In this document: positions 1 through 32,000 of the stretch, piece after piece
Layout of the letters: each line of letters begins with the position of its first letter
Position numbering within the stretch: position 1 is the stretch's first letter
Source: an uncultured bacterium
Lineage (GTDB): Bacteria; Margulisbacteria; WOR-1; CAVSGV01
Length of the DNA: 32,000 bases
NCBI GenBank assembly: GCA_963699255.1
Contig: OY969425.1
Location: 840,001 to 872,000, forward strand
Direction of reading: 5' to 3'
Made by a program: the position numbers and the translations under genes
Notes under the pieces: model-generated
Told to the model about the DNA's origin: nothing
Seen by the model: the letters and a program-made list of their open reading frames with translations, nothing else
Database searches by the model: none

Positions 1-126
1 TACCAGAACAGGTTCGATCTTATGATGGCAGCTGCGACCGTCGCGACCATACCGGTCATGGTTTTATTCTTCATGCTCCAGAAATATATTATCAAGGGTT
101 TGACAGCCGGAGCAGTAAAAGGTTAA
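1..126 (+). CDS. C-terminal fragment of a carbohydrate ABC transporter permease (MalG-like); 5' end lies outside the window
   Basis: Frame 1 reads YQNRFDLMMAAATVATIPVMVLFFMLQKYIIKGLTAGAVKG and stops at TAA 124-126. This tail pattern (MMA..P...F..Q....G...G.KG) is typical of sugar ABC permeases. Confidence 0.7.
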   Translation, partial: YQNRFDLMMAAATVATIPVMVLFFMLQKYIIKGLTAGAVKG

Positions 127-130
127 TGAG

Positions 131-200
131 CTTACGGCTTACGGCACCGCCCTGCGGGCTACAGCTAACTGCTGTTAGCTGTAAGCCGTCAGCTGTAAGT
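131..200. repeat. Intergenic hairpin and short tandem-repeat cluster; possible terminator or REP-like element
   Basis: CTTACGG occurs twice in tandem (131-144) and AGCTGTAAG twice (177-199). There is a perfect hairpin ACAGCTAAC/tgct/GTTAGCTGT (161-182), and ACGGCTTAC (134-142) is complementary to GTAAGCCGT (181-189). No U-tract follows. Confidence 0.35.
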
Positions 201-225
201 TAAACAAGAAAGGGGTAAAATTGTT

Positions 226-1848
226 ATGAAGAGATTGTTTTGTGTTTTGATACTGCTATTTATGGGAGAGGCGTGCTTTGGGCTGTCAGCGCCCTCAGCA
301 ACATCGTCCGCTTCCATAACATCAACATCTGAAGATGGATGTTACATTGGATTGTTCAGAGAAGGCGCTCCGCAGAATATGGGTTATATTAAGAGCTTTG
401 AAAAGATGTTCGAGAAAAAGCCCGCAATGATAATGTGGTATGCGGATTTTAATTCCGATTTCCCATCAGAAGATTGTGAAAATGTCTATCGTTACGGCGC
501 GGTCCCGCAGATAGTATGGGAACCGTGGATCTGGGGAGATGAAGAAAAGATAAAGCTGGATAATATCATAAATGGAGAATGGGACAAACATATAGAAGAA
601 TGGGCATCGGACGCCGCGGCATATAAGAAAACCGTCTTTATCAGGTGGGGACATGAATTCAATATTGAAAAATATCCCTGGGGCATTGGCAACAACAACA
701 GGAGCGCGGAAAAATACGTAAAAGCATACCGGCACGTTCACGACATATTCAAGAAGGCGGGAGCAACGAACATTAAGTGGATATGGTGCTTTAATAATTA
801 TCCTAACCCGAACGAATACTGGAACAGCTGGGACCTGGCTTACCCGGGAGACGAATACATTGATTGGATCGGGATCGACGGCTACAACTGGGGAACAACG
901 CAAACGTGGAGCGGGTGGCAGTCATTTAAAGATATGTTCCGCGACCAGGTCAGGGAAGCTTCAAAAAAATATCCGACCAAGCCGCTCATGATAGCCGAAT
1001 TCGGGTCATGTGAGGACGGCGGTAGTAAGGCGAATTGGGTAAAAGACATACTCCCTACGCTGAAGATAAGCATGAACCAGGTCAAGGCGCTCGTCATGTT
1101 CGATACAAGAAAGGAATGCGACTGGAGGGTGAATTCATCCAAAAAGTCCCAGGATGCGTATCAATCCATTTTAAGCGACAGCTATTTTCTAAGCTCAGGC
1201 AAAGGCCTTATGAATCTTTCGGTCACAAAAAGCTTGCTGGCGGCGGGAGAAAACAGGTCCGCAGTTGCCAAAAAAACTTCGATCCCTGTGAAGATCGACG
1301 GGAATTTCAGGCCGTTTTCGGCCTGCACCCCCATTGTCATGGACAGCGACATCTTCCTTAAAGAAGGTTCTGACTGGAAAGGGCCAAAAGACCTTAGCGC
1401 GAGAATATATTTGCTGTGGGACAGCACATTTCTTTATATGTTCGCCAAGGTCACGGACAATCTGCCTCTCACTAACAGCAAAACGAACGGGGATATCTGG
1501 AACGGGGATGGCATAGAGGTAACTCTGCCCGGATACCAGATAGGTTTTGGAGCCGGCGACGGAAGCGCGAATAAGCCGTCCATATGGATATGGCAAAAAA
1601 GAAGGCCTTCCACCGGAGAGATCTTTGTGACAAAAACGAACAATCCGACCGGTTATGTGCTCGAAGCAAAAGTGCCATGGAAAGAGATCGGCTCTATCTC
1701 CCCAAAAACGGGCGGGAAGGTCGCTTTTGACATAGCGGTTGACGACGCGGATCAAACGTGGGAGAGAAAGCTACAATTCATATGGAGCGGGGATTATCTC
1801 TTTTATAAAGACCCGGATGTCTGGGGAGTTCTCCAATTTGAAGATTGA
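226..1848 (+). CDS. Secreted GH26-like endo-beta-mannanase with a C-terminal CBM9-like carbohydrate-binding module
   Basis: The ORF has a signal peptide (MKRLFCVLILLFMGEACFG) and an SD AAAGGGG upstream. GH26 hallmarks are present: WGHEFN (acid/base Glu), YPGDEYIDWIGIDGYN and MIAEFGS (nucleophile Glu). The C-terminal about 190 aa (KIDGNF...WDSTFLYMFAKVTDN...DGIEV...AFDIAVDDAD) resembles CBM9/DOMON-like modules. Confidence 0.75.
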   Translation: MKRLFCVLILLFMGEACFGLSAPSATSSASITSTSEDGCYIGLFREGAPQNMGYIKSFEKMFEKKPAMIMWYADFNSDFPSEDCENVYRYGAVPQIVWEPWIWGDEEKIKLDNIINGEWDKHIEEWASDAAAYKKTVFIRWGHEFNIEKYPWGIGNNNRSAEKYVKAYRHVHDIFKKAGATNIKWIWCFNNYPNPNEYWNSWDLAYPGDEYIDWIGIDGYNWGTTQTWSGWQSFKDMFRDQVREASKKYPTKPLMIAEFGSCEDGGSKANWVKDILPTLKISMNQVKALVMFDTRKECDWRVNSSKKSQDAYQSILSDSYFLSSGKGLMNLSVTKSLLAAGENRSAVAKKTSIPVKIDGNFRPFSACTPIVMDSDIFLKEGSDWKGPKDLSARIYLLWDSTFLYMFAKVTDNLPLTNSKTNGDIWNGDGIEVTLPGYQIGFGAGDGSANKPSIWIWQKRRPSTGEIFVTKTNNPTGYVLEAKVPWKEIGSISPKTGGKVAFDIAVDDADQTWERKLQFIWSGDYLFYKDPDVWGVLQFED

Positions 1849-1905
1849 CGAATCTCCTCGGGTATGGTAATATTCCCCTTACCCTTCAAAGGAGGCAATA
1901 GATAC

Positions 1906-2658
1906 ATGAAGAAACTTATGAGATCTACATCTTTCGGATTGGGCGTCTTATTGCTTGGCTTTCTGGTTTGCGGTTTTGGAGGACCAGCCCCGCAAGCAAA
2001 TCCCTCAAGTTCAGGCGGAAGCAGCGATAATTACGGCCTTTGCAACTGTAATTATGGCCCGAATGTCTATATGTTCGATGATTTCGAAGATGGCGATTAC
2101 ACATCAAGCCCCGAATGGTGGAAATTTGACAATATTGATCTAAAAGTCGTTGATAATTCCGATTATCAAAACGGCGACCAATCCTCCCTGAACGAGATCA
2201 AAAAATACTCCCTGAACATCAACGGCACCTGCAGCGACTGGTATTGTGGCGGCATGGGCACCTACACGGCGAGAAAAGGCGTTGATCTTTCAAGGTATAA
2301 TTACTTTCAGATGGACGTTTACGGCAACGGCGCGGGAAGCGGCACTATTAAGATCGAGCTGAATGATGACGATAACGGTAACTGGCAGATAGAACAGGAC
2401 CCGAAAAAAGGGTATGCGAACTTATATGACGATAAGTTTGTCTATAATATTATCGTTGACTGGAGAGGCTGGAAAAGGGTCTCCATTCCTATCGCCGATT
2501 TCGTCGATGAAAACCCCGGCGTCGGGGACGACATTTGGAACCCGGAACAAACGGGCGGCTCAGGCGGCCTGATACAGATGCAGCTGATATTTATCGGACC
2601 AAAAAAGTCGGGAAACGTAAGGTTCAACATCGACAACGTTTCGCTTGTAACAAAATAA
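1906..2658 (+). CDS. Secreted, possibly lipidated protein with a CBM11/CIA30-like beta-sandwich carbohydrate-binding domain
   Basis: I moved the start to ATG 1906, which has SD AAAGGAGG 10 nt upstream (the track start 1864 lacks an SD). The N-terminus MKKLMRSTSFGLGVLLLGFLVCG is signal-like with a Cys. FDDFEDGD...W, WRGWKRVSIPIADF and the terminal RFNIDNVSLV are typical of CBM11/CIA30-type modules. Confidence 0.6.
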   Translation: MKKLMRSTSFGLGVLLLGFLVCGFGGPAPQANPSSSGGSSDNYGLCNCNYGPNVYMFDDFEDGDYTSSPEWWKFDNIDLKVVDNSDYQNGDQSSLNEIKKYSLNINGTCSDWYCGGMGTYTARKGVDLSRYNYFQMDVYGNGAGSGTIKIELNDDDNGNWQIEQDPKKGYANLYDDKFVYNIIVDWRGWKRVSIPIADFVDENPGVGDDIWNPEQTGGSGGLIQMQLIFIGPKKSGNVRFNIDNVSLVTK

Positions 2659-2663
2659 ATTGA

Positions 2664-3695
2664 ATGCCATCTAAACCTTTAGATATTGCACTTGTTCTTT
2701 TGTTGTTAAGCGCGTCGTGTTTTGTTATGCCATCATATTCCGCTAACTTCTCCGACCGATTCGCTATTTCTCCTCCGGCGGGATGGGCAGGCGACGACAC
2801 TAACGGGACTCCGCGCACCATCACCGGGGTTCTCCCTTCTGATTTCAAGGAAGATAATGAGGTGGTTACGGGTTTTGGGAGTTATTCCAATAAGGTGATG
2901 TGCCGCGGACAAAACTTGCGCCAGTACCGGGTCAGCATACACCTTAACGGAGATCTTATATCGGGATCCAACATTATTCCGGCGTCGAGTTTGAGATATA
3001 TGCTTACTTACACGAACGGACTCGGAACTATTTCCAACTATCAAAAGTACATCAATTTTTCAACAGCCTGGAACACGGTCTATTTAAGCTTAAGCAATCC
3101 TATCACAATAGAATCACCATTCCCCGAAGATGCATCCGCAGATAGAGAGTTTCAGTTCAAGTACGCGATCCAGGTACCGAACAATCAGGCTCCCGGAACA
3201 TATACAGCTAACATAGAATATTTAGGAGAAGAGATCGGGGGGACAAGCGCTACACGGACAGCTCAAATTTCAGTCACTGTTGGGAACTATTTCCGCCTTT
3301 CCGTGGACAGGGGCACCATCGATTTTGAAAAGATGAAGCCGGGGGATGTAAAAGACAACATGCCGCCTGAAGGCGTTATCGTAACAAGCAACACAAACAC
3401 CGGAAATCCCTGGTACTTAAAGATATCCAATGACAGCCCGCTTAGTTCCGGTCCGTATGTGATCCCGGATTCAAATTTCTCTTGGTACGGTTGGACGGAT
3501 GGAGCAGGCACATGGTACGGCACAGGGAACAATCCGATAACATTCGTGCCCGAGCTTATGTACGCGAGCGGAGCAAATGAGGGTAACAACATGCCGAACG
3601 GCACGAACAATCATTTAAAGTTCAAGCTGGCTATCCCGAAGGGACAGCCGGGCGGCAAGTACCTATCAACAGTTACACTGACACTAACGGAGTAG
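2664..3695 (+). CDS. Secreted two-domain beta-sandwich surface protein; the C-terminal domain is WxL-like and paralogous to 3709-4329
   Basis: It has a signal peptide ending SYSA. The C-terminal domain carries IDFEKMKPG, GNPWYLKIS (a W-x-L motif), NFSWYG and the terminal PGGKYLSTVTLTLTE. The N-terminal domain ends with the same kind of strand (FQFKYAIQVPNNQAPGTYTANIEYL), which indicates an internal duplication. Confidence 0.6.
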   Translation: MPSKPLDIALVLLLLSASCFVMPSYSANFSDRFAISPPAGWAGDDTNGTPRTITGVLPSDFKEDNEVVTGFGSYSNKVMCRGQNLRQYRVSIHLNGDLISGSNIIPASSLRYMLTYTNGLGTISNYQKYINFSTAWNTVYLSLSNPITIESPFPEDASADREFQFKYAIQVPNNQAPGTYTANIEYLGEEIGGTSATRTAQISVTVGNYFRLSVDRGTIDFEKMKPGDVKDNMPPEGVIVTSNTNTGNPWYLKISNDSPLSSGPYVIPDSNFSWYGWTDGAGTWYGTGNNPITFVPELMYASGANEGNNMPNGTNNHLKFKLAIPKGQPGGKYLSTVTLTLTE

Positions 3696-3708
3696 GAAAA
3701 TTAAAAAT

Positions 3709-4329
3709 ATGCAACAAATGAATCTAAGTTTTTGGAACCTGCGAATGAACTTCCCTGCCCGTCCGGCAGGCGGGGCGGTTCCAAAATTGCGAGGAACCGA
3801 GACGTTTAGTCTCAGGTTCCGAGCTCTATTTGTCATTTGGATTTTGTCATTTGTCATTTTGTCCTCCCCTGCTTATTCCGCTCAAGCAACCAGTTCCATC
3901 ACTGTTACTGTTTTAGTTCAAGGCTCTTTTAACTTGATGGTGAACACCGACTCATTTGATTTCGCGCGTCTCGCGCCCGGGCAAACCGGAGAAATGAACA
4001 GGTCCGAAGGGGTGGCGGTTACAGGAACATCCAGCGGCGGAAATCCGTGGTACTTGAAGGTTTCAGCAGTAAAGCCTTTGACATCGGGAAGCAACTCTAT
4101 CCCGAATGAAAATTTCACCTGGTACGGCACAAGCGAAGGGACCGGCAGCTGGCATGGGACAGGAGAAAAAAGCTTTGCCGATCCCGACAACACGGCATAT
4201 GTAAGCTCAGCAGAAGAAGCGGACCAGATCAGCAAGGTCGTTAACAGGTTCAAGTTCAGGCTGCATACTCCCGAAGATACAAAACCCGGAAATTACACAA
4301 CGACCGTAATGTTCACGATGACGGAGTAA
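3709..4329 (+). CDS. Secreted single-domain WxL-like / pilin-like beta-sandwich protein, paralog of the C-terminal domain of 2664-3695
   Basis: FDFARLAPG, GNPWYLKVS, NFTWYG and the terminal PGNYTTTVMFTMTE align with the upstream gene. The signal-peptide core is RFRALFVIWILSFVILSSPAYSA. The start is uncertain: ATG 3709 has an SD, but ATG 3745 and TTG 3787 are in frame and would remove a strongly structured 5' segment. Confidence 0.6.
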   Translation: MQQMNLSFWNLRMNFPARPAGGAVPKLRGTETFSLRFRALFVIWILSFVILSSPAYSAQATSSITVTVLVQGSFNLMVNTDSFDFARLAPGQTGEMNRSEGVAVTGTSSGGNPWYLKVSAVKPLTSGSNSIPNENFTWYGTSEGTGSWHGTGEKSFADPDNTAYVSSAEEADQISKVVNRFKFRLHTPEDTKPGNYTTTVMFTMTE

Positions 4330-4332
4330 ACA

Positions 4333-5211
4333 ATGAAAACCACAAATCACAATAAACAATATACAAACAATATACAAATTCTAAGACACAACAATAAAAA
4401 CACATTCTTTTTGTTTATTCGGTCATTGTTTATTGTTTGTAATTTGTTGCTTGTAATTTGTATCTTTGGATTTACCTCCCCTGCCTTTGCCCTATCGATA
4501 AACATCGATCCGTCAAATATTAACGTATCTATAAAGCCCGGTGAAACAAAGGACGGCGAGATCCTTGTCCAGAACCTTGGGGAAGACAAAATAAAGATAA
4601 AAGCATACACTGAAGACTGGATCTATGCCTCTGACGGTAGCAAGGTTTTCATGAAACCGGGTTCTTCGGTATATTCTTGCTCCTCCTGGATCAAGCTGGA
4701 TCCGGAACAATTCGATCTGGGATCCAAAGAAGACAAAAAAGTAAAATACACCATCACTTCTCCAAGCAACGCTTCCGGAGGACATGTTTCCGTGATCTTT
4801 TTCGAGGCTGTCATAGATAAGTACGAAGGAATTGCCGTGTCTGGAAGGATAGGAACGATCGTTTACCAGGATACCGAAGGAGACATAAAGAGATCCGGAG
4901 AGATAAAGGCGCTTTCAGTCCTGACCTCTGAAGAAGGCAAACCGGTCGTTCTTCAAATTTCCTTTGAAAACAATGGGAATTCGTATATAGCAGCGAAGCC
5001 GGGCATAAAGATAATGGACGGCGGGAAAACCATTATTGAGTCACAGGCAATGAACATAAACACTCTTCCGGGAGACACGAAAATAAGCACCGTAACGATC
5101 AACAAGCCGTTATCAGAAGGCAATTATAAAGCACAGGTCGAGCTGAACTTTGACAACAAAACCCTCAAATCCCAATCAGATTTCACCATCAGAAAATCTA
5201 CCCAAAAATAG
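4333..5211 (+). CDS. Secreted two-domain Ig-like protein resembling DUF916/DUF3324 (CscA-type) proteins or PapD-like periplasmic chaperones
   Basis: The signal peptide ends SPAFA. Domain 1 is LSINIDPSNINVSIKPGETKDGEILVQNLGEDKIKIKAY...SSWIKLDPEQFDLGSKEDKKVKYTITSP...GGHVSVIFF. Domain 2 is VVLQISFENNGNSYI...LPGDTKISTVTINKPLSEGNYKAQVELNF. Both show the pattern of beta-sandwich surface or chaperone domains. Confidence 0.5.
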   Translation: MKTTNHNKQYTNNIQILRHNNKNTFFLFIRSLFIVCNLLLVICIFGFTSPAFALSINIDPSNINVSIKPGETKDGEILVQNLGEDKIKIKAYTEDWIYASDGSKVFMKPGSSVYSCSSWIKLDPEQFDLGSKEDKKVKYTITSPSNASGGHVSVIFFEAVIDKYEGIAVSGRIGTIVYQDTEGDIKRSGEIKALSVLTSEEGKPVVLQISFENNGNSYIAAKPGIKIMDGGKTIIESQAMNINTLPGDTKISTVTINKPLSEGNYKAQVELNFDNKTLKSQSDFTIRKSTQK

Positions 5212-5240
5212 AAATTTTCCACTGTTTTTGACGATAATAT

Positions 5241-5272
5241 AGTATAGGGGGGATGTGGCTATACTTTTTATT
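5241..5272 (+). terminator. Weak intrinsic terminator candidate after 4333-5211
   Basis: AGTATAG (5241-5247) pairs with CTATACT (5259-5265) across an 11-nt loop and is followed by TTTTTATT. The stem is short and AT-rich. Confidence 0.35.
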
Positions 5273-5358
5273 GTAGCAAAGCCAAATTTTTATTGTTTTA
5301 TTAATGAAAAACATACAAGAAACCGTCTCAACAACACGATAAAGAGTATAGAGGAATT

Positions 5359-6855
5359 ATGCGTAAAGTAATATATATACTTATAATATCTGCTTTTGTA
5401 CTGCTGCAGGCAAACGCTCTTGCATTCGGCGCAAGTCCTTTGACCCTCACGTATGCAGGCGGAACGGGTGCGGGCGCATCTGATTCGAAATTTGCAGAGA
5501 ACACCTGGGATTACAACTATCAATACCATGTTCTGGTCCTTTCCGGCGATGTCCCGCAGGGAAGCCTTTTCTCACAAATACAAGTGGAGGAAAGTGATTA
5601 TAAGACCGGACTGGCGTACGCTCGCATGAACCTTTACGGCAGCACATATACTATCGACCTCGGCGACAATGTTGTGAACTTCTCCGATCTCACATTGAAT
5701 AGTTTGGCATATGAGGGCGCGGGCGTGACCCTGAAACCTTCCGGCAACTTCAACATGACGGTGGTCGGCGGCGCGCGAGGCAACGGATTGTGGGGAGCCG
5801 ATGTCAGGAGAGACACTAGACCGCAGGAAAAATTTACGGGAGTAAAGACCGTCTTCAACCCTGTTGCGGGGCTGGGCCTTTCCGCCACATACCTGACGAC
5901 CCCGGGCGGGGATGATGTCCTGGCTTATGGAGGAGAATACGATTTTGAGGACCTTAAATTCGCCGCTGAGTACGGTTCCGCGATCGAAGGAAAAGCTTTC
6001 AGCGGCCAGATAAAATATCAGGACAACTGGCTGTCTCTCGGGACCATTTACAGGGATGTTGACCCGACCTATGTTATTCCGTTCGATTCCGCCACCTATA
6101 AGGGAATAAAAGGAACTTACTCTTCCGTAGGGATAAGGCCTTCGAACAATCTTTCAATAAATGTACAGAGTGACAGCTACATAGACAGACTGAACGGCTC
6201 CTCCGACGTCCCGATCCTGGACACGAGGGGGGACATGACCTACAATCTTGCGAGCGGAACGAACATTGGATATTCTGGCTGGAGGAATGACAGGGAATCC
6301 TACGACAGAGGCGGCATTACCGAAGGCGAGATGATGTACGTAACCCAGCAATTTTACCTTTTAACAAAGAACGCGATCTACTTCAGGAGCCAGCCGTCGT
6401 GGTTCCAGAGCTTTAATCCATCCGAGGAGTCTTATTCCGAAAATAAGAACATCGCGGGGCTCAACATATCGCTGTTCGACGCTATCCACCTTAACTATGA
6501 GATAGAGAACGCCGAAAAAATATTCAAAAACACCGATATTGAAGTCGATCCCTCGGCCGTATCCGCGAGGATGGACCTTTTTGAGAGCCAGATAATGGGG
6601 AGTCCGTTCTATATCGCGAGTTCGATCAATTACAGAAAAGACATCCCTGATAAAGATGTTTCGGAGGAAGCCACTTCCACTTCCGCCTATTCCGACGTGA
6701 CCATAAAATACAGCCCGGACCCCGACATGAGCTGTTTCATCACCGCCAAGGTCTTCGACATGAGCTCGCCTGATGCGGACAGGACCGCGAGGGAACAGAG
6801 AGATCTGAGCTTTGGCCTTAATTATACCTTCAGCACTAGCTTCTATATGAAATGA
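5359..6855 (+). CDS. Putative outer-membrane beta-barrel protein (498 aa) of unknown family
   Basis: It has SD GAGGA and a signal peptide (ILIISAFVLLQANALAFGA). Amphipathic beta-strands with Y/F/W-rich turns alternate throughout, and the protein ends LSFGLNYTFSTSFYMK, a beta-signal-like but non-canonical terminus. Confidence 0.55.
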   Translation: MRKVIYILIISAFVLLQANALAFGASPLTLTYAGGTGAGASDSKFAENTWDYNYQYHVLVLSGDVPQGSLFSQIQVEESDYKTGLAYARMNLYGSTYTIDLGDNVVNFSDLTLNSLAYEGAGVTLKPSGNFNMTVVGGARGNGLWGADVRRDTRPQEKFTGVKTVFNPVAGLGLSATYLTTPGGDDVLAYGGEYDFEDLKFAAEYGSAIEGKAFSGQIKYQDNWLSLGTIYRDVDPTYVIPFDSATYKGIKGTYSSVGIRPSNNLSINVQSDSYIDRLNGSSDVPILDTRGDMTYNLASGTNIGYSGWRNDRESYDRGGITEGEMMYVTQQFYLLTKNAIYFRSQPSWFQSFNPSEESYSENKNIAGLNISLFDAIHLNYEIENAEKIFKNTDIEVDPSAVSARMDLFESQIMGSPFYIASSINYRKDIPDKDVSEEATSTSAYSDVTIKYSPDPDMSCFITAKVFDMSSPDADRTAREQRDLSFGLNYTFSTSFYMK

Positions 6856-6870
6856 AACAAATAGGCACAA

Positions 6871-6899
6871 TTGACACATCCGCCTCAAGGTTTTAGAAT
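6871..6899 (+). promoter_or_regulatory. Sigma-70 promoter for pth-mfd
   Basis: TTGACA (6871-6876), a 17-nt spacer, then TAGAAT (6894-6899). SD GAGGTGA lies at 6906-6912. Confidence 0.65.
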
Positions 6900-6916
6900 G
6901 TTCCTGAGGTGAATTG

Positions 6917-7489
6917 ATGTATCTTGTCGTTGGCCTGGGCAATCCCGGAAAAGAATACGAATTAACGCGTCACAACATCGGCTTCAGGGTCATAGACCGG
7001 ATCTCTGCTGACCTGAAGATCAAAGTTTCAAAAGGCCAGTGCCTGGCTATAACAGGTCAGGGAGATGCCGCCGGCCATAAATTGATCCTCGCAAAGCCGC
7101 AAACTTTTATGAACTTGAGCGGTGACAGCGTTTCAGAGCTCGTTAGATGGTTCAAGATCGAAAGAGGTCATTTGATGGTCATATATGACGACCTTGACCT
7201 GGATACCGGAACTCTAAGGATAAGGCCGAAAGGAAATTCAGGCGGACATAAAGGCGTTGAATCGATAATCAACAGGCTGGGGACAACGGAATTCACAAGA
7301 ATAAGGCTAGGCATAGGCAGGCCGGACAGAACGCCTCTTAAAGAAGACAGTTCCGGTTATGTATTATCCCGTATCCCCAGGGAAGAACAGGAAGCTATCG
7401 ATCAAGCCATCCTATCGGCTGCCGAAGCTGTTCCTTTGATCTTGAAGGAAGGTCTTGAAGCAGCGATGAATAAATATAATATACAGTGA
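6917..7489 (+). CDS. pth: Peptidyl-tRNA hydrolase
   Basis: MYLVVGLGNPGKEYELTRHNIGF is the canonical Pth N-terminus. I chose ATG 6917 over the track's TTG 6914 on SD spacing. Confidence 0.95.
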   Translation: MYLVVGLGNPGKEYELTRHNIGFRVIDRISADLKIKVSKGQCLAITGQGDAAGHKLILAKPQTFMNLSGDSVSELVRWFKIERGHLMVIYDDLDLDTGTLRIRPKGNSGGHKGVESIINRLGTTEFTRIRLGIGRPDRTPLKEDSSGYVLSRIPREEQEAIDQAILSAAEAVPLILKEGLEAAMNKYNIQ

Positions 7490-10400
7490 ACCTGCACGGA
7501 ATAGCCAGAACATTATCTAGCGATCCCCGGTTCGACAAGATCATCGGCAGCAGAAAAACAGCCGTAGAAGGCCTTGCCGGCAGCGCGGCTGCCGCTTTTT
7601 ACTCCGCCCTCTTTATAAAAACCGGCAAAACGCTCCTTGTAATATCCCAGGATGCCGAATCGCTGTCGAATGACATCAAAACCTTTATAGGAGATAACAG
7701 GGCATATTACTTCCCAGCCTGGGACACATTTCCGACCGAAGATATCTCCCCCAGCACGGAAATAGTCGGAGAACGTCAGGCGATACTTGACCGGATACTG
7801 GCGGGAGAAAAGCTGATAATTACTGCGGCCATAAAATCGGCGGTAACAAGGGTCATTCCAAAAACCGTTCTGCAGGAAAATACCATTTCCCTTCAAACCG
7901 TAAGTTCTAAGATCGACCCTGAAGCGAAGCTCAGCGCATGCTTCAGGGTCGACCGGGAAGGATTGATCAGCCAGCTCGTGAAGCTTGGATATAAGAGAAG
8001 GGACATAGTTGGAGAACGGGGGGAATTCGCCGTGAGAGGAGGGATATTGGACATTTTCGCCCCTAACTTATCCGATCCTGTAAGGATAGAGCTTGTCGGC
8101 GACAAAATAGAGTCACTCAGGTTCTTTGATGCGGCAAGCCAGAGGTCCAAGGCGGGTGTCAAAGGGGTCAAGATATTTCCTATTCACGAGCTTGTCCTGG
8201 ACGGAGCCGAAGGATCCGTTCTTGAGGGCGAGGCAGAATACAAGGACGGGATAGAGCTCAAAATACCTCAAATATATGCCGGTTTTAGCGGCATCTTCGA
8301 ATATCTTGATGACGGGACCTTGATAATACTGGACGATCCACGAAGTCTTCGTCTTTCCCAGGAAAAACTGATCAAAGAAATAGAGGAACTGCGCGGAAAT
8401 TCAACGGGGAAATTTTACCTGGATGTTGATGAATTTGAAAGATCGCTGTCGAACTATCCCTTGATCACGCGTGGCGACGGCGAAGGCGGAGTATCGTTTG
8501 ATTTTGCACCGGCGGACGATCATATGGGAAAGATCGATCAGCTTATTGATAAGCTGGTAAAAGAAAGAGCCGGGATGTCGACTTTCATAGTAAGCAAGCA
8601 GGCTGACAGGCTCCATGAACTTTTCATTGAGAGAGGGCTTGTAGCTCAAAAGATCGAAGAAGTACCGCCTGACTTCAAGAAAGGCATATTCATACTGTTC
8701 GGCAAGCTCAGGACCGGTTTTCGCGGCAACGGGATAGAGGTCCTGACGGACAGAGAGCTGTTCGGCGAGATGCCATCAAAGGTCACGTTCACGCCCAAGC
8801 CATCGGAAGGGGTCTCTGAAAAACTGCTCGCTGAACTTTATGTGGGGGATTATGTCGTCCATTCAAATTACGGGATAGGGATATACAGGGGCCTAAAGAA
8901 GCTGGAGATCGACGGCGCGCTCCAGGAATACATCCAGATCGATTACGCGCAGGATGACAAGCTCTATGTGCCGCTGCACCAGATGGGCCTTGTTGAAAAA
9001 TATTCCGGCGGAGGGGACTACAAGCCAAAGATAGGACGACTTGGAGGAACAGAGTGGGCAAGGCAAAAGTCCCGCGCAAAGAAATCCATAAAGGACATTA
9101 CCGAGGAGCTGCTTGACCTTTATGTTTCAAGACACAAGATGGAAGGGCTAAAGTATCCTCCGGATTCTTTGTGGGAGATGGAATTTGAAAAATCCTTCCC
9201 GTATGAAGAAACTCCGGATCAGGCAAAAGCGATCCGGGAGATCAAGAAAGACATGGAAAGCGGAAAGCTTATCGACAGGCTTGTTTGCGGGGACGTGGGC
9301 TACGGGAAAACAGAAGTAGCTCTTCGCGCGGCTTTCAAGGCCGCGGTATCAGGCCAGCAGGTAGCGGTCCTGACCCCTACGACCGTTCTTGCCGACCAGC
9401 ATTTCCATGTTTTTTCCCAAAGGTTCAAGCCCTACCCCATCACGGTGGAAGCGCTGTCCCGGTTCAAGAGCAAGGATGAACAAAAACAGATAATCAGATC
9501 GCTTGAAGCAGGAGCGATCGACATAGTTATCGGGACCCACAGGATGATCCAGAAAGACGTTAAATTCAAGAACCTGGGCCTTCTTATAATAGACGAAGAG
9601 CAGAAGTTCGGGGTTTCGGCCAAGGAGAAGCTGAAGCAGATCGCGATGAGGGCCAATGTGATAACACTTTCCGCAACGCCTATCCCGAGGACGCTCTACA
9701 TGGCTCTCTCTGGCGTCAGGGAGATGAGCATCATCGCAACCGCGCCCCTTGACAGGTCTCCCATAAGGACATACCTGAGGGAATTTGACGAGAATATAAT
9801 AAAGGAAGCGATAAGAAGGGAGCTTGAGAGAGGCGGCCAGGTGTTCTTCGTTCACAACATCGTAAAAAACATAGACAAAATAGCCGCCCTAATCAAACAG
9901 ATAGTCCCGGAAGCCAGGATCGCCGTGGCGCACGGGCAGATGAAGGAATCCAGCCTTGAGGAGATCATGATTAAGTTCGTGAACAAAGAATTTGACGTTC
10001 TGCTCTCGACAAGCATAATAGAATCCGGGCTTGATATCCCGTCCGTAAACACCGTGATAATAGACAACGCTTCGGAATTCGGCCTCTCACAGCTTTACCA
10101 GATAAGAGGCAGGGTCGGAAGGTCTTCAACGAGAGCTTTCGCATATCTTCTCTACCATAAAGAAAAGGTCTTGACGGATAAAGCCCTCGAGAGATTGAAA
10201 GCCATACAGGAATTCACCGCTCTTGGTTCCGGATACAAGCTCGCAATGGCTGACCTTGAGATAAGAGGCGCCGGAAATATCCTCGGGGGAGAACAGCACG
10301 GTCACATGCTTAACATCGGATTTGACCTGTACTGCGACCTGCTGGAGGAATCCGTAAGAGAGCTTAAGCACATCGAGCCCCCGGCGGCAAAAAAGGTGTT

Positions 10401-10800
10401 CATTGACCTTAAGATAGACGCTTTCATACCAAAAGATTATGTCGCGGACGACAAACAGCGGATAGCGCTCTACAGAAGGATGAATGCCCTGAACGATCTC
10501 AGGGAACTTGAGGGATTAAAAAACGAAATGATCGACAGGTTCGGCCGCGCCTACCGGGGCGGTCAGTCCCCGACCGAAGCATCGGGGCAGGCAGAGAAGA
10601 TACCTCCGGAGCTTGAATCATTGTTCAGAATAATCGAGCTCAAGATAGAGGCGGGAGAAAAGAACGTCACAAGCATAACGGGCGGCTCGGAACTTGTGGA
10701 AATACAGTTCGATCTGAAAAAACCGATCGTCATAAGGACCAGGGGCATGCCGAAAGAAAAATGGTTCAATCTTGTGCGTGATAAAATAAGGCAAATGTAA
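7486..10800 (+). CDS. mfd: Transcription-repair coupling factor
   Basis: The 1104-aa protein has a UvrB-like N-terminus, a CarD/TRCF RNAP-interaction region (YVVHSNYGIGIY), helicase motifs (GDVGYGKTEVA, DEEQKFG, SATPIPRT, QLYQIRGRVGR) and a TRCF C-terminus. The GTG start overlaps the pth stop (GTGA). Confidence 0.95.
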   Translation: MNLHGIARTLSSDPRFDKIIGSRKTAVEGLAGSAAAAFYSALFIKTGKTLLVISQDAESLSNDIKTFIGDNRAYYFPAWDTFPTEDISPSTEIVGERQAILDRILAGEKLIITAAIKSAVTRVIPKTVLQENTISLQTVSSKIDPEAKLSACFRVDREGLISQLVKLGYKRRDIVGERGEFAVRGGILDIFAPNLSDPVRIELVGDKIESLRFFDAASQRSKAGVKGVKIFPIHELVLDGAEGSVLEGEAEYKDGIELKIPQIYAGFSGIFEYLDDGTLIILDDPRSLRLSQEKLIKEIEELRGNSTGKFYLDVDEFERSLSNYPLITRGDGEGGVSFDFAPADDHMGKIDQLIDKLVKERAGMSTFIVSKQADRLHELFIERGLVAQKIEEVPPDFKKGIFILFGKLRTGFRGNGIEVLTDRELFGEMPSKVTFTPKPSEGVSEKLLAELYVGDYVVHSNYGIGIYRGLKKLEIDGALQEYIQIDYAQDDKLYVPLHQMGLVEKYSGGGDYKPKIGRLGGTEWARQKSRAKKSIKDITEELLDLYVSRHKMEGLKYPPDSLWEMEFEKSFPYEETPDQAKAIREIKKDMESGKLIDRLVCGDVGYGKTEVALRAAFKAAVSGQQVAVLTPTTVLADQHFHVFSQRFKPYPITVEALSRFKSKDEQKQIIRSLEAGAIDIVIGTHRMIQKDVKFKNLGLLIIDEEQKFGVSAKEKLKQIAMRANVITLSATPIPRTLYMALSGVREMSIIATAPLDRSPIRTYLREFDENIIKEAIRRELERGGQVFFVHNIVKNIDKIAALIKQIVPEARIAVAHGQMKESSLEEIMIKFVNKEFDVLLSTSIIESGLDIPSVNTVIIDNASEFGLSQLYQIRGRVGRSSTRAFAYLLYHKEKVLTDKALERLKAIQEFTALGSGYKLAMADLEIRGAGNILGGEQHGHMLNIGFDLYCDLLEESVRELKHIEPPAAKKVFIDLKIDAFIPKDYVADDKQRIALYRRMNALNDLRELEGLKNEMIDRFGRAYRGGQSPTEASGQAEKIPPELESLFRIIELKIEAGEKNVTSITGGSELVEIQFDLKKPIVIRTRGMPKEKWFNLVRDKIRQM

Positions 10801-10861
10801 GGCACCGGAGGCATGGTTCGTCCTTTACATATTGTTATACCTGTGGTAAATTACAGGCCAA

Positions 10862-11863
10862 ATGAAGAATAAGTTATTAATGCTCGTCATTGTCCTTCTT
10901 ATTGCCACGCTTCCCGTGTTCGCCGCGGCAAAAACGACTTCCAGGAAATCGGCCCCAAAACCTAAACCCGCCGCAGTAAAACCGGCGGCGAAAGATGTTG
11001 AATGGGCCGCCAAGGTGAACGGCGATCTGATCTCCATGGACCTCTATAACAGGAGAGTGGATAGCGCCATAAAAGAAATGACAAAAAAGATAAGCATTGA
11101 AGCGGCGGAGGAAAATGGACTGGTAAAGGATACAAAAAAATCGATACTCGAACAGATGATAGAAGCTGTAATCCTTCTCCAATGGGCGGACAGGGAAGGC
11201 CTGGAAATATCCGACAAGACCATAAAAACAAAAATATCTCAGATAAAGAAATCCTTCCCTTCGGCGCACGAATTCCACAAGTCTCTTGCCGAACAGGGAA
11301 TGTCGATCGATGACTTAGGACGGGACATAAAGAAACAGATCATCATCGATAAGATGATAGACATGAGGGCAAAGGCGCTCGCGGTAACGGATGAGGAAAT
11401 GAAGGCGTTCTATTACAAAAATCTCGACCTTTATTATCAGGAAGAAAAGCTCCACCTGCAGCAAATATTCAGGAAGGACGAGAACGACATCCAGGCGGAA
11501 AAAAGGAAGATCGACAGCGGAAAAGCGTTCAACGGCGAGGACATAGGGATCGTTGAAAAAAGCCAGCTCCCCGTCTACGAGGGCTCACAGATATTCAAGC
11601 TTAAACCGGGCGATATAAGCAGCGTTACTTCCGGTGAAGCAGGATATTACATATTCAAGGTCGTGGAAATCACTCCCGCAAGAGAAACGAAATTCGCGGA
11701 TGTTAAGGACAGCATAAGGAGATTCCTTCTTAAGGAAAAAGGCCGCACCAAGTTCATCAATGACCTTCAGGAAGAAAAAACGAACGCGAAGATCATTTTG
11801 AACGAAAAACTCGGTAAATTATTCTATCCCGTCACTTCACAAGAAGCAGAACCGCGTCCTTAA
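10862..11863 (+). CDS. Periplasmic SurA/PpiC-family peptidyl-prolyl isomerase/chaperone; the parvulin domain is divergent
   Basis: It has a signal peptide, a SurA_N-like region (AKVNGDLISMDLYNRRVDSAI..., ILEQMIEAVILLQWA) and a degenerate rotamase-like segment (GDISSVTSGEAGYYIFKVVEI). Confidence 0.65.
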   Translation: MKNKLLMLVIVLLIATLPVFAAAKTTSRKSAPKPKPAAVKPAAKDVEWAAKVNGDLISMDLYNRRVDSAIKEMTKKISIEAAEENGLVKDTKKSILEQMIEAVILLQWADREGLEISDKTIKTKISQIKKSFPSAHEFHKSLAEQGMSIDDLGRDIKKQIIIDKMIDMRAKALAVTDEEMKAFYYKNLDLYYQEEKLHLQQIFRKDENDIQAEKRKIDSGKAFNGEDIGIVEKSQLPVYEGSQIFKLKPGDISSVTSGEAGYYIFKVVEITPARETKFADVKDSIRRFLLKEKGRTKFINDLQEEKTNAKIILNEKLGKLFYPVTSQEAEPRP

Positions 11864-12332
11864 GCATGTTCTTTGAATCGTGTTTTTCCGAGTCAGCCAG
11901 GAATTCGGCCAGCGCCTGCTTTATTTCGCCGAAAGTGAAATTTTCTTTCCCCCCCGATTCGATATATGTCCCGCCCGATTTCTTTTGCCTTTTCGAAAGT
12001 TCCTTACCGAGCTGATCGGTGACCTTATTCCTTACGGAATCGACGAGCCTCTGGTTCACTATCTCCAGAACGATCTCGCCTTCATCGAAGATCTTTATCC
12101 CTTCGTTGTCTATATGGATATCCTCATTCACGATCTTGTCGGAAGTGATCTGAGAGAGGTATACGCTGATTATCTTCTTTGCGACTTCCGGGTTGAGCCG
12201 ATTGCCGATAATGAATTTCGGCTCAACGTTCACGCAGGTATGCTTTGCGTTAACTGCTATGGGCTTGCCGTGATCGAGCCAGAACGCCTTTAGGGCCTTC
12301 TCCACTTCATATTTATTTTCTTCATTTATCAT
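11832..12332 (-). CDS. Hypothetical protein (166 aa); I recognise no family
   Basis: It starts at an ATG with SD AGGGAG and lies 15 nt downstream of 12348-12941. Its 3' end overlaps the convergent PPIase gene by 32 nt. Confidence 0.5.
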   Translation of the reverse strand: MINEENKYEVEKALKAFWLDHGKPIAVNAKHTCVNVEPKFIIGNRLNPEVAKKIISVYLSQITSDKIVNEDIHIDNEGIKIFDEGEIVLEIVNQRLVDSVRNKVTDQLGKELSKRQKKSGGTYIESGGKENFTFGEIKQALAEFLADSEKHDSKNMLKDAVLLLVK

Positions 12333-12347
12333 TTTAACCTGCTCCCT

Positions 12348-12941
12348 TCAAACTACCTTTTCATAAGCCAGGTATTTCATCAGCACTTTCCCCACAAGCC
12401 AATTCTCGTCGTACACAAGTTTTAGGCCGTTATCTTTCTCACCCACAGTCGCAGCACTGGCCGTTTCACTGGCCTCACTTGCCCTATCCATGTTGTTGAT
12501 ATTGAGCTTTACTGGCCCCTGCCCGACCGCTACATCACTTCCGCTTTTTTGTTTTGATTGGAATTTGGTCAGATCGATTAAGATCTTGGTATCATCCTTG
12601 ACTGAGTACTTCAGCTCCGACTTAAATTTTTGGACTTTTGGGATGATATCTTCGGCAAGGATCTTGGGATCTTTGCATGCCTTTTGCAATAACATGGCTA
12701 GTGAGAGATCATTTGCGCTATCAACTTCCTTGACAAACTTCACTATGCTCGATAAATTCTCCTTAAGATCTTTAATATATTTAACATAAACTGAGTTCAG
12801 GTCCGCTTCAGTTGCGGCCACAAAATCTTTGAGAATTTGGGCAAGCATTTTCCGCGCCGTACCCTGCGGATATGCACCCCTTAACTGAGAAATATTAATC
12901 TCAGTTGGTTTTATTGATGCCCCAGATGATTCTACGCCCAT
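12348..12941 (-). CDS. Hypothetical protein (197 aa), predicted to be mostly amphipathic helices with a Ser/Ala/Thr-rich linker
   Basis: The track start at 12986 is a TTG. ATG 12941 has SD GGAGGG 8 nt upstream. I recognise no family. Confidence 0.5.
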   Translation of the reverse strand: MGVESSGASIKPTEINISQLRGAYPQGTARKMLAQILKDFVAATEADLNSVYVKYIKDLKENLSSIVKFVKEVDSANDLSLAMLLQKACKDPKILAEDIIPKVQKFKSELKYSVKDDTKILIDLTKFQSKQKSGSDVAVGQGPVKLNINNMDRASEASETASAATVGEKDNGLKLVYDENWLVGKVLMKYLAYEKVV

Positions 12942-13000
12942 TATTTTAACCCTCCATACACCTATATTATCGGGATATATAGCCAAAAACTTGCATGATA

Positions 13001-13098
13001 CCTCAACCCTAGCCCTTCTCCTATAAATAGGAGAAGGAAAACGAAACTTTGATTTGTTTTCCCTCTCCTGCTATGCAGGAGAGGGGTTAGGGGTGAGG
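13001..13098 (-). other. 98-nt element able to fold as a four-way junction (outer stem plus three hairpins) between gltD and the orphan gene pair
   Basis: The outer stem CCTCAACCCTA (13001-13011) pairs with TAGGGGTGAGG (13088-13098) at 10 of 11 positions. HP1 is CCTTCTCCTA/taaa/TAGGAGAAGG (13014-13037). The central hairpin is AAAAC...GTTTT (13038-13060). HP2 is CCCTCTCCTGC/tat/GCAGGAGAGGG (13061-13085). Confidence 0.5.
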
Positions 13099-13111
13099 TA
13101 GGAAATAAGTG

Positions 13112-14506
13112 TTAAATTACAGGCAGGTTGCTTTTACCCGTGAGGTATTTATCTATATAATGCGCCGCTTTTCTTCCTTCGCTGACGGCCCAGACTATGA
13201 GGGATTGGCCTCTATGCATGTCCCCGGCGGAAAATACCCCTTTTTTTGAGGTCATGAACTCCTCGTTCGTCCTGATGTTCCCTCTCTGATCAAGCTCCAA
13301 ACCAAGCTTTTCGATCAATCCTTTTTTATCCGGATGAAGGAATCCCATTGCCAGGATCACCATATCCGCCTCCAGCTCAAAAAGCTTCCCTTCTTTTTCG
13401 CATATCAGTTTCACGACTTTTCCGCTTTCACCCGCGATATTTTTGGTTGAAACCGACCAGTAGCGCTCGCATCCTTCGCCATGGCTGGTCGATGTCTTTA
13501 GAATATTCGGGTATTTTGGCCAGGGTTGATCGATGGGCCGCTTATCGGACGGCTTGGGCAAAAGCTCTATCTGTGTTACGCTCTTTGCTCCCTGACGGTT
13601 GGCGCATCCCACGCAATCCGCCCCCGTATCCCCTCCTCCGATTATCACGACTTTTTTACCTTTTGCATCCATCAGTTCCTTCTCGGGTATTTTATGGCCT
13701 GCCACTCTTTTATTTGACTGCGTCAGATAATCCAGGGCGAAATAGAAGCCGGAAAGCTCTCTTCCTTCAACCTTAAGGTCTCTCGGGACCCTGGATCCCC
13801 CGCTCAGGCAAACGGCATCGAACTCCTTCAATAGCTTTGAGACGGGATGATCGATACCGACATTCACGCCGGTAACAAACTCGATCCCTTCTTTTTCCCA
13901 GAACCGGATCCGCCGATCGAGTATCGATTTTTCAAGCTTGAAATCGGGAATGCCGTACCTCATTATCCCGCCTATCTTATCGTCCTTCTCAAATACGACG
14001 ACCTTATGCCCGGCCCTGTTCAGCTGCGCGGCGCATGAGAGCCCGGCCGGGCCGGAACCGATCACAGCCACGCTTTTTCCGGTCCTTTTTACAGGCGGCT
14101 TCGACTTTACCAGGCCATTTTTGAATGCGTATTCAATTATCGCAAGCTCGTTATCCCTTATGGTTACCGGGTCATCGTTCACGCCCAGAACACATGCATA
14201 CTCACATAGCGCGGGGCAAATTCTGCCCGTTATCTCCGGGATATTGTTCGTCGCGTCAAGAAGCTGAAAAGCCTTATCCCAAAGCCCGTTGAACACGCTG
14301 TCGTTCCATTCGGGGATATAATTCCCGACCGGACATCCCCAGTTGCAGAACGGCGTTCCGCAATCCATGCAGCGGGAAGTCTGCTCCCTGGAATCCCTCT
14401 CGCTCCTCGCGACCGCGACGTCCTTATAATCTTTCACGCGTTCGCACGGCTGCCGGTATTCAGAGTTTTTTCTTTTGAACTTTAAAAACCCTTTTATGTC
14501 ACCCAT
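13112..14506 (-). CDS. gltD: Glutamate synthase small (beta) subunit, NAD(P)H-dependent
   Basis: Motifs include CMDCGTPFC, the Cys cluster CPALCEYAC, and FAD/NAD folds (VAVIGSGPAGLSCA, VVIIGGGDTGADC). I set the start at ATG 14506, which has SD GGAGG 7 nt upstream and overlaps the gltB stop as ATGGGTGA. Confidence 0.93.
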   Translation of the reverse strand: MGDIKGFLKFKRKNSEYRQPCERVKDYKDVAVARSERDSREQTSRCMDCGTPFCNWGCPVGNYIPEWNDSVFNGLWDKAFQLLDATNNIPEITGRICPALCEYACVLGVNDDPVTIRDNELAIIEYAFKNGLVKSKPPVKRTGKSVAVIGSGPAGLSCAAQLNRAGHKVVVFEKDDKIGGIMRYGIPDFKLEKSILDRRIRFWEKEGIEFVTGVNVGIDHPVSKLLKEFDAVCLSGGSRVPRDLKVEGRELSGFYFALDYLTQSNKRVAGHKIPEKELMDAKGKKVVIIGGGDTGADCVGCANRQGAKSVTQIELLPKPSDKRPIDQPWPKYPNILKTSTSHGEGCERYWSVSTKNIAGESGKVVKLICEKEGKLFELEADMVILAMGFLHPDKKGLIEKLGLELDQRGNIRTNEEFMTSKKGVFSAGDMHRGQSLIVWAVSEGRKAAHYIDKYLTGKSNLPVI

Positions 14507-17500
14507 CCAAGACCTCCGTAAGACCGGATTCCTCTGCCAGCTCTTTTTCCTTCCTGCCCGCAGGCAGGCCGGCAAGCACCCGCTTGTACTCTGCGGGCAT
14601 TACCTTAACGAATTTTCTCGTTTCGTTCTCGAAATTATCCAGGATCTTTTTTGCCAAGGGACTCTTTGTATGCCTGTAATGGTTATTGATCAGACCGCTG
14701 ATGATCTTTTTGTCTTCTTTTGAAACCTTTTCAAGTCCGACCATTTTCAAGTTGCACTTTTCGGCAAAATCACCGTATCGGTCATATACGTATGCTATGC
14801 CGCCCGACATTCCTGCGCCAAAGTTCCTGCCTGTACCGCCCAGAACAACCACATGGCCGCCTGTCATATACTCGCAGCCATGGTCTCCAACTCCTTCCAC
14901 CACCGCGTCAAGACCTGAATTCCTTATGCAGAACCTTTCTCCCGCAACCCCTCTAATATAAGCCTCTCCGGATATCGCGCCGTAGAAAGTCGTATTTCCG
15001 ATAATGATGTTCTTCTCGGACTCATACGTTGATTCCTTTGACGGATAAACTATTATCTTCCCGCCTGAAATGCCTTTGCCCACATAATCATTAGCCATCC
15101 CTTCAAGTTCAAGGGTAACGCCCTTTGCAAGCCAGGCCCCAAAGCTCTGACCGGCCACGCCGCTGAATTTGAACCGGATGGTATCTTCGGGAAGACCTTC
15201 TTCTCCGTAGAGCCTGCATATCTCGCCGCTGAGCATGGCTCCCACAGTGCGGTTCGTATTATTAATGAAGACTTCTCCTCTCACAGCACTGCGATCTTTC
15301 AGGGCCGGAGAAGCCATTTCGATGAGCTTTTTGTCGAGAACTTTGTCAATGCCATGAATCTGGGGGATCGTGCACCTGACATCTGCATTTTTGGACGATT
15401 CCGGCCTGTAAAACACCCTTGAATAATCTATATCCTTCGCCTTCGACGGGACTATTGTCTTATCGGTCTCCAGAAGATCGCTTCTCCCGATCAGCTCGTC
15501 GAGGCTCGCCACCCCGATACCAGCCATGATCTCCCTTAATTCCTGGGCGATAAAAGTAAAATAATTGATTATGTATTCTGGTTTGCCTGTGAACCGATTC
15601 GAAAGCTCCTCGTCCTGCGTCGCAACCCCCACGGAGCAGTTATTGAGATGGCAATGTCTGAGCATGACGCAGCCTAATACGATCAGCACCGCGGTGCAAA
15701 ATCCAAATTCCTCGGCTCCCAGCATTGCGGCGATGGCAACATCCCGTCCCGTCCTCATCTGGCCGTCAGTCTGAAGCCTTACTCTGGAGCGAAGGTTGTT
15801 CATAATAAGGGTCTGATGAGTTTCGGAAAGCCCCAGCTCCCAGGGCAAACCCGCGTTCTTTATCGAGCTTACGGGAGAAGCGCCGGTCCCGCCGTCACCG
15901 CCCGATATCAGAATCATGTCCGCATGCCCTTTCGCGACACCGGCTGCAATGGTCCCGACGCCGATCTCAGACACAAGTTTGACAGATATCCTTGCCTTTG
16001 GATTAACGTTCTTAAGGTCGAATATCAGCTGGGCGAGATCTTCTATCGAATAAATATCATGATGCGGAGGTGGTGATATCAGCGTAACCCCGGGAGTCGT
16101 ATATCTGGTCTTTGCTATTACCTCGCTCACTTTATGGCCGGGAAGCTGGCCTCCTTCTCCCGGCTTTGCGCCCTGGGCCATCTTTATCTGGATCTCATCG
16201 GCATTTACCAGGTAATTCGCGGTCACGCCGAACCTGCCGGATGCTACCTGCTTTATCGCGCTTCTCTTCAGATCCCCGTTCGGCATAGGCTTAAAGCGCT
16301 GAGGGTCTTCGCCGCCTTCACCGGTGTTCGACCTCCCGCCAATCCTGTTCATTGCGATCGCTATCGTTTCATGCGCGGACTTGCTTATGGAGCCAAAGCT
16401 CATTGCTCCGACCGCAAAACGCTTCAATATGGACCGGACAGGCTCCACTTCTTCTATGGGTATCGGCCTTGTCCTGCCTTTTGATATCTTTATCAGGCTC
16501 CTGAGCGTCGTCGGATTTTTTGATTGATCGTTGATGAGGCACGAGAACTCATTATATTTTGCCTGGTCATTATTCCTGACCGCATCCTGAAGCGCGGCGA
16601 TCGTCTCGGGATTCCAGAGATGGAATTCGCCGTCACGTTTCCACTGATACACGCCACCCGTAGGCAGATAGGTTATGCCAAGCGCCTTATCTTCATAGGC
16701 TTTGCCATGCCGCATGATCGTCTCCGTCGCTATTTCTTCCATCCCTGCCCCGCCTATCCTTGAAGGCGTCCCTTCAAAATATCTGTCAATGAACTCATCA
16801 TTTAATCCCAGCGCCTCAAAGATCTGCGAGCCCCTGTAGCTGTTCAATGTGGAAATTCCCATTTTTGAAAGTATCTTCTCCACTCCACTCATCACGGCCT
16901 TAATGTAATTGGAGCCCGCCGTTTTTGCATCTATCGTAATTTCCCCCTCAACGGCAAGCGAGGAGACCGCTTCATATGCCAGATAAGGGTTGACGGCATC
17001 CGCGCCGTAACCAAAAAGAAGTGCGAAATGATGCGTTTCTCTTGTTTCGCCGCTTTCCGCAATTATCCCCACCCTGGTACGGAGCGCCTTCCTTATTAGA
17101 TACTGATGGACGGCGGAAACCGCGAGCAGGGTCGGGATAGCCGCATTGTCCCTGTCAGCCCCTCTGTCGCTTAAAACAATGAACGTGTATCCTTTATTAA
17201 TGGCGTCTTCCGACTCCCTGCATATCCTTTCGATCGAATCACTGAAATCCTTTTGGCTTGATGATCTTCCGCCAAAGGCGGACCCCGACAAAGGGCGGGG
17301 AGAAAGTATGGAAATCGTCTTTGTCCTTAATCCGTCCATCTTTACAGCCCTTATCTTTTCAAGCTGTTCGTTGGTCAACACAGGCGATTTAAGCCTCAAT
17401 TTGCAGCAGTGTTTAGGCCCTTCATCAAGCATGTTATCCTGCGGCCCGATGTAGCTTTCCATGCTCATAACGATCTCTTCCCGTATTGGATCAATGGGAG

Positions 17501-19055
17501 GATTCGTTACCTGGGCAAAAAGCTGTTTGAAGTAATTATAAAGCAACTGGGGTTTCTTTGAAAAAACGGCATGCGGAGTGTCGTTGCCCATGGAGCCGAC
17601 CGGTTCTTTCGCTTTTTCAGCCATAGGCTTCAATATGAATTTAAGGTCCTCTCTCGTATACCCGAATATGTTGAGCAAGGTCGTCAAGTCTTCCCTGTTC
17701 TCCTCAAAAGCGCTTACTCTTGGAAGGTCGCTTAACTCTATCATCTCCTTCTCCAGCCAGGCGGAATACGGCCTTGAACTTGAAATGAAGCTTTTTATCT
17801 CTTCGTCATTTATTATCCGCCCCTGTTCAGTGTCGATATAGAGCATTTTCCCGGGTTCAAGCCTGCCGCTGAACGCGATGTCCTTTGGCGCGATATCAAG
17901 CACGCCGACTTCCGACGCCATCACAACTACGCCCTTTTCGGTGACTATATATCGGGCCGGACGCAACCCGTTCCTGTCGAGCACCGCTCCGATACGCGTC
18001 CCGTCAGTAAAAGCTATCGCCGCCGGACCATCCCAGGGCTCCATAAAGCAGGCATGGAATTTATAAAAATCTCTGAGCTTTTTATCCATCAGATCATTGT
18101 GCTCCCATGCCTGAGGGATAAGCATCATCATCGCGTGCGGAAGCGTCCTCCCGGAGAGGGCAAGCAGTTCAAAGACATTATCTATGGCCGCTGAATCGCT
18201 TCCGCCCGGCACGATCACCGGCTTGATCTTCCGTATGTCTTTGCCGAAAACTTCGCTCTCTATCTGTCCTTCGCGCGCCCTCATCCAGTTTATGTTCCCT
18301 CTCAAGGTATTGATCTCGCCGTTGTGAGCGATGAACCTGAACGGCTGTGACAGGTCCCATGTGGGAAAAGTGTTCGTGCTGTAGCGGGAATGCACGAGAC
18401 ATATGGCACTCTTGAACGAGTCGTCCTTCAGATCAGTAAAAAAACCTTCGACCTGTGCAGGCATCAGCAGGCCTTTATATGAAATGGTCCGAGAGGAGAG
18501 ATTTGTTATGTAAAGCCATATCTTTTTTGCGCTCGCCGCGCCTTCGATCTGTTTCCTTATGAGATACAGCTTCCTCTCGAACTGGAGCTGATCGGCAACT
18601 GTGCTGCCGATGAATACCTGCTCGATGACAGGCTGCGTTTTCCTTGCGGTGGCCCCGATATCCGTATCATCAACGGGTACCTGCCTCCAGCCGAGGAGCT
18701 CCTGTCCCTCAGCTTCAACGAACTTTTTAAAAAGATCCCTGCAGAACTCCCTTTCTTTTTGACCGGTCGGCAGGAACACCAATCCCGTCGCGTATCTGCC
18801 GGGTTCGGGAAGGTCTATCTTCACCGTTTTCCTGAAGAACTCATAAGGTATCTGTATTAGTATCCCCGCGCCGTCACCCGTCTTTGGGTCGGCACCCGTC
18901 GCGCCTCTGTGGGCCAGCCTTTTCAGCACCTCGATCCCCTGCTTTACGATCTCATTTGACCTTCTGCCGTCCACACTGCAGACAAATCCGACGCCGCAGC
19001 TATCGTGTTCGAAGTGCCGGTCATAAAGCCCGAATTTTTTTTCTGGATAAGGCAT
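14499..19055 (-). CDS. gltB: Glutamate synthase large (alpha) subunit
   Basis: The 1518-aa protein has an N-terminal Ntn amidotransferase domain (HDSCGVGFV), central and FMN-binding domains (GEGGE, KPGEGGQLPG) and a C-terminal GXGXG domain. Confidence 0.97.
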   Translation of the reverse strand: MPYPEKKFGLYDRHFEHDSCGVGFVCSVDGRRSNEIVKQGIEVLKRLAHRGATGADPKTGDGAGILIQIPYEFFRKTVKIDLPEPGRYATGLVFLPTGQKEREFCRDLFKKFVEAEGQELLGWRQVPVDDTDIGATARKTQPVIEQVFIGSTVADQLQFERKLYLIRKQIEGAASAKKIWLYITNLSSRTISYKGLLMPAQVEGFFTDLKDDSFKSAICLVHSRYSTNTFPTWDLSQPFRFIAHNGEINTLRGNINWMRAREGQIESEVFGKDIRKIKPVIVPGGSDSAAIDNVFELLALSGRTLPHAMMMLIPQAWEHNDLMDKKLRDFYKFHACFMEPWDGPAAIAFTDGTRIGAVLDRNGLRPARYIVTEKGVVVMASEVGVLDIAPKDIAFSGRLEPGKMLYIDTEQGRIINDEEIKSFISSSRPYSAWLEKEMIELSDLPRVSAFEENREDLTTLLNIFGYTREDLKFILKPMAEKAKEPVGSMGNDTPHAVFSKKPQLLYNYFKQLFAQVTNPPIDPIREEIVMSMESYIGPQDNMLDEGPKHCCKLRLKSPVLTNEQLEKIRAVKMDGLRTKTISILSPRPLSGSAFGGRSSSQKDFSDSIERICRESEDAINKGYTFIVLSDRGADRDNAAIPTLLAVSAVHQYLIRKALRTRVGIIAESGETRETHHFALLFGYGADAVNPYLAYEAVSSLAVEGEITIDAKTAGSNYIKAVMSGVEKILSKMGISTLNSYRGSQIFEALGLNDEFIDRYFEGTPSRIGGAGMEEIATETIMRHGKAYEDKALGITYLPTGGVYQWKRDGEFHLWNPETIAALQDAVRNNDQAKYNEFSCLINDQSKNPTTLRSLIKISKGRTRPIPIEEVEPVRSILKRFAVGAMSFGSISKSAHETIAIAMNRIGGRSNTGEGGEDPQRFKPMPNGDLKRSAIKQVASGRFGVTANYLVNADEIQIKMAQGAKPGEGGQLPGHKVSEVIAKTRYTTPGVTLISPPPHHDIYSIEDLAQLIFDLKNVNPKARISVKLVSEIGVGTIAAGVAKGHADMILISGGDGGTGASPVSSIKNAGLPWELGLSETHQTLIMNNLRSRVRLQTDGQMRTGRDVAIAAMLGAEEFGFCTAVLIVLGCVMLRHCHLNNCSVGVATQDEELSNRFTGKPEYIINYFTFIAQELREIMAGIGVASLDELIGRSDLLETDKTIVPSKAKDIDYSRVFYRPESSKNADVRCTIPQIHGIDKVLDKKLIEMASPALKDRSAVRGEVFINNTNRTVGAMLSGEICRLYGEEGLPEDTIRFKFSGVAGQSFGAWLAKGVTLELEGMANDYVGKGISGGKIIVYPSKESTYESEKNIIIGNTTFYGAISGEAYIRGVAGERFCIRNSGLDAVVEGVGDHGCEYMTGGHVVVLGGTGRNFGAGMSGGIAYVYDRYGDFAEKCNLKMVGLEKVSKEDKKIISGLINNHYRHTKSPLAKKILDNFENETRKFVKVMPAEYKRVLAGLPAGRKEKELAEESGLTEVLDG

Positions 19056-19056
19056 T

Positions 19057-19278
19057 TTAACCGCTCCTGATCATACCGTATTTTTTAAGTTTTGACCTTA
19101 ATGTATTTCTGTTTATCCCGAGGATGTGCGCGGCCCTCATCTGATTGCCTTTCGTGTATTCCATTAACTTGATCAAAAGAGGTTTTTCCACCGAATCGGT
19201 CAAGAAGCGATATACCTTTCCCTCATTTTCCTTGAAGAAAAGCTCATTGATCTCTGATATTGCTTTTTCCAGATCCAT
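19057..19278 (-). CDS. Stand-alone Fis-family HTH DNA-binding protein (73 aa)
   Basis: VEKPLLIKLMEYTKGNQMRAAHILGINRNTLRSKLKKYGM closely mirrors the Fis/NtrC C-terminal HTH. ATG 19278 has SD GGGGGTGA (the track start is a GTG at 19287). Its stop lies 1 nt before the gltB ATG. Confidence 0.8.
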   Translation of the reverse strand: MDLEKAISEINELFFKENEGKVYRFLTDSVEKPLLIKLMEYTKGNQMRAAHILGINRNTLRSKLKKYGMIRSG

Positions 19279-19314
19279 CTTGATCACCCCCGCACGCGTG
19301 GCCTCCGAACGGAT

Positions 19315-19331
19315 TGCCTAAAAATCAGGCA
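19315..19331. promoter_or_regulatory. 17-bp palindromic operator, motif A copy 1 (TGCCTAAAAATCAGGCA), upstream of the fis-like-gltBD operon
   Basis: The half-sites TGCCT/AGGCA are perfect around an AT-rich 7-nt spacer. Related copies lie at 23306-23322 and 26252-26268. Confidence 0.5.
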
Positions 19332-19340
19332 GCCGCCCCC

Positions 19341-19370
19341 AAAAAAGAGCGAGACGTCGTTGTCCCGCTC
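19341..19370 (-). terminator. Intrinsic terminator of glnA (copy 1)
   Basis: On the - strand, GAGCGGGAC/aacgac/GTCTCGCTC forms a 9-bp stem with one mismatch, followed by TTTTTT. It starts 12 nt after the glnA stop. Confidence 0.7.
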
Positions 19371-19381
19371 CCCCGAACTTT

Positions 19382-20707
19382 TTACAGTATCGGGAAATAT
19401 TTCTTTATTTCATACTCGGTGACTTGGATCCTGAATTCATCCCATTCTTTTTTCTTGACCGATATGAATCTTGAAAAACTGTGCTCCCCGAGAACCTCTC
19501 TCAACAGCTCGCTTCCCTCAGCTAATTTAATGGCGTCTCCAAGGCTTGCCGGAAGCGATTTTATGCCTCCCTCCTGTCTCTCCTCTTCAGTAAGATGATA
19601 CAGGTTTAGCTCCATCGGGTCGGGCAGCTTATATCCCTCTTCAATGCCCTTTAATCCCGCTGAAAGCATTACCGCAAATTGCAGATAAGGATTCCCGGAT
19701 GGATCCGGGCATCTTAGCTCCATGCGGGTAGCGACTTCCTTGCCCGGCAGGTACATCGGGACCCTGACGAGAGCCGATCTGTTGCGCCTTGACCACGCGA
19801 TATAGACGGGAGCTTCGTAGCCGGGGACCAGTCTTTTATATGAATTGACCCATGGGGCAAGTACCGAGATTATTTCCGGAGCGTGCTTTAATATCCCCGC
19901 AATATATGACTTGCCCACATCAGACAAATGATATTTGTCCTTCGCGTCAAAGAAAGCATTGGCCTTTCCTTTGAACAACGACTGATGGCAGTGCATTCCG
20001 CTTCCGTTCTGGCCGAACAATGGCTTTGGCATGAAGGACGCGTATACGCCGTTCTTTGATGCTATTTCCTTGACGGTCAATCTATAAGTGACGACATTGT
20101 CAGCCATCTTAAGCCCGTCGTCATATCTCATATCGATCTCATGTTGGGACGGAGCAACCTCATGATGGGAATATTCAACATTTATCCCCAGCTTCTTAAG
20201 GCACAGGACGGTCTCTCTTCTCAGATCGGAGGCCATATCAAGCGGGGTCAGGTCAAAATATCCGCCTTCATCCAGTATTTCGGGACTCTGACCGTTCTTG
20301 AAATAGAAATATTCAAGTTCCGGCCCGACATAATAATGGTCAAACCCCATCTTCTTCATCTTTGCAAGCGCCCTCTTCAGGACATACCTCGGATCCCCTT
20401 CATAAGGCTTTCCTCCCGGCTGAAGTATATCGCATATCATCCTGGCTACCGCTTTCTCCTGCGGCCTCCATGGAAGGATCTGAAATGTATCCGGATCCGG
20501 CATAGCTATCATGTCCGACTCCTCGATCGCCTGGAAACCGGTAATTGAAGATCCGTCAAACCCCATTCCCTCCGTAAGCGCTCCCTCTAATTCATCCTTC
20601 CCGATCGCGAAACTTTTCAATATCCCGTTAATATCCGTGAACCAAAGCCTTATGAACTCAACATCATTATCCTTTACCGCTTTAAGTATTTCCTCTTTTG
20701 TTGTCAT
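19382..20707 (-). CDS. glnA: Glutamine synthetase, type I (short GSI-alpha-like form, 441 aa)
   Basis: Motifs include FTDINGILKSF, GFDGSSITGF, HHEVAPSQHEID, NGSGMHCHQSL, APWVNSYKRLVPGYEAP and NRSALVRVP. Confidence 0.95.
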   Translation of the reverse strand: MTTKEEILKAVKDNDVEFIRLWFTDINGILKSFAIGKDELEGALTEGMGFDGSSITGFQAIEESDMIAMPDPDTFQILPWRPQEKAVARMICDILQPGGKPYEGDPRYVLKRALAKMKKMGFDHYYVGPELEYFYFKNGQSPEILDEGGYFDLTPLDMASDLRRETVLCLKKLGINVEYSHHEVAPSQHEIDMRYDDGLKMADNVVTYRLTVKEIASKNGVYASFMPKPLFGQNGSGMHCHQSLFKGKANAFFDAKDKYHLSDVGKSYIAGILKHAPEIISVLAPWVNSYKRLVPGYEAPVYIAWSRRNRSALVRVPMYLPGKEVATRMELRCPDPSGNPYLQFAVMLSAGLKGIEEGYKLPDPMELNLYHLTEEERQEGGIKSLPASLGDAIKLAEGSELLREVLGEHSFSRFISVKKKEWDEFRIQVTEYEIKKYFPIL

Positions 20708-20734
20708 TTTTGTTCCCTCCTTGCCCTCAGTATT

Positions 20735-20750
20735 AGCAATTTTCTCTCCA
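20735..20750 (-). promoter_or_regulatory. Sigma-54 (-24/-12) promoter of glnA copy 1
   Basis: The - strand reads TGGAGAGAAAATTGCT, against the consensus TGGCACGNNNNTTGCW. GG and GC are at the exact consensus spacing, and the site lies about 28 nt upstream of the ATG and its SD GGAGGG. Confidence 0.65.
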
Positions 20751-20776
20751 AAAAATTTTTGCCGTATTAACGCGAA

Positions 20777-20785
20777 ATTATACCA
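20777..20785 (-). promoter_or_regulatory. Extended -10 sigma-70 promoter upstream of the glnA sigma-54 promoter
   Basis: The - strand reads TGGTATAAT (TGn plus a perfect TATAAT). I found no good -35. Confidence 0.45.
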
Positions 20786-20800
20786 GGATAATAATATAGT

Positions 20801-20848
20801 ATATACATTTATGTATTAATTTATATTAAATAATACAATTTTGTATTA
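20801..20848. promoter_or_regulatory. Two 18-bp palindromes (motif B) 30 bp apart; candidate enhancer or operator sites for glnA
   Basis: The palindromes are ATATACA-TTTA-TGTATTA (20801-20818) and TAATACA-ATTT-TGTATTA (20831-20848). Their centres lie about 86 and 116 nt upstream of the predicted sigma-54 TSS. Confidence 0.45.
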
Positions 20849-20850
20849 AA

Positions 20851-21189
20851 TTATATTGCAATAACTCCTGTTTCGCCTGTCCGTATCCTGACAATATAAG
20901 ATACATCCGATACAAAGATCTTTCCGTCGCCGATACTGCCTGTGGAACAGATAGAACATATCGTCTTTATGACGTCATCGACATCCTTATCAAGCAGCAC
21001 AAGTTCAAGCTTTACTTTAGGCAAAAATTCAACATTGTACTGGCCGACCCTCCACTCCAGCGTAATGCCCTTCTGTTTTCCTCTTCCTTTTACCTCGGTA
21101 ACGGTCATTCCATGAAACCCTTTCGCATCAAGCGCCTCCCTTAGCTCTTCCAGTTTTTCCGGGCGGATTATAGCTTCGACCTTCTTCAT
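20851..21189 (-). CDS. glnK: P-II nitrogen regulatory protein
   Basis: The 112-aa protein aligns end to end with GlnB/GlnK (MKKVEAIIRPEKL..TVTEVKGRGKQKG...GDGKIFV..V...RIRTGE), and T-loop Tyr51 is present. It sits directly downstream of amtB. Confidence 0.95.
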   Translation of the reverse strand: MKKVEAIIRPEKLEELREALDAKGFHGMTVTEVKGRGKQKGITLEWRVGQYNVEFLPKVKLELVLLDKDVDDVIKTICSICSTGSIGDGKIFVSDVSYIVRIRTGETGVIAI

Positions 21190-21205
21190 TTATCTCACCT
21201 CCTGT

Positions 21206-22420
21206 TTATAATACGCTTTCCGCGTGCTGGGATATATCCAGGCCGACAAGCTCTTCATTCTCCTTAACCCTCAACCCGACTAACATATCAACAGCCTTCG
21301 CAAGTACCAGCGTAACAACGAACGCAAAAGAAGCCGTAGCAACAACAGCAACAAGCTGCACCCATACCTGTCCCGGATTCCCAAAAATAAGGCCGTTCGC
21401 ACCGCCGGGATTTATCGCTTTGCTTGCAAAGATGCCTGTCGCGATAGCGCCCCACGCGCCGCCCATCCCATGGCATGCGAAAGCATCCAGCGATTCATCG
21501 ATCCTAAGGGTCATTCTCAGGACTATGACATAATAAGAAATCACGGAAGCAACCGCTCCTATTGCTATTGCTGAAAGCGGGTCCACAAAACCTGACGCCG
21601 GAGTGATAGCAACAAGCCCCACAACCGCACCCGTTGCAACACCAAGAACGCTTGGTCTTCTGTGTATCCAGCTCAGCAGCATCCACATTGTCGCCGCCGC
21701 AGCCGCAGCGGTATTGGTAACAACAAAAGCTGAAGCTGCGATCCCGTTGGCAGCCAGGGCGGATCCTCCGTTGAAGCCGAACCAGCCGAACCAGAGAAGT
21801 ACCGCGCCAAGAACAACGATCGGGATATTGCTCGGCTCCATGTTATCCTTTCCGTAGCCTTTTCTTTTTCCTATGATCAAAGCGATAGCCAGGGCTGACA
21901 TACCTGCCGTAACATGTACGACAGTGCCGCCGGCAAAATCAAGCGCTCCCAGAGTCCTGAGCCATCCGCCTACTCCCCAGACCCAATGGGCCACCGGATC
22001 ATAAACGATCGTTGCCCATAAAGCCGAGAACAAAAGGAATGAGGAAAATTTTATCCTTTCAACAAAAGCGCCCACTATCAATGAAGGGGTCACTATCGCG
22101 AAAGCCGCCTGGAATATCATAAAGACCAGGGCCGGAATGGTAGCCGCATAACCTACATCCGGGAGCTGTCCTACGCCTATCAAACCAAGATATTTAAAAT
22201 TACCGATTAAACCTCTTATTGTCGGACCAAAGGCCAGTGTATACCCGAAAAGCACCCATTGAAGGCTTATCACCATAAGGATCGCGAAACACATCATGAT
22301 CGTGGAAAGGATATTTTTCTTCCTTACCATGCCGCCGTAAAAGAAACCGACTGCCGGAGTCATTAATATTACCAGAGCTGCGGAAACAAGGACCCAAGCT
22401 GTATCTCCACTATTTATCAT
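21206..22420 (-). CDS. amtB: Ammonium transporter
   Basis: Amt family motifs are present ([31 protein letters not shown]). ATG 22420 has SD GGAGGAGG; the track start 22429 is a TTG. Confidence 0.95.
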
Positions 22421-22438
22421 TTTAACCAACCTCCTCCT

Positions 22439-23161
22439 TTATACATTTATATCAAGCTGCGTGGTCACGACAGGATTGGCCGAAGCACCCGGAGCATGCC
22501 CATTATTAAACGTGCCATAACCGAATATGACCGATGTGTTCGGAGCAAAAGCATATGAAAGCCCCCCGAACAACGCTCCATTTACGGAATAGCCGGATGC
22601 ATAATCGACGCAGGCCCAGATCTTATCGGTGATAGTTTTGTCCCAGGTAAAGATAAATCCGGTGCTCTGCGGGTCGCCGAATTCATCCACCAGAACGTCC
22701 CTGTTCCCCGAATAATAGCCGGCAGACAACCTTCCGATGCCGAAAGTCTTCGCCATGAGCGAGTAAACGATGTTCTGATCGGAGCTTTTCACGCCGTCCA
22801 GAGTGTCGAATCCGAAGTTGAAAAATCCAAGAGCCAAGGCGGGCAAAATGCTGCTTTCGGGGATGCCGTATTTCGCGTTGAATGTGAACTGGTTGGAACT
22901 GGGCAAGAAAGAATCGATGCCAAACTCAGCTCCTGGCAACAAACCATAAGTTAAATTTACGTCGGTCGGGAAAAAAGTCCCTCCAAAATTAGAGATCGGC
23001 CATGCCGTGGTAAAATAGCTATCTATTCCGAAGTGAACTGTCCCCAAAGCCTGGATGTCTGTTGACGGGTTCCATATTTGAGTTGATGGAGTGGCAAAGA
23101 CCGATCTTTGGAACGTCAGGCAGATAGCCGCAATGAACAATATTTTTAATGCCCTTCTCAT
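22439..23161 (-). CDS. Small outer-membrane beta-barrel (porin-like) protein, first gene of the amtB-glnK operon
   Basis: It has a signal peptide (MRRALKILFIAAICLTFQRSVFA) and alternating aromatic/Gly-rich strands (GLSYAFAPNTSVIFGYGTF). I prefer ATG 23161 (SD GGAGGAAGGTGA); an alternative in-frame ATG is at 23197. The stop lies 18 nt before the amtB start. Confidence 0.6.
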   Translation of the reverse strand: MRRALKILFIAAICLTFQRSVFATPSTQIWNPSTDIQALGTVHFGIDSYFTTAWPISNFGGTFFPTDVNLTYGLLPGAEFGIDSFLPSSNQFTFNAKYGIPESSILPALALGFFNFGFDTLDGVKSSDQNIVYSLMAKTFGIGRLSAGYYSGNRDVLVDEFGDPQSTGFIFTWDKTITDKIWACVDYASGYSVNGALFGGLSYAFAPNTSVIFGYGTFNNGHAPGASANPVVTTQLDINV

Positions 23162-23240
23162 CTGGTTTTTCACCTTCCTCCGAAAATGCTTTTTCATCTT
23201 CTTTCTTGTTCTTTGATAACATGATGTCGATCAGTAAAGT

Positions 23241-23256
23241 AGCAATTTTCTTGCCG
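23241..23256 (-). promoter_or_regulatory. Sigma-54 (-24/-12) promoter of the porin-amtB-glnK operon
   Basis: The - strand reads CGGCAAGAAAATTGCT, with GG and GC at consensus spacing. It shares GAAAATTGCT with the glnA sigma-54 promoter. Confidence 0.7.
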
Positions 23257-23305
23257 AAGGGCTTTTGTGCTTAAAGAGGCCGAAAATCTGACAAGCGCGT
23301 GGATC

Positions 23306-23322
23306 TGCCTAAATTTTAAACA
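23306..23322. promoter_or_regulatory. Motif A copy 2 (TGCCTAAATTTTAAACA), about 60 bp upstream of the -24 element of the amtB sigma-54 promoter
   Basis: It shares TGCCT and the TAAATTTTA core with 26252-26268; the right half-site is degenerate. It overlaps the stop codon of the activator gene. A motif B-like ACAATATTGT follows at 23323-23332. Confidence 0.45.
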
Positions 23323-24827
23323 ACAATATTGTAATTCTTTATCTTGTAACCGAGCATTCTTTCGGTGATGCCGAGGGCTTTCGCGGCGGATTTCTGGGTC
23401 TTGTATTTTGCGAGGGCGTCGACGATGCGCTGTTTTTCTATCGATCCGATCAGCGCCGGAAGCGTCATACCTTCGGGCGTGATACTGACTTCTGACGGCT
23501 TCTGAAGGCTTACCGGAAGCTCCGACTGTGATATCAGCTCTTTCCTGCACAGGACCACGGCTCTCTCTATGACATTCTCAAGCTCCCTCACATTACCGGG
23601 CCAGCTGTAAGATAAGAGCATATCAAGAGCGGCACGGTTTATTCCCTTTATCTTCTTCTTGTTCTCTTTGGCGTATTTTTCTATAAAGTGATCGGCGAGG
23701 AGAGGGATATCCTCTTTCCTGTCCCTTAGCGGAGGCAGGATCACCGGAAAAACATTAATGCGGTAATACAGGTCTTCACGGAACCGCCCATCGCGCACCA
23801 TTTTCTCAAGATCCCTGTGAGTGGCGCATATCACTCTCACATCCACTTTTATGGTCTGCGTCCCGCCAAGCCTTTCGAATTCCTTCTCCTGCAGGACCCT
23901 CAACAATTTAACCTGGGTGGAAAGCGACATATCGCCGATCTCGTCAAGGAAAAGCGTCCCGCTGCTTGCCAGTTCGAACCTTCCGGGTTTCCTTTCAAGC
24001 GCTCCTGTAAATGCGCCTCTTTCATATCCGAAAAGTTCCGATTCAAGCAGGTTCTCGGGAAGCGACGCGCAGGCGACTTTGATGAAGGGTTTATCGGCCC
24101 TCGGGCTTGAATAATGAATGGCTGAGGCGACCATTTCCTTTCCCGTGCCGGATTCGCCTGTAATAAGGACCGTTGCCTGTGATTCCGCCACCTGAGCTGC
24201 GATGCTGAAGACCGAAGCCATAAGAGGCGAACTGTAGATCATATTGCCGAATTTGTATTTGCCTTTCAGCTCCTGCCTCAGCTTGATGTTCTCGGATACC
24301 ACAGCCTGCTTTTCTTTTTCCGCAAGCTCCCTTATCTTCACCGCCTGTCCCACCATTGAAGCGATAATAGTAAGGAGCTTAACGTCCTCTTCATAAGAAA
24401 TATCGCCCTTGAAAAGATGGTCCGCGGAAAGAGCGCCTATGACCTTGTTCCCGACCTTGATAGGGACGCAGAGGAAGGCATATTTCCGCGCTTCCAGGTC
24501 CCTCGCTTTTGTCTTATTGAGAAATGACGGGTCAGCGCCAACATCCTTAATTACCATCGGAAGTCCCGTCTCGACGACTTTGCCTGTGATCCCTTCGCCT
24601 ATTTTGTAGCGTCCCCTTTCTTTTTCCTGCACCGAGAGTCCCTGCGCTACTTCAATATGAAGCTCGTTCGTATTCGGATCCACCAGCGTTATTGTGCCTC
24701 TCTGCATTTCAAGGGAGTCGGATAGGACCTGAAGGATGGATTCCAAGGCTTGCTGCAGGTTAAGAGCCGAAGCAAGGGCTTCGCTTATCTCAACGAGTAC
24801 TTTTACCTTTATGTCCCTTGTAGGCAT
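23316..24827 (-). CDS. Sigma-54-dependent transcriptional activator with an N-terminal GAF domain (NifA/NtrC-family bEBP)
   Basis: The domain order is a GAF region, an AAA+ domain with GESGTGKE, GAFTGA and a Walker B (LFLDEIGD), and a C-terminal Fis-type HTH (KSAAKALGITERMLGYKIKNY). Confidence 0.92.
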   Translation of the reverse strand: MPTRDIKVKVLVEISEALASALNLQQALESILQVLSDSLEMQRGTITLVDPNTNELHIEVAQGLSVQEKERGRYKIGEGITGKVVETGLPMVIKDVGADPSFLNKTKARDLEARKYAFLCVPIKVGNKVIGALSADHLFKGDISYEEDVKLLTIIASMVGQAVKIRELAEKEKQAVVSENIKLRQELKGKYKFGNMIYSSPLMASVFSIAAQVAESQATVLITGESGTGKEMVASAIHYSSPRADKPFIKVACASLPENLLESELFGYERGAFTGALERKPGRFELASSGTLFLDEIGDMSLSTQVKLLRVLQEKEFERLGGTQTIKVDVRVICATHRDLEKMVRDGRFREDLYYRINVFPVILPPLRDRKEDIPLLADHFIEKYAKENKKKIKGINRAALDMLLSYSWPGNVRELENVIERAVVLCRKELISQSELPVSLQKPSEVSITPEGMTLPALIGSIEKQRIVDALAKYKTQKSAAKALGITERMLGYKIKNYNIVV

Positions 24828-24835
24828 ACTACATT

Positions 24836-24864
24836 ATTGTAGTATGTTAATACATTTTTGTCAA
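24836..24864 (-). promoter_or_regulatory. Sigma-70 promoter of the sigma-54 activator gene; predicts a leaderless or nearly leaderless mRNA
   Basis: The - strand reads TTGACA, 17 nt, TACAAT, then only 8 nt before the ATG. There is no SD. Confidence 0.6.
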
Positions 24865-24868
24865 GAAG

Positions 24869-26209
24869 CTATAATGTTTCTAGGTATTTGTCGATCTCCC
24901 ATGGCGTTATCTGCATCCTGTAGTCATCGAACTCCGCAGCCTTTGCCGCGACAAAATGTTCAAAAGCGTGCTTGCCAAGCGCCTGTTTCACAACCTCATC
25001 CTTTTTAAGCTCTTCCACGGCTCTGGCAATAGAAAAAGGAAGCATGTCTATCTTGTATTCGTTAAGTTTGGCCTGGTCGAATTCATAAACGTCCTCTTCC
25101 ACGGGTTTTGGAGGCTTCATTCCCCTCTTTATTCCATCAAGGCCGGCATAAAGCATCACGGCAAATGCAAGATAAGGATTGCAGGAAGGATCGGGGCATC
25201 TGAGTTCAAGCCTTGTTGACTGCTCCCTTCCCGGAGAGTATCTCGGTATCCTTATAAGCGCTGACCTGTTGATCTGCGCCCAGCAGATATATACAGGGGC
25301 TTCATATCCGGAAACAAGCCTTTTGTATGAGTTCACCGTAGGCGCGAGGATGGAAGTAAGAGCTTTTGCATGGAAAAGCTCCCCGGCCATGAAATTATAG
25401 GCGATCTCGGATAGTTTGTATTTATCTTTGGCGTCAAAGAAAGCGTTCTTTTCACCCTTGAACAAAGATTGATGGACGTGCATTCCGCTGCCGGCCTGTT
25501 TATAGAGCGGCTTCGGCATGAACGAAGCATACAGCCCGTGGTCCGAGGCAATGGACTTTATCACATACTTGAGCGTTATCGTATTATCGGCAGAAGAAAG
25601 CGCATCGGAATATTTGACGTCTATTTCGTGCTGGCCGGGACCGCATTCGTGGTGCGACATCTCCGGGACCATTCCCATCTTCTCCAGAGCAAAGATTATA
25701 TCTTCGCGCACGTCGCTGGCAAGGTCCTTCGCCGGATAATCAAAATAACCTCCGATATCGTGAGGGGTGGTCGTGATGCGCCCGTCGTCTTTTTTCATGA
25801 GATAGAACTCCACTTCAGGGCCTGTATAGAACGCGAATCCAAGTTTACCGGCTTCGGCGACCGCCCTTTTCAGTATCGATCTCGGGTCGCCTTCAAAAGG
25901 CTCACCTTCAGGCGTATGAACGTCGCATATGAAGCGGGCGGATTCCTTGCCCTCCACCTTCCACGGTATGATCTGGTAAGTATTCGGGTCAGGAACAAGG
26001 ATCATGTCAGATTCGCATATCCTGACAAATCCCTGTATGGAGGAGCCATCGAACCATATGCCCTTATCAAGGATGTCGGATAGCCTTTCCACGGGGACCG
26101 TCACGCTTTTGATCATTCCCAGAATATCGGTGAACTGAAGAAAAATGAATTTGATCTTGTCGGACTTTGCTTTTGCCAGAACTTCCTTGGCCAGTGCGGA
26201 TAACGCCAT
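24869..26209 (-). CDS. glnA: Glutamine synthetase, type I, second paralog (446 aa)
   Basis: It carries the same GSI motifs as copy 1 (WFDGSSIQGF, HHECGPGQHEID, AGSGMHVHQSL, APTVNSYKRLVSGYEAP, NRSALIRIP), with SD AAGGGAGG. Confidence 0.95.
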   Translation of the reverse strand: MALSALAKEVLAKAKSDKIKFIFLQFTDILGMIKSVTVPVERLSDILDKGIWFDGSSIQGFVRICESDMILVPDPNTYQIIPWKVEGKESARFICDVHTPEGEPFEGDPRSILKRAVAEAGKLGFAFYTGPEVEFYLMKKDDGRITTTPHDIGGYFDYPAKDLASDVREDIIFALEKMGMVPEMSHHECGPGQHEIDVKYSDALSSADNTITLKYVIKSIASDHGLYASFMPKPLYKQAGSGMHVHQSLFKGEKNAFFDAKDKYKLSEIAYNFMAGELFHAKALTSILAPTVNSYKRLVSGYEAPVYICWAQINRSALIRIPRYSPGREQSTRLELRCPDPSCNPYLAFAVMLYAGLDGIKRGMKPPKPVEEDVYEFDQAKLNEYKIDMLPFSIARAVEELKKDEVVKQALGKHAFEHFVAAKAAEFDDYRMQITPWEIDKYLETL

Positions 26210-26240
26210 ACTAACGCCTCCCTTTATTTTAGATGTTTTG

Positions 26241-26269
26241 ATTATATAATATGCTTAAATTTTAGGCAA
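26241..26269 (-). promoter_or_regulatory. Sigma-70 promoter of glnA copy 2, with motif A copy 3 embedded at 26252-26268
   Basis: The - strand reads TTGCCT, 17 nt, TATAAT. The palindrome TGCTTAAATTTTAGGCA (+ strand) covers the -35 element and most of the spacer. Confidence 0.65.
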
Positions 26270-26274
26270 TCGGA

Positions 26275-26310
26275 ATAAAAAACGGCGCCCCGGCATATTG
26301 TCGGGGCGCC
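26275..26310 (-). terminator. Intrinsic terminator of gdhA
   Basis: The - strand forms a perfect 9-bp GC stem, GGCGCCCCG/acaatatgc/CGGGGCGCC, followed by GTTTTTTATT. Confidence 0.85.
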
Positions 26311-26332
26311 GCATACTTACCTGGGACCTTTT

Positions 26333-27670
26333 CTACACTAAACCCTGGTCGAGCATTGCATCGGCAACTTTTATGAACCCGGCTATGTTCGCGCCGTCCA
26401 TGTAATTAATGAAGTCACCCTGTTTCCCCTGTTTGACGCAATTCTCATGGATATTGATCATTATCTCATGAAGTCTCTTGTCGACTTCTTCCCTGCCCCA
26501 GCTCAACCTCATGCTGTTCTGGCTCATCTCGAGCCCCGATGTCGCCACTCCTCCGGCATTCGCCGCTTTTGCCGGTCCGTAAAGGATCTTTGCCTTAAGG
26601 TAGACCTCGATCGCTTCCGGGGTTGACGGCATGTTCGCGCCTTCCGCAACGCACATGCATCCATTCTTAATGAGAGCTTCCGCATCGGCGCCGCTCACTT
26701 CGTTCTGCGTCGCGCACGGGAGAGCTATGTCGCATTCGATATGCCACGGCCTTTTCCCTTCCAGGAATTGGCATCCGTACTTATTGGCATATTCTTTTAT
26801 TCTGCCCCTCTTATTGTTCTTGAGATCCAGCACGTATGCCAGCTTTTCTTCGGTTATCCCATGCGGATCATGGACCGTTCCGTGCGAGTCTGATAATGTA
26901 ATGACCTTTGCCCCAAGCTGCATCGCCCTTTCAGCCGCATACTGAGCGACATTGCCGGAACCGGAGATCGTAACCGTTTTACCCTTGAACGACTGTTTCC
27001 TGGTCTTGAGCTGTTCTTCGGCAAAATAAACCAGGCCGTATCCGGTCGCTTCCGGCCTTATCAGGCTTCCGCCCCAGCCAAGCCCCTTTCCTGTCAGAAC
27101 GCCGGTAAATTCATTCCTCAGTCTCTTGTACTGGCCGTACATGAAACCTATTTCTCTTCCTCCAACGCCAATATCACCGGCCGGGACATCCGTGTCCGGA
27201 CCGATGTGCTTGGAAAGCTCCGTCATGAAGCTCTGCAAGAATCTCATTACTTCGTTATCCGACTTGCCCTTCGGGTCAAAATTGGATCCGCCTTTTCCTC
27301 CGCCCATCGGGAGCGTGGTCAGGCTGTTCTTGAAAACCTGCTCGAATCCCAGGAATTTCAACAGACCAAGATAAACCGTGGGATGCAAACGAAGTCCCCC
27401 TTTATATGGCCCTATGGCGCTGTTGAATTCCACCCTGTATCCTTTATTTACCTGTACTTCTCTGCTGTCATCCATCCACGGCACCCTGAACATTATCACT
27501 CTTTCCGGCTCCACTATCCTCTCGAGTATCTTTGCTTTTTCATATTTCGGGTTCTTTTCCAGGAACGGAAGAAGCGATTTCACTACTTCCTCTACAGCCT
27601 GATGGAACTCCGGCTCCCCAGGATTATCCGCAACTAACTTACTCATAAAAGCTTTTACTTTTGTCGCCAT
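26333..27670 (-). CDS. gdhA: Glutamate dehydrogenase (hexameric, NADP-type family)
   Basis: Motifs include KGGLRLHP, LPMGGGKGGS (catalytic Lys region) and the Rossmann motif GSGNVAQYAA. SD is AAAGGAGAG. Confidence 0.95.
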   Translation of the reverse strand: MATKVKAFMSKLVADNPGEPEFHQAVEEVVKSLLPFLEKNPKYEKAKILERIVEPERVIMFRVPWMDDSREVQVNKGYRVEFNSAIGPYKGGLRLHPTVYLGLLKFLGFEQVFKNSLTTLPMGGGKGGSNFDPKGKSDNEVMRFLQSFMTELSKHIGPDTDVPAGDIGVGGREIGFMYGQYKRLRNEFTGVLTGKGLGWGGSLIRPEATGYGLVYFAEEQLKTRKQSFKGKTVTISGSGNVAQYAAERAMQLGAKVITLSDSHGTVHDPHGITEEKLAYVLDLKNNKRGRIKEYANKYGCQFLEGKRPWHIECDIALPCATQNEVSGADAEALIKNGCMCVAEGANMPSTPEAIEVYLKAKILYGPAKAANAGGVATSGLEMSQNSMRLSWGREEVDKRLHEIMINIHENCVKQGKQGDFINYMDGANIAGFIKVADAMLDQGLV

Positions 27671-27690
27671 TTTTTCTCTCCTTTTCTGTC

Positions 27691-27746
27691 AATAAAAAAC
27701 GCCTCCGCTTAATCAAAACCTCATTGTCTTAATTAAACGTAAGGCG
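27691..27746 (-). terminator. Leader terminator (attenuator) inside the gdhA 5' UTR
   Basis: The - strand sequence CGCCTTACGTTTAATTAAGAC/AATGAG/GTTTTGATTAAGCGGAGGCG forms about 19 bp with two single-nt bulges, followed by TTTTTTATT. It ends 20 nt before the gdhA ATG, and I see no promoter between it and the ATG. Confidence 0.7.
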
Positions 27747-27782
27747 CCGTTGCCCGACATTTATTTGATCTATACAGTAGAT

Positions 27783-27811
27783 ATTTTATTAAAACCGGGG
27801 ATGATTGTCAA
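27783..27811 (-). promoter_or_regulatory. Sigma-70 promoter of gdhA
   Basis: The - strand reads TTGACA, 17 nt, TAAAAT. The predicted TSS is near 27776, giving a leader of about 105 nt. Confidence 0.65.
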
Positions 27812-27818
27812 ATAATAT

Positions 27819-28580
27819 TTATTGCGGGTTTGCTTCCTGCGCGGATATCAGCTCTTCGGCGATCTCTTTCATGGATTTTCTGCTGTCCATGCTCTGTTTT
27901 TGCAGCTTCCTGTAAGCCTCTTCCTCAGACAGCCCTTCACTTTTCATGATCATGCCCTTTGCTTTCTCGGTCAGCTTTCTTTCCTCCAGCCTTACGGCGA
28001 GCATTTCCTTCTCTTCTGCAAGCTTCCTGTTCGATATCGCTATCGCCGCCTGATTCGCGACCGCGGAAACAAGCCTGATCTCGCCGGCGGTGAACTTGTG
28101 CGGCCTGGAAGTGTAGCTGTTCAATACCCCAATAGCCTTTCCTTTCACGATGAGAGGGACCGCAAGCATTGAACAGAGTTTTTCTTTTTTTGCTATCTCC
28201 GGGAACATGTAATCCGGTTCCTTTTTTACGTCAAGCACCGTTATCGGCTTTTTTTTGCTGACCGCCTTCCCGCTGATCGACTGGCCGACCTTTACATTCG
28301 GCTTGTCTGTGTAACTATCGCTTAAGCTCTGCGTGGCGGCAAGCCGGAGCTCTTTCTCGTTTTCACTTAGCAACATCAGGGAGCATATCTTGGAGCCCAT
28401 GACCTCAGCCGTCATCGCGACAATTATCTTCAGGATATCATCAAGGTACATGTCCGAAACGATGGCGGTGCTTACCTTGCCAAGAGTTTCAATTTCTTTT
28501 TGGAGCGATCGGGATGATTTTGTCATTGATATATTTCCTAAATTTTCCCTGACGATAGATTGGCTGGGAACTCGAGTCAT
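27819..28580 (-). CDS. GAF-ANTAR RNA-binding antiterminator-type regulator
   Basis: The GAF region is LDDILKIIVAMTAEVMGSKICSLMLL...GKAIGVLNSY. The C-terminal ANTAR domain is ERKLTEKAKGMIMKSEGLSEEEAYRKLQKQSMDSRKSMKEIAEELI. ATG 28526 (SD AGGAAA) is an alternative start. Confidence 0.85.
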   Translation of the reverse strand: MTRVPSQSIVRENLGNISMTKSSRSLQKEIETLGKVSTAIVSDMYLDDILKIIVAMTAEVMGSKICSLMLLSENEKELRLAATQSLSDSYTDKPNVKVGQSISGKAVSKKKPITVLDVKKEPDYMFPEIAKKEKLCSMLAVPLIVKGKAIGVLNSYTSRPHKFTAGEIRLVSAVANQAAIAISNRKLAEEKEMLAVRLEERKLTEKAKGMIMKSEGLSEEEAYRKLQKQSMDSRKSMKEIAEELISAQEANPQ

Positions 28581-28598
28581 CTTCGAACTTTCTCGATA

Positions 28599-28627
28599 AT
28601 TCTACCTAATACTATCCACGGGAGCAA
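28599..28627 (-). promoter_or_regulatory. Sigma-70 promoter of the GAF-ANTAR gene
   Basis: The - strand reads TTGCTC, 17 nt, TAGAAT. Confidence 0.5.
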
Positions 28628-28640
28628 GAAGCACTTATGA

Positions 28641-28684
28641 CTACCGATACTGTGACTTAGCCGGGGAGTTTCACAGTATCCCTC
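28641..28684. repeat. Inverted pair of the 19-bp CGGnTAnTTCACAGTATC site (left cluster)
   Basis: GATACTGTGA (28646-28655) and TCACAGTATC (28671-28680) are perfect 10-bp inverted repeats 15 bp apart, centred on CCGG. The flanks match the right-hand copies. Confidence 0.7.
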
Positions 28685-28694
28685 TATATACGAT

Positions 28695-28747
28695 ACGCGT
28701 ACACAGGCACGTACGCACGAGCGCAGGCGCGCGGCCAAGCGCGCACT
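28695..28747. other. GC-rich tract of about 53 bp with almost continuous purine-pyrimidine alternation
   Basis: Alternating runs are ACGCGTACACA, CACGTACGCACG, GCGCA, GCGCGCG and GCGCGCAC. The tract includes the hairpin GCGCGC/ggccaa/GCGCGC (28727-28744) and abuts an AT-rich stretch (28750-28815). Confidence 0.5.
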
Positions 28748-29324
28748 AGGTATTTATTAATTAATATAATACGTATTCATTTGTACAGTTGATTGATAGC
28801 TGTTGTTCATTAGCATTAGAGAAAGACAAAGGATCAATGACTTTGGATATGAACACGAACAGAAGACAGAAGAACCTGACCCAAAGAGTTGAAGACACGC
28901 TGAGAGCTTGAAGTTATTGCTGTTCACACAGCCAAAGAAGCTTTCGGGATCCTCGAAAAGAAGAAGCTCATTGTCCCGCTACGCTGGACGGGACAAGCTG
29001 TCCGTCACAAAGATTGTTCGACTCGTGGCTCTTGAGGAACGTTCCCTGCCACGATGGGCCCGCCAAAGGCCAAGGCAGGCGAAGCTGGTCTGTCTGCTTA
29101 ATCTGAGCGTTTCCAGAGCGGAATGAAGGCATTCCTTGAGCCTCCTCAAGTGATTGCTCATTGTATTTCTGTGTTGCTTTTTCCATGGTTCCGCCAAAGG
29201 AGAATGACCAACTACCAATGAACAATGCCCCCGCCTTCGCCGAGGCTTCCGCCAGAGGCGGACAAGTCGACAGGCAGGTAATTAAGGTGTGCTACGCACA
29301 TTCAAAGGAGAAAGACCATAACTC

Positions 29325-29453
29325 CTGCTCCGCCTCCGGCGGTATTTGACTTTGTGTCATGCCGCCCGCCAATGCCCGCCAAAGAAAAGAACCAAAGCTA
29401 CTGCTCCGCCTTCGGCGGTATTTGTCTTCGTGTTGTGCCGCGCCGCCCGCCAA
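29325..29453 (+). repeat. Two direct repeats of about 50 bp, each starting with a small GC hairpin
   Basis: Copy A (29325-29372) is CTGCTCCGCCTCCGGCGGTATTTGACTTTGTGTCATGCCGCCCGCCAA. Copy B (29401-29453) is CTGCTCCGCCTTCGGCGGTATTTGTCTTCGTGTTGTGCCGCGCCGCCCGCCAA. Each has a CCGCC/GGCGG hairpin followed by TATTTG. Confidence 0.7.
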
Positions 29454-29541
29454 ACCACTCCCAAAATGATTGGGGAAAGAATCCGCAAAACCAAGCATGA
29501 AAAATGAGCAAAAACTGATGAAATCCTGAGGCCAAAAACAA

Positions 29542-29602
29542 GCGGTTACTTCACAGTATCCTACCGGGTATTCCACAGTATCGAGCGGTTAGTTCACAGT
29601 AA
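29542..29602 (+). repeat. Three phased direct copies of the 19-bp site (right cluster), abutting the promoter of 29639-31108
   Basis: The copies are GCGGTTACTTCACAGTATC (29542-29560), CGGGTATTCCACAGTATC (29565-29582) and GCGGTTAGTTCACAGTAAG (29584-29602). The CACAGTA cores start at 29552, 29574 and 29595, a spacing of 22 and 21 bp. Confidence 0.75.
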
Positions 29603-29603
29603 G

Positions 29604-29632
29604 TTGACTTTTTAAGCCCCAAGGGTGATAAT
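29604..29632 (+). promoter_or_regulatory. Sigma-70 promoter predicting a leaderless mRNA for 29639-31108
   Basis: TTGACT (29604-29609), 17 nt, then GATAAT (29627-32). The seventh nt after the -10 element is the A of ATG 29639, and there is no SD. Confidence 0.55.
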
Positions 29633-29638
29633 TCCCCC

Positions 29639-31108
29639 ATGATTGAAGAGCTTGAATACTTAACTTTGAATGAAATGAAAGCTTTACTCAATTCCATCGA
29701 CGACACCCGCGACCGGGCAATTATTGCTCTATTTCTTAATACGGGCCTCTTCTTGAACGAGGTAACCTCCCTGAAAGTCGACTCAATCGACTGGAAGAAA
29801 AAGTCACTTTCCGTCCCCGGCAACAGGAAAAGAACTATCCCACTGAATGACCAGGTTTTTGAGGCGCTTGCCAAGTGGTCGAAAGAGCGTCCGTCGGGCA
29901 AGATTCCCGATCTTTTTGTCACCACAAAAGGAGAGCTGAAAGACCTCAGCAGCCGCGGCGTCGATTATCTGATAAGAAAGTACGCTGAACAGGCTGGCAT
30001 AAAGAAACGGGTTAATCCGCAGATACTTCGCAATACATTTGCGGTCCGGTTATTCTCAGAAGAACCCTCCGTGGAAAAAGCTTCTGCCATTCTGGGTATA
30101 TCCGATCCGGAATCGGTAAATCGCTATATACAGGCCTCCAAGCGACCGCCGGCCAAGGTCGAGATAACTGAAAAGCTTGAGCATATCGATACCCGCCATC
30201 CTCTTGTTAAAGCCGTTTCCAAGATGTTCCCTACTAAGCCGAAAATCGTTAAGCCAACGACCGCAATAAAAGGCGCTATTACCCCAAGCCCCGAAGAAGT
30301 GATTTTCGGCAGAGAGAATATAATCAGCGATATAAAAGCTGATATCGGCAAAAGCCAGTCTGTTCTATTGACAGGTCCTTTGGGGATAGGCAAAACACAT
30401 CTATTGAAGCACATGTCCAAAGCGTTGGGGCCTAATACATTATATATCTCTTCTCCCACTCCGCTAAAGATTGTCCTTACGCAAATTCTCAACAAGCTTG
30501 ATCCTGCATGGCAGGAGCAATTAAATACAAGAGCTTCAACGAAAGAGATAGCCGATTACATCGTGAAAATAAAGGGCGCAAAGCCCCCTATCCTGATAAT
30601 CGACAATTTGAACAACATAAAAATATCGGATATCGACCCTATCTTGACCTTACTGGATAACTTCCCCATACTTGCCGCGGCTGACGAGACAAAACCGAAG
30701 CTCAAACAGGTCTGGTGGAAGTTCAAGGAGATCGAGCTTCCGCCGTTAAAAGAGGATTCCTCGAAGGAGCTTATCAAATACCTGACGCAGAACCTAACTA
30801 TCAGCGATTATGAAATGCTTGAAACAAGGATATTGACCCTGTCAAACGGCCTTCCCCTTGCAATCGTTGACATGATCCATCAGATAAGCCATATCCCGAT
30901 GGTTTCAAAAGATGTTATTCGTGATGTTTACCACGAAGCCGGAATACATTATCGCGACTGGACAACCGTTATAATTTTCATTTACTGGATAGCTGTCATT
31001 TTCAGGTTCGTCGCGCTTGGCACAAAAAGTTATGAGGCCTATTTTCTCGCCGGTTTCGGCGTGACTCTTTTGATGATCTTAAGAAATGTTATGTCGATGT
31101 TGAAATAA
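29639..31108 (+). CDS. Fusion protein: degenerate tyrosine-recombinase-like domain, then a STAND/NB-ARC-like P-loop NTPase, then two C-terminal TM helices
   Basis: The N-terminal about 165 aa follow the integrase catalytic-domain pattern, but TGLFLNEV replaces TGLRxSE, QILRNTFA replaces HxLRHTFA and LGISD replaces LGH; the RYIQ Tyr is kept. The middle region has FGRE...LLTGPLGIGKTHLL, ILIIDNLN, FPILAAAD, IELPPL and NGLPLAI. The C-terminus is WTTVIIFIYWIAVIFRFVALG...FLAGFGVTLLMIL. Confidence 0.65.
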   Translation: MIEELEYLTLNEMKALLNSIDDTRDRAIIALFLNTGLFLNEVTSLKVDSIDWKKKSLSVPGNRKRTIPLNDQVFEALAKWSKERPSGKIPDLFVTTKGELKDLSSRGVDYLIRKYAEQAGIKKRVNPQILRNTFAVRLFSEEPSVEKASAILGISDPESVNRYIQASKRPPAKVEITEKLEHIDTRHPLVKAVSKMFPTKPKIVKPTTAIKGAITPSPEEVIFGRENIISDIKADIGKSQSVLLTGPLGIGKTHLLKHMSKALGPNTLYISSPTPLKIVLTQILNKLDPAWQEQLNTRASTKEIADYIVKIKGAKPPILIIDNLNNIKISDIDPILTLLDNFPILAAADETKPKLKQVWWKFKEIELPPLKEDSSKELIKYLTQNLTISDYEMLETRILTLSNGLPLAIVDMIHQISHIPMVSKDVIRDVYHEAGIHYRDWTTVIIFIYWIAVIFRFVALGTKSYEAYFLAGFGVTLLMILRNVMSMLK

Positions 31109-31112
31109 GAAT

Positions 31113-31397
31113 ATGCCTATCAGCACAAACCTAAATAAGATTGATAAATATTATAAAACTTGGGCTAAATGCTCTACCGTTCTCTCGGAGCATTGGTGTG
31201 ATGAAAACAGATTTTATGCTTTTATAAAATCAATAATCAGATATACCAGGAGTAAATCAAAATATAGTAGCAATTGGCTTGCTGACAAGCTTAGAAAAGA
31301 CAATTTTAAAGAGGATTTCATCGAAAAACATGTCCGTAAATATGAGGTTATTAGACATTATTTAGATGCTCCTTTTTATCGGGAGGAATACAAATAA
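31113..31397 (+). CDS. Hypothetical small basic protein (94 aa), markedly AT-rich gene
   Basis: The ORF starts 4 nt after the upstream stop, and its own stop abuts the next start (TAAATG). I recognise no family. By eye its GC content is clearly below that of its neighbours. Confidence 0.4.
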   Translation: MPISTNLNKIDKYYKTWAKCSTVLSEHWCDENRFYAFIKSIIRYTRSKSKYSSNWLADKLRKDNFKEDFIEKHVRKYEVIRHYLDAPFYREEYK

Positions 31398-32000
31398 ATG
31401 CTCGCCCCAACTCATAGCGTATTTGGTATCTTTTTAACGCTGATATTCCTGGCAGTGTTCGGGATTCAGTGGGGTCTTCATTGGACGATAATTCTTGTCG
31501 CTATTTTTGGCGCGATCGTTCCCGACATCGACCACCCCCGCTCCGTCATAGGAAAGCTATTCCCTTTTATCTCCATTCCCCTTGAGCGCAAATACGGCCA
31601 TCGAACGATAACCCATTCATTCATCGGCTGGGCTATCTTCACCGCCATTTTCGCTTTAATTGTTCTATTTGCAGCTTTGATCTTTGGATTCATTTTTAAG
31701 TTTGATGCTTGGATTTGGGAATTAGCGCCAAGATGGACAGCTGCATTCTCGATCAGCTACATGTCTCATTTAATATTGGATATGTTCAACCGGCGCGGCA
31801 GCCAGATGTTCTGGCCGGACACCAGCAGAGACGTTATCCCGAAAAATCCGAAGTTCAGGCCTGAATCGGGATCAAGCGGTGAATTACTGATCTTCTTTAT
31901 TCTCTTCGTACTGATGCTCTTTGCTTTTCCGATCTCCAAATACGGGATAGCAAGTTCGCTTCGCTGGCTTATGGCTACCCCCGGATCAGCCATCAAGGAG
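31398..32000 (+). CDS. Membrane-bound metal-dependent hydrolase of the DUF457/YdjM family; 3' end lies outside the window
   Basis: This ORF is not in the track because it runs off the window. Translation gives MLAPTHSVFGIFL...IVPDIDHPRS...GHRTITHSFIGW...SYMSHLILDMFNRRGSQMFWP. The His/Asp motifs and multi-TM layout match YdjM-like proteins. Confidence 0.7.
   Translation, partial: MLAPTHSVFGIFLTLIFLAVFGIQWGLHWTIILVAIFGAIVPDIDHPRSVIGKLFPFISIPLERKYGHRTITHSFIGWAIFTAIFALIVLFAALIFGFIFKFDAWIWELAPRWTAAFSISYMSHLILDMFNRRGSQMFWPDTSRDVIPKNPKFRPESGSSGELLIFFILFVLMLFAFPISKYGIASSLRWLMATPGSAIKE

What the first reader, a model, noticed from the sequence alone, without database searches (positions are those of the whole stretch)
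2664..6855. WxL-like / DUF916-like surface-complex genes with an outer-membrane barrel, inside a mannan-utilisation locus
Four co-directional, tightly spaced genes follow the ABC permease, the GH26-CBM9 enzyme and the CBM-like lipoprotein.

Two of them are paralogous secreted beta-sandwich proteins. Both contain [FD]F..[LM].PG, GNPWYLK[IV]S (a W-x-L motif), NF.WYG and a terminal PG.Y..TV..T.TE strand. The third is a two-domain Ig-like protein whose pattern (V.[IV].PGE...[IV].V.N.G...[IV]....., then SSW[IV]...........K.V.Y.I..P....GG.[IV]..[IV].F) recalls DUF916/DUF3324 proteins. The fourth is a 498-aa OM barrel.

In Firmicutes, WxL plus DUF916 genes form csc cell-surface clusters proposed to act in plant-glycan utilisation. 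Finding that architecture in a diderm, next to a glycanase and with an OM barrel, would be a new context.

The alternative reading is an atypical chaperone-usher-like fibre. The 343-aa two-domain protein would be the adhesin, the 206-aa protein the pilin (ITVTV-type N-terminal strand), the 292-aa protein the chaperone, and the barrel a usher far smaller than the canonical size of about 800 aa. Either reading is unusual.
Basis: partly seen in the sequence, partly recalled or inferred. Interest (0 to 1): 0.65.

Follow-up and report, generated by a model that had tools for sequence, protein, structure and literature searches.

The report
Usher-like pilus operon, WxL-type chaperone
Four genes in an uncultured Margulisbacteria-like bacterium look like an undescribed double-membrane version of strand-swapped pilus machines (subunits, a helper protein and an outer-membrane pore), sitting in one operon with a mannan-cutting enzyme; if so, it links Gram-positive WxL pili to Gram-negative chaperone-usher pili.

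Summary
The four genes, their paralogy and their motifs are real.

**Parts**
- The 206-aa protein (D) and the C-terminal half of the 343-aa protein (C) are 39% identical.
- The AF2 model of D best matches donor-strand-exchange pilins (CsuA/B, CfaB, Fim/Pap subunits, archaeal cannulae). Its conserved N-terminal strand is left unpacked.
- The 292-aa protein (E) is a soluble protein with weak matches to both WxLIP domains. It gives consistent but sub-threshold hits to DUF916 and DUF3324, the chaperone of the Gram-positive WxL pilus, and has no membrane anchor.
- The 498-aa protein (F) models as a 26-strand barrel. Its 12 best PDB matches are all FimD/PapC ushers.

**Conservation**
- The order pilins, E, F holds in 15 of 17 Margulisbacteria loci and 11 of 14 Omnitrophota loci.
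- In most of these relatives F is 770-1088 aa, with an N-terminal domain and two C-terminal beta-sandwiches, as in ushers. The window's lineage has kept only the barrel.

**Limits**
- No part reaches the threshold of the Usher, PapD, SCPU or WxL families.
- The link to GH26 and the CBM-like protein is lineage-specific.

**Reading**
- It is a new variant of chaperone-usher-like, WxL-like pili.
- The scan's earlier AI notes describe similar operons on other DNA. I found no paper on such a system in Margulisbacteria or Omnitrophota.
- All evidence is computational.

The parts
226..1848 (+). A: secreted GH26 (beta-mannanase family) enzyme with a C-terminal CBM9. It is the first enzyme gene of the same tightly packed operon.
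   Evidence: Pfam gives CBM9_1 at 1.7e-16 and Glyco_hydro_26 at 29.3 bits, cut-off 20.2. It lies next to the cluster in 9 of 17 Margulisbacteria loci. A GH26-like gene also lies next to the pilin genes in an Omnitrophica locus.
1864..2658 (+). B: exported jelly-roll protein of CBM11 / CIA30 / SGBP-B type, a candidate glycan binder. The likely start is the MKK at 1906. The Cys at 1969-1971 may be a lipidation site.
   Evidence: Of 15 family members, 8 hit CBM_11 (best 7.9e-5), 8 hit CIA30 and 4 hit SGBP_B_XBD (best 1.1e-6). It precedes the pilin genes in all 17 Margulisbacteria loci. The N-terminal Cys is present only in the window's order. It was not found in 14 Omnitrophota loci.
2664..3695 (+). 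C: two tandem pilin-like domains. The mature N-terminus has no donor strand. It is the candidate distal (tip) subunit.
   Evidence: The C-terminal domain is 39% identical to D, E = 5e-33. The N-terminal domain matches more weakly, E = 0.001. The N-terminal sequence lacks the alternating strand. The N-terminal domain corresponds to the first small paralogue of relatives.
3264..3293 (+). Linker strand QISVTVGNYF between the two domains of C. [quoted passage not shown]
   Evidence: It aligns with ITVTVLVQGSF of D in the BLASTP alignment. That it fills the groove of the N-terminal domain within the same molecule is an inference.
3709..4329 (+). D: candidate major pilin. Homologues are about 170 aa, so the true start may lie downstream of 3709.
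   Evidence: AF2 gives pLDDT 80.8. Best Foldseek matches are donor-strand-exchange subunits: Hyper2 tube 9bab (4.1e-4), CsuA/B 6fq0_B (9.2e-4), CfaB, cannulae, the PapG pilin domain and FimF/G. There are 58 close homologues and 221 representatives at E <= 1e-3.
3892..3930 (+). N-terminal extension of D (SSITVTVLVQGSF), the candidate donor strand.
   Evidence: Alternating I64-V66-V68-V70-G72-F74. V68 and F74 are invariant; V70 and G72 are nearly so. In the monomer model this stretch is not in a strand and scores pLDDT of about 49-66. It is absent from the last pilin paralogue of several related operons.
4039..4065 (+). GNPWYLKVS: the single conserved W-x-L motif of the subunit family.
   Evidence: W114 is invariant across Margulisbacteria and Omnitrophota relatives. 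The second Trp motif is W-Y-G, not W-x-L.
4285..4326 (+). C-terminal strand PGNYTTTVMFTMTE, ending at the protein's last residue.
   Evidence: G194, Y196, T203 and T205 are invariant and E206 is nearly invariant. The protein ends at this residue in most of the aligned relatives; the Omnitrophota members carry two extra residues (TL). That the chaperone binds this strand is inferred from chaperone-usher and Elr systems.
4333..5211 (+). E: soluble periplasmic protein, the candidate chaperone. It is a distant relative of WxLIP (DUF916 + DUF3324) without the transmembrane helix.
   Evidence: WxLIP_PGBD matches residues 65-151 at 1.1e-3 and WxLIP_HBD matches 255-290 at 0.01. Of 28 homologues, 24 and 21 hit these two families, best 2.7e-6 and 3.4e-4. 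The window's E orthologue is the only PF06030 hit in six frames of its own genome. There is no hydrophobic segment after residue 70. hhalign against E. coli chaperones gives probability 46% over 203 colinear columns.
4777..4869 (+). GGHVSVIFFE...GRIGTIVYQ: conserved strand-loop-strand stretch at the end of the first domain of E, the candidate donor hairpin.
   Evidence: G149, V154, F156, E158, G171, R172 and G174 are at least 90% conserved across the wide family, with a variable loop between them. The role is inferred by analogy with the DUF916 hairpin.
5359..6855 (+). F: outer-membrane 26-strand beta-barrel, the candidate minimal usher. It lacks the N-terminal and C-terminal domains that most relatives carry.
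   Evidence: AF2 gives pLDDT 88.6, pTM 0.72 and 26 strands, with no inserted domain. The 12 best Foldseek matches in the PDB are all ushers: FimD 3rfz_B at 1.8e-11 and the PapC pore 2vqi at 5.6e-10. Relatives carry PF13629 at the N-terminus and two SdrD_B / CarboxypepD_reg domains at the C-terminus.

Best explanation
Genes C, D, E and F most likely encode a chaperone-assisted, donor-strand-exchange surface fibre of a double-membraned bacterium. The steps below are inferred unless marked as shown.

**Proposed pathway**
1. All parts are exported by Sec. Each has an N-terminal hydrophobic segment that looks like a signal peptide (seen in the sequence).
2. In the periplasm the soluble protein E caps the open groove of each subunit. 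The donor would be a strand from its conserved GGHVSVIFFE...GRIGTIVYQ stretch.
3. C starts the fibre as the distal tip. It has two fused pilin-like domains and no free N-terminal strand.
4. D then polymerises. Its N-terminal strand (ITVTVLVQGSF) inserts into the groove of the subunit before it and displaces E.
5. The fibre leaves the cell through the 26-strand barrel F.

**Relatives and the window's lineage**
- In most relatives F has an N-terminal domain and two C-terminal beta-sandwich domains, the layout of an usher (shown).
- In this lineage only the barrel remains (shown).
- F here would therefore act as a passive or differently gated pore, with polymerisation driven by E and the subunits alone.

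**Evolutionary position**
The chaperone-like part is closer to the WxL-interacting protein (DUF916/DUF3324) of Gram-positive WxL pili than to PapD-type chaperones.

**Probable function**
The fibre genes are co-transcribed, judging by spacing, with a GH26-CBM9 mannanase and a CBM11-like protein. The fibre therefore probably tethers the cell to mannan-rich polysaccharide, or presents binding modules on it.
For: **Subunits**
- C and D are paralogous.
- The model of D best matches CsuA/B, CfaB, the PapG pilin domain, FimF/G and archaeal donor-strand fibres.
- The N-terminal strand of D is strongly conserved and alternating and is left unpacked in the monomer model.
- The strand is missing in C and in the last paralogue of several related operons, as expected for tip subunits.
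- The C-terminal strand ends at the last residue in most aligned relatives.

**Chaperone**
- DUF916 and DUF3324 hits occur in the right order in 24 and 21 of 28 homologues.
- In a six-frame search of 146 genomes, every PF06030 match whose position I compared with the E-family coordinates lies in an E-family gene. Two matches pass the curated cut-off.
- Further weak hits go to ASH and Cep192 domains. PDB entry 6fvi titles a CEP192 domain 'ASH / PapD-like'.
- hhalign against E. coli chaperones gives 46% probability, colinear over both domains.
- E has no membrane anchor.
- ElrE, the DUF916/DUF3324 protein of Enterococcus faecalis, is an experimentally shown donor-strand chaperone.

**Pore**
- F is a 26-strand barrel.
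- Its top 12 PDB matches are all FimD or PapC, about 3-4 orders of magnitude better than porins.
- Long relatives have an N-terminal domain, the barrel and two C-terminal sandwiches.
- The first C-terminal sandwich aligns weakly with the usher C-terminal region, 37% probability.

**Conservation**
- The order pilins-E-F holds in 15 of 17 Margulisbacteria loci; the other two end at a contig end before F. It holds in 11 of 14 Omnitrophota loci.
- D was found in 38 and E in 47 of 146 genomes of the phylum, with 36 genomes shared.
- E was found in 101 of 301 sampled Omnitrophota genomes.

**Intactness of the short F**
- The short form is conserved: about 35 of the 41 homologues are 483-526 aa.
Against: - No part reaches the threshold of any pilus family. 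Usher and PapD_N give nothing on F and E. WxL and SCPU each hit 1 of 78 subunit relatives, weakly.
- The Foldseek E-values for D are modest (about 1e-3 to 4e-4). Beta-sandwich domains of GH123 enzymes score nearly as well.
- TM-scores of F to ushers are only 0.45-0.53, and large barrels cross-match easily.
- F has 26 strands against the 24 of ushers (textbook figure), and no plug domain.
- In this window F also lacks the N-terminal and C-terminal domains. In classical ushers those domains are needed for subunit recruitment and handover.
- The structure of E was not predicted here.
- No complex (E:D, D:D) could be modelled.
Confidence: 0.6

Rival explanations
1. This reading sees a glycan-capture set, not a fibre. 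C, D and E would be monomeric Ig-like or beta-sandwich binding proteins of the periplasm or cell surface. B would be a carbohydrate-binding module. F would be a large substrate-specific channel that takes up manno-oligosaccharides released by the GH26 enzyme and passes them to the neighbouring ABC permease.
For: - The operon starts with GH26-CBM9 and a CBM11-like protein.
- A sugar ABC permease is conserved upstream in 9 related loci.
- Beta-sandwich domains of GH123 enzymes and NPCBM-associated domains score close to the pilins for C and D.
- OccD, OprD and chitoporin channels are among the matches of F at about 1e-7.
- F has neither a plug nor usher accessory domains.
Against: - The D-E-F core recurs without GH26, B or the permease in 8 Margulisbacteria loci and in most Omnitrophota loci.
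- In most relatives F carries usher-style N-terminal and C-terminal domains that a sugar channel does not need.
- Ushers outrank porins for F by 3-4 orders of magnitude.
- The conserved free N-terminal strand of D, and its absence from one paralogue per operon, have no role in a monomeric binder.
Confidence: 0.17
2. This reading sees a true but very divergent member of the archaic (Csu / sigma-type, SCPU) chaperone-usher family. The DUF916/DUF3324 resemblance would then be only the shared Ig-like fold.
For: - CsuA/B is among the two best structural matches of D.
- JGI names one subunit homologue 'spore coat protein U-like' and one E homologue 'PapD chaperone'.
- F best matches FimD and PapC.
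- E aligns colinearly with E. coli chaperones at 46% probability.
Against: - The Usher and PapD_N models find nothing in the window's genes.
- SCPU hits 1 of 78 subunit relatives, at E = 0.09.
- hhalign of the F family against ten E. coli ushers gives 6% for the barrel.
- The E family hits DUF916 and DUF3324 repeatedly, but never PapD_N or PapD_C.
- F has 26 strands and no plug.
Confidence: 0.12
3. This reading sees chance neighbours: four unrelated exported proteins with no common function.
For: - There is a 147-nt gap with weak promoter-like sites between E and F.
Against: - Gene order is conserved across two phyla.
- D and E co-occur in 36 of 38 genomes.
- Gaps of 3-15 nt separate A through E.
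Confidence: 0.03

Closest known systems
Elr / WxL pilus of Enterococcus faecalis and the WxL-WxLIP (Csc) clusters of Bacillota (bioRxiv 10.64898/2026.10.17.759780; PMC10599100; PMC1534035)
   Same: - Small subunits with an N-terminal alternating donor strand that ends in Phe, plus an incomplete Ig-like domain.
- A small subunit together with a larger, multi-domain one.
- A two-domain helper that matches DUF916 then DUF3324, weakly, with similar domain sizes.
- A proposed link of Csc clusters to plant-glycan use, which parallels the GH26 / CBM neighbours here.
   Different: - The host has two membranes.
- E has no C-terminal membrane helix, whereas 96.7% of WxL chaperones do.
- There is no LPxTG anchor subunit.
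- An outer-membrane barrel is part of the module.
- C and D do not match the Pfam WxL model and carry only one W-x-L.
- The published survey found the system only in Bacillota.
Chaperone-usher pili: classical Fim / Pap and archaic Csu (PDB 3rfz, 2vqi, 6fq0)
   Same: - The gene set is subunits, then a periplasmic two-domain helper, then an outer-membrane pore.
- The best structural matches are CsuA/B and Fim/Pap subunits for D, and FimD/PapC for F.
- Most relatives of F share the usher layout: N-terminal domain, barrel, two C-terminal sandwiches.
   Different: - No sequence-level match to Usher, PapD_N, SCPU or Fimbrial models.
- The barrel has 26 strands, not 24, and no plug domain.
- The N-terminal domain of relatives is of the PF13629 type, not PapC_N.
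- In this window F has lost all accessory domains.
Pam pilus of Candidate Phyla Radiation bacteria (PMC13278184)
   Same: - Ig-like pilins joined by donor-strand exchange in an uncultured lineage, with chaperones that resemble PapD/FimC by predicted structure.
[quoted passage not shown]
   Different: - Pam chaperones are membrane-anchored and the hosts have no outer membrane and no pore.
- The match here is far below the model's cut-off (17 against 55 bits).
Large monomeric 26-strand barrels (LptD, MtrB)
   Same: - The same strand number as the model of F.
- Both appear among the Foldseek matches.
   Different: - They rank below the ushers (E about 4e-7 to 1e-6).
- Their gene context is unrelated.
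- LptD is plugged by a lipoprotein, which is only a loose parallel to B.

Membership tests
Chaperone-usher pili (classical and archaic) | Outer-membrane usher that matches Pfam Usher (PF00577) | tested here: not met
   A six-frame search of the whole genome with PF00577 gives no hit in F. hhalign of the F family against 10 E. coli ushers gives 6% for the barrel.
Chaperone-usher pili (classical and archaic) | Usher layout: N-terminal domain, 24-strand barrel with plug, two C-terminal domains | tested here: not met
   The window's F is a bare 26-strand barrel without an inserted domain. Most relatives have an N-terminal domain and two C-terminal sandwiches, but also no plug insert.
Chaperone-usher pili (classical and archaic) | Barrel fold closest to ushers | tested here: met
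   The top 12 Foldseek matches in the PDB are all FimD or PapC, E from 1.8e-11 to 2.2e-8, TM 0.31-0.53. Porins start at about 1e-7.
Chaperone-usher pili (classical and archaic) | Periplasmic chaperone that matches PapD_N / PapD_C | tested here: not met
   PF00345 finds nothing in the genome. No PapD family appears among the Pfam hits of 28 homologues. hhalign gives 46% over 203 columns, suggestive only.
Chaperone-usher pili (classical and archaic) | Subunit with an incomplete Ig-like fold plus an N-terminal donor strand | tested here: inconclusive
   The best Foldseek matches are chaperone-usher and archaeal donor-strand subunits, but at E of about 1e-3. The conserved N-terminal strand is unpacked in the monomer model.
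Chaperone-usher pili (classical and archaic) | Polymerisation by donor-strand exchange | not testable with these tools
   This needs multimer modelling or biochemistry.
WxL / WxLIP (Elr, Csc) system | Helper with paired PF06030 and PF11797 above the gathering scores | tested here: not met
   The window's E scores 19.5 bits against 27.3, and 16.2 against 28.9. Sub-threshold hits occur in 24 and 21 of 28 homologues. PF06030 passes the cut-off in 2 of 146 genomes.
WxL / WxLIP (Elr, Csc) system | C-terminal transmembrane helix on the helper | tested here: not met
   E has no hydrophobic segment after residue 70. None is visible in the C-termini of Margulisbacteria or Omnitrophota relatives either.
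WxL / WxLIP (Elr, Csc) system | Subunits that match the Pfam WxL domain (PF13731), with a dual W-x-L motif | tested here: not met
   C and D give no hit at E <= 1. One of 78 relatives hits at 0.0058. One W-x-L (WYL) is conserved; the second Trp motif is WYG.
WxL / WxLIP (Elr, Csc) system | N-terminal donor strand of alternating small or hydrophobic residues ending in Phe | tested here: met
   D has I64-V66-V68-V70-G72-F74, conserved. The published consensus is [S/T]-x-[G/A]-x-[V/I]-x-F. The register is not identical.
WxL / WxLIP (Elr, Csc) system | LPxTG base subunit and sortase anchoring | tested here: not met
   None of the six proteins has an LPxTG motif.
Substrate-specific porins (OccD / OprD, chitoporin) | 16-18-strand channel, encoded alone or with uptake genes | tested here: not met
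   The model has 26 strands. Porins rank below ushers. F is always next to E, and in most relatives it carries extra domains.

The most novel reading that the evidence does not exclude
This locus would belong to a third, outer-membrane-equipped branch of donor-strand-exchange pili. That branch would be widespread in uncultured diderm phyla and would connect Gram-positive WxL pili with chaperone-usher pili in evolution.

In the window's lineage the pore has been stripped to a bare 26-strand barrel. Fibre assembly and export would then work without any usher recruitment or handover domains. The pore might be gated by the CBM-like protein B, which acquired an N-terminal Cys, a possible lipidation site, only in the order where F lost its N-terminal domain.
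Probability: 0.3. Interest if true: 0.85.

Novelty: new variant of a known kind. Interest (0 to 1): 0.7.

Why it matters
**If the reading holds**
- The pilus-building principle of chaperone plus donor-strand exchange would not be split into a proteobacterial usher pathway and separate single-membrane pathways (WxL/Elr in Bacillota, Pam in CPR).
- A soluble WxLIP-like chaperone paired with an usher-like pore exists in at least two uncultured diderm phyla: 47 of 146 Margulisbacteria and 101 of 301 sampled Omnitrophota genomes.
- It would also give a concrete intermediate for asking how ushers arose.

**The window's own form**
- The barrel-only F is a natural experiment on what the accessory domains of an usher are needed for.

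**The operon link**
- The tie to a mannanase and carbohydrate-binding modules suggests that such fibres serve attachment to polysaccharide.
- The same idea was proposed long ago for the Csc/WxL clusters of lactobacilli.

Tried and rejected
**Searches that gave no useful link**
- Sequence searches of D, the E family, the wide D family and the B family against PDB chains gave nothing significant. A RecA concatemer hit was an artefact of repeats.
- NCBIfam gave only far sub-threshold hits.
- hhalign of the narrow alignments against E. coli ushers and chaperones gave 6% and 15%. Wider alignments raised this to 37% (C-terminal domain only) and 46%.
Neither the Foldseek top 50 for D nor the profile search found them.

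A single Omnitrophica protein was used instead.
- I could not obtain genuine WxL or WxLIP sequences, so there is no profile-profile test against them.
- Model coordinates are not exposed. The groove of D and the lumen of F could not be inspected.

**Readings rejected**
- A full mannan-utilisation locus.
- A pseudogenised F: the short form is conserved in about 35 of the 41 homologues.

Full report
**1. What is in the window**

Six co-directional genes lie on the + strand:

| Gene | Coordinates | Length | Product |
|---|---|---|---|
| A | 226-1848 | 540 aa | GH26 + CBM9 enzyme |
| B | 1864-2658 | 264 aa | CBM-like exported protein |
| C | 2664-3695 | 343 aa | two pilin-like domains |
| D | 3709-4329 | 206 aa | pilin-like subunit |
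| E | 4333-5211 | 292 aa | chaperone-like protein |
| F | 5359-6855 | 498 aa | outer-membrane barrel |

- Gaps from A to E are 3-15 nt. A 147-nt gap separates E and F.
- pth and mfd follow, behind a strong promoter-like site.
- Each protein has one N-terminal hydrophobic segment, no later membrane helix and no LPxTG motif.
C residues 196-343 and D residues 60-206 are 39% identical, E = 5e-33. The N-terminal half of C is a weaker copy, E = 0.001.
- The genome is a 1.77-Mb single contig, 95% complete. One F homologue is named Candidatus Margulisiibacteriota by NCBI.

**2. The subunits C and D**

- Neither matches any Pfam or NCBIfam family at threshold.
- D has 58 close homologues, all unnamed apart from one JGI label, 'spore coat protein U-like'.
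- A profile search of 1.84 billion representatives found only 221 relatives at E <= 1e-3.
- Scanning 78 of these against Pfam gave scattered weak hits: DUF4402 in 7, NPCBM_assoc in 7, and WxL, SCPU and Dr_adhesin in one each.
- The AF2 model of D (pLDDT 80.8) has a well-defined beta-sandwich from about residue 74. The conserved stretch SSITVTVLVQGSF is left unstructured at low confidence.
- Foldseek against the PDB ranks donor-strand fibres and pilins first:
  - Hyper2 tube 9bab, 4.1e-4
  - CsuA/B of the archaic Csu pilus, 9.2e-4
  - CfaB
  - Pyrodictium cannulae
  - the PapG pilin domain
  - FimF and FimG
- Beta-sandwich domains of GH123 enzymes follow closely, so this is a lead rather than proof.
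- Supporting details from sequence:
  - The N-terminal strand alternates I-x-V-x-V-x-V-x-G-x-F and is among the most conserved parts.
  - The protein ends right after a conserved strand, G.Y..T...T.TE.
  - In several related operons the last paralogue before E lacks the N-terminal strand. So does mature C, whose inter-domain linker QISVTVGNYF is the counterpart of that strand.
- I read C as a fused tip subunit and D as the polymerising subunit. This is an inference.

**3. The helper E**

- The window's E hits WxLIP_PGBD (DUF916) at residues 65-151 and WxLIP_HBD (DUF3324) at 255-290. Both are below threshold but in the right order.
- Among 28 homologues, 24 and 21 hit these two families, best 2.7e-6 and 3.4e-4. 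Further weak hits go to ASH, Cep192, HYDIN-type and DUF1573 domains. PDB entry 6fvi titles a CEP192 domain 'ASH / PapD-like'.
- In a six-frame search of all 146 genomes of the phylum, PF06030 hits 17 genomes. Every match whose position I compared with the E-family coordinates lies in an E-family gene. Two pass the curated cut-off.
- PapD_N finds nothing.
- With a wide alignment, hhalign against ten E. coli chaperones gives 46% probability over 203 colinear columns spanning both domains.
- E and its relatives in both phyla have no C-terminal membrane helix.

**4. The barrel F**

- F matches no family by sequence. Its homologues are unnamed.
- AF2 (pLDDT 88.6, pTM 0.72) gives 26 strands of 9-16 residues and no inserted domain.
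- The 12 best Foldseek matches are all ushers: FimD 3rfz_B at 1.8e-11, the PapC pore 2vqi at 5.6e-10 with TM 0.45, and the FimD pore 3ohn.
- Deinococcus SlpA, Occ porins, MtrB and LptD follow, from about 2e-8 to 1e-6.
- Most relatives in other families of the phylum have an F of 770-883 aa. It consists of:
  - an N-terminal PF13629 domain, over the cut-off in four of eight proteins tested
  - the barrel
  - two SdrD_B / CarboxypepD_reg sandwiches
- The same-order relative keeps one C-terminal domain. The window's family keeps none.
- No room is left in the flanking DNA for the lost domains.
- The short form is conserved: about 35 of the 41 homologues are 483-526 aa.
- The first C-terminal sandwich aligns weakly with the C-terminal region of ushers, 37% probability.

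**5. Conservation**

- The order B, 1-3 pilin paralogues, E, F holds in 15 of 17 Margulisbacteria loci. The other two end at a contig end before F.
- D was found in 38 and E in 47 of 146 genomes, with 36 genomes shared.
- Names of cluster members led to Candidatus Omnitrophota.
- One Omnitrophica contig carries GH2-CBM9, GH94 and GH26-like genes, then four pilins and E, and then ends. A 1024-aa F-like gene starts at the end of another contig.
- E is present in 101 of 301 sampled Omnitrophota genomes.
- In 11 of 14 fetched Omnitrophota loci the order is a three-domain pilin protein, often a small pilin, then E, then an F of 913-1088 aa that includes both end domains.
- The core is therefore pilins-E-F.
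- B is specific to Margulisbacteria.
- GH26 is adjacent in 9 of 17 Margulisbacteria loci. A propeller-bearing ABC permease lies upstream in 9 loci.

**6. What is known**

- A preprint of October 2026 shows by cryo-EM and biochemistry that E. faecalis WxL proteins polymerise by donor-strand exchange, and that the DUF916/DUF3324 protein ElrE is their membrane-anchored chaperone.
  - The predicted structure of ElrE resembles CsuC, CfaA and Caf1M.
  - It reports the system only in Bacillota and notes the absence of an usher.
- A second preprint describes Pam pili of CPR bacteria, again with anchored chaperones and no outer membrane.
- A full-text search for chaperone-usher together with Margulisbacteria, Omnitrophota or DUF4402 found no paper describing such a system.
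- Earlier AI notes of this scan describe similar operons in WOR-3, Verrucomicrobiota, Acidobacteriota, Omnitrophota, Bipolaricaulota and Melainabacteria, and an usher-free form in Patescibacteria.
  - These agree with my reading but are not independent evidence.
  - I checked only the Omnitrophota case myself.

**7. Verdict**

- The most likely reading, about 0.6, is a donor-strand-exchange fibre with a soluble WxLIP-like chaperone and an usher-like pore. In this lineage the pore is reduced to its barrel, and the genes share an operon with a mannanase and carbohydrate-binding proteins.
- It is not a member of the Usher, PapD, SCPU or WxL families as defined by their models.
- It works like them by inference from fold, gene order and sequence pattern.
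- The main gaps are the lack of complex models, of a model of E and of any expression data.

Noticed in passing
It is conserved directly upstream of GH26, or of B, in 9 related Margulisbacteria loci. It may therefore belong to the same functional unit as the fibre genes.
   Followed up: partly
L022 14194-14967 (genome G091); also G141 contig C38: Several genomes carry extra E-like paralogues away from the main operon. G141 has tandem multi-domain forms of 490-526 aa, with six matches.
   Followed up: no
Control genomes: Pfam DUF916 (PF06030) also rings in Thermotoga maritima and Methanosarcina acetivorans, not only in Lactococcus lactis. DUF916-like domains therefore exist outside Bacillota in cultured organisms.
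   Followed up: no
L030 10058-11646 (genome G083 contig C10): In a close relative that carries a second copy of the locus, the GH26 gene is split into four ORF pieces. The copy on contig C9 (L031) is intact. This could be a pseudogene or an assembly error.
   Followed up: no
window 3709-3820: The first 35 or so codons of the annotated D ORF are absent from most homologues, which are about 170 aa. The genome's own gene call (130 aa) starts too late and loses the signal peptide.
   Followed up: partly
window 6871-6899: A near-consensus promoter-like site (TTGACA, 17 nt, TAGAAT) lies between the stop of F and pth. It marks the downstream end of the operon.
   Followed up: no
L027 9234-10424, L033 1995-3041, L036 4039-5103: Some E homologues (349-397 aa) carry a third Ig-like domain at the C-terminus.
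   Followed up: no
window 1957-1974 and relatives L030, L032: B has an N-terminal Cys, a possible lipidation site, only in the order where F has lost its N-terminal domain. This is one evolutionary event, so it is only a hint that B and F work together.
   Followed up: partly

Follow-up and report, generated by a model that had tools for sequence, protein, structure and literature searches.

Results

A 17-bp palindrome recurs three times in a nitrogen gene cluster

The window, the whole stretch of 32,000 nucleotides that was analyzed, carries nitrogen-assimilation genes in which a 17-bp palindrome, Motif A, occurs three times. The features needed here are given below, with motif and box sequences in gene-strand reading.

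19057..19278, minus strand: gene of a 73-aa Fis-like HTH protein, first of fis-gltB-gltD (HTH_8, 54.4 bits)
19315..19331, no strand assigned: Motif A site 1, TGCCTGATTTTTAGGCA, flanked by the glnA-1 terminator and the Fis-like gene
19341..19376, minus strand: intrinsic terminator of glnA-1 (-20 kcal/mol, with U6)
23241..23256, minus strand: sigma-54 promoter (-24/-12) of a porin-like gene, amtB and glnK, CGGCAAGAAAATTGCT
23291..23301: degenerate second enhancer box, CACGCGCTTGT
23306..23322, no strand assigned: Motif A site 2, TGTTTAAAATTTAGGCA, overlapping the stop codon of the activator gene
23316..24827, minus strand: gene of a GAF - sigma-54 AAA+ - HTH activator (NifA-like), from domain matches
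23325..23336, no strand assigned: Motif B enhancer box, TTACAATATTGT, 2 nt upstream of site 2
26241..26269, minus strand: glnA-2 sigma-70 promoter, TTGCCT-17-TATAAT (10 of 12 consensus matches)
26252..26268, no strand assigned: Motif A site 3, TGCCTAAAATTTAAGCA, on the glnA-2 sigma-70 promoter
26277..26312, minus strand: intrinsic terminator of gdhA (-26.9 kcal/mol, with U6)

The positions and letters of the three 17-mers in the original prediction agreed with the window sequence, and the core TAAATTTTA is identical in sites 2 and 3, as it had noted. Site 1 lies 9 nt downstream of the glnA-1 terminator U-tract and 36 nt upstream of the Fis-like ATG; a single base separates the stop codon of this gene from the gltB ATG, and no promoter could be identified for fis-gltBD. 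The centre of site 2 is 59 nt upstream of the GG (-24) of the sigma-54 promoter, and in this genome the site is wedged between the two enhancer boxes. Site 3 takes in five letters of the glnA-2 -35 box plus the 12 letters that follow in the 17-letter spacer, and the gdhA terminator U-tract ends 8 nt ahead of it. The succession of a terminator and then the motif at similar spacing, as seen with glnA-1 and site 1, was also found in relatives.

The three copies are one non-random motif

The bare frame TGCCT-N7-AGGCA is uninformative, with 681 places in the genome at up to 2 mismatches. A scoring matrix was built from the glnA-2 promoters of five relatives, leaving the studied genome out. When the whole 1.77-Mb genome was scanned, the nitrogen-cluster sites took the first three ranks (site 3, 24.7 bits; site 1, 21.1 bits; site 2, 20.2 bits), and the next best score within the window was 10.1 bits. 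Of 20 locally shuffled genomes, 19 gave 0–1 matches that reached 19 bits, and one gave 4. The top three matches are all intergenic or at a gene end and fall within 7 kb of one another; the naive chance that the second and third best would lie so near the best is 6e-5. The exact pattern TGCYTAWWWWWTARGCA occurred 15 times in 65 genomes of the class, and the reversed control pattern 0 times. The genome rank, the clustering and the control pattern exclude chance, and the claim that the three copies represent one shared operator at nitrogen genes is upheld. The consensus is TGCCTA-W5-TAGGCA, and the genome has about four good sites, all but one of them at nitrogen genes.

Sites 1 and 3 are conserved in relatives, and site 2 only in part

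Sites 1 and 3 were kept at equivalent places across several families. In three families the glnA-2 promoters retain Motif A, and the placement of site 3 was retained in seven further genomes (G004, G040, G048, G022, G034, G028 and the metagenome relative L226), with the -10 TATAAT 5 nt past the motif in each of them. Of 14 stand-alone fis-like genes of relatives, from five families, 11 had the motif 3–36 nt ahead of the start codon, and 4 more metagenome relatives had it there too (3–44 nt over both sets). The genomes are related to one another, so such counts overstate independence. The case is weakest for site 2: family relatives retained only its AT-rich core and one arm, and no more than 12 bits are left of it in L226, the closest relative. 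The expectation of conservation at orthologous promoters thus held for sites 1 and 3, but not for the whole of site 2. Sigma-54 promoters of relatives carry Motif A too, at glnA-1, amtB and a GSIII-like gene. There it is centred 19–20 nt upstream of the -24 GG in 6 cases, with enhancer boxes 42/72 or 54/96 nt upstream, near whole helical turns.

These sequence comparisons confirm Motif A as a real, evolutionarily conserved control site, and the proposed regulon is kept by some members of a class of uncultured bacteria with small genomes.

The enhancer role at sigma-54 promoters fits a different palindrome

Motif A had been predicted to serve as an enhancer-distance site at the sigma-54 promoter and as an occluding site at glnA-2, with one regulator activating uptake and repressing glnA-2. 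The second placement stood, since the glnA-2 copy lies across the sigma-70 promoter here and in the seven further genomes. The enhancer role, in contrast, fits another palindrome, TACA-N4-TGTA (Motif B). One or two copies of it are present upstream of almost every orthologous sigma-54 promoter, its boxes occupy the enhancer positions, and the strict form occurs only 5 times in this genome, every time in intergenic DNA. In relatives Motif A lies between this enhancer and the sigma-54 promoter. An NtrC-type enhancer comprises two or more sites ∼100–140 nt upstream, whereas Motif A sites are single. The Motif B box is presumed to be the site of the GAF-sigma-54 activator, whose orthologues (57–79% identical) were found in 41 of 41 genomes searched, including genomes without Motif A. 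Because the true enhancer is a different palindrome, the prediction of one regulator that both activates and represses is only partly right: repression at glnA-2 is consistent with the placement of site 3, but activation through Motif A is not retained.

A stand-alone Fis-like protein is the best candidate binder

The product of the first gene of fis-gltB-gltD scored 54.4 bits against the Pfam HTH_8 model (curated cut-off, 22). Its best match among solved structures was E. coli Fis (E=7e-14, Fis residues 46–97), whereas the NtrC DNA-binding domain matched at E=5e-3 only. The top 31 fold matches of its AlphaFold model (pLDDT 89.9) were all Fis, and the model aligned with Fis chains over 68–74 columns, but with NtrC-type domains over 37–50 only. 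The protein thus resembles Fis along its entire length, in the dimerisation helices A and B as well as in the HTH. Alignment pairs GINRNTLRSKLKKYGM with GINRGTLRKKLKKYGM, and Asn84, Arg85, Thr87 and Arg89, with roles as DNA-contacting residues in Fis (PMC4784862), are retained. The helix GINRNTLR is unique to this protein among the HTH_8 proteins of the genome. The protein has no sensor domain, and the N-terminal beta-hairpin arms that stimulate DNA invertases are absent: the protein has only 73 aa, its model turns helical at residue 3, and the first ~25 residues of Fis would not fit in.

Motif A fits all the known determinants of an E. coli Fis site (PMC4784862, companion record of PMC4984862), with G at -7 and C at +7, an AT-only centre, a T-A step at positions 3–4 on each side and T/A at positions 8. 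Gene and motif also tend to occur together. A fis-like gene was present in 8 of 12 exact-motif genomes vs. 9 of 53 others (p=0.0013, uncorrected for kinship), and one Latescibacterota locus reads glnK, glnA, motif, fis, gltB. Among 80 loci from other phyla, selected solely by the helix LG[IL]NRNT, 372 kb in all, the matrix gave 10 matches that reached 17 bits. Among these matches are two tandem Motif A sites ahead of a Micavibrio ntrBC operon and, in Betaproteobacteria, a site before the gene that precedes fis and looked dusB-like by eye.

The association has exceptions in both directions. Good motifs occur at glnA-2, glnA-1 or amtB in genus g34 (G040 and G048) and in G011, all of which lack a stand-alone fis-like gene, so that another protein must bind there. 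G002 (two copies) and G016, conversely, have the fis-like gene without a motif ahead of it. Site 1, moreover, could serve the control of gltBD by any nitrogen regulator rather than autoregulation. Taken with these exceptions, the data suggest that the Fis-like protein, which the original prediction had named as one candidate for EMSA, is the best candidate binder.

Other candidate binders of Motif A

The exceptions would also be accommodated if some other, not yet recognizable regulator bound Motif A and the motif stood before the Fis-like gene because of gltBD control. An NrpR-like protein is encoded beside the cluster in metagenome relatives. We nevertheless consider this unlikely: neither NrpR nor a small MerR-type GlnR/TnrA protein was found in this genome (the only MerR_1 match is weak and inside a 312-aa frame), gltB is not preceded by Motif A in L040, L043 and L050, which are without the fis-like gene, and in other phyla the motif recurs next to unrelated genes with this recognition helix.

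An NtrC-type response regulator (REC-AAA+-HTH, gene G000:1704456-1705835) might instead occupy Motif A, activating sigma-54 and repressing sigma-70 promoters as both NtrC and Geobacter GnfM activate and repress (PMC2995071). The frame of the motif invites this reading, since the 17-bp TGC-N11-GCA dyad with an AT-rich centre has the geometry of the enteric NtrC site, as had been pointed out and as comparison with the published consensus bears out (PMC4987338). The tandem sites before Micavibrio ntrBC and the motif-bearing genomes that have no stand-alone fis-like gene point the same way, and in one of the latter, G040, the REC activator has the helix GINRTTLIAK and a motif-like AGCCTAATTTATTAGCA overlaps its start codon. 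The corresponding helix in this genome, however, is GIHRTTLISK, and the sigma-54 promoter of the REC activator gene has TTTCGACA-N6-TGTCGAAA and no Motif A. G008 and G013 (family f4) keep the REC activator, but no Motif A was found in the nitrogen loci of G013, at the glnA-2 promoter of G008 or by a pattern scan of G008. The sites are single rather than tandem; they lie within a sigma-70 promoter or ~20 nt from a -24 element, and those at sigma-54 promoters are always accompanied by TACA-N4-TGTA boxes. On balance we judge binding by such a regulator to be improbable.

That the GAF-sigma-54 activator binds both palindromes, with Motif A as a second class of its sites, is very unlikely: it has an HTH_8 domain, and site 2 adjoins an enhancer box and reaches into the 3' end of the activator gene, but the activator's helix (GITERMLGYK) is without Asn84 and Arg85, it is also present in genomes without Motif A, and TACA-N4-TGTA explains its enhancers, including that ahead of its own gene. 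A chance AT-rich promoter sequence or a hairpin in the transcript is hardly credible, even though the palindrome can fold as RNA (-10.2 kcal/mol), site 1 adjoins the ribosome-binding site and is probably transcribed, and TTGCCT of site 3 doubles as the -35 box; transcription starts downstream of site 3 and of the sigma-54 copies, the arms TGCCTA and TAGGCA are conserved in sequence and do not covary freely, many changes are uncompensated (e.g., TGCACA...TAGGCA and TGCCCG...TAGGCA), and no Rfam family matched.

Discussion

Proposed mechanism

We propose, with a probability of roughly 60%, that Motif A is the operator of a small nitrogen-assimilation regulon and is bound here by a dimer of the 73-aa Fis-like protein. 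The sequences show the sites, their genome rank, their conservation, their linkage to the gene and their agreement with Fis-site rules, and from there we infer the binding by this protein, the sign of its effect and the route by which nitrogen status reaches a protein without a sensor. At glnA-2 the dimer would occupy the -35 box and the spacer and repress the sigma-70 promoter. At site 1, directly ahead of its own gene, it would exert feedback on fis-gltBD. At sigma-54 promoters it would bind beside or downstream of the TACA-N4-TGTA enhancer and either bend the DNA or compete with the GAF activator, and so tune activation. Having no AAA+ domain, the candidate binder cannot itself activate sigma-54 transcription; the GAF-sigma-54 activator would do so from the real enhancer. 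The nitrogen signal may be the level of the Fis-like protein, set by read-through from the sigma-54-driven glnA-1.

A wider reading, which we offer tentatively and regard as rather doubtful, is that (i) a sensor-less, cut-down Fis serves as a dedicated second-tier nitrogen regulator in several uncultured phyla; (ii) it forms a feed-forward isozyme switch; and (iii) an NtrC-like protein stands in for it elsewhere. The unit of gene, motif and gltB is present in this class and in Latescibacterota. With the fis-like gene placed after the sigma-54-driven glnA-1, the level of the Fis-like protein would be set by the GAF activator. The protein would turn off the sigma-70 isozyme gene glnA-2, and binding between the enhancer and the sigma-54 promoter would cap or shape activation. 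A lineage without the Fis-like protein would then use an NtrC-like activator with the same recognition helix.

Nitrogen control is textbook matter for Proteobacteria, Firmicutes, Actinobacteria, Cyanobacteria and Archaea; to our knowledge, essentially nothing is known of it for the small-genome candidate phyla. Fis is known as a global nucleoid protein. If the proposal is true, a Fis-family protein acts as a sequence-specific, pathway-dedicated regulator, and a sigma-54 enhancer system is coupled to a sigma-70 isozyme gene. Our literature search found no paper on such a Fis-like nitrogen regulator. Three things that come out of the analysis, the defined 17-bp operator, the enhancer motif distinct from it and the candidate protein, can be synthesized and assayed in vitro without culturing the organism, and the matrix is directly usable for annotating nitrogen regulons in related metagenome-assembled genomes.

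Comparison with known systems

The TnrA/GlnR box of Bacillus (TGTNA-N7-TNACA) is likewise a 17-bp dyad at glnA and amtB promoters, read by a small regulator without a ligand-binding domain that represses glnA by covering the promoter. The arms differ (TGCCTA / TAGGCA here), however, and TnrA and GlnR are MerR-type proteins.

The position of Motif A between the enhancer and the -24/-12 element in relatives, with helical phasing to the enhancer boxes, recalls IHF at the nifH, glnHp2 and Pu sigma-54 promoters; Fis, for its part, bends DNA by 65–70 degrees (PMC4784862). Unlike an IHF site, Motif A is a symmetric palindrome, lies inside the enhancer in the window, and is missing from most of the ~20 sigma-54-like promoters in this genome, with only a few carrying it. 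Inspection of all the listed Motif A sites gave no match to the asymmetric IHF consensus WATCAA-N4-TTR. Two genes of the HU/IHF family are present in this genome.

GnfM, a master regulator of nitrogen genes in Geobacter sulfurreducens, also has a Fis-type HTH; it activates from upstream sites and represses where its sites overlap the promoter, as at gdhA (PMC2995071). In contrast to the 73-aa protein, it is a full REC-AAA+-HTH activator.

Enteric NtrC, whose site is TGCACC(A/T)4TGGTGCA (PMC4987338), offers a parallel in promoter layout at glnAp1, glnAp2 and glnLp. Like the proposed Motif A binder, it occludes a sigma-70 glutamine synthetase promoter, has a site at its own gene, and has sites near -45, between the enhancer and the sigma-54 promoter. 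Atkinson et al. are said to have described, in 2002, low-affinity NtrC 'governor' sites between enhancer and promoter. In contrast to NtrC, with its tandem sites, the proposed binder has neither a receiver nor an AAA+ domain, and a separate GAF-type activator works through another palindrome.

For E. coli Fis, repression by sitting on a promoter is established. The Fis-like protein has in common with it the fold of helices A–D, with 43–46% identity over ~72 residues, a site at its own gene (as in dusB-fis autoregulation) and a site design of a 15-bp AT-rich core with G -7 and C +7, a pyrimidine-purine step at 3–4 and T/A at position 8 (PMC4784862). It differs in lacking the N-terminal arms and in heading gltBD, with no dusB ahead. 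Motif A differs from the E. coli site in that positions 5 and 6 on each side (CC, GG) are conserved as well, which argues for a sharp operator rather than a loose, shape-read motif. With about four good sites in the genome, the Fis-like protein would be a dedicated regulator rather than an abundant nucleoid protein.

Layout of the nitrogen cluster and positions of Motif A

The genome under study (G000) is a single contig of 1.77 Mb with 47.5% G+C. The minus strand carries all the nitrogen genes of the window.

Genes of the nitrogen cluster (window coordinates)
27819-28580, minus strand, GAF-ANTAR protein
26333-27670, minus strand, gdhA
24869-26209, minus strand, glnA-2
23316-24827, minus strand, GAF-sigma-54 activator
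22439-23197, minus strand, porin-like protein of 252 aa
21206-22429, minus strand, amtB
20851-21189, minus strand, glnK
19382-20707, minus strand, glnA-1
19057-19278, minus strand, Fis-like protein of 73 aa
14499-19055, minus strand, gltB
13112-14575, minus strand, gltD

Motif A is a 17-bp palindrome with the consensus TGCCTA-W5-TAGGCA (perfect-palindrome form, TGCCTAAAATTTAGGCA). The three copies, at 19315-19331 (site 1), 23306-23322 (site 2) and 26252-26268 (site 3), read exactly as the original prediction quoted them. Site 1 is located 9 nt after the glnA-1 terminator (−20 kcal/mol plus U6, as judged by folding) and 36 nt before the ATG of the Fis-like gene; both obvious terminators were missed by the terminator scan and revealed by folding. 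At site 2, the motif overlaps the activator's stop codon and has its centre 59 nt upstream of the GG in the porin-amtB-glnK sigma-54 promoter CGGCAAGAAAATTGCT. Site 3 takes in five letters of the −35 element and continues through the next 12 letters of the 17-letter spacer in the glnA-2 promoter, TTGCCT-17-TATAAT. An Rfam search of the window and three relatives yielded one tRNA and nothing else.

Two relatives have purF between gltB and gltD, with carB/carA coming next (L228:14671-20216 and L230:14707-20216); these glutamine-using enzymes are all encoded within the operon headed by the fis-like gene.

Motif A is recovered by a matrix built from relatives

The bare frame TGCCT-N7-AGGCA does not discriminate: genome-wide it matches exactly at 6 places, with one mismatch at 52 and with two at 623 (681 in total), and a one-mismatch IUPAC scan of the relatives was near its control (64 vs. 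48). Since the loose frame was uninformative, a matrix was built from the glnA-2 promoter sites of five relatives belonging to three families (G004, G040, G022, G034 and G028), with the G000 sites left out; the informative tests are those with this matrix and with an exact pattern. In the genome-wide scan, the three sites proposed from the sequence occupied ranks 1, 2 and 3 in G000 (24.7, 21.1 and 20.2 bits), and the next best score within the window was 10.1 bits. The whole genome contains six matches of at least 17 bits, including the three sites, and of 20 trials with locally shuffled genomes, 19 gave no more than one match scoring 19 bits or higher. Across the class (65 genomes), the exact pattern TGCYTAWWWWWTARGCA has 15 occurrences and its reversed control none. 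Motif A is real, beyond chance.

The fourth best match (G000:220439-220455, TGCTTGAACTTTAGGCA, 19.0 bits) lies outside the window, between hisG and an acyl-CoA ligase-like gene, where it overlaps a sigma-70-like promoter (TTGAAC-17-CATAAT). Its counterpart in the related genome G001 also covers this promoter but is displaced by 10 bp, and because of this offset the orthology of the fourth site is not clean.

Conservation differs between the sites

Comparison of orthologous promoters upheld two of the proposed operators, sites 1 and 3, and the third, site 2, only in part. The site 3 palindrome is present at the same place in the five relatives that supplied the matrix, where it begins at the second base of the −35 element and ends 5 nt before TATAAT, with differing flanks. 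It is also kept in G048, and a metagenome relative (L226) has a perfect palindrome. A stand-alone fis-like gene is encoded by 14 of the 41 nearest genomes (17 of the 65 of the class). In 11 of these 14, the motif is placed 3–36 nt before the fis-like start codon, directly after the terminator of the upstream gene, and four more metagenome relatives share this arrangement (17–26 bits).

Conservation of site 2 is weaker. The module of the family relatives consists of an enhancer box, 2 nt, a TGTWTAAAWTTTAAGCA-form sequence, 4 nt and another enhancer box. Of the site itself, the AT-rich core and the right arm alone are kept, and the score falls to 12 bits in the closest relative. Strong copies are found in other families at the sigma-54 promoters of glnA-1, amtB and a GSIII-like gene.

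The glnA-2 orthologue of four relatives from four families carries an in-frame N-terminal extension of ∼128 aa (L046:1031-2755 in G007; L058, from 144 onward; L065, from 1129 onward; L057, minus strand). The frame runs into the glutamine synthetase Met without an intervening stop codon. Within the extension, an HTH-like stretch comes after a zinc-ribbon-like part (CxxC...CxxC), and the internal ATG has a good ribosome-binding site in front of it; the gene may encode either a fusion of a DNA-binding domain with glutamine synthetase or two overlapping products. In genomes devoid of the fis-like gene, a conserved leader precedes gltB (L040, ∼17650-17790; L043, ∼19300-19447; L050, ∼15080-15175). 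It looks structured: a G-rich arm and a C-rich arm are complementary to each other, and a repeated 'cacctttg / caaaggtg' pair comes after them. No Rfam family matched this leader.

The enhancer role fits Motif B

The original prediction took Motif A as the enhancer of the sigma-54 promoter. This was not borne out: the role fits Motif B, the palindrome TACA-N4-TGTA, one or two copies of which are found upstream of almost every orthologous sigma-54 promoter. The strict form, TACAWWWWTGTA, has only five copies in G000, all intergenic.

Strict Motif B copies
20804-20815, window
20834-20845, window
24830-24841, window
G000:887515
G000:966604

Two copies precede glnA-1 and one precedes the activator gene. 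Outside the window, a sigma-54-like promoter (G000:966689) has one copy 85 nt upstream, pointing to another target of the GAF activator. Motif B is presumed to be the site of this activator.

At the sigma-54 promoters of the relatives, Motif A sits between the Motif B boxes and the promoter. The distance from its centre to the −24 GG is 19–20 nt in six cases and 31, 47, 55, 59 (the window) and 89 nt in the others; at the glnA-1 promoter of G007 the site is ∼20 nt from the −24 element. Measured from the Motif A centre, the Motif B boxes lie upstream by 42 and 72 nt or by 54 and 96 nt, near whole helical turns. This position and near-helical spacing would fit a bending or governing protein, not an enhancer.

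The gene of the REC-type activator, outside the window, has its own sigma-54-like promoter, TGGTATAATAATTGCT (region G000:1705866-1706000). A perfect inverted repeat, TTTCGACA-N6-TGTCGAAA, ∼100 nt upstream is probably the enhancer of this activator.

A Fis-like protein is the candidate binder

G000 encodes three confident HTH_8 proteins.

Recognition helices
Fis-like protein, GINRNTLRSK
REC-type activator, GIHRTTLISK
GAF activator, GITERMLGYK

The Fis-like protein has its closest sequence match in E. coli Fis (E=7e-14, vs. 5e-3 for the NtrC DNA-binding domain), and Fis residues Asn84, Arg85, Thr87 and Arg89 are kept. Its AlphaFold model (pLDDT 89.9) aligns to Fis chains over ∼72 columns and to NtrC-type domains only over the HTH; unlike E. 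coli Fis, it has no N-terminal hairpin arms. A high-affinity Fis site has a 15-bp AT-rich core with G at −7, contacted by Arg85, and C at +7, a pyrimidine-purine step at 3–4, a purine at +4 and T/A at position 8 (PMC4784862). The T-GCCTAAAWTTTAGGC-A of Motif A has all these published determinants (PMC4784862).

As a cross-check, 80 loci of other phyla were chosen solely by an encoded helix LG[IL]NRNT. Their 372 kb contain ten matrix matches scoring 17 bits or more, against six in the 1.77 Mb of G000. Among the ten are a Latescibacterota locus with glnK, glnA, the motif, fis and gltB in this order, a tandem pair of sites ahead of a Micavibrio ntrBC operon, and sites in four Betaproteobacteria just before the gene upstream of fis, which by eye seems dusB-like. 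A fis-like pattern search of public species genomes, with close relatives left out, returned mostly ordinary Fis proteins and activator C-termini from other phyla. The stand-alone gene is present in 8 of 12 genomes with the exact motif vs. 9 of 53 others (p=0.0013), an enrichment that is only indicative because the genomes are kin, not independent.

Good motifs are also present in G040 and G048 (one genus) and in G011, which have no stand-alone fis-like gene. In the G040/G048 lineage an NtrC-type binder is plausible, since the REC activator of G040 has the closest helix (GINRTTLIAK) and its gene has a motif-like sequence across the start codon. In G000, however, the helix of the REC activator differs, and its own promoter has TTTCGACA-N6-TGTCGAAA and no Motif A. 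Furthermore, G008 and G013 keep the REC activator, yet Motif A was not found in the nitrogen loci of G013, nor in G008 at the glnA-2 promoter or by the pattern scan. Neither NrpR nor a small GlnR/TnrA-type MerR protein was found in G000. Metagenome relatives carry the gene of an NrpR-like protein (PF08461 plus PF01995; L232:1-95 and L233:1-94), an archaeal-type nitrogen repressor; this gene adjoins a PPDK-like gene and the GAF activator gene. An RNA element is unlikely, because two of the three sites are upstream of start sites and what is conserved in the arms is their sequence, with changes that go uncompensated.

Proposed mechanism and comparison with known systems

What the analysis shows directly is the operator, where it lies, how it is conserved and its linkage to the fis-like gene. 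A dimer of the Fis-like protein on site 3 would repress glnA-2 by blocking the −35 box of its promoter, and on site 1 it may exert feedback on fis-gltBD. Between the terminator and the start codon, neither the scanner nor inspection by eye revealed a convincing sigma-70 or sigma-54 promoter for fis-gltBD. At sigma-54 promoters the protein might bend the DNA or compete with the activator. The Fis-like protein has no sensor domain; possibly its amount, set by read-through from glnA-1, carries the signal.

Literature searches for a Fis-like nitrogen regulator returned nothing relevant. The proposed system resembles Fis autoregulation combined with the NtrC logic at glnAp1/glnAp2; in contrast to NtrC, the DNA-binding and activating functions would here be split between two proteins.

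Follow-up and report, generated by a model that had tools for sequence, protein, structure and literature searches.

ANTAR proteins bind dual hairpins whose hexaloops carry A at position 1 and G at position 4 (A1/G4), act on transcription terminators and mostly control nitrogen genes (PMC3369931; PMC8934654). In the model given in this literature, it is the second of the two hexaloop hairpins that overlaps the terminator, the first being free of it (PMC3369931; PMC8934654), and this arrangement of a free upstream hairpin and a downstream hairpin overlapping the terminator is found in the eut, nas and ami systems. For EutV of Enterococcus faecalis, the working linker between the two hairpins is 5-12 nt (PMC3369931). 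The question of why both loops are required was left open by Walshe et al. (2022). Proteins with a GAF sensor domain are among the commonest ANTAR architectures. No characterised GAF-ANTAR protein appears in the 2012 paper (PMC3369931), the ANTAR protein table of a 2025 review lists only AmiR, NasR, EutV and Rv1626, with no GAF-ANTAR protein, and a literature search for GAF-ANTAR together with glutamate dehydrogenase returned nothing relevant.

The locus described here lies in a window of 32,000 nucleotides from the genome of an uncultured bacterium, the window being the whole stretch of DNA that was analysed. The host is assigned to the phylum Candidatus Margulisiibacteriota from its glutamine synthetase, two members of whose 90%-identity cluster bear this name or that of Margulisbacteria. 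In this window, a gene for a GAF-ANTAR regulator precedes gdhA, and the leader between them holds a terminator and two hexaloop hairpins.

Among the described systems, the EutV-controlled leaders of eutP, eutG, eutS and eutA in E. faecalis (PMC3369931; PMC8934654) have in common with this locus the ANTAR output domain and two A1/G4 hexaloop hairpins, one of which is mutually exclusive with an intrinsic terminator in the 5' leader. However, EutV acts through a phosphorylated receiver (REC-ANTAR), whereas the protein here is a GAF one-component protein. In eut, the first hairpin (P1) is free and the second (P2) overlaps the terminator (PMC8934654), while here it is the first hairpin that competes with the terminator base, the second hexaloop being located at the apex of the terminator itself. 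In addition, the linker is 2 nt here instead of the EutV length, and the target is gdhA. NasR at the nasF leader of Klebsiella oxytoca is likewise a one-component sensor-ANTAR protein, and it controls a nitrogen-assimilation operon by leader antitermination (PMC3369931), but its sensor is a NIT domain for nitrate/nitrite rather than a GAF domain, and both the target gene and the hairpin layout differ. The regulons predicted by Ramesh et al. (2012), for example in Desulfotomaculum and Pelobacter, also combine an ANTAR motif and a terminator before glutamate-forming and ammonium-assimilation genes. In contrast to these, the present locus belongs to another phylum (Margulisiibacteriota), its regulon apparently consists of one leader, and its second loop lies on the terminator apex.

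An earlier note on this DNA, made from the sequence, had spoken of an undescribed nitrogen circuit. This was overstated, since ANTAR motifs before nitrogen-assimilation genes, including glutamate synthase genes, were already predicted in 2012 (PMC3369931). The nitrogen switch is of a known kind; this case stands out for its phylum, for a regulon of one leader and for a nested layout in a lineage whose sister clade follows the textbook arrangement.

Regulator gene, promoter and gdhA

The regulator gene, the leader and gdhA all lie on the minus strand, in the order GAF-ANTAR gene, promoter, terminator hairpin, gdhA. The following features are referred to below, with positions counted in the window and hairpin loops written in square brackets.

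27819-28580, minus strand: GAF-ANTAR regulator gene, an open reading frame of 253 aa with Pfam GAF_2 and ANTAR domains
27783-27811, minus strand: predicted sigma-70-type promoter of the gdhA leader, TTGACA-17-TAAAAT, matching the consensus at 11/12 positions
27768-27782, minus strand: small hairpin AUCUA-CUGUA-UAGAU, abutting the -10 box, found in the folded leader
27742-27755, minus strand: candidate anti-terminator hairpin Px, GGGC[AACGGC]GCCU, found by a hairpin-motif scan
27698-27748, minus strand: intrinsic terminator hairpin, from the fold of the leader, with pairing kept in 10 relatives
27720-27725, minus strand: apex hexaloop AAUGAG of the terminator, closed by C-G, candidate second ANTAR binding loop
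27694-27699, minus strand: U6 tract of the terminator, ending 23 nt before the gdhA ATG
27681-27678, minus strand: SD of gdhA, GGAG
26333-27670, minus strand: gdhA, glutamate dehydrogenase of 445 aa (Pfam ELFV_dehydrog, E 1.3e-93; ELFV_dehydrog_N, E 1.2e-49)
19382-20707, in the window: glutamine synthetase of 441 aa

The regulator has a C-terminal ANTAR domain (PF03861, residues 194-245, E 9.6e-20), scoring 70.6 bits against a curated cut-off of 27.3, and a sensor domain before it (GAF_2, residues 46-182, E 1.8e-20, 74 bits). Its true start is probably M19, the ATG at 28526, which gives a protein of 235 aa, since the close relatives are 235 aa long and align from M19; an AGGA is found 8-13 nt upstream of this ATG. 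In a genome-wide ANTAR search, this was the sole ANTAR-domain gene of the 1.77-Mb single-contig genome, and more than 1,600 close homologues of the regulator were found in metagenomes.

By sequence matches, the ANTAR part corresponds to the solved ANTAR proteins Rv1626, NasR and AmiR and to the response-regulator entry 6wsh, and the solved GAF domains nearest to that of the regulator are from a Geobacter protein, PtsP (EI-Ntr) and the NifA-like Nlh1. GAF domains of the PtsP (EI-Ntr) and Nlh1 type report nitrogen status through 2-oxoglutarate or glutamine. Since these two are among the closest solved relatives, the putative GAF signal could plausibly be a nitrogen-status metabolite such as 2-oxoglutarate or glutamine.

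The spacer between the regulator gene and gdhA is 148 nt. The promoter starts 8 nt past the stop codon of the ANTAR gene, with the -35 box TTGACA at 27811-27806, a 17-nt spacer and the -10 box TAAAAT at 27788-27783, and it is the top promoter-like site across the 3.5 kb scanned. A TTGACA or TTGACT box and a TAAAAT- or TATAAT-like box occur at the same place in nearly all of the leaders from 14 distinct relatives, while the spacer sequence differs; boxes conserved in position around a varying spacer are the footprint expected of a real promoter. Because this promoter is conserved and lies upstream of the terminator, every transcript starting from it must cross the terminator. The earlier view that gdhA transcripts have to pass this structure is thus borne out, and the parts it had named (promoter, GAF-ANTAR neighbour, terminator, U-tract and AAUGAG apex) are all present on the minus strand. 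A TTGACA directly after the U-tract was considered as a second promoter and rejected, having no -10 partner and no conservation. The gdhA locus ends a nitrogen-assimilation cluster that comprises gltB, two glnA genes, amtB and a GAF sigma-54 activator.

Terminator and hexaloop hairpins

The 123-nt leader folds with -33.1 kcal/mol (z = -4.6 relative to 200 dinucleotide shuffles, with 0/200 as stable). The terminator comprises 22 pairs, namely 20 Watson-Crick or G-U pairs and two G-U pairs reaching into the U-tract, with one bulged A. Its base is a G+C-rich 8-bp helix, GGCGCCUU pairing with GGAGGCGUU, and its upper stem is an A/U-rich 14-bp helix (27739-27706). From the sequence, it has the makings of an intrinsic terminator, with the CGCC/GGCG base followed directly by U6. 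A simple terminator scanner missed the long hairpin, as its loop and stem rules chose a smaller one.

The leader was compared with those of its closest relatives, which form group 1 together with the window (L043, L045, L047, L049, L051/L081, L056, L106, L177 and L178; regulators 76-93% identical). The U-tract is kept as U5-U6 in all group-1 relatives. In the alignment of 10 relatives, 96.4% of the cells are paired in the terminator, compared with 32-50% when the partners are slid, and compensatory changes occur at two of its pairs.

At the apex of the terminator, the ten close relatives follow the consensus C[A/G-A-N-G-N-N]G. Position 1 is A in nine leaders and G in one, position 2 is A and position 4 is G in 10/10, and the closing C-G pair is invariant. 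Position 3 is U in eight and A in two, whereas positions 5 and 6 and several stem positions vary. The loops found in group 1 are AAUGAG, GAUGUA, AAUGAA, AAUGGA, AAAGAA, AAUGGU and AAUGUA, and the pair two steps under the closing pair is mismatched in 7 of the 10 leaders. The apex loop thus appears constrained at just the positions that ANTAR proteins read, which is hard to explain unless the regulator reads the loop, although part of this conservation could be shared ancestry, since the group-1 leaders are on average 87% identical. We lean slightly towards the apex loop being the second ANTAR site.

The earlier note had reported no second hexaloop hairpin, but one exists, the hairpin Px at 27755-27742, whose loop AACGGC has A1 and G4. 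Its stem is of 4 bp and closed by C-G, with -4.4 kcal/mol alone. The loop bases GGC and the 3' arm GCCU(U) double as the 5' strand of the terminator base, and Px and the full terminator are mutually exclusive because GGCGCCU is common to both. The terminator state was calculated at -27.5 kcal/mol, against -23.0 kcal/mol for the best fold with Px forced. In this Px-forced RNAfold structure, a weak alternative outer helix, AAAUGUC/GGCGUUU, lies beside the U-tract, which counts against reading the leader as an attenuator. Px is kept as RGGC[AAYGGC or AAAGGC]GCCU in 10/10 close relatives, with three of its four pairs never varying in the alignment. Covariation thus speaks for the terminator, through its two compensatory pairs, and the alignment gives no covariation support for Px itself, since Px is nearly invariant.

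Two hexaloops with A1 and G4 are therefore found in the leader, that of Px and that of GAC[AAUGAG]GUU, and the pair is conserved in 10 relatives, one of which has G1 at the apex. Px is separated from the upper stem by only 2 nt (UA), which is outside the 5-12 nt linker of the ANTAR dual motif. The loop-to-loop distance is 20 nt, and it is bracketed by the 13-25 nt found in six other orthologous leaders. The relation to the terminator is also reversed: instead of the second hairpin overlapping the terminator 5' strand and the first being free of it, here the first overlaps. The suspicion that the layout departs from the textbook was thus correct, the order being reversed and nested, but the further suggestion of a mechanism different in kind does not stand, as there are still two hairpins and a mutually exclusive choice.

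Orthologous leaders and alternative explanations

A search of 146 genomes from the phylum found an orthologue of the regulator in 23. What follows it on the same strand is gdhA (8 loci), an archaeal-type glutamate synthase (7) or an NfnA/GltD-like pair (4); elsewhere it is a nirB-like gene (L032, an extra locus from the genome contigs) or, in a few loci, an unrelated gene. Among the first 15 orthologues of the genome collection, gdhA is next in 8. The theme of the downstream genes across the phylum is glutamate formation and ammonium assimilation. In a few family members this unit is missing or decayed, with three genomes having neither the regulator nor gdhA and one carrying a regulator with two in-frame TAA and no gdhA found, but these genomes are only 70-86% complete.

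In metagenomes, the regulator (67-93% identical), a leader of about 150 nt (about 100-185) and gdhA occur together in 12/12 relatives. These 12 were traced to contigs by protein, and two more, L081 and L106, came from a DNA-pattern scan with GGCAANGGCGCC-N30-50-GGCGTTTTT, which was aimed at an unbiased test of the apex loop. The matches listed were mostly unrelated, many of them resembling canonical ANTAR P2/terminator units from other bacteria, and only L081 and L106 among the matches listed belonged to the group of the window. A search of genome contigs with the single regulator protein gave three loci, of which one (L032) was useful.

Four of the relatives (L004, L052, L053 and L055; regulators 67-70% identical) form a sister group, group 2, with the textbook layout of an upstream hairpin and then a hairpin overlapping the terminator. 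The upstream hairpin is at the 5' end of the transcript and reads AUC[AGAGUCR]GAU in 3/4 loci, with A1 and G4 in a 7-nt loop, and CC[GAGGUC]GG in L004. In the second hairpin, UAGAC[AAAGGC]GUCUA, the loop and the 3' arm form the terminator 5' strand, and the terminator apex is UUUU-like and not ANTAR-like. Group 1 has the apex hexaloop and no conserved upstream hairpin, and for this reason the partner loop is placed on the apex in group 1; it would thus sit upstream in one group and on the terminator apex in the other. Several more distant orthologous leaders have hairpins but often no recognisable terminator, so the output mechanism may differ across the phylum.

The sister group also bears on an alternative that we regard as unlikely, namely that the window keeps the canonical layout with a degenerate partner. 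Px would then be P2, its partner would be the small hairpin at the -10 box or nothing, and the apex loop would be irrelevant. Both the sister group and L032 indeed follow the canonical rule, their terminator-overlapping hairpin being the second of two. The small hairpin, written as AUCU[ACUGUAU]AGAU, has A1 and G4 in a 7-nt loop and, like P1 of the sister group, starts with AUC and ends with GAU, and single-hexaloop ANTAR sites have been suggested (PMC8934654). However, the small hairpin abuts the -10 box, and a start from the conserved promoter would truncate it, since transcription starting 5-9 nt after the -10 box begins within the hairpin. It is also absent in the closest relatives L043, whose regulator is 93% identical, and L045. 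Rejected as P1 on these two grounds, it is probably not part of the switch. As for the apex loop being irrelevant, the retention of positions 1 (A or G), 2 and 4 and of the closing pair in 10/10 leaders while positions 5-6 vary is unusual for a terminator loop, and the terminators of the sister group, which has P1, are without such an apex loop.

The abundance of the hexaloops was evaluated over 2,190 nt of leader sequence from 22 orthologous loci. C[AANGNN]G hairpins with stems of 3 bp or more numbered 18, whereas 1000 dinucleotide shuffles gave 0.31 on average and never more than 3, and 5/22 leaders had two such hairpins, for which the shuffle mean was 0.003. This enrichment is partly circular, since only A1 and G4 were given a priori by the literature, while the closing C-G and A2 were read off the same leaders in which the refined consensus was then counted. 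In the whole genome, on both strands, there are 624 single hexaloop hairpins and three pairs within 20 nt.

These counts bear on a second alternative, in which the terminator is unregulated: the hairpin would end transcription of the regulator gene and dampen gdhA constitutively, and the hexaloops would be incidental. No separate terminator occurs between the stop codon of the ANTAR gene and the long hairpin, so that this hairpin also ends read-through from the regulator gene, and three dual motifs are about the number expected by chance from 624 singles. Nevertheless, the other two lie inside ORFs, and the gdhA leader has the only intergenic one, beside the only ANTAR gene; from the genome counts, the chance of a dual motif in this 148-nt spacer is estimated at about 1e-4. 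Moreover, the loops are conserved, and it is hard to see why a conserved promoter would be placed directly before a strong terminator if read-through were not regulated.

The dual motif also follows the ANTAR gene across genomes, even where gdhA is unlinked. In L182 and L184, which bear the regulator with gdhA elsewhere, the gdhA leaders contain GUAAC[AAUGCU or GAUGCU]GUUAU and UAUGC[GAUGCC]GCAUA, whereas the gdhA leaders of 19 ANTAR-less genomes of the class showed no dual motif and only two single hairpins, both ascribed to chance, one of them being the SD itself. The gdhA genes of regulator-bearing genomes are 72-88% identical, against 62-67% in the others. Constitutive dampening is very improbable. 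The proposal that the GAF-ANTAR protein gates gdhA at the leader terminator gains strong comparative support from synteny, from hexaloop conservation and from the way the motif tracks the ANTAR gene.

A protein-free switch in cis, either a metabolite riboswitch or leader-peptide attenuation, is scarcely credible: the leader does hold two mutually exclusive structures, and the AUG in AAAUGUC opens a 15-codon frame through the hairpin, but the RNA consists of no more than a simple hairpin and a 14-nt stem-loop, without any junction or pocket, a search of positions 26000-30000 at E up to 10 gave no relevant Rfam family (only two weak chance matches, sR58 and sX6), and the leader peptide was rejected because its AUG has no SD and is not conserved, being missing in L049, L051 and L106.

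Proposed operation of the leader

In the reading that we prefer, with good though not full confidence, the leader is an ANTAR-type, protein-operated transcription attenuator controlling gdhA. It is based on sequence features, conservation, covariation and co-occurrence with the regulator gene, while RNA binding by the regulator and antitermination as the direction of its action are inferred.

By default, transcription would start at the conserved promoter after the regulator gene, and the 22-pair hairpin with U6 would terminate the RNA after about 83 nt. Activation of the GAF domain would let the ANTAR domains, presumably dimerised, bind the two C[AANGNN]G hexaloops, the loop of Px being the first and the AAUGAG apex of the terminator upper stem the second. 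Px would be held folded and GGCGCCU withheld from the 8-bp terminator base. The leftover A/U-rich 14-bp hairpin would end 6-8 nt short of the U-tract, where it is not expected to cause termination, so that the polymerase would read into gdhA. The order would be nested, with the terminator-competing hairpin first and the non-competing partner loop inside the terminator.

The chances are about even that, in this lineage of Margulisiibacteriota, the ANTAR target has been rewired into such a nested form, with the regulator clamping the 5' hairpin and the terminator apex. If so, the apex site would be present in both the ON and the OFF fold and could load the protein in advance onto the terminator as it is being made, and the outcome would depend only on the 4-bp 5' hairpin, which would withhold the strand needed for the terminator base. 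Recruitment and structure switching, the two tasks of the hexaloops, would then be split between them in a naturally occurring variant. The contrast between the nested layout and the textbook one of the sister clade is a natural experiment on the need of ANTAR proteins for two hexaloops.

The locus is a minimal test system, made up of a single regulator, its leader of about 85 nt and one target gene, and it could serve in the search for the nitrogen-status ligand of the GAF domain in uncultured bacteria with small genomes. For annotation, searches demanding that the second hairpin overlap the terminator will miss real targets. In the genome search, one suggestive single-hexaloop terminator after glnA, at 19343-19374, was the only other candidate for a regulated leader.

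Regulator and gdhA across the class

Comparison of the class-wide gdhA loci (L180-L208) with the window gdhA gave two identity classes, 72–88% and 62–67%, which match the distribution of the GAF-ANTAR regulator: the genomes of the former class encode it and those of the latter do not. In two genomes the regulator adjoins an nfnA/gltD-like pair and gdhA is unlinked (loci L182 in G035 and L184 in G010), with two hexaloop hairpins retained in the 80 nt upstream of gdhA. Since the second hairpin stops a few bases 5' of the SD and no terminator was evident within these 80 nt at either locus, the leader sequences hint at translational, not transcriptional, control of this gdhA.

The regulator orthologue closest to that of the window in the genome collection is:

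G003:C10:5549-6277, locus L003, 73% identity

This gene is interrupted by two in-frame TAA stops, and gdhA was not found in the genome, which is 80% complete. Regulator and target may have decayed jointly.

As for the ANTAR protein itself, its close relatives are all 230–237 aa long and their alignment starts at M19 of the 253-aa window ORF, a codon preceded by its own AGGA; therefore, codons 1–18 (28526-28580, - strand) are probably not translated.

Hairpins of the gdhA leader and of glnA

When Px, the small 5' hairpin excluding the terminator base, was forced in RNAfold, the partly conserved AAAUGUC 5' of it (27759-27765, - strand) paired with GGCGUUU (27699-27705, - strand) at the 3' end of the gdhA leader terminator. 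The predicted result is a weak three-way junction beside the U-tract.

A further hairpin was located behind glnA:

19343-19374, - strand, terminator hairpin after glnA, GGGGGAGCGGGAC[AACGAC]GUCUCGCUCUUUU then UUUGG

This 13-bp terminator begins 8 nt past the glnA stop, with a fis-like/gltB unit downstream. Its apex is the hexaloop AACGAC, with a C-G closing pair and A1, A2 and G4. The ANTAR protein might contact this terminator in addition to that of gdhA, or the ANTAR-like apex could be due to chance; a hairpin competing with the terminator was not observed.

Pattern matches in unrelated contigs

Among the matches listed, the pattern GGCAANGGCGCC...GGCGTTTTT, scanned against metagenomes, also hit many unrelated contigs:

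L066, L072, L073, L075, L089, L100, L102, L114, L117, L121, L124, L134, L135, unrelated metagenome contigs

In these contigs, GGC[AANGGC]GCC leads into a long, near-perfect terminator, whose apex loop is not ANTAR-like among the matches listed. They are probably canonical ANTAR P2/terminator units from other bacteria.

Follow-up and report, generated by a model that had tools for sequence, protein, structure and literature searches.

A gene-free kilobase in the end region of a serine-recombinase island at a tRNA-Gln gene

The window, by which we mean the whole stretch of DNA that was analysed (32,000 nucleotides), corresponds to positions 840001-872000 of a 1.77-Mb genome represented by a single contig; positions below are those of the window unless the genome is named. 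Between a gene of the GAF-ANTAR type and a gene for a recombinase-ATPase, the segment 28646-29602 contains only short, mutually overlapping ORFs of at most 94 aa. A search of all ORFs of at least 40 aa in this gene-free stretch against Pfam and PHROG returned no significant match; the best scores, for HTH_30 (E 0.023) and Phage_int_SAM_5 (E 0.16), are both below the cut-off. We therefore agree with the preliminary description, made from the letters of the window, that no ORF here looks protein-like.

The stretch is rich in repeats, as had also been reported. All six plus-strand copies of CCAAAG were recovered, each at exactly the position first assigned to it; the expected number is 0.23 when calculated from the frequency of the hexamer in the genome and 0.54 under a Markov model of the region. 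At least six copies of this hexamer appeared in 0.02% of simulations, and some hexamer reached six copies in 3.3% of them. The copies are part of a longer unit CCGCCAA(A), and CCGCCAA is present five times against 0.08 expected. The steps of 131 bp between three GCCAAAG copies are real in this copy of the sequence; however, in the homologue from G002 one of these copies is absent and the distances are altered by indels. Since the spacing is not kept there, we read it as chance.

The claimed enrichment in hairpins was confirmed: there are six perfect stems of at least 6 bp where 1.6 are expected (0.6% of simulations), and 17 stems of at least 5 bp where 6.4 are expected, with a range of 3-15, mostly 4-10, in coding segments of the same size from the window. 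Some details need correction. The hairpin TTTCGGG/CTCGAAA, described as perfect, contains one G-T pair and is perfect only as RNA; the 8-bp hairpin assigned to 28970-28995 does exist, although its true position, 28971-28996, differs by one base; and three additional 6-bp stems were absent from the original list (28697-28716, 28727-28744 and 29120-29135). Folding z-scores relative to 20 shuffles for each strand are -2.1 for the plus strand and -4.1 for the minus strand; the better-than-shuffled fold of the minus strand is neither needed nor used by the inverted-repeat-arm explanation given below.

A BLAST comparison with the same genome, one of the checks proposed at the outset, revealed an inverted copy of the stretch (921 bp, 99.1% identity), which lies outside the window. 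The left and right copies, IR-L and IR-R, match perfectly over 828 bp; the 11 differences between them are confined to the inner 85 bp. They bracket 16.7 kb of cargo, and the gene starting at 29639 is the first one inside. The features around the stretch are as follows.

27819-28526, minus strand: host GAF-ANTAR gene adjoining the left end of the island; its start is the ATG at 28526, not 28580
28564-29475, no strand: left arm IR-L of the 0.92-kb inverted repeat, from self-BLAST (match from 28557)
29541-29632, plus strand: unique DNA just inside the arm, with three direct TTCACAGTA sites 21-22 bp apart
29639-31108, plus strand: recombinase-ATPase gene, first of the cargo, with Pfam domains Phage_integrase and AAA_22 (AAA/STAND ATPase)
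genome 886132-887043 (window-equivalent 46132-47043), inverted: right arm IR-R, from self-BLAST (match to genome position 887051)

The gene-free stretch is non-coding DNA in the end region of an integrative island of about 20.4 kb (genome 868564-888958), which owes its insertion at the tRNA-Gln(CTG) 3' end to a large serine recombinase. From left to right, the order is the host ANTAR gene, IR-L, the cargo, IR-R, a 197-bp sequence D, an xre gene, the serine recombinase gene, an inverted copy of D designated D', and the tRNA-Gln gene, which is on the minus strand. The serine recombinase gene (genome 887540-889087) matches Resolvase PF00239 (8.6e-38), Recombinase PF07508 (7e-17) and Zn_ribbon_recom PF13408 (6e-11), and its product is a complete large serine recombinase.

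Three junctions were compared directly, namely IR-L tip/host flank, IR-R tip/D and tRNA-Gln/D'. The sequence CCCAG is found at both arm tips and also at the tRNA-Gln 3' end, as when the ends of an element join a specific site via a short core, and D' starts exactly after this end of the tRNA. The IR-R tip together with D is the exact sequence produced by joining both island ends, which at the level of sequence identifies it as an intact, inverted spare attP. The other attP was split by integration, and IR-L represents its half on the element side; the junction of IR-L with the host is attR, and the junction of D' with the tRNA is attL. Two relatives that have the ANTAR gene carry different upstream neighbours, so synteny is not kept, and neither of the two revealed an empty site, in which tRNA-Gln would be the immediate upstream neighbour of the ANTAR gene.

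Our overall reading, which we consider quite likely, is that the stretch is an inverted-repeat arm of a serine-recombinase island and contains a promoter and protein-binding DNA. The preliminary description had suggested, among other things, the cargo of a non-autonomous mobile element. The mobile element is upheld; the island, however, is autonomous, with a large serine recombinase gene of its own, and the stretch is one of its terminal inverted-repeat arms. The domain scan of the cargo covered proteins other than the 961-aa protein and identified, among others, a YdjM-like membrane protein, a Cas4-like nuclease, a WYL regulator, ClpP, a DprA-like protein, an M78 peptidase and an ECF sigma factor.

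Several other kinds of element were considered and set aside. DDE transposons, casposons and self-synthesising elements resemble the island in having long inverted repeats at the ends of a gene block; in contrast to them, the island has no Cas1, polymerase or target-site duplication, no transposase domain occurs among the scanned proteins (the 961-aa protein being left out), the flanks are not duplicated, and the right arm is internal to the island rather than at its end. An invertible segment of the Hin/Gin or FimB/FimE type does not fit a matched protein that lacks Arg-I and the three His, nor arms of about 0.9 kb in place of about 26-30 bp. For an integron attC array there are no cassettes and no active integrase. 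A folded single-stranded attP of the CTX-phage type was set aside because a serine recombinase cuts both strands, and a hairpin substrate would break the chromosome.

The same architecture was found in seven islands of three families: the present island (A), B, G002 and G001 in f1, G012 and G016 in f8, and G009 in f5. The shared plan is an arm, the recombinase-ATPase gene, cargo, an arm, D, the serine-recombinase gene and D'. An xre gene preceding the serine-recombinase gene was detected in A, B and G009; G001 yielded neither the D/D' pair nor the serine-recombinase gene, and in G009 no D' was detected. Arms are 394-1292 bp long, with 89-100% identity. Island B belongs to the same genome (40.7 kb, 1054069-1094807) and has perfect 1292-bp arms; it exhibits the same junction pattern at tRNA-Glu, with the core GCTA, and its arms share with those of island A a conserved core at about 80-85% identity. 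The G002 island is at tRNA-Arg. A compact relative at tRNA-Met, again in the same genome, follows the same plan with only a 56-bp arm and has no recombinase-ATPase gene; therefore, the long arm goes with that gene.

Seven further arms were taken from metagenome contigs, and 14 arms were aligned in all. The alignment and the junctions allow the left arm to be divided into the following parts.

28564-28598, minus strand: island tip, the P side of attR, ending in CCCAG, with a GTTCGAA-containing hairpin; from the junction comparison
28599-28627, minus strand: putative outward promoter of the sigma-70 type, TTGCTC-17-TAGAAT (-10 at 28599-28604, -35 at 28622-28627)
28646-28680, no strand: inverted pair GATACTGTGA-N15-TCACAGTATC, a candidate operator, upstream of the tip promoter's -35 box at a distance of 19-58 bp
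28681-28925, plus strand: conserved core, consisting of a CCCTCTATATA box and the four parts that follow
28697-28716 and 28727-28744: two 6-bp hairpins of the GC-rich purine/pyrimidine block of the core
28750-28790: AT-rich block of the core
28837-28911, plus strand: possible 24-codon micro-ORF of the core
28866-28915: 94%-conserved block of the core
28926-29290, no strand: variable, dispensable middle with most of the hairpins originally listed, the CCGCCAAAGG copies spaced by 131 bp and what may be a minus-strand gene relic
29305-29441, plus strand: two 76-nt direct repeat units, each with CCGCC-loop-GGCGG followed by TATTTGnCTTyGTGT (hairpins 29330-29342 and 29406-29418)

The position and conservation of the tip motif suggest an outward promoter. 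It is the best-conserved block of the arm (12 of the 14 arms), and its 29 nt occur five times in the 1.77-Mb genome, solely at the tips of serine-recombinase elements. With 8 of 12 matches it is below the threshold of the simple promoter scan, which did not list it, so that the promoter call is based on reading the hexamers by eye. Such a promoter would point, at the left end, into the host GAF-ANTAR gene and, in the right arm, across attP toward the recombinase gene. The ANTAR orthologues in G003 and G004 begin at the Met equivalent to 28526. For annotation, this means that the nitrogen regulator gene begins 18 codons later than the longest ORF implies and that it is now downstream of what appears to be an element-borne promoter. 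The sigma-70 scan of both strands had as its sole match the promoter of the recombinase-ATPase gene, with no inward promoter for the micro-ORF or the terminator-like units; when the arm was scanned for promoter motifs of the ECF type, a single weak match turned up, in a hairpin specific to this copy.

The pair GATACTGTGA-N15-TCACAGTATC is invariant across the 14 arms. On the inner side, the three TTCACAGTA sites abut the promoter of the recombinase-ATPase gene, TTGACT-17-GATAAT (29604-29632), and are conserved in B, G001, G002 and L085. Family f8 has a different protein and a different motif (TCGCAaCATCCC), and this motif is again present in the arm and before the gene; the site motif changes together with the protein family. 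From this co-occurrence we infer that the recombinase-ATPase binds the sites in the arm and those preceding its gene and regulates both promoters.

In an alignment with three Xer proteins of the same genome, the recombinase domain of this protein has Phe for Arg-I, QxxRN for HxxRH and Ile for the later His, with the Tyr kept, and the N-terminal core-binding domain is missing. Judging by these residues, its tyrosine-recombinase domain is catalytically dead. The protein is reminiscent of STAND/AAA regulators of the MalT and AfsR/SARP type, where a DNA-binding domain is likewise fused to a STAND-like ATPase and repeated sites are found just upstream of the -35 boxes of the targets, the own promoter included. 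It differs from them in that the DNA-binding part appears to be a degenerate tyrosine-recombinase catalytic domain; regulation in the island is suggested by the position of the sites only.

Sites, a GC-rich and an AT-rich block side by side make it tempting to propose that the arm is a replication origin or a partition/anchoring site of the excised circle, with the recombinase-ATPase as initiator or membrane tether. The inverted site pair is about 70 bp from a 40-bp AT-rich block with the GC-rich block between them, an arrangement conserved across families; the protein joins a DNA-binding domain to an AAA ATPase, and its intact relatives are located on plasmids. We nevertheless find this proposal improbable. 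No gene for Rep, a primase, a helicase, a relaxase or ParA/B occurs among the scanned island proteins (a set without the 961-aa protein); a Flavobacterium plasmid with an intact homologous gene pair encodes Rep and ParA itself and is free of long inverted repeats; the 'iteron' spacing of 131 bp is not conserved; and the arm DNA has no match in the plasmid and phage collections. Thus, of the protein-binding array of a partition or origin type suggested in the preliminary description, the protein-binding sites are retained as predictions, while the absence of a Rep/Par gene and the lost 131-bp phasing speak against the origin or partition part.

Within our preferred reading of the stretch as an inverted-repeat arm, the core of about 250 bp is largely kept in 10 of the 14 arms, and its first 110 nt or so in all but two. 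L083 retains these first nucleotides only, G001 has no micro-ORF block, and L084 and L087 are divergent. A CCCTaTATA box adjoins the site pair in families f1, f8 and f5, and the order of the parts (this box, the GC-rich block, the AT-rich block) is the same in all three. The micro-ORF is preceded by a Shine-Dalgarno sequence, and its changes are mostly at third positions in the first 11-14 codons. We do not call it a gene, because its end varies among the arms by frameshift or stop and the DNA downstream of it is even more conserved.

B, G001, L083 and L085 either lack the middle of the arm (28926-29290) or have other DNA in its place, and relative to G002 this middle shows indels that are not multiples of 3. 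Its minus-strand frame NHLRRLKESLNSSLETL is interrupted by stops in G002, L082 and L081; this frame is possibly the relic of a decayed gene. A protein-coding gene recoverable by allowing for frameshifts, a possibility raised at the outset, did not emerge: there is no family match, the homologues have stops in every frame, and the lengths of the indels are as stated. A short decayed gene relic may still be present within the stretch.

Both 76-nt units at the inner end are picked up by the terminator scan (4 matches against 1.4 expected; the stems are only 5 bp). One compensatory stem variant, CCGAC/GTCGG, is found in G002_L and G001_R. L082, L086 and G001_L have lost the stem but retain the T-rich tail, and for this reason the units are regarded as inward-facing terminators only tentatively.

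The excess of hairpins, the two z-scores, these inward hairpin-plus-T units with their stem variant and the micro-ORF with its Shine-Dalgarno sequence could be combined into a different proposal, namely that the arm specifies a structured ncRNA or a long leader, directed inward to the tandem terminators or outward on the minus strand. We consider this most improbable, and the large structured ncRNA of the preliminary description is not supported. The Rfam scan proposed there gave no match at the gathering score in the whole window and none even at E<=1 in 28450-29700. The covariation check, performed with RNAalifold on seven homologous arms, resulted in a term of +0.39, which is no support; on the plus strand, 9 of 142 pairs have any double change and many pairs are broken. 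Most of the hairpins originally listed are deleted or broken in homologues without compensation, four of the six longest included. The terminator stems disappear from three arms with the tail sequence kept, the promoter scan has no match on either strand inside the arm, and the ends of the micro-ORF differ by frameshift.

A serious partial rival to our reading concerns the arm interior (about 28690-29475), which may have no function of its own. Gene conversion would have spread the boundary inward from a short attP duplicate, in the style of chloroplast inverted repeats, and copied the upstream region of the recombinase-ATPase operon, along with old gene relics, to the other arm. Related elements do differ in arm length (56 to 1292 bp); erosion is seen at the inner boundary, in contrast to the identical outer 828 bp; the middle is missing or replaced in the four cases named above; and the conserved frame ridden with stops suggests a gene relic. 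On balance we hold such a neutral expansion to be rather unlikely, given that most of the core, together with the site pair, survives in 10 of the 14 arms (G001 and L083 keep the outer part of the core only), that the recombinase-ATPase gene is present in all seven long-armed islands, that the same succession of site, CCCTaTATA box, GC-rich block and AT-rich block is seen in f1, f8 and f5 despite unrelated sequences, and that G012 retains both arms at 90% identity instead of losing one.

Arm identity within an island is 99.5% in A and 94.5% in G002, against 75-76% between these two islands. The arms thus undergo concerted evolution, which recombination between them would be expected to produce; G012 and G016 show a weaker signal. 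A related observation concerns L085 and L083, in which homologous host flanks (tlpA-like and ccdA-like genes, 73% identity) adjoin the arm tip. Past the arm, L085 leads to the recombinase-ATPase gene and L083 to a zinc-finger gene of the opposite cargo end. This pair would fit the presence of the cargo in both orientations; L083 is a 2.5-kb short-read contig and may have been mis-joined through the repeat. The G014 contig ends too soon to show the cargo orientation.

The explanation that we propose for the inverted-repeat arm is as follows. The free circle would have two inverted repeats of about 1.1 kb, each with an attP, which split it into two unique segments. Recombination between the arms, or the use of either attP, would flip the cargo, which one metagenome contig fits. 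The tip would provide the outward promoter, and the adjacent operator pair would serve the dead recombinase-ATPase, three more candidate sites for which precede the promoter of its own gene. The dispensable filler would hold most of the hairpins and CCAAAG copies, and the two inward terminator-like units would insulate the recombinase-ATPase promoter.

This kind of element is already known. As in phiC31, Bxb1, A118/LI, SPbeta SprA, TnpX and ccrAB of SCCmec, an integrase with Resolvase, Recombinase and Zn-ribbon domains is encoded at one end; like elements of the phiC31/Bxb1 type, the island uses a specific site with few shared bases and makes no long direct repeats. However, those elements have a single attP of about 50 bp, whereas the island keeps a second, intact and inverted one. 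Furthermore, where an island has the recombinase-ATPase gene, another 0.4-1.3 kb of element-side DNA is included in the duplication, unlike in the phiC31/Bxb1 type, so that the cargo is bracketed by long inverted repeats. We know of no described large-serine-recombinase element with a second inverted attP and long inverted arms around the cargo, and a literature search for this layout found none. We have not found a description of this variant, in which a long inverted duplication of the attP region contains sites for a dead recombinase-ATPase.

The circle that we infer resembles the yeast 2-micron plasmid and plastid genomes, which also have two long inverted repeats and two unique segments; the likeness extends to arms that evolve in concert and to the expectation of two orientation isomers. 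The 2-micron plasmid has an active tyrosine recombinase, Flp, which operates at sites inside the repeats, whereas the protein matched to the sites in the island is catalytically dead, and the active enzyme of the island is a serine recombinase that acts at the attP of the repeat. In addition, no replication origin was found in the island, and its circle is deduced.

The tycheposons of Prochlorococcus (bioRxiv 10.1101/2020.12.28.424599) are similar to the island, according to the searched part of that text, in their tRNA-associated cargo, site-specific integrases and variable adaptive or defence genes. As far as the same part goes, a minority of them have large serine recombinases and most have tyrosine ones, and many carry replication genes; it contains no long inverted arms, and inverted repeats appear in it only in the title of a cited reference (bioRxiv 10.1101/2020.12.28.424599).

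It is tempting to go further and view these islands as a prokaryotic counterpart of the 2-micron design, with insertion via either attP, a flipping cargo and, regardless of the attP used, an outward arm promoter brought beside the host flank under the control of a domesticated dead recombinase that is fused to an ATP switch; the same protein might pair the arms and loop out the defence cargo. We offer this as a speculation that we ourselves find doubtful.

We believe that the 'mystery non-coding kilobase' becomes a defined part of a mobile island, and that the spare inverted attP, the dead recombinase-ATPase with its site array and the gene-free spacers are thereby tied together. If true, the two-attP circle with cargo flipping would be an undescribed way of organising and regulating serine-recombinase islands, in a poorly studied phylum, and the recombinase-ATPase would be a further case of a recombinase fold reused as a DNA-binding regulator.

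In the left arm of the inverted repeat (window 28564-29475), a micro-ORF preceded by a Shine-Dalgarno sequence occupies 28837-28911 and starts MTLDMNTNRRQKNL. Its first 11-14 codons vary across the arms mostly at third positions; its end differs among them by a frameshift or an early stop.

A start at 28580 would make the GAF-ANTAR ORF of the host, which adjoins the left tip, 18 codons too long; the orthologues in two relatives (G003 and G004) begin at the Met of 28526. Its native promoter is likely TCGTCA-16-TATATC, located between the island tip and the ATG of 28526; the outward promoter of the island is now upstream of this gene as well.

The segment D and its inverted copy D' flank the xre and serine-recombinase genes of the island at tRNA-Gln, and the second island of the same genome, at tRNA-Glu, has an equivalent pair.

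D and D' in the two islands (genome coordinates)
887041-887237 and 888763-888958: island at tRNA-Gln, outside the window
1094804-1094956 and 1096581-1096733: island at tRNA-Glu

Each copy contains a palindrome of about 40 bp (CGGCGGCCAAAAATGGGCGGGGGCATTTTTGGCCGCCG in the first island, an equivalent of different sequence in the second), and the bases of the stem differ between the two in a compensatory manner. The palindrome may serve as a protein site, or else as a terminator inside the 3' end of the recombinase gene. The xre and serine-recombinase genes are divergent and their starts are only 10-28 nt apart (genome 887511-887540, outside the window); therefore, each promoter must lie within the reading frame of the other gene. 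The promoter at the right-arm tip is about 470 nt upstream of the serine-recombinase gene, co-directional with it and antisense to xre.

The ECF sigma-factor gene of the island points inward, away from the right arm, and is preceded by an ECF-type promoter, GAC-N16-CGTC, that lies immediately interior to this arm (genome 886000-886070, outside the window). Elsewhere in the cargo (genome 881032-882071, also outside the window), a protein of 147 aa, a stand-alone FtsZ C-terminal domain, adjoins a ClpP-like protease (193 aa).

In a related island (G002), the recombinase-ATPase gene (L009/L032, G002:C3:301544-303013) is split into four frames and has an internal TGA; the two 926-bp arms of the island remain 93.8% identical. 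On a metagenome contig with a homologous arm (L081:1-213, reverse strand), the arm tip adjoins a host terminator flank present as two tandem copies with a 29-nt tRNA-Glu 3'-end fragment in between, which looks like the scar that a previous insertion or excision left at this very site.

The recombinase-ATPase gene belongs to a trio of genes that the island shares with the Flavobacterium plasmid pA5BP1.

Trio on pA5BP1 (L088, NZ_MN657160.1)
9344-12570: recombinase-ATPase (24% identity), small ORF, long YdjM-type hydrolase

Considering its presence on a plasmid, the pair is a portable module, independent of the serine-recombinase islands.

The tip-promoter motif is also found at host genes in other genomes.

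Tip-promoter motif loci
G014:C11:31200-31346: L058
G030:C38:12033-12200: L015
G022:C1:201297-201400: L012

In two other families, the motif with a leader ending CCACCA is immediately upstream of tRNA-Val(CAC); in a third, the motif precedes a pyruvoyl-type arginine decarboxylase gene (named by eye from the translated N-terminus). These loci are probably old element ends that drive host genes today.

Follow-up and report, generated by a model that had tools for sequence, protein, structure and literature searches.

RESULTS

Five site units and an integrase-ATPase operon

The DNA analyzed here (the window, 32,000 nucleotides) corresponds to positions 840001 to 872000 of a Margulisbacteria genome assembled as a single 1.77-Mb contig. 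On its plus strand, at 29639 to 31108, lies the gene for a 489-residue protein that joins an integrase-like domain to an ATPase domain (integrase-ATPase), in an operon with genes for a YdjM-like membrane protein and a Poly_export-domain protein. Upstream are five copies of a 19-bp unit, all of them at the positions given in an earlier sequence-only reading. Two form an inverted pair (28646 to 28680, no strand), in which GATACTGTGA (28646 to 28655) stands opposite TCACAGTATC (28671 to 28680) across 15 bp with a CCGG-containing center, for a span of 35 bp. The 10-nt arms are perfect (repeat finder, family I13), with the CGG ends toward the center and the GTATC ends outward. The other three units run head to tail on the plus strand at 29541 to 29602, where the repeat finder (family D2) places CACAGTA cores from 29552, 29574 and 29595, that is, at start-to-start spacings of 22 and 21 bp. 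Each unit is built from a GGnTAn box, a variable 4 to 5 nt and an AGTATC-type box, and the matching 5' flanks noticed earlier are the CGGnTAn common to the family D2 copies. The third unit ends at about 29601 to 29602, and a sigma-70-type promoter-like sequence, TTGACT-17-GATAAT (29604 to 29632, plus strand), begins directly after it; with 10 of 12 matches, it is the predicted promoter of the integrase-ATPase operon, and the last copy does abut its -35 element.

The units are enriched well beyond chance. In the window, the 10-mer with at most one mismatch has six occurrences for an expectation of 1.06, and 100 shuffles never gave as many as six. Across the genome the exact 10-mer core has 15 copies, versus 2 for a reversed control pattern. 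A search for further genomic copies had been proposed with the sequence-only reading; 11 of the 15 lie inside two paralogous islands and the remaining four are isolated. Inverted pairs are at 868646/868671, 886929/886954, 1054167/1054192 and 1094675/1094700, and direct arrays start from 869551 and from 1055442. A looser genome-wide pattern for the full unit was dropped because its match count equaled that of its reversed control.

The neighboring protein has a degenerate recombinase fold

Pfam, an alignment to XerA, family invariants and a structure model were used to characterize the integrase-ATPase as the candidate binder. Residues 7 to 168 have a degenerate tyrosine-recombinase catalytic-domain fold, an AAA+ ATPase domain plus lid follows (about 220 to 345), and the C-terminal ~50 residues are predicted by sequence and model to form two hydrophobic helices. 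The first 170 residues align to the catalytic domains of XerA and XerD. The predicted structure (mean pLDDT 82.7) matches XerA in its N-terminal part and RFC, RuvB and RuvBL-type AAA+ proteins in the middle. The proposed degeneracy of the integrase domain was borne out: Phe38 stands in place of Arg-I, Gln in place of His-II and Ile154 in place of His-III, with Arg131 (Arg-II) and Tyr163 kept. Among 60 family members Arg131 is invariant and Tyr163 nearly so, and Arg-I, His-II and His-III are replaced family-wide. Walker A is intact; Walker B reads IIDN, with D-N rather than D-E.

The sites had also been likened to the arm-type sites of lambda-type integrases, which are bound by a separate N-terminal arm-binding domain. 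No such domain is found here: the Pfam match begins from residue 7 at model position 2, which leaves no N-terminal extension.

At least 180 proteins of about 490 residues belong to the family, and the organism names given are all Margulisbacteria, WOR-1, Saganbacteria or candidate-phyla. Of 146 Margulisbacteria species genomes, 29 encode it, commonly with two to four copies. Two matches from outside the Margulisbacteria (L011 and L016) were rejected as relatives of the fusion, being ordinary recombinases of about 290 to 310 residues. A full-text search of the literature found no description of the integrase-ATPase family or of the island architecture presented below.

Kilobase inverted repeats appear to bracket a mobile defense island

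The outermost copies had been read as delimiting a 0.9-kb segment in the manner of terminal inverted repeats. Closer inspection does not sustain this, as the segment at 28564 to 29475 (no strand) is itself the left arm of a longer, 912-bp inverted repeat. Its partner, at genome positions 887045 to 886132, is outside the window, 16.6 kb away, beside a large serine recombinase gene and a tRNA gene; the two arms are 99.2% identical over 914 columns (BLAST and alignment). The second island has arms of 1,292 bp (1054069 to 1055360 and 1094807 to 1093516), 100% identical, and in two related genomes the arm length is about 930 and 640 bp. Since the 0.9-kb block is itself repeated and brackets an interior of 16.6 kb in island 1 and about 38 kb in island 2, a unit bracketed by the five sites is not the layout of this genome. 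All four arms of the genome keep the inverted pair. The direct repeats are outside the arms and occur only on the side with an integrase-ATPase paralog downstream.

In the related genomes G002 and G001, within-island arm identity is 93.8% and 92.5%, respectively. Between islands or genomes it is 73 to 80%, and the two arm families of the present genome are about 80% alike over the outer 365 bp only, a region that includes the inverted pair. Identities of 92.5 to 100% within islands versus 73 to 80% between them indicate repeated homogenization, and by this measure the kilobase arms are evolving in concert. Short-read metagenome contigs from a related population end at the repeat: an 18-kb contig runs from about 280 bp before the gene to the outer end of an inverted arm, and of two further contigs of the same population one joins host flank to 122 bp of arm and the other joins 122 bp of arm to the recombinase. 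That the contigs break where the repeat predicts makes an assembly artifact an unlikely source of the repeats.

Both islands open with the integrase-ATPase, the long YdjM-like membrane protein and the small Poly_export-domain protein. Variable cargo comprises type IIG or ISP restriction-modification, a PD-(D/E)XK nuclease, a WYL regulator and ImmA, to which island 2 adds a giant surface protein module. After the cargo come a DprA-like gene, a 60-residue Cys-rich open reading frame and the right arm. Outside the right arm is the large serine recombinase gene, the 3' end of which overlaps a tRNA gene on the opposite strand.

Comparison of the junctions revealed that the outer ends of the arms mimic the 3' end of the tRNA. 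In the window this end is at 28564 to 28592 on the minus strand (GTTCGAA ... CCCAG) and, from the junctions and the tRNA positions, contains the presumed crossover core. The left junction of island 1 reads ...GTTCCCAG and then host DNA; its internal junction, by the right arm, reads ...GTTCCCAG followed by TAATCTTATAGC; and the tRNA junction reads ...GTCCCCCAG followed by TAATCTTATAGC. The short junction core is CCCAG in island 1 and GCTA in island 2, and the junction pattern is alike. Immediately beyond each right arm, the final stretch of the recombinase gene of the same island is present again in inverted orientation, over 197 bp in island 1 (97.5% identity) and over 161 bp in island 2 (98%). 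Because the arm end and the inverted recombinase end adjoin, the internal junction matches exactly the product of joining the island ends, and it is, as far as sequence can tell, an attP-like site held inverted inside the integrated island.

Recombinase-end inverted repeats of this kind also occur in a compact 2.7-kb element of the same genome (212 bp at 98%), in G002 (123 bp at 100%) and in metagenome contig L042 (171 bp at 99%). In the more distant G003 the site-bearing block is single-copy and the recombinase lies at the far end against tRNA-Glu, without long repeats; we read this simple form as probably ancestral and the inverted duplication as derived. The junctions would be equally compatible with nested elements, in which a second island has a small recombinase unit at its end. 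G001 and G002 are apparently long-read metagenome-assembled genomes in which frameshift errors are possible and gene integrity is uncertain; in G002 the integrase-ATPase gene is broken into four matches, one of them containing an internal TGA, and two internal TGA codons fall in the recombinase gene.

The island ends match serine-recombinase integration at a tRNA gene. As in tRNA islands of phiC31/Bxb1-type integrases, the recombinase is at one end with its 3' end against the tRNA gene, the junction core is short and common, and the cargo is variable and rich in defense genes. Unlike those islands, the present ones hold an uninterrupted inverted copy of the end-joining junction, with 0.9 to 1.3 kb on one side and 160 to 200 bp of the recombinase 3' end on the other. 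To our knowledge, this combination of an internal inverted attP-like junction with kilobase arms evolving in concert has not been described for serine-recombinase elements. A suggested likeness to transposase end-binding arrays does not hold. In Tn7 and Mu, such arrays are at both termini, together with a transposase gene and a target-site duplication. Here the direct array occurs on one side only, about 1 kb inward of the island end, and neither a DDE transposase nor a target-site duplication was found in the island.

Other features of the 0.9-kb block

Between the inverted pair and the island end is a putative outward promoter, TTGCTC-17-TAGAAT (28599 to 28627, minus strand), with its -35 at 28627 to 28622 and its -10 at 28604 to 28599; it was recognized from the sequence and falls below the threshold of the promoter scan. 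Its presumed start site is about 71 bp downstream of the center of the inverted pair. This block is conserved in the arms of both islands, G002, G003, L042, L043, L047 and L049, and an alignment of the copies shows it to be absent from those of G001. It faces the serine recombinase gene in the right-hand arms and a host GAF-ANTAR gene in the left arm of island 1; the likely true start of the latter gene (Met19, preceded by AGGAAA) is 38 nt past the island junction. The -35 hexamer of the block is weak, and this, the sub-threshold scan and the absence from G001 are points against an operator role for the pair.

On the other side of the pair, a nine-copy alignment gives conserved blocks at 28681 to 28790 (plus strand): CCTCTATATA, followed by alternating GC-rich sequence that includes a GCGCGC hairpin and then by AT-rich sequence. 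Farther in, at 29305 to 29441 (plus strand), are two tandem 76-nt copies (repeat family D1), each with a CCGCC-loop-GGCGG hairpin and a T-rich tail; they sit in the poorly conserved interior of the arm. Rfam reported no family at threshold in the 0.9-kb block, the tandem copies or the related loci, and a known RNA in the block was rejected on that ground. The segment had been called free of open reading frames. That description is to be qualified by a ribosome-binding site and ATG at about 28839 that are conserved, but the short frame behind them is not. A conserved small protein at 28789 to 28911 was likewise rejected: although its frame is open in both islands, the G001 copy carries a deletion of 22 nt and encodes an unrelated peptide.

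Geometry of the sites in related loci

For 24 species loci, the 450 bp upstream of the gene were searched for the most self-similar triple of 19-mers over 100 pairs of spacings. In 10 of the 24 the best triple had the 22 + 21 spacing, and in all 10 it scored above every shuffle; by chance, this spacing should rank first in about 1 of 100 loci. These loci extend down to 41 to 48% protein identity, and their arrays end 24 to 109 bp before the operon start. An eleventh locus has a 21 + 21 spacing. Read by eye, the 22 + 21 spacing is present in L026, L028, L034, L037, L042 and L043. Several of the array-negative loci have other genes preceding the integrase-ATPase, and in L026 the array fronts the first gene of the operon. 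Absence of the repeats from orthologous loci would have told against the link to the neighboring integrase-like gene that the sequence-only reading drew; the arrays are present there and precede its operon.

Across loci the GGnTAn box is near-constant, the next 4 to 5 nt vary (TTCAC in this genome, CCGC or CCGT in others), and the last part is an A(G/A/T)TATC-type box. The inverted pair is present in some lineages only. Together with a CCT(C/A/T)T(A/T)T motif, it occurs in this genome (four copies), G001 (two), G002 (two), G003, L042, L043 and metagenome contigs, and its span is 35 bp in all seven loci measured, from six genomes or contigs. In a pattern scan of metagenomes, 7 of the 11 matches were true modules and 4 were unrelated coding DNA. 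The geometry is thus conserved while the sequence of the sites drifts.

We also compared pair arms with the direct repeats of the same locus: CACAGTATC in this genome, CCGCAACATC versus CCGCAATATC in L026, CCGCACCATC versus CCGCACTATC in L043, and CCGTACTATC versus CCGTATTATC in L042. A check for co-variation of site and protein in orthologous loci had been called for. The distance within a locus was indeed the lowest or tied, but the margin was only 1 to 3 mismatches in the three loci with non-CACAG sites. The apparent co-variation of pair arms and direct repeats is therefore modest, and its weight is reduced further because sites and gene are adjacent, so that joint inheritance is expected anyway.

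Which island protein could bind the sites

The integrase-ATPase, YdjM-like and Poly_export genes are all array-linked in other loci, and the integrase-ATPase alone among them has a DNA-binding fold. Their products are 90%, 90% and 95% identical between islands 1 and 2, respectively. The DprA-like and Cys-rich proteins were rejected as binders, as the compact recombinase element carries both genes without the sites. A small Sigma70_r4 protein was set aside because it is present in L026, L034 and L035 only and missing from several array-bearing loci.

DISCUSSION

The five units are real and conserved, appear to be docking-type sites, and would most likely be bound by the product of the neighboring gene, a membrane-anchored "dead" integrase-ATPase. 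The sequence-only reading was half right: the tie between sites and gene is supported, and the 0.9-kb transposon-like unit is not. We infer the binder, both promoters and the direction of regulation from what can be read directly: the sites and their geometry, conservation, gene linkage, repeats and junctions.

We consider it somewhat better than an even bet that the units are operator-type sites, placed at the binder's own promoter and at the putative outward promoter near the attachment end of the island. The sites are at promoter-like sequences and are conserved with them: the third unit abuts the -35, and the pair is upstream of a conserved promoter-like block. An island-encoded DNA-binding protein, most likely the neighboring 489-residue protein, would recognize all five. 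The three direct units, immediately next to the -35 hexamer, would line up on a single face of the helix across about six turns, and from this position the integrase-ATPase would control its own operon, as the earlier suggestion of autoregulation had it; the place of the third unit at this predicted promoter fits. The inverted pair, about 100 bp inside the attachment end, would act from upstream of the outward promoter. The block with this pair, but not the direct repeats, has an inverted duplicate on the other side of the island, where pair and promoter would face the serine recombinase gene. With paired sites at both ends and an array at its own promoter, one protein could couple expression of the operon with transcription across the ends. 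A membrane-anchored, ATP-switched protein would in this way set both the level of its own operon and the transcription leaving the island ends.

There are partial parallels. In Tn3/gamma-delta res, ToxR and CadC, recombination-family or membrane-anchored proteins act on repeated intergenic sites and control the flanking promoters. Unlike these, the present protein has another fold and an ATPase module between its DNA-binding domain and its membrane anchor, and its sites extend across about 1 kb, with duplicates at both ends of the island. We know of no tested precedent for a lone recombinase catalytic domain, without a core-binding domain, that recognizes a 19-bp unit. Retention of the kilobase arms is left unexplained by operator-type sites.

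A different binder, whether a host transcription factor, an Xre/ImmA-type repressor of the island or the serine recombinase, is unlikely. Both islands have ImmA-type genes, HTH-type genes are found in island 2, L026, L042 and L043, and the pair is just ~100 bp from the attachment core. However, between the islands the recombinases are 47% and the ImmA proteins about 30% identical despite identical site cores, and arrays occur in loci with no recombinase or HTH gene within 8 to 10 kb; the serine recombinase and ImmA were rejected on this conservation and distribution. Moreover, attachment sites of large serine recombinases are imperfect dyads of 40 to 50 bp, centered on the crossover and specific to the recombinase. 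Here the center of the pair is about 97 to 135 bp from the junction, and the sites are identical for recombinases that differ. The units are asymmetric and head to tail, unlike the typical palindromic operators of Xre proteins, and only four core matches, all isolated, lie outside the islands.

Alternatively, the inverted pairs could be recombination sites, with recombination between the arms flipping the 16.6-kb interior, by the degenerate integrase or by homologous recombination, and with the direct repeats as accessory sites. We think this quite improbable. The model would be the yeast 2-micron plasmid, in which FLP flips between 599-bp repeats and where, as here, each copy of the pair lies within a long inverted repeat flanking a large segment. 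The site itself resembles loxP, FRT and dif in its inverted arms, its overall length of 35 bp (loxP and FRT are 34 bp) and the adjacent gene with a tyrosine-recombinase fold. The far higher arm identity within islands than between them would fit, as would the near-invariance of Tyr163 and invariance of Arg131 in the 60 family members. In L042 the integrase-ATPase gene is beside the recombinase-proximal copy and here, apparently also in G002 and the related metagenome population, it is beside the distal copy, which is the difference expected from inversion. On the other hand, tyrosine-recombinase core sites consist of inverted arms of 11 to 13 bp around a crossover region of 6 to 8 bp, and their enzymes have the active site R-K-H-R-H/W-Y. 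The present family has lost Arg-I, His-II and His-III, three of six catalytic residues, and the core-binding domain is missing; just 10 bp per arm are symmetric, with 15 bp between them, within a 35-bp span that is the same in seven loci. No alternative isomer was seen within any single population, and the pair of G003 is single-copy, which excludes inversion as its original role.

Equally improbable, in our estimate, are iteron-type or anchoring sites for the replication, segregation or membrane tethering of an excised island, where the AAA+ protein would sit on the repeats and the AT-rich tract would unwind. The resemblance lies in the layout: phased direct repeats of 21 to 22 bp plus an inverted version of the unit are the classic arrangement of iteron plasmids. 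In pPS10, P1, F and R6K, as here, a single asymmetric unit of about 19 to 22 bp occurs as phased direct repeats and as an inverted pair beside the gene of the (here presumed) binder, with one cluster on that gene's promoter. The plasmid Rep protein binds both the direct iterons and the inverted operator. The AAA+ domain with its lid and its fold neighbors RFC and RuvB, the membrane anchor, and the GC-rich then AT-rich block adjoining the inverted pair would all suit such a role. Plasmid origins, however, have the phased direct repeats by an AT-rich unwinding element and the Rep gene; at our locus the AT-rich tract is by the inverted pair, and the direct repeats, rather than the pair, are on the promoter. 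Instead of a winged-helix Rep, the protein presumed to bind is of the integrase-fold/AAA+/membrane type; its Walker B has D-N in place of D-E, and any origin here is putative. No Rep-type gene, primase or helicase was recognized in the island, and the chromosome has DnaA, with the cumulative GC-skew minimum nearby (about 1.37 to 1.44 Mb), far from both islands.

About as improbable is a flip system or two-attP design, in which arms and 35-bp pairs would yield two isomers differing in the end that faces the serine recombinase, and the dead integrase-ATPase would be a membrane-bound synapsis or control factor; were it true, a recombinase would have turned regulator of another recombinase's element. 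A chromosomal replication initiator, an idea prompted by an ortholog beside gidA/gidB/parAB, was rejected in view of a dnaA gene at 1.3695 Mb, where the GC-skew minimum also lies.

If, as we favor, the dead integrase domain binds these operator-type sites, a recombinase fold would have been re-used as a sequence-specific, membrane-tethered and ATP-switched DNA-binding module, one that heads a widespread family of defense-carrying islands. The conserved 22 + 21 bp and 35-bp geometries are ready-made probes for binding tests. The outward promoter-like block of the left arm lies just upstream of the likely start of the GAF-ANTAR nitrogen regulator, and the island may therefore affect the expression of host nitrogen genes. 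More generally, the architecture of these Margulisbacteria islands could reveal a new control of integration, excision or orientation.

Repeat-arm junction and interior

The GAF-ANTAR gene is annotated as starting at position 28580 of the window, within the repeat arm of island 1. Translation more probably begins at Met19 (28526), which has an AGGAAA ribosome-binding site and lies 38 nt downstream of the island junction (28564).

Within the arm, a ribosome-binding site and ATG (AAAGGATCAATG, window 28820-28911) are kept across all arm copies. The peptide that follows the conserved ATG is not conserved, being 24 residues in the window versus an unrelated Cys-rich peptide in the related genome G001. 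Possibly this stretch serves as a leader or regulatory micro-ORF. Further along, at 29305-29441, a 76-nt unit occurs twice in tandem. On the + strand, both copies carry a GC hairpin and a T-rich tail, and Rfam returned no family match; CCGCCAAAGG-type motifs recur within the arm interior. The region that separates the inverted pair from the direct array cannot be aligned across lineages (positions 2720-3370 and 8720-9600 of two other integrase-ATPase loci, L026 and L043, respectively), and its length stays at 0.7-1.2 kb across them. By eye, strand asymmetry in this interior is strong, first A-poor and then G-poor and CCGCC-rich.

Island settings and cargo

The repeat-bounded island of G001 (L025/L023) has neither an adjacent serine recombinase nor the outward promoter block. 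It is flanked by two paralogs, in divergent orientation, of a large protein, which the source genome encodes at 481.1 kb. At a distant ortholog locus (L030, 43% identity), the island head (5320-5522) immediately follows two tRNA genes; these are downstream of gidA, gidB, parA and parB, with a Y1 transposase gene separating gidB from parA.

Both islands share a DprA-like gene (genome 882354-882911 and 1091986-1092525), which is adenine-poor with several overlapping open frames, and a conserved 60-residue CxxC...CxxC micro-ORF (883117-883299 and 1093271-1093453). The 2.7-kb compact recombinase element of the same genome also carries both. In island 1, a 147-residue ORF adjoining a ClpP gene (L001:13032-13475, +) matches the FtsZ C-terminal domain only, and an intact ftsZ (L002:3775-4842, -) lies immediately past the tRNA end of the island.

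Recombinase genes and their target tRNAs

All three large-serine-recombinase genes are bracketed by an inverted repeat of 160-212 bp, one arm of which is the gene's own 3' end (97.5-98% identity): genome 887041-887237 and 888763-888958 in island 1, 1094804-1094964 and 1096573-1096733 in island 2, and 1105047-1105258 and 1107541-1107752 in the compact element. In the last of these, the "structured leader" and the left arm of the repeat share their first base. Equivalent 3'-end repeats accompany the recombinase genes of a related genome, G002 (123 bp, 100%), and of metagenome contig L042 (171 bp, 99%).

The recombinase reading frames of the two islands and the compact element continue right through the target tRNA gene on its antisense strand (L002:2954-3024, L005:8730-8801 and L039:3750-3821, respectively, all on the - strand), and therefore the final ~40 residues are encoded by host DNA and would be different after excision.

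Follow-up and report, generated by a model that had tools for sequence, protein, structure and literature searches.

A degenerate tyrosine-recombinase domain fused to an NTPase and a membrane hairpin: a possible DNA-binding regulator or tether in Margulisbacteria

A 32,000-nucleotide stretch of DNA from an uncultured Margulisbacteria bacterium (the window) encodes a protein, C0, that joins three parts: a full-length tyrosine-recombinase catalytic domain, a P-loop NTPase and a C-terminal two-helix membrane hairpin. The recombinase domain has kept its fold while losing most of its catalytic residues. We propose, with a probability of roughly 0.4, that C0 has been exapted as a DNA-binding protein, anchored in the membrane and gated by nucleotide, which acts as a regulator or tether of its own operon. 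The features of the locus are collected in Table 1. An exact-sequence look-up of the window C0 protein and of the sequence P0002 returned no record. The first-pass annotation of this DNA knew of no described system of such make-up, and we likewise found no description of the fusion or of its pairing with a YdjM-type protein in the literature searched.

Table 1. Features of the C0 locus, in window coordinates
Feature	Position	Strand	Remarks
Inverted (head-to-head) site pair	28646..28680	.	Left edge of conserved unit; copies 28648-28662 (-), 28664-28678 (+)
Non-coding spacer, ~0.86 kb	28681..29540	+	Between inverted pair and direct array
Direct site array, three phased copies CGGTTAnTTCACAGTA	29541..29603	+	Spacing 22 and 21 bp; abuts -35 box
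Predicted sigma-70-type promoter TTGACT-17-GATAAT	29604..29632	+	Ends 6 nt before ATG
C0 (dead tyrosine-recombinase domain, NTPase, membrane hairpin)	29639..31108	+	489 aa, ATG start
Tyrosine-recombinase catalytic-domain fold	29657..30142	+	aa 7-168; F38, P60, Q127, N132, I154 replace R, K, H, H, H/W; R131 and Y163 kept
P-loop NTPase	30296..30943	+	aa 220-435; hhGRExE VIFGRENI, Walker A GPLGIGKT, Walker B ILIIDN, GLPL NGLPLAI, then conserved YHEAGxxYRDW block
Two-helix membrane hairpin	30956..31102	+	aa 440-488; R456 and E466 invariant
94-aa ORF in variable cassette slot between C0 and C1	31113..31397	+	Family conservation absent
C1 N-terminal part, YdjM/DUF457 membrane metal-hydrolase domain	31398..32000	+	Cut by window end; full ~435 aa

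Profile and structure searches recovered Phage_integrase, AAA_22 and two transmembrane segments in C0. Pfam Phage_integrase (PF00589) matched profile positions 2-170 of 172 over residues 7-168 (E=1.7e-23), and the best Foldseek match was XerA (5hxy). In HMMER alignments to XerA (4a8e, 5hxy) and XerD (1a0p), Arg-I is occupied by Phe (GLFLNE vs GLRVSE), His-II by Gln, the next His by Asn (PQILRNTFA vs PHxLRHxFA) and His/Trp-III by Ile (LGISD vs LGHSx); Arg-II and Tyr are retained. A MAFFT alignment with XerD gave the same assignments and additionally placed Pro at the position of the catalytic Lys172. These alignments bear out the earlier claim that the integrase domain is degenerate at its named motifs. 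The catalytic residues were also sought in a shifted register. Apart from R63/K64/R65 in the beta-hairpin, every Arg, His and Lys is more than three residues away from the lost positions; a shifted register therefore does not rescue the active site, and the residues are absent in any register.

The degenerate pattern is a property of the family. F38, P60, Q127, R131, I154 and Y163, together with N132 at the His of HxxRH, hold across ~150 members. Among 113 sequences, R131 and R24 are invariant, Y163 is nearly so, and R63, R65, R84, K97, R106 and K114 are each conserved in at least 90%. The kept Arg-II and Tyr could signal residual chemistry and not binding alone. In tyrosine recombinases an N-terminal core-binding domain normally completes the DNA clamp. 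C0 has no such SAM-like domain, its catalytic domain beginning at residue 7, and this absence counts against the proposed DNA-binding role.

The NTPase module carries STAND-type motifs on a fold that profile searches assign more broadly. AAA_22 scored above its curated cut-off (aa 240-339) and AAA_16 just under its own, while the STAND models of Pfam stayed below threshold (NACHT 16.1 vs 26.7, nSTAND6 18 vs 27.7) or gave no match (NB-ARC). Across 26 family members, AAA_22 was found in all 26, AAA_16 in 23, NACHT in five and NB-ARC in one. Foldseek scored AAA+ folds, of the clamp loader RFC and of RuvB, similarly to the NRC NB-ARC fold. By the motif definitions for STAND/NB-ARC proteins (PMC4581296), C0 resembles that class in its hhGRExE linker (VIFGRENI, aa 220-227, with R225 invariant and G224 in at least 90% of the 113 sequences), in its P-loop, and in a GLPL/GxP motif (NGLPLAI, aa 403-409; GNPRAI or GNPLAI in distant relatives). 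The first-pass annotation had called the module a STAND NTPase. That call is upheld in part: support for a putative STAND assignment comes from the motifs only, and the winged-helix (ARC2) domain, C-terminal sensor repeats (TPR, WD40, LRR) and an above-cut-off STAND profile are all missing from C0. Between the GLPL helix and the first transmembrane helix there is room for only ~30 residues, and the protein ends in its membrane hairpin, where the model shows a pair of long helices for the hydrophobic stretches aa 440-463 and 469-488. A conserved His, H432, is present, although the winged-helix domain to which an MHD-type His belongs is missing. Walker A is present; Walker B reads ILIID322-N323, and D-N predominates in both dead and intact classes of the family. 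Because this is D-N and not D-D/E, NTP hydrolysis may be slow or absent.

C0 belongs to a large family under strong purifying selection (dN/dS ~0.08). More than 150 protein clusters of ~485-500 aa, drawn from many assemblies, share its architecture and substitutions, and nearly all are labelled Margulisbacteria-type (WOR-1, Saganbacteria). The fusion is genuine, as first proposed, and a frameshift or assembly artefact is excluded. Between the window and locus L008, dN/dS was 0.079 in the recombinase domain, 0.094 in the NTPase and 0.052 in the membrane hairpin; between loci L003 and L015 it was 0.05/0.036. Since dN/dS is ~0.05-0.09 in every domain, C0 is functional and not decaying. Stand-alone NTPase-TM forms of ~300 aa also exist. 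A phage origin was considered and rejected: the GenBank phage collection gave no match, a family search of IMG/VR gave none (a single-sequence search there is insensitive), and C1 had no structural match in BFVD.

The DNA upstream of C0 has a layout that is conserved family-wide: an inverted pair of sites, a spacer, phased direct sites and a leaderless promoter. Nucleotide homology of the window to L008 and L029 begins at 28646, at the inverted pair, and the same pair lies upstream in L001, L007, L008, L026 and L029. The pair is built from the site of the direct array, here 15-17 bp long; its half-sites are ~1 bp apart, and a conserved ATCCCTCTATATA block follows it. A second promoter may lie just right of 28680. 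Within the spacer a 76-nt unit stands in two tandem copies (29305-29441), both of which have a terminator-like hairpin (at 29325-29342 and 29406-29418), and other loci have a non-coding spacer of similar length (0.7-0.9 kb). We found no conserved ORF in it, no Rfam family (even at E<=1) or tRNA, and no tblastn match to a primase-helicase relic there or elsewhere in Margulisbacteria-type loci. Phased DnaA-box-like repeats, a strand switch and an AT-rich block raised the reading of an oriC, which we rejected; GC skew follows the coding strand, and the unit is multi-copy and variably placed.

The site arrays are tied to the operon promoter. The motif occurs six times in the window, where 1.35 copies would be expected, and 100 shuffles never gave as many as six. 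Its core varies, CACAGTA and CGCAAT both being represented. A position-weight scan of both strands found 30 matches in 3.6 kb of -160..-20 regions, compared with 184 in the ~397 kb scanned. Homologous loci have arrays of two to four sites at the same 21-22 bp spacing, the last site abutting or overlapping the -35 box. Where extra genes precede C0 (L001, L009, L012, L016), the array lies upstream of the first gene of the operon. The first-pass annotation had predicted a leaderless gene behind three repeated sites, and this picture stands: three copies span 29541-29601, and because the promoter ends so close to the ATG and there is no Shine-Dalgarno sequence, the mRNA is predicted to be leaderless. 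TATAAT-like hexamers recur 5-8 nt before the ATG in divergent homologous loci.

C0 has two conserved partners, C1, a ~435-aa membrane protein with a YdjM domain, and C2, a small Wza-like protein with a Poly_export domain and a signal peptide. Full-length C1 orthologues were found in L008 and other loci; homologue searches with the truncated window copy returned mostly fragments. Of the proteins conserved in the unit, C0 alone has a DNA-binding fold, the other two (C1 and C2) being membrane or secreted proteins. The earlier claim of a three-gene unit holds for the gene order and for its first and third genes, but the 94-aa ORF between them is a swappable cassette. The slot is filled in L008 by an unrelated coiled-coil ORF of 72 aa and elsewhere by an HD-domain protein, DUF2254 or Bro-N, or it is empty.

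Genes downstream of the unit are co-oriented and separated by small gaps. At most loci the unit stands at the head of a variable island that is rich in restriction-modification, OLD/Gabija-like, GmrSD, SNF2, BrxL and Schlafen-like genes. Some genomes carry two to four paralogous units, and in L001 a large serine recombinase lies at the far end of the island. From the inverted pair through C2, the unit recurs at ~80-93% nucleotide identity in differing flanking contexts, and between near-identical units the cassette differences fall exactly at gene junctions. Transposon-like ends were looked for and rejected, as no target-site duplication, terminal inverted repeat or right-border copy of the site was found.

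Relatives with intact active sites occur on replicons in Bacteroidota. Fusions with the same NTPase-TM module and a YdjM partner are present on the plasmids pA5BP1 (Flavobacterium, where they are annotated as 'site-specific integrase', WP_255495033.1, and 'metal-dependent hydrolase'), pTS (Spirosoma) and pHALHY01 (Haliscomenobacter), on a circular ~9.4-kb element (L091/L092), and integrated in a Dyadobacter chromosome. Their proteins share with C0 the three-part architecture, GRE, Walker A, the D-N Walker B, GxP and a conserved His before the TM hairpin, and they too lack an N-terminal core-binding domain. Their loci share the YdjM-type partner, repeat-rich upstream DNA and cassettes between both genes. 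Unlike C0, they have the complete catalytic set (R, HxxRH, H, Y) and reside on replicons or beside a VapE-type primase-helicase or Rep gene. The Poly_export partner C2 is absent from the elements examined, and their repeats, unlike the C0 sites, are short (8-10 bp) and in both orientations. The plasmids are typed 'non-mobilizable', carry no known relaxase and adjoin iteron-rich DNA.

Identity between the intact relatives and the window protein is only 25-31% in the NTPase-TM part. By similarity of this part, degenerate proteins are nearest to C0 and intact ones more distant. In Bacteroidota alone the fusion family has more than 2,000 database matches, annotated as 'integrase' or misannotated as EcfA2/DnaC. 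These comparisons show that the dead form descends from intact, plasmid-borne relatives: it is a derived clade, and the rest of the wider family has every catalytic residue in place. They also give substance to the earlier suspicion of a link to mobile elements. The survey of homologues and neighbourhoods describes a conserved, mobile-element-linked family whose Margulisbacteria-type unit mostly heads defence-rich islands.

We suggest the following course of events for C0 as a regulator or tether. The ancestor was a fusion of tyrosine recombinase, NTPase and membrane hairpin, accompanied by a long YdjM-type protein, on small plasmids and integrative elements. The Margulisbacteria-type clade then lost the cleavage chemistry (Arg-I, Lys-beta, His-II, His/Trp-III), while the fold, Arg-II, Tyr and basic residues that probably contact DNA remained under purifying selection. 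The dead domain may recognise the 17-19-bp sites, both the three phased copies on one helix face and the inverted pair ~0.9 kb upstream. The STAND/AAA+-like module would oligomerise in an NTP-dependent manner and so build a nucleoprotein complex on these sites, at the inner membrane. Such a complex could activate or repress transcription of the co-directional operon and keep the locus tethered to the membrane. This operon would comprise C0, exchangeable cassettes, the YdjM-type and Wza-like proteins, both with possible roles in the envelope, and the co-oriented defence-rich cargo.

Precedent for a recombinase turned regulator comes from YopR of Bacillus phage SPbeta, a DNA-binding master repressor with a tyrosine-recombinase fold that has lost recombinase function and kept its Tyr (bioRxiv 10.1101/2022.10.21.513154). 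As in C0, most catalytic residues of YopR are replaced; it acts by binding DNA, and a separate serine recombinase carries out integration. The fold, the residue loss and the kept Tyr are all present in C0, and its conserved site arrays suggest DNA binding. YopR differs in having core-binding and catalytic domains and in being soluble, with no NTPase or membrane anchor, and we claim no sequence relationship behind the likeness.

Other parts of the proposal have parallels among known regulators. MalT and AfsR/SARP-type regulators are STAND NTPases that couple DNA binding to a nucleotide switch, and SARP-type activators recognise direct repeats adjoining the -35 box, as at the C0 promoter. Unlike these, C0 has Asn for the second Walker B acid and is membrane-anchored, in addition to its missing winged-helix domain and sensor repeats. 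ToxR and CadC hold a DNA-binding domain at the inner membrane and act on promoter-near repeats, but their DNA-binding domain is a winged helix, they have one TM helix plus a periplasmic sensor, and they lack an NTPase. Several observations weigh against the proposal. It leaves the spacer and the inverted pair unaccounted for, and regulation alone does not account for the constant co-inheritance of the YdjM-type and Wza-like proteins or for the paralogous units in single genomes. The sites might instead be bound by another host factor.

An Avs-like STAND sensor for anti-phage defence or abortive infection, as the first-pass annotation suggested, is an unlikely alternative. Here the dead domain would sense invading DNA or recombination intermediates, the NTPase would oligomerise, and the hairpin, YdjM hydrolase and Poly_export protein would damage the envelope. 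The hhGRExE and GLPL motifs, the Foldseek matches to NB-ARC resistosomes and the defence-rich islands fit this role, and membrane-spanning segments are common effectors in defence systems. The resemblance to Avs/AVAST lies in the P-loop and the defence-island neighbourhood. However, the PADLOC and NCBIfam matches are limited to the P-loop (aa 225-272; Avs4 18.8 bits vs a cut-off of 1500), and C0 is far smaller, has no effector/sensor layout, and has neither sensor repeats nor a winged-helix domain. Dedicated, conserved sites in the promoter of C0 itself also argue against a sensor. Because the intact relatives adjoin replication genes on plasmids and on the 9.4-kb replicon, a maintenance or DNA-handling role is suggested instead, and nearness to defence genes is equally expected of any mobile-element backbone. 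No test supported the Avs-like role.

It is quite improbable, in our estimate, that C0 assists recombination in a mobile island or is itself an atypical recombinase of such an island. It would synapse the inverted pair and direct repeats as in res/IRS-like sites, promoting excision, integration or cassette exchange through its residual Arg-II and Tyr or a partner in trans. The recurrence of the unit in different flanks and in several copies per genome, the cassette changes exactly at gene junctions, and the conservation of Tyr and Arg-II throughout the fusion family are consistent with such a role. The serine recombinase of the L001 island recalls SPbeta, where SprA stands alongside the inactive YopR. 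The site layout resembles that of TnpI of Tn4430, where an inverted core pair and direct accessory repeats lie beside the gene (PMC2847244) and the recombinase gene adjoins this composite site. TnpI, however, is an active recombinase with contiguous ('adjacent') core and accessory motifs, whereas at C0 the inverted pair and the direct array are ~0.9 kb apart. Four of the six catalytic positions in C0 hold residues incapable of acid-base or transition-state chemistry, and the ~1 bp between the inverted half-sites leaves no normal 6-8-bp crossover region. At the right border we found neither a target-site duplication nor a terminal inverted repeat nor another copy of the site, and the cassette junctions are too tight for att-like sites.

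A broader scenario, speculative and rather doubtful, is that the fusion and its YdjM partner define an undescribed class of small replicons and integrative elements. In these, a membrane-anchored, NTP-gated recombinase (or recombinase-type relaxase/coupling protein) would act at the membrane on the DNA of the element. Its dead, domesticated derivative would be the Margulisbacteria-type clade, a promoter-proximal platform that tethers and expresses co-oriented, exchangeable, mostly defence cassettes, integron-like but with no active integrase. Integrons and pipolins, the latter known as defence-gene reservoirs (PMC11551731), share with the C0 island a conserved recombinase-family gene and adjacent sites at the head of co-oriented, exchangeable and often defence-related genes. 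In contrast to integrons, the C0 island has no attC-like repeats, its dead integrase-like gene is co-oriented with the cargo, and cassettes also lie between conserved genes; the integron-integrase model scored 34.7 on C0 against a cut-off of 265. Because the cassette junctions leave no room for attC sites, attC-flanked cassettes are excluded. Unlike pipolins, the C0 island has no piPolB.

We give little credence to C0 as the DNA-handling part of an envelope-spanning transfer or secretion device. Its recombinase domain would be relaxase-like (MobK, MpsA), the NTPase would serve as coupling protein and C1 and C2 as a conduit through periplasm and outer membrane, with the dead clade retaining DNA docking only. 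Tyrosine-recombinase-like relaxases exist (PMC8152469, PMC9299015), and the 'non-mobilizable' plasmids of the intact fusions, beside iteron-rich DNA, as well as the Wza-type domain and signal peptide of C2, are compatible with transfer. The C-terminal half of C1 is modelled as a beta-domain and a long alpha-hairpin, and the periplasmic adaptors MacA and AcrA are among its weak Foldseek matches; this resemblance is not significant (best adaptor E ~0.3, none E<=0.001). Further against transfer, the NTPase is of AAA_22/STAND type and not an FtsK/VirD4-type translocase, C2 is missing from the Bacteroidota elements examined, and the dead clade is unable to nick DNA by the standard mechanism.

The last alternative, in which C0 is a plain XerC/D-type recombinase or an integrase pseudogene in decay and the fusion an assembly or frameshift error, agrees with the public label of the family ('tyrosine-type recombinase/integrase') and with the split of C0 into several ORFs in the close relative L029, but it is refuted because the family survey and the selection analysis contradict it, and the NCBIfam equivalog scores of C0 fall far under their cut-offs (XerA 111 bits vs 220, XerC 74 vs 335, XerD 70 vs 330).

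If C0 is indeed a regulator or tether, it would be the second independent tyrosine recombinase turned DNA-binding regulator, after YopR, with a nucleotide switch and a membrane link added. The fusion family is widespread and unstudied, and probably takes part in the biology of plasmids or islands. In poorly known phyla, its conserved head module would serve as a practical marker of variable, defence-rich islands, and its paired intact and dead forms would constitute a natural experiment on a recombinase fold stripped of its chemistry.

C0 carries a complete Phage_integrase catalytic domain (Pfam; aa 7-168, profile positions 2-170 of 172, E = 1.7e-23), and its top NCBIfam matches are XerA, XerC and XerD, each far under the equivalog cut-off. 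The gene lies where the first-pass annotation had placed it (see the table), and residue-wise alignments to XerA (4a8e, 5hxy) and XerD (1a0p) bear out every substitution listed there. Phe38 occupies the Arg-I position, Gln127 that of His-II, Asn132 that of the His after Arg-II and Ile154 that of His/Trp-III, and both Arg-II (R131) and the Tyr nucleophile (Tyr163) are retained. Pro60 falls opposite the catalytic Lys172 of XerD in a MAFFT alignment. No shifted register restored the active site in the XerA and XerD alignments, which rules out a rescue of the catalytic residues by that route. In the AlphaFold model (pLDDT 81.8), XerA is the best structural match of the N-terminal domain. Two long helices close the model and coincide with hydrophobic segments at aa 440-463 and 469-488, in support of the predicted two-TM C terminus.

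A homologue search recovered 180 proteins at E <= 1e-5. The 120 matches listed are 43-93% identical to C0, and nearly all of those listed are full length (about 485-500 aa). Their named sources are mostly Candidatus Margulisiibacteriota, WOR-1 and Saganbacteria, with two labelled Patescibacteria/Parcubacteria. NCBI names family members 'tyrosine-type recombinase/integrase' and JGI names many of them 'energy-coupling factor transporter ATP-binding protein EcfA2' or 'DNA replication protein DnaC'; both fail to reflect the architecture. Across 113 aligned family sequences, R131 is invariant and Y163 nearly so, Arg never occurs at position 38 (0/113), and the canonical catalytic residues are never regained jointly at 38, 127 and 154. 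Basic residues of the recombinase fold are conserved (R24, R63, R65, R84, K97, R106 and K114), and R456 and E466 of the hairpin are invariant. When comparing the window to locus L008, dN/dS was 0.079 for the recombinase domain, 0.094 for the NTPase and 0.052 for the hairpin; L003 versus L015 gave 0.05 and 0.036. These values indicate that strong purifying selection is acting on the dead recombinase domain. With so many full-length homologues and such low dN/dS, the fusion is genuine and not an assembly or frameshift artefact.

The P-loop domain was best matched by AAA_22 (Pfam; aa 240-339, over cut-off), with AAA_16 slightly under cut-off and NACHT and nSTAND matching at the P-loop only. Among 26 family members, Pfam detected AAA_22 in 26, AAA_16 in 23, NACHT in five and NB-ARC in one. 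No PADLOC profile matched C0 outside the P-loop. The earlier STAND assignment stood as far as two motifs (defined in PMC4581296): VIFGRENI is an hhGRExE motif, its R225 invariant in the 113 sequences, and NGLPLAI is a literal GLPL/GxP motif. However, Walker B is D-N rather than D-D/E, C0 has no sensor repeats, and a winged-helix/ARC2 domain is absent because only ~30 residues lie between the GLPL helix and the membrane. Foldseek scored clamp-loader/RuvB AAA+ folds about equal to NRC NB-ARC folds. Since STAND motifs are present but other features oppose full membership, we call the module a minimal STAND-like/AAA+ switch and not a canonical STAND protein. A juxtamembrane YHEAGxxYRDW block contains the near-invariant H432, also kept in Bacteroidota relatives with an intact active site; H432 might sense nucleotide as the MHD His does in NB-ARC proteins, even though C0 lacks ARC2.

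The first-pass annotation had also reported a repeated site upstream of C0. Three direct copies are real and non-random, and an inverted pair lies further upstream. Nucleotide homology between the window and L008 or L029 starts exactly at this pair, and both loci share the pair-plus-triplet layout. In divergent loci, the counterpart arrays consist of 2-4 direct sites spaced 21-22 bp (consensus about GGGTWnnTCGCAATA); sites of the window clade read CACAGTA where other loci have CGCAAT. A position-weight scan found 30 matches in 3.6 kb of -160..-20 regions versus 184 over both strands of ~397 kb. Where extra genes precede C0 (L001, L009, L012, L016), the array is upstream of the operon's first gene, which assigns it to the operon promoter; an inverted pair recurs in L001, ~0.7 kb further upstream of the array. 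In the window, the last site abuts a promoter (TTGACT-17-GATAAT) that ends 6 nt before the C0 ATG. TATAAT-like boxes recur 5-8 nt before the ATG in divergent loci, supporting the prediction that C0 is leaderless.

The 0.7-0.9 kb spacer between pair and array yielded no Rfam match, tRNA, conserved ORF or primase relic. In the window, just upstream of the direct array, it contains two tandem 76-nt repeats (80% identical), each with a CCGCC-loop-GGCGG hairpin and, after it, a + strand T-run. These terminator-like elements suggest that an unannotated rightward transcript ends there. A conserved ATCCCTMTATATA block (ATCCCT(C/A)TATATA) directly follows the inverted pair, in the same place in divergent L001, L003, L007, L008 and L029, and may provide the -10 element of a second promoter that the sites control and that reads into the spacer.

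Coordinates of features in the window and in homologous loci
Feature	Source	Position	Strand	Remark
Nitrogen-assimilation cluster	window	11832-28580	-	left flank of unit; ordinary, compact
Inverted site pair	window	28646-28680		same motif as direct copies, head-to-head
ATCCCTMTATATA block	window	28678-28700		
Tandem 76-nt repeats	window	29305-29441	+	
Three direct site copies	window	29541-29601		spaced 22 and 21 bp
C0 ORF	window	29639..31108	+	489 aa
YHEAGxxYRDW block	window	30926-30961		C0 aa 430-441
94-aa ORF	window	31113-31397		
Broken C0 and C1	L029	10001-13200		
PF05635 cassettes	L003	9459-9934; 11246-12044		
Serine recombinase and HTH gene	L001	15588-17114		

We surveyed 37 loci from GTDB genomes and metagenomes and clustered their ORFs. 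The order is fixed: C0, 0-5 variable genes, C1, 0-2 variable genes, C2 and variable, mostly co-oriented cargo. C1 (~435 aa; 31 sequences in 30 loci) has an N-terminal YdjM/DUF457 membrane hydrolase domain, and C2 (~180 aa; 21 loci) has a signal peptide, a Wza-type Poly_export domain and a C-terminal TM segment. C0 thus leads a conserved unit, as predicted, but with C1 and C2; the 94-aa ORF occupies the first variable slot. This slot holds an unrelated 72-aa coiled-coil ORF in L008, the closest relative (C0 87% identical), and elsewhere an HD-domain protein, DUF2254, Bro-N, 23S-rRNA-IVS proteins or nothing. L003, L014 and L015 (90-93% nucleotide identity) differ only by insertions at the exact C0-C1 and C1-C2 junctions and beyond C2. 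Two 23S-rRNA-intervening-sequence-protein (PF05635) cassettes sit precisely at these junctions in L003, one bounded by a perfect 11-bp inverted repeat (TGTCCGACGTC / GACGTCGGACA) and the other by G/T-rich direct repeats of ~70 bp; both cassettes resemble small, self-contained insertion modules. In L029, a close relative, C0 is broken into three ORFs and C1 into two, reflecting either a decaying copy or long-read assembly indel errors. A staphylococcal-nuclease-type (SNase) gene (~157-162 aa) is a semi-conserved extra operon member, first after the array and upstream of C0, in L009, L012, L016 and L026. In some genomes there are 2-4 paralogous units. The left border of the window's unit is 65 bp from a cluster encoding both glutamate synthase (GOGAT) subunits, large and small, two GlnA glutamine synthetases, an Amt ammonium transporter, an NtrC-like GAF-sigma54 activator, glutamate dehydrogenase (GDH) and a GAF-ANTAR regulator.

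Defence-type genes abound in the cargo across the surveyed loci: MmeI-type and type I restriction-modification genes, N6_N4 and EcoRI methylases, GmrSD, OLD/Gabija-like genes, SNF2 and SF1 helicases, T5orf172, Schlafen-like genes and BrxL. An Avs-like defence sensor would fit this neighbourhood and the NTPase motifs, yet C0 fails every membership test run, making that role unlikely.

Searching the NTPase-TM half of C0 alone against 1.8 billion representative proteins returned 362 relatives of two sizes: those of ~500 aa carry an N-terminal integrase domain, and those of ~300 aa lack it. In the more distant ~500-aa relatives the active site is complete (R, HxxRH, H and Y in P0174, P0219, P0181 and P0187). 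The fusion proteins number 282, 132 of them intact and about 150 degenerate; nearly all integrase-bearing members have Arg-II and Tyr. The nearest neighbours of C0 are degenerate and the intact proteins more distant, which is consistent with the degenerate proteins being one derived clade. Bacteroidota are rich in intact forms, and here too a long YdjM protein follows. One 9,544-bp contig was found twice, circularly permuted and with a 127-bp terminal overlap (L091/L092; GCA_002059165.1, JGI 3300039804); the two start points and the overlap indicate a ~9.4-kb circle. On this circle lie genes for a VapE-type primase-helicase, an intact recombinase-NTPase-TM protein and a YdjM-type protein, as well as small ORFs and an iteron-rich region (ATCTTACCT / AGGTAACT in both orientations); it showed no recognisable capsid genes. 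The intact form and YdjM protein also occur as an insertion in the chromosome of a Dyadobacter, alongside cassettes and a cargo of toxin or methylase genes, and are carried by plasmids pA5BP1, pTS and pHALHY01, two genes from Rep in the last. Another lineage of intact forms has DnaA_N and Exo_endo_phos neighbours. The primase-helicase was found in no Margulisbacteria-type locus searched. At the far end of the C0-headed L001 island are a large serine recombinase and an adjacent HTH gene, recalling SPbeta, where the inactive recombinase-fold YopR occurs alongside the serine recombinase SprA.

Variable context, multiple copies and cassette turnover would suit an accessory to recombination, or an atypical recombinase, belonging to a mobile island, an improbable reading at odds with the dead active site and absent element ends. 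We think it very unlikely that C0 belongs to a device for DNA transfer or secretion on the model of recombinase-type relaxases; the fit to the envelope partners C1 and C2 is weak, since C1's resemblance to an adaptor fold lacks significance. For C0, we exclude both an ordinary Xer recombinase and a pseudogene.

We favour, with a probability of about 0.4, a role for C0 as a site-binding, nucleotide-controlled, membrane-held regulator of operon and cargo. C0 is proposed as the site binder because no other conserved protein of the unit has a DNA-binding fold and because the location of the sites follows that of the operon promoter. Precedents exist among STAND-type regulators and ToxR-like membrane-tethered factors. 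Like C0, the SPbeta repressor YopR has a recombinase fold that lost catalysis and kept its Tyr (bioRxiv 10.1101/2022.10.21.513154), and the TnpI IRS combines an inverted core with direct accessory repeats (PMC2847244), resembling the inverted pair and direct array. Each part belongs to a kind already known (inactive recombinase-fold DNA binder, STAND/AAA+ switch, membrane-tethered regulator). No description of a C0-type fusion or its YdjM pairing turned up in the literature searched. The way these parts are combined appears not to have been described before, and the same goes for the conserved head module of three genes, the architecture of the sites and the evolutionary series from intact to dead.

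The simplest account of the dead clade is exaptation. The ancestor would have been a plasmid or island backbone module, a membrane-anchored recombinase-NTPase with a YdjM-type protein. One lineage would have lost the cleavage chemistry and retained the DNA-recognition fold, nucleotide switch, membrane anchor, partner and binding sites. C0 would bind the direct and inverted sites and assemble a membrane-held nucleoprotein complex under nucleotide control, with C1 and C2 probably serving at the envelope. This complex would regulate, positively or negatively, the co-directional operon and its cargo.
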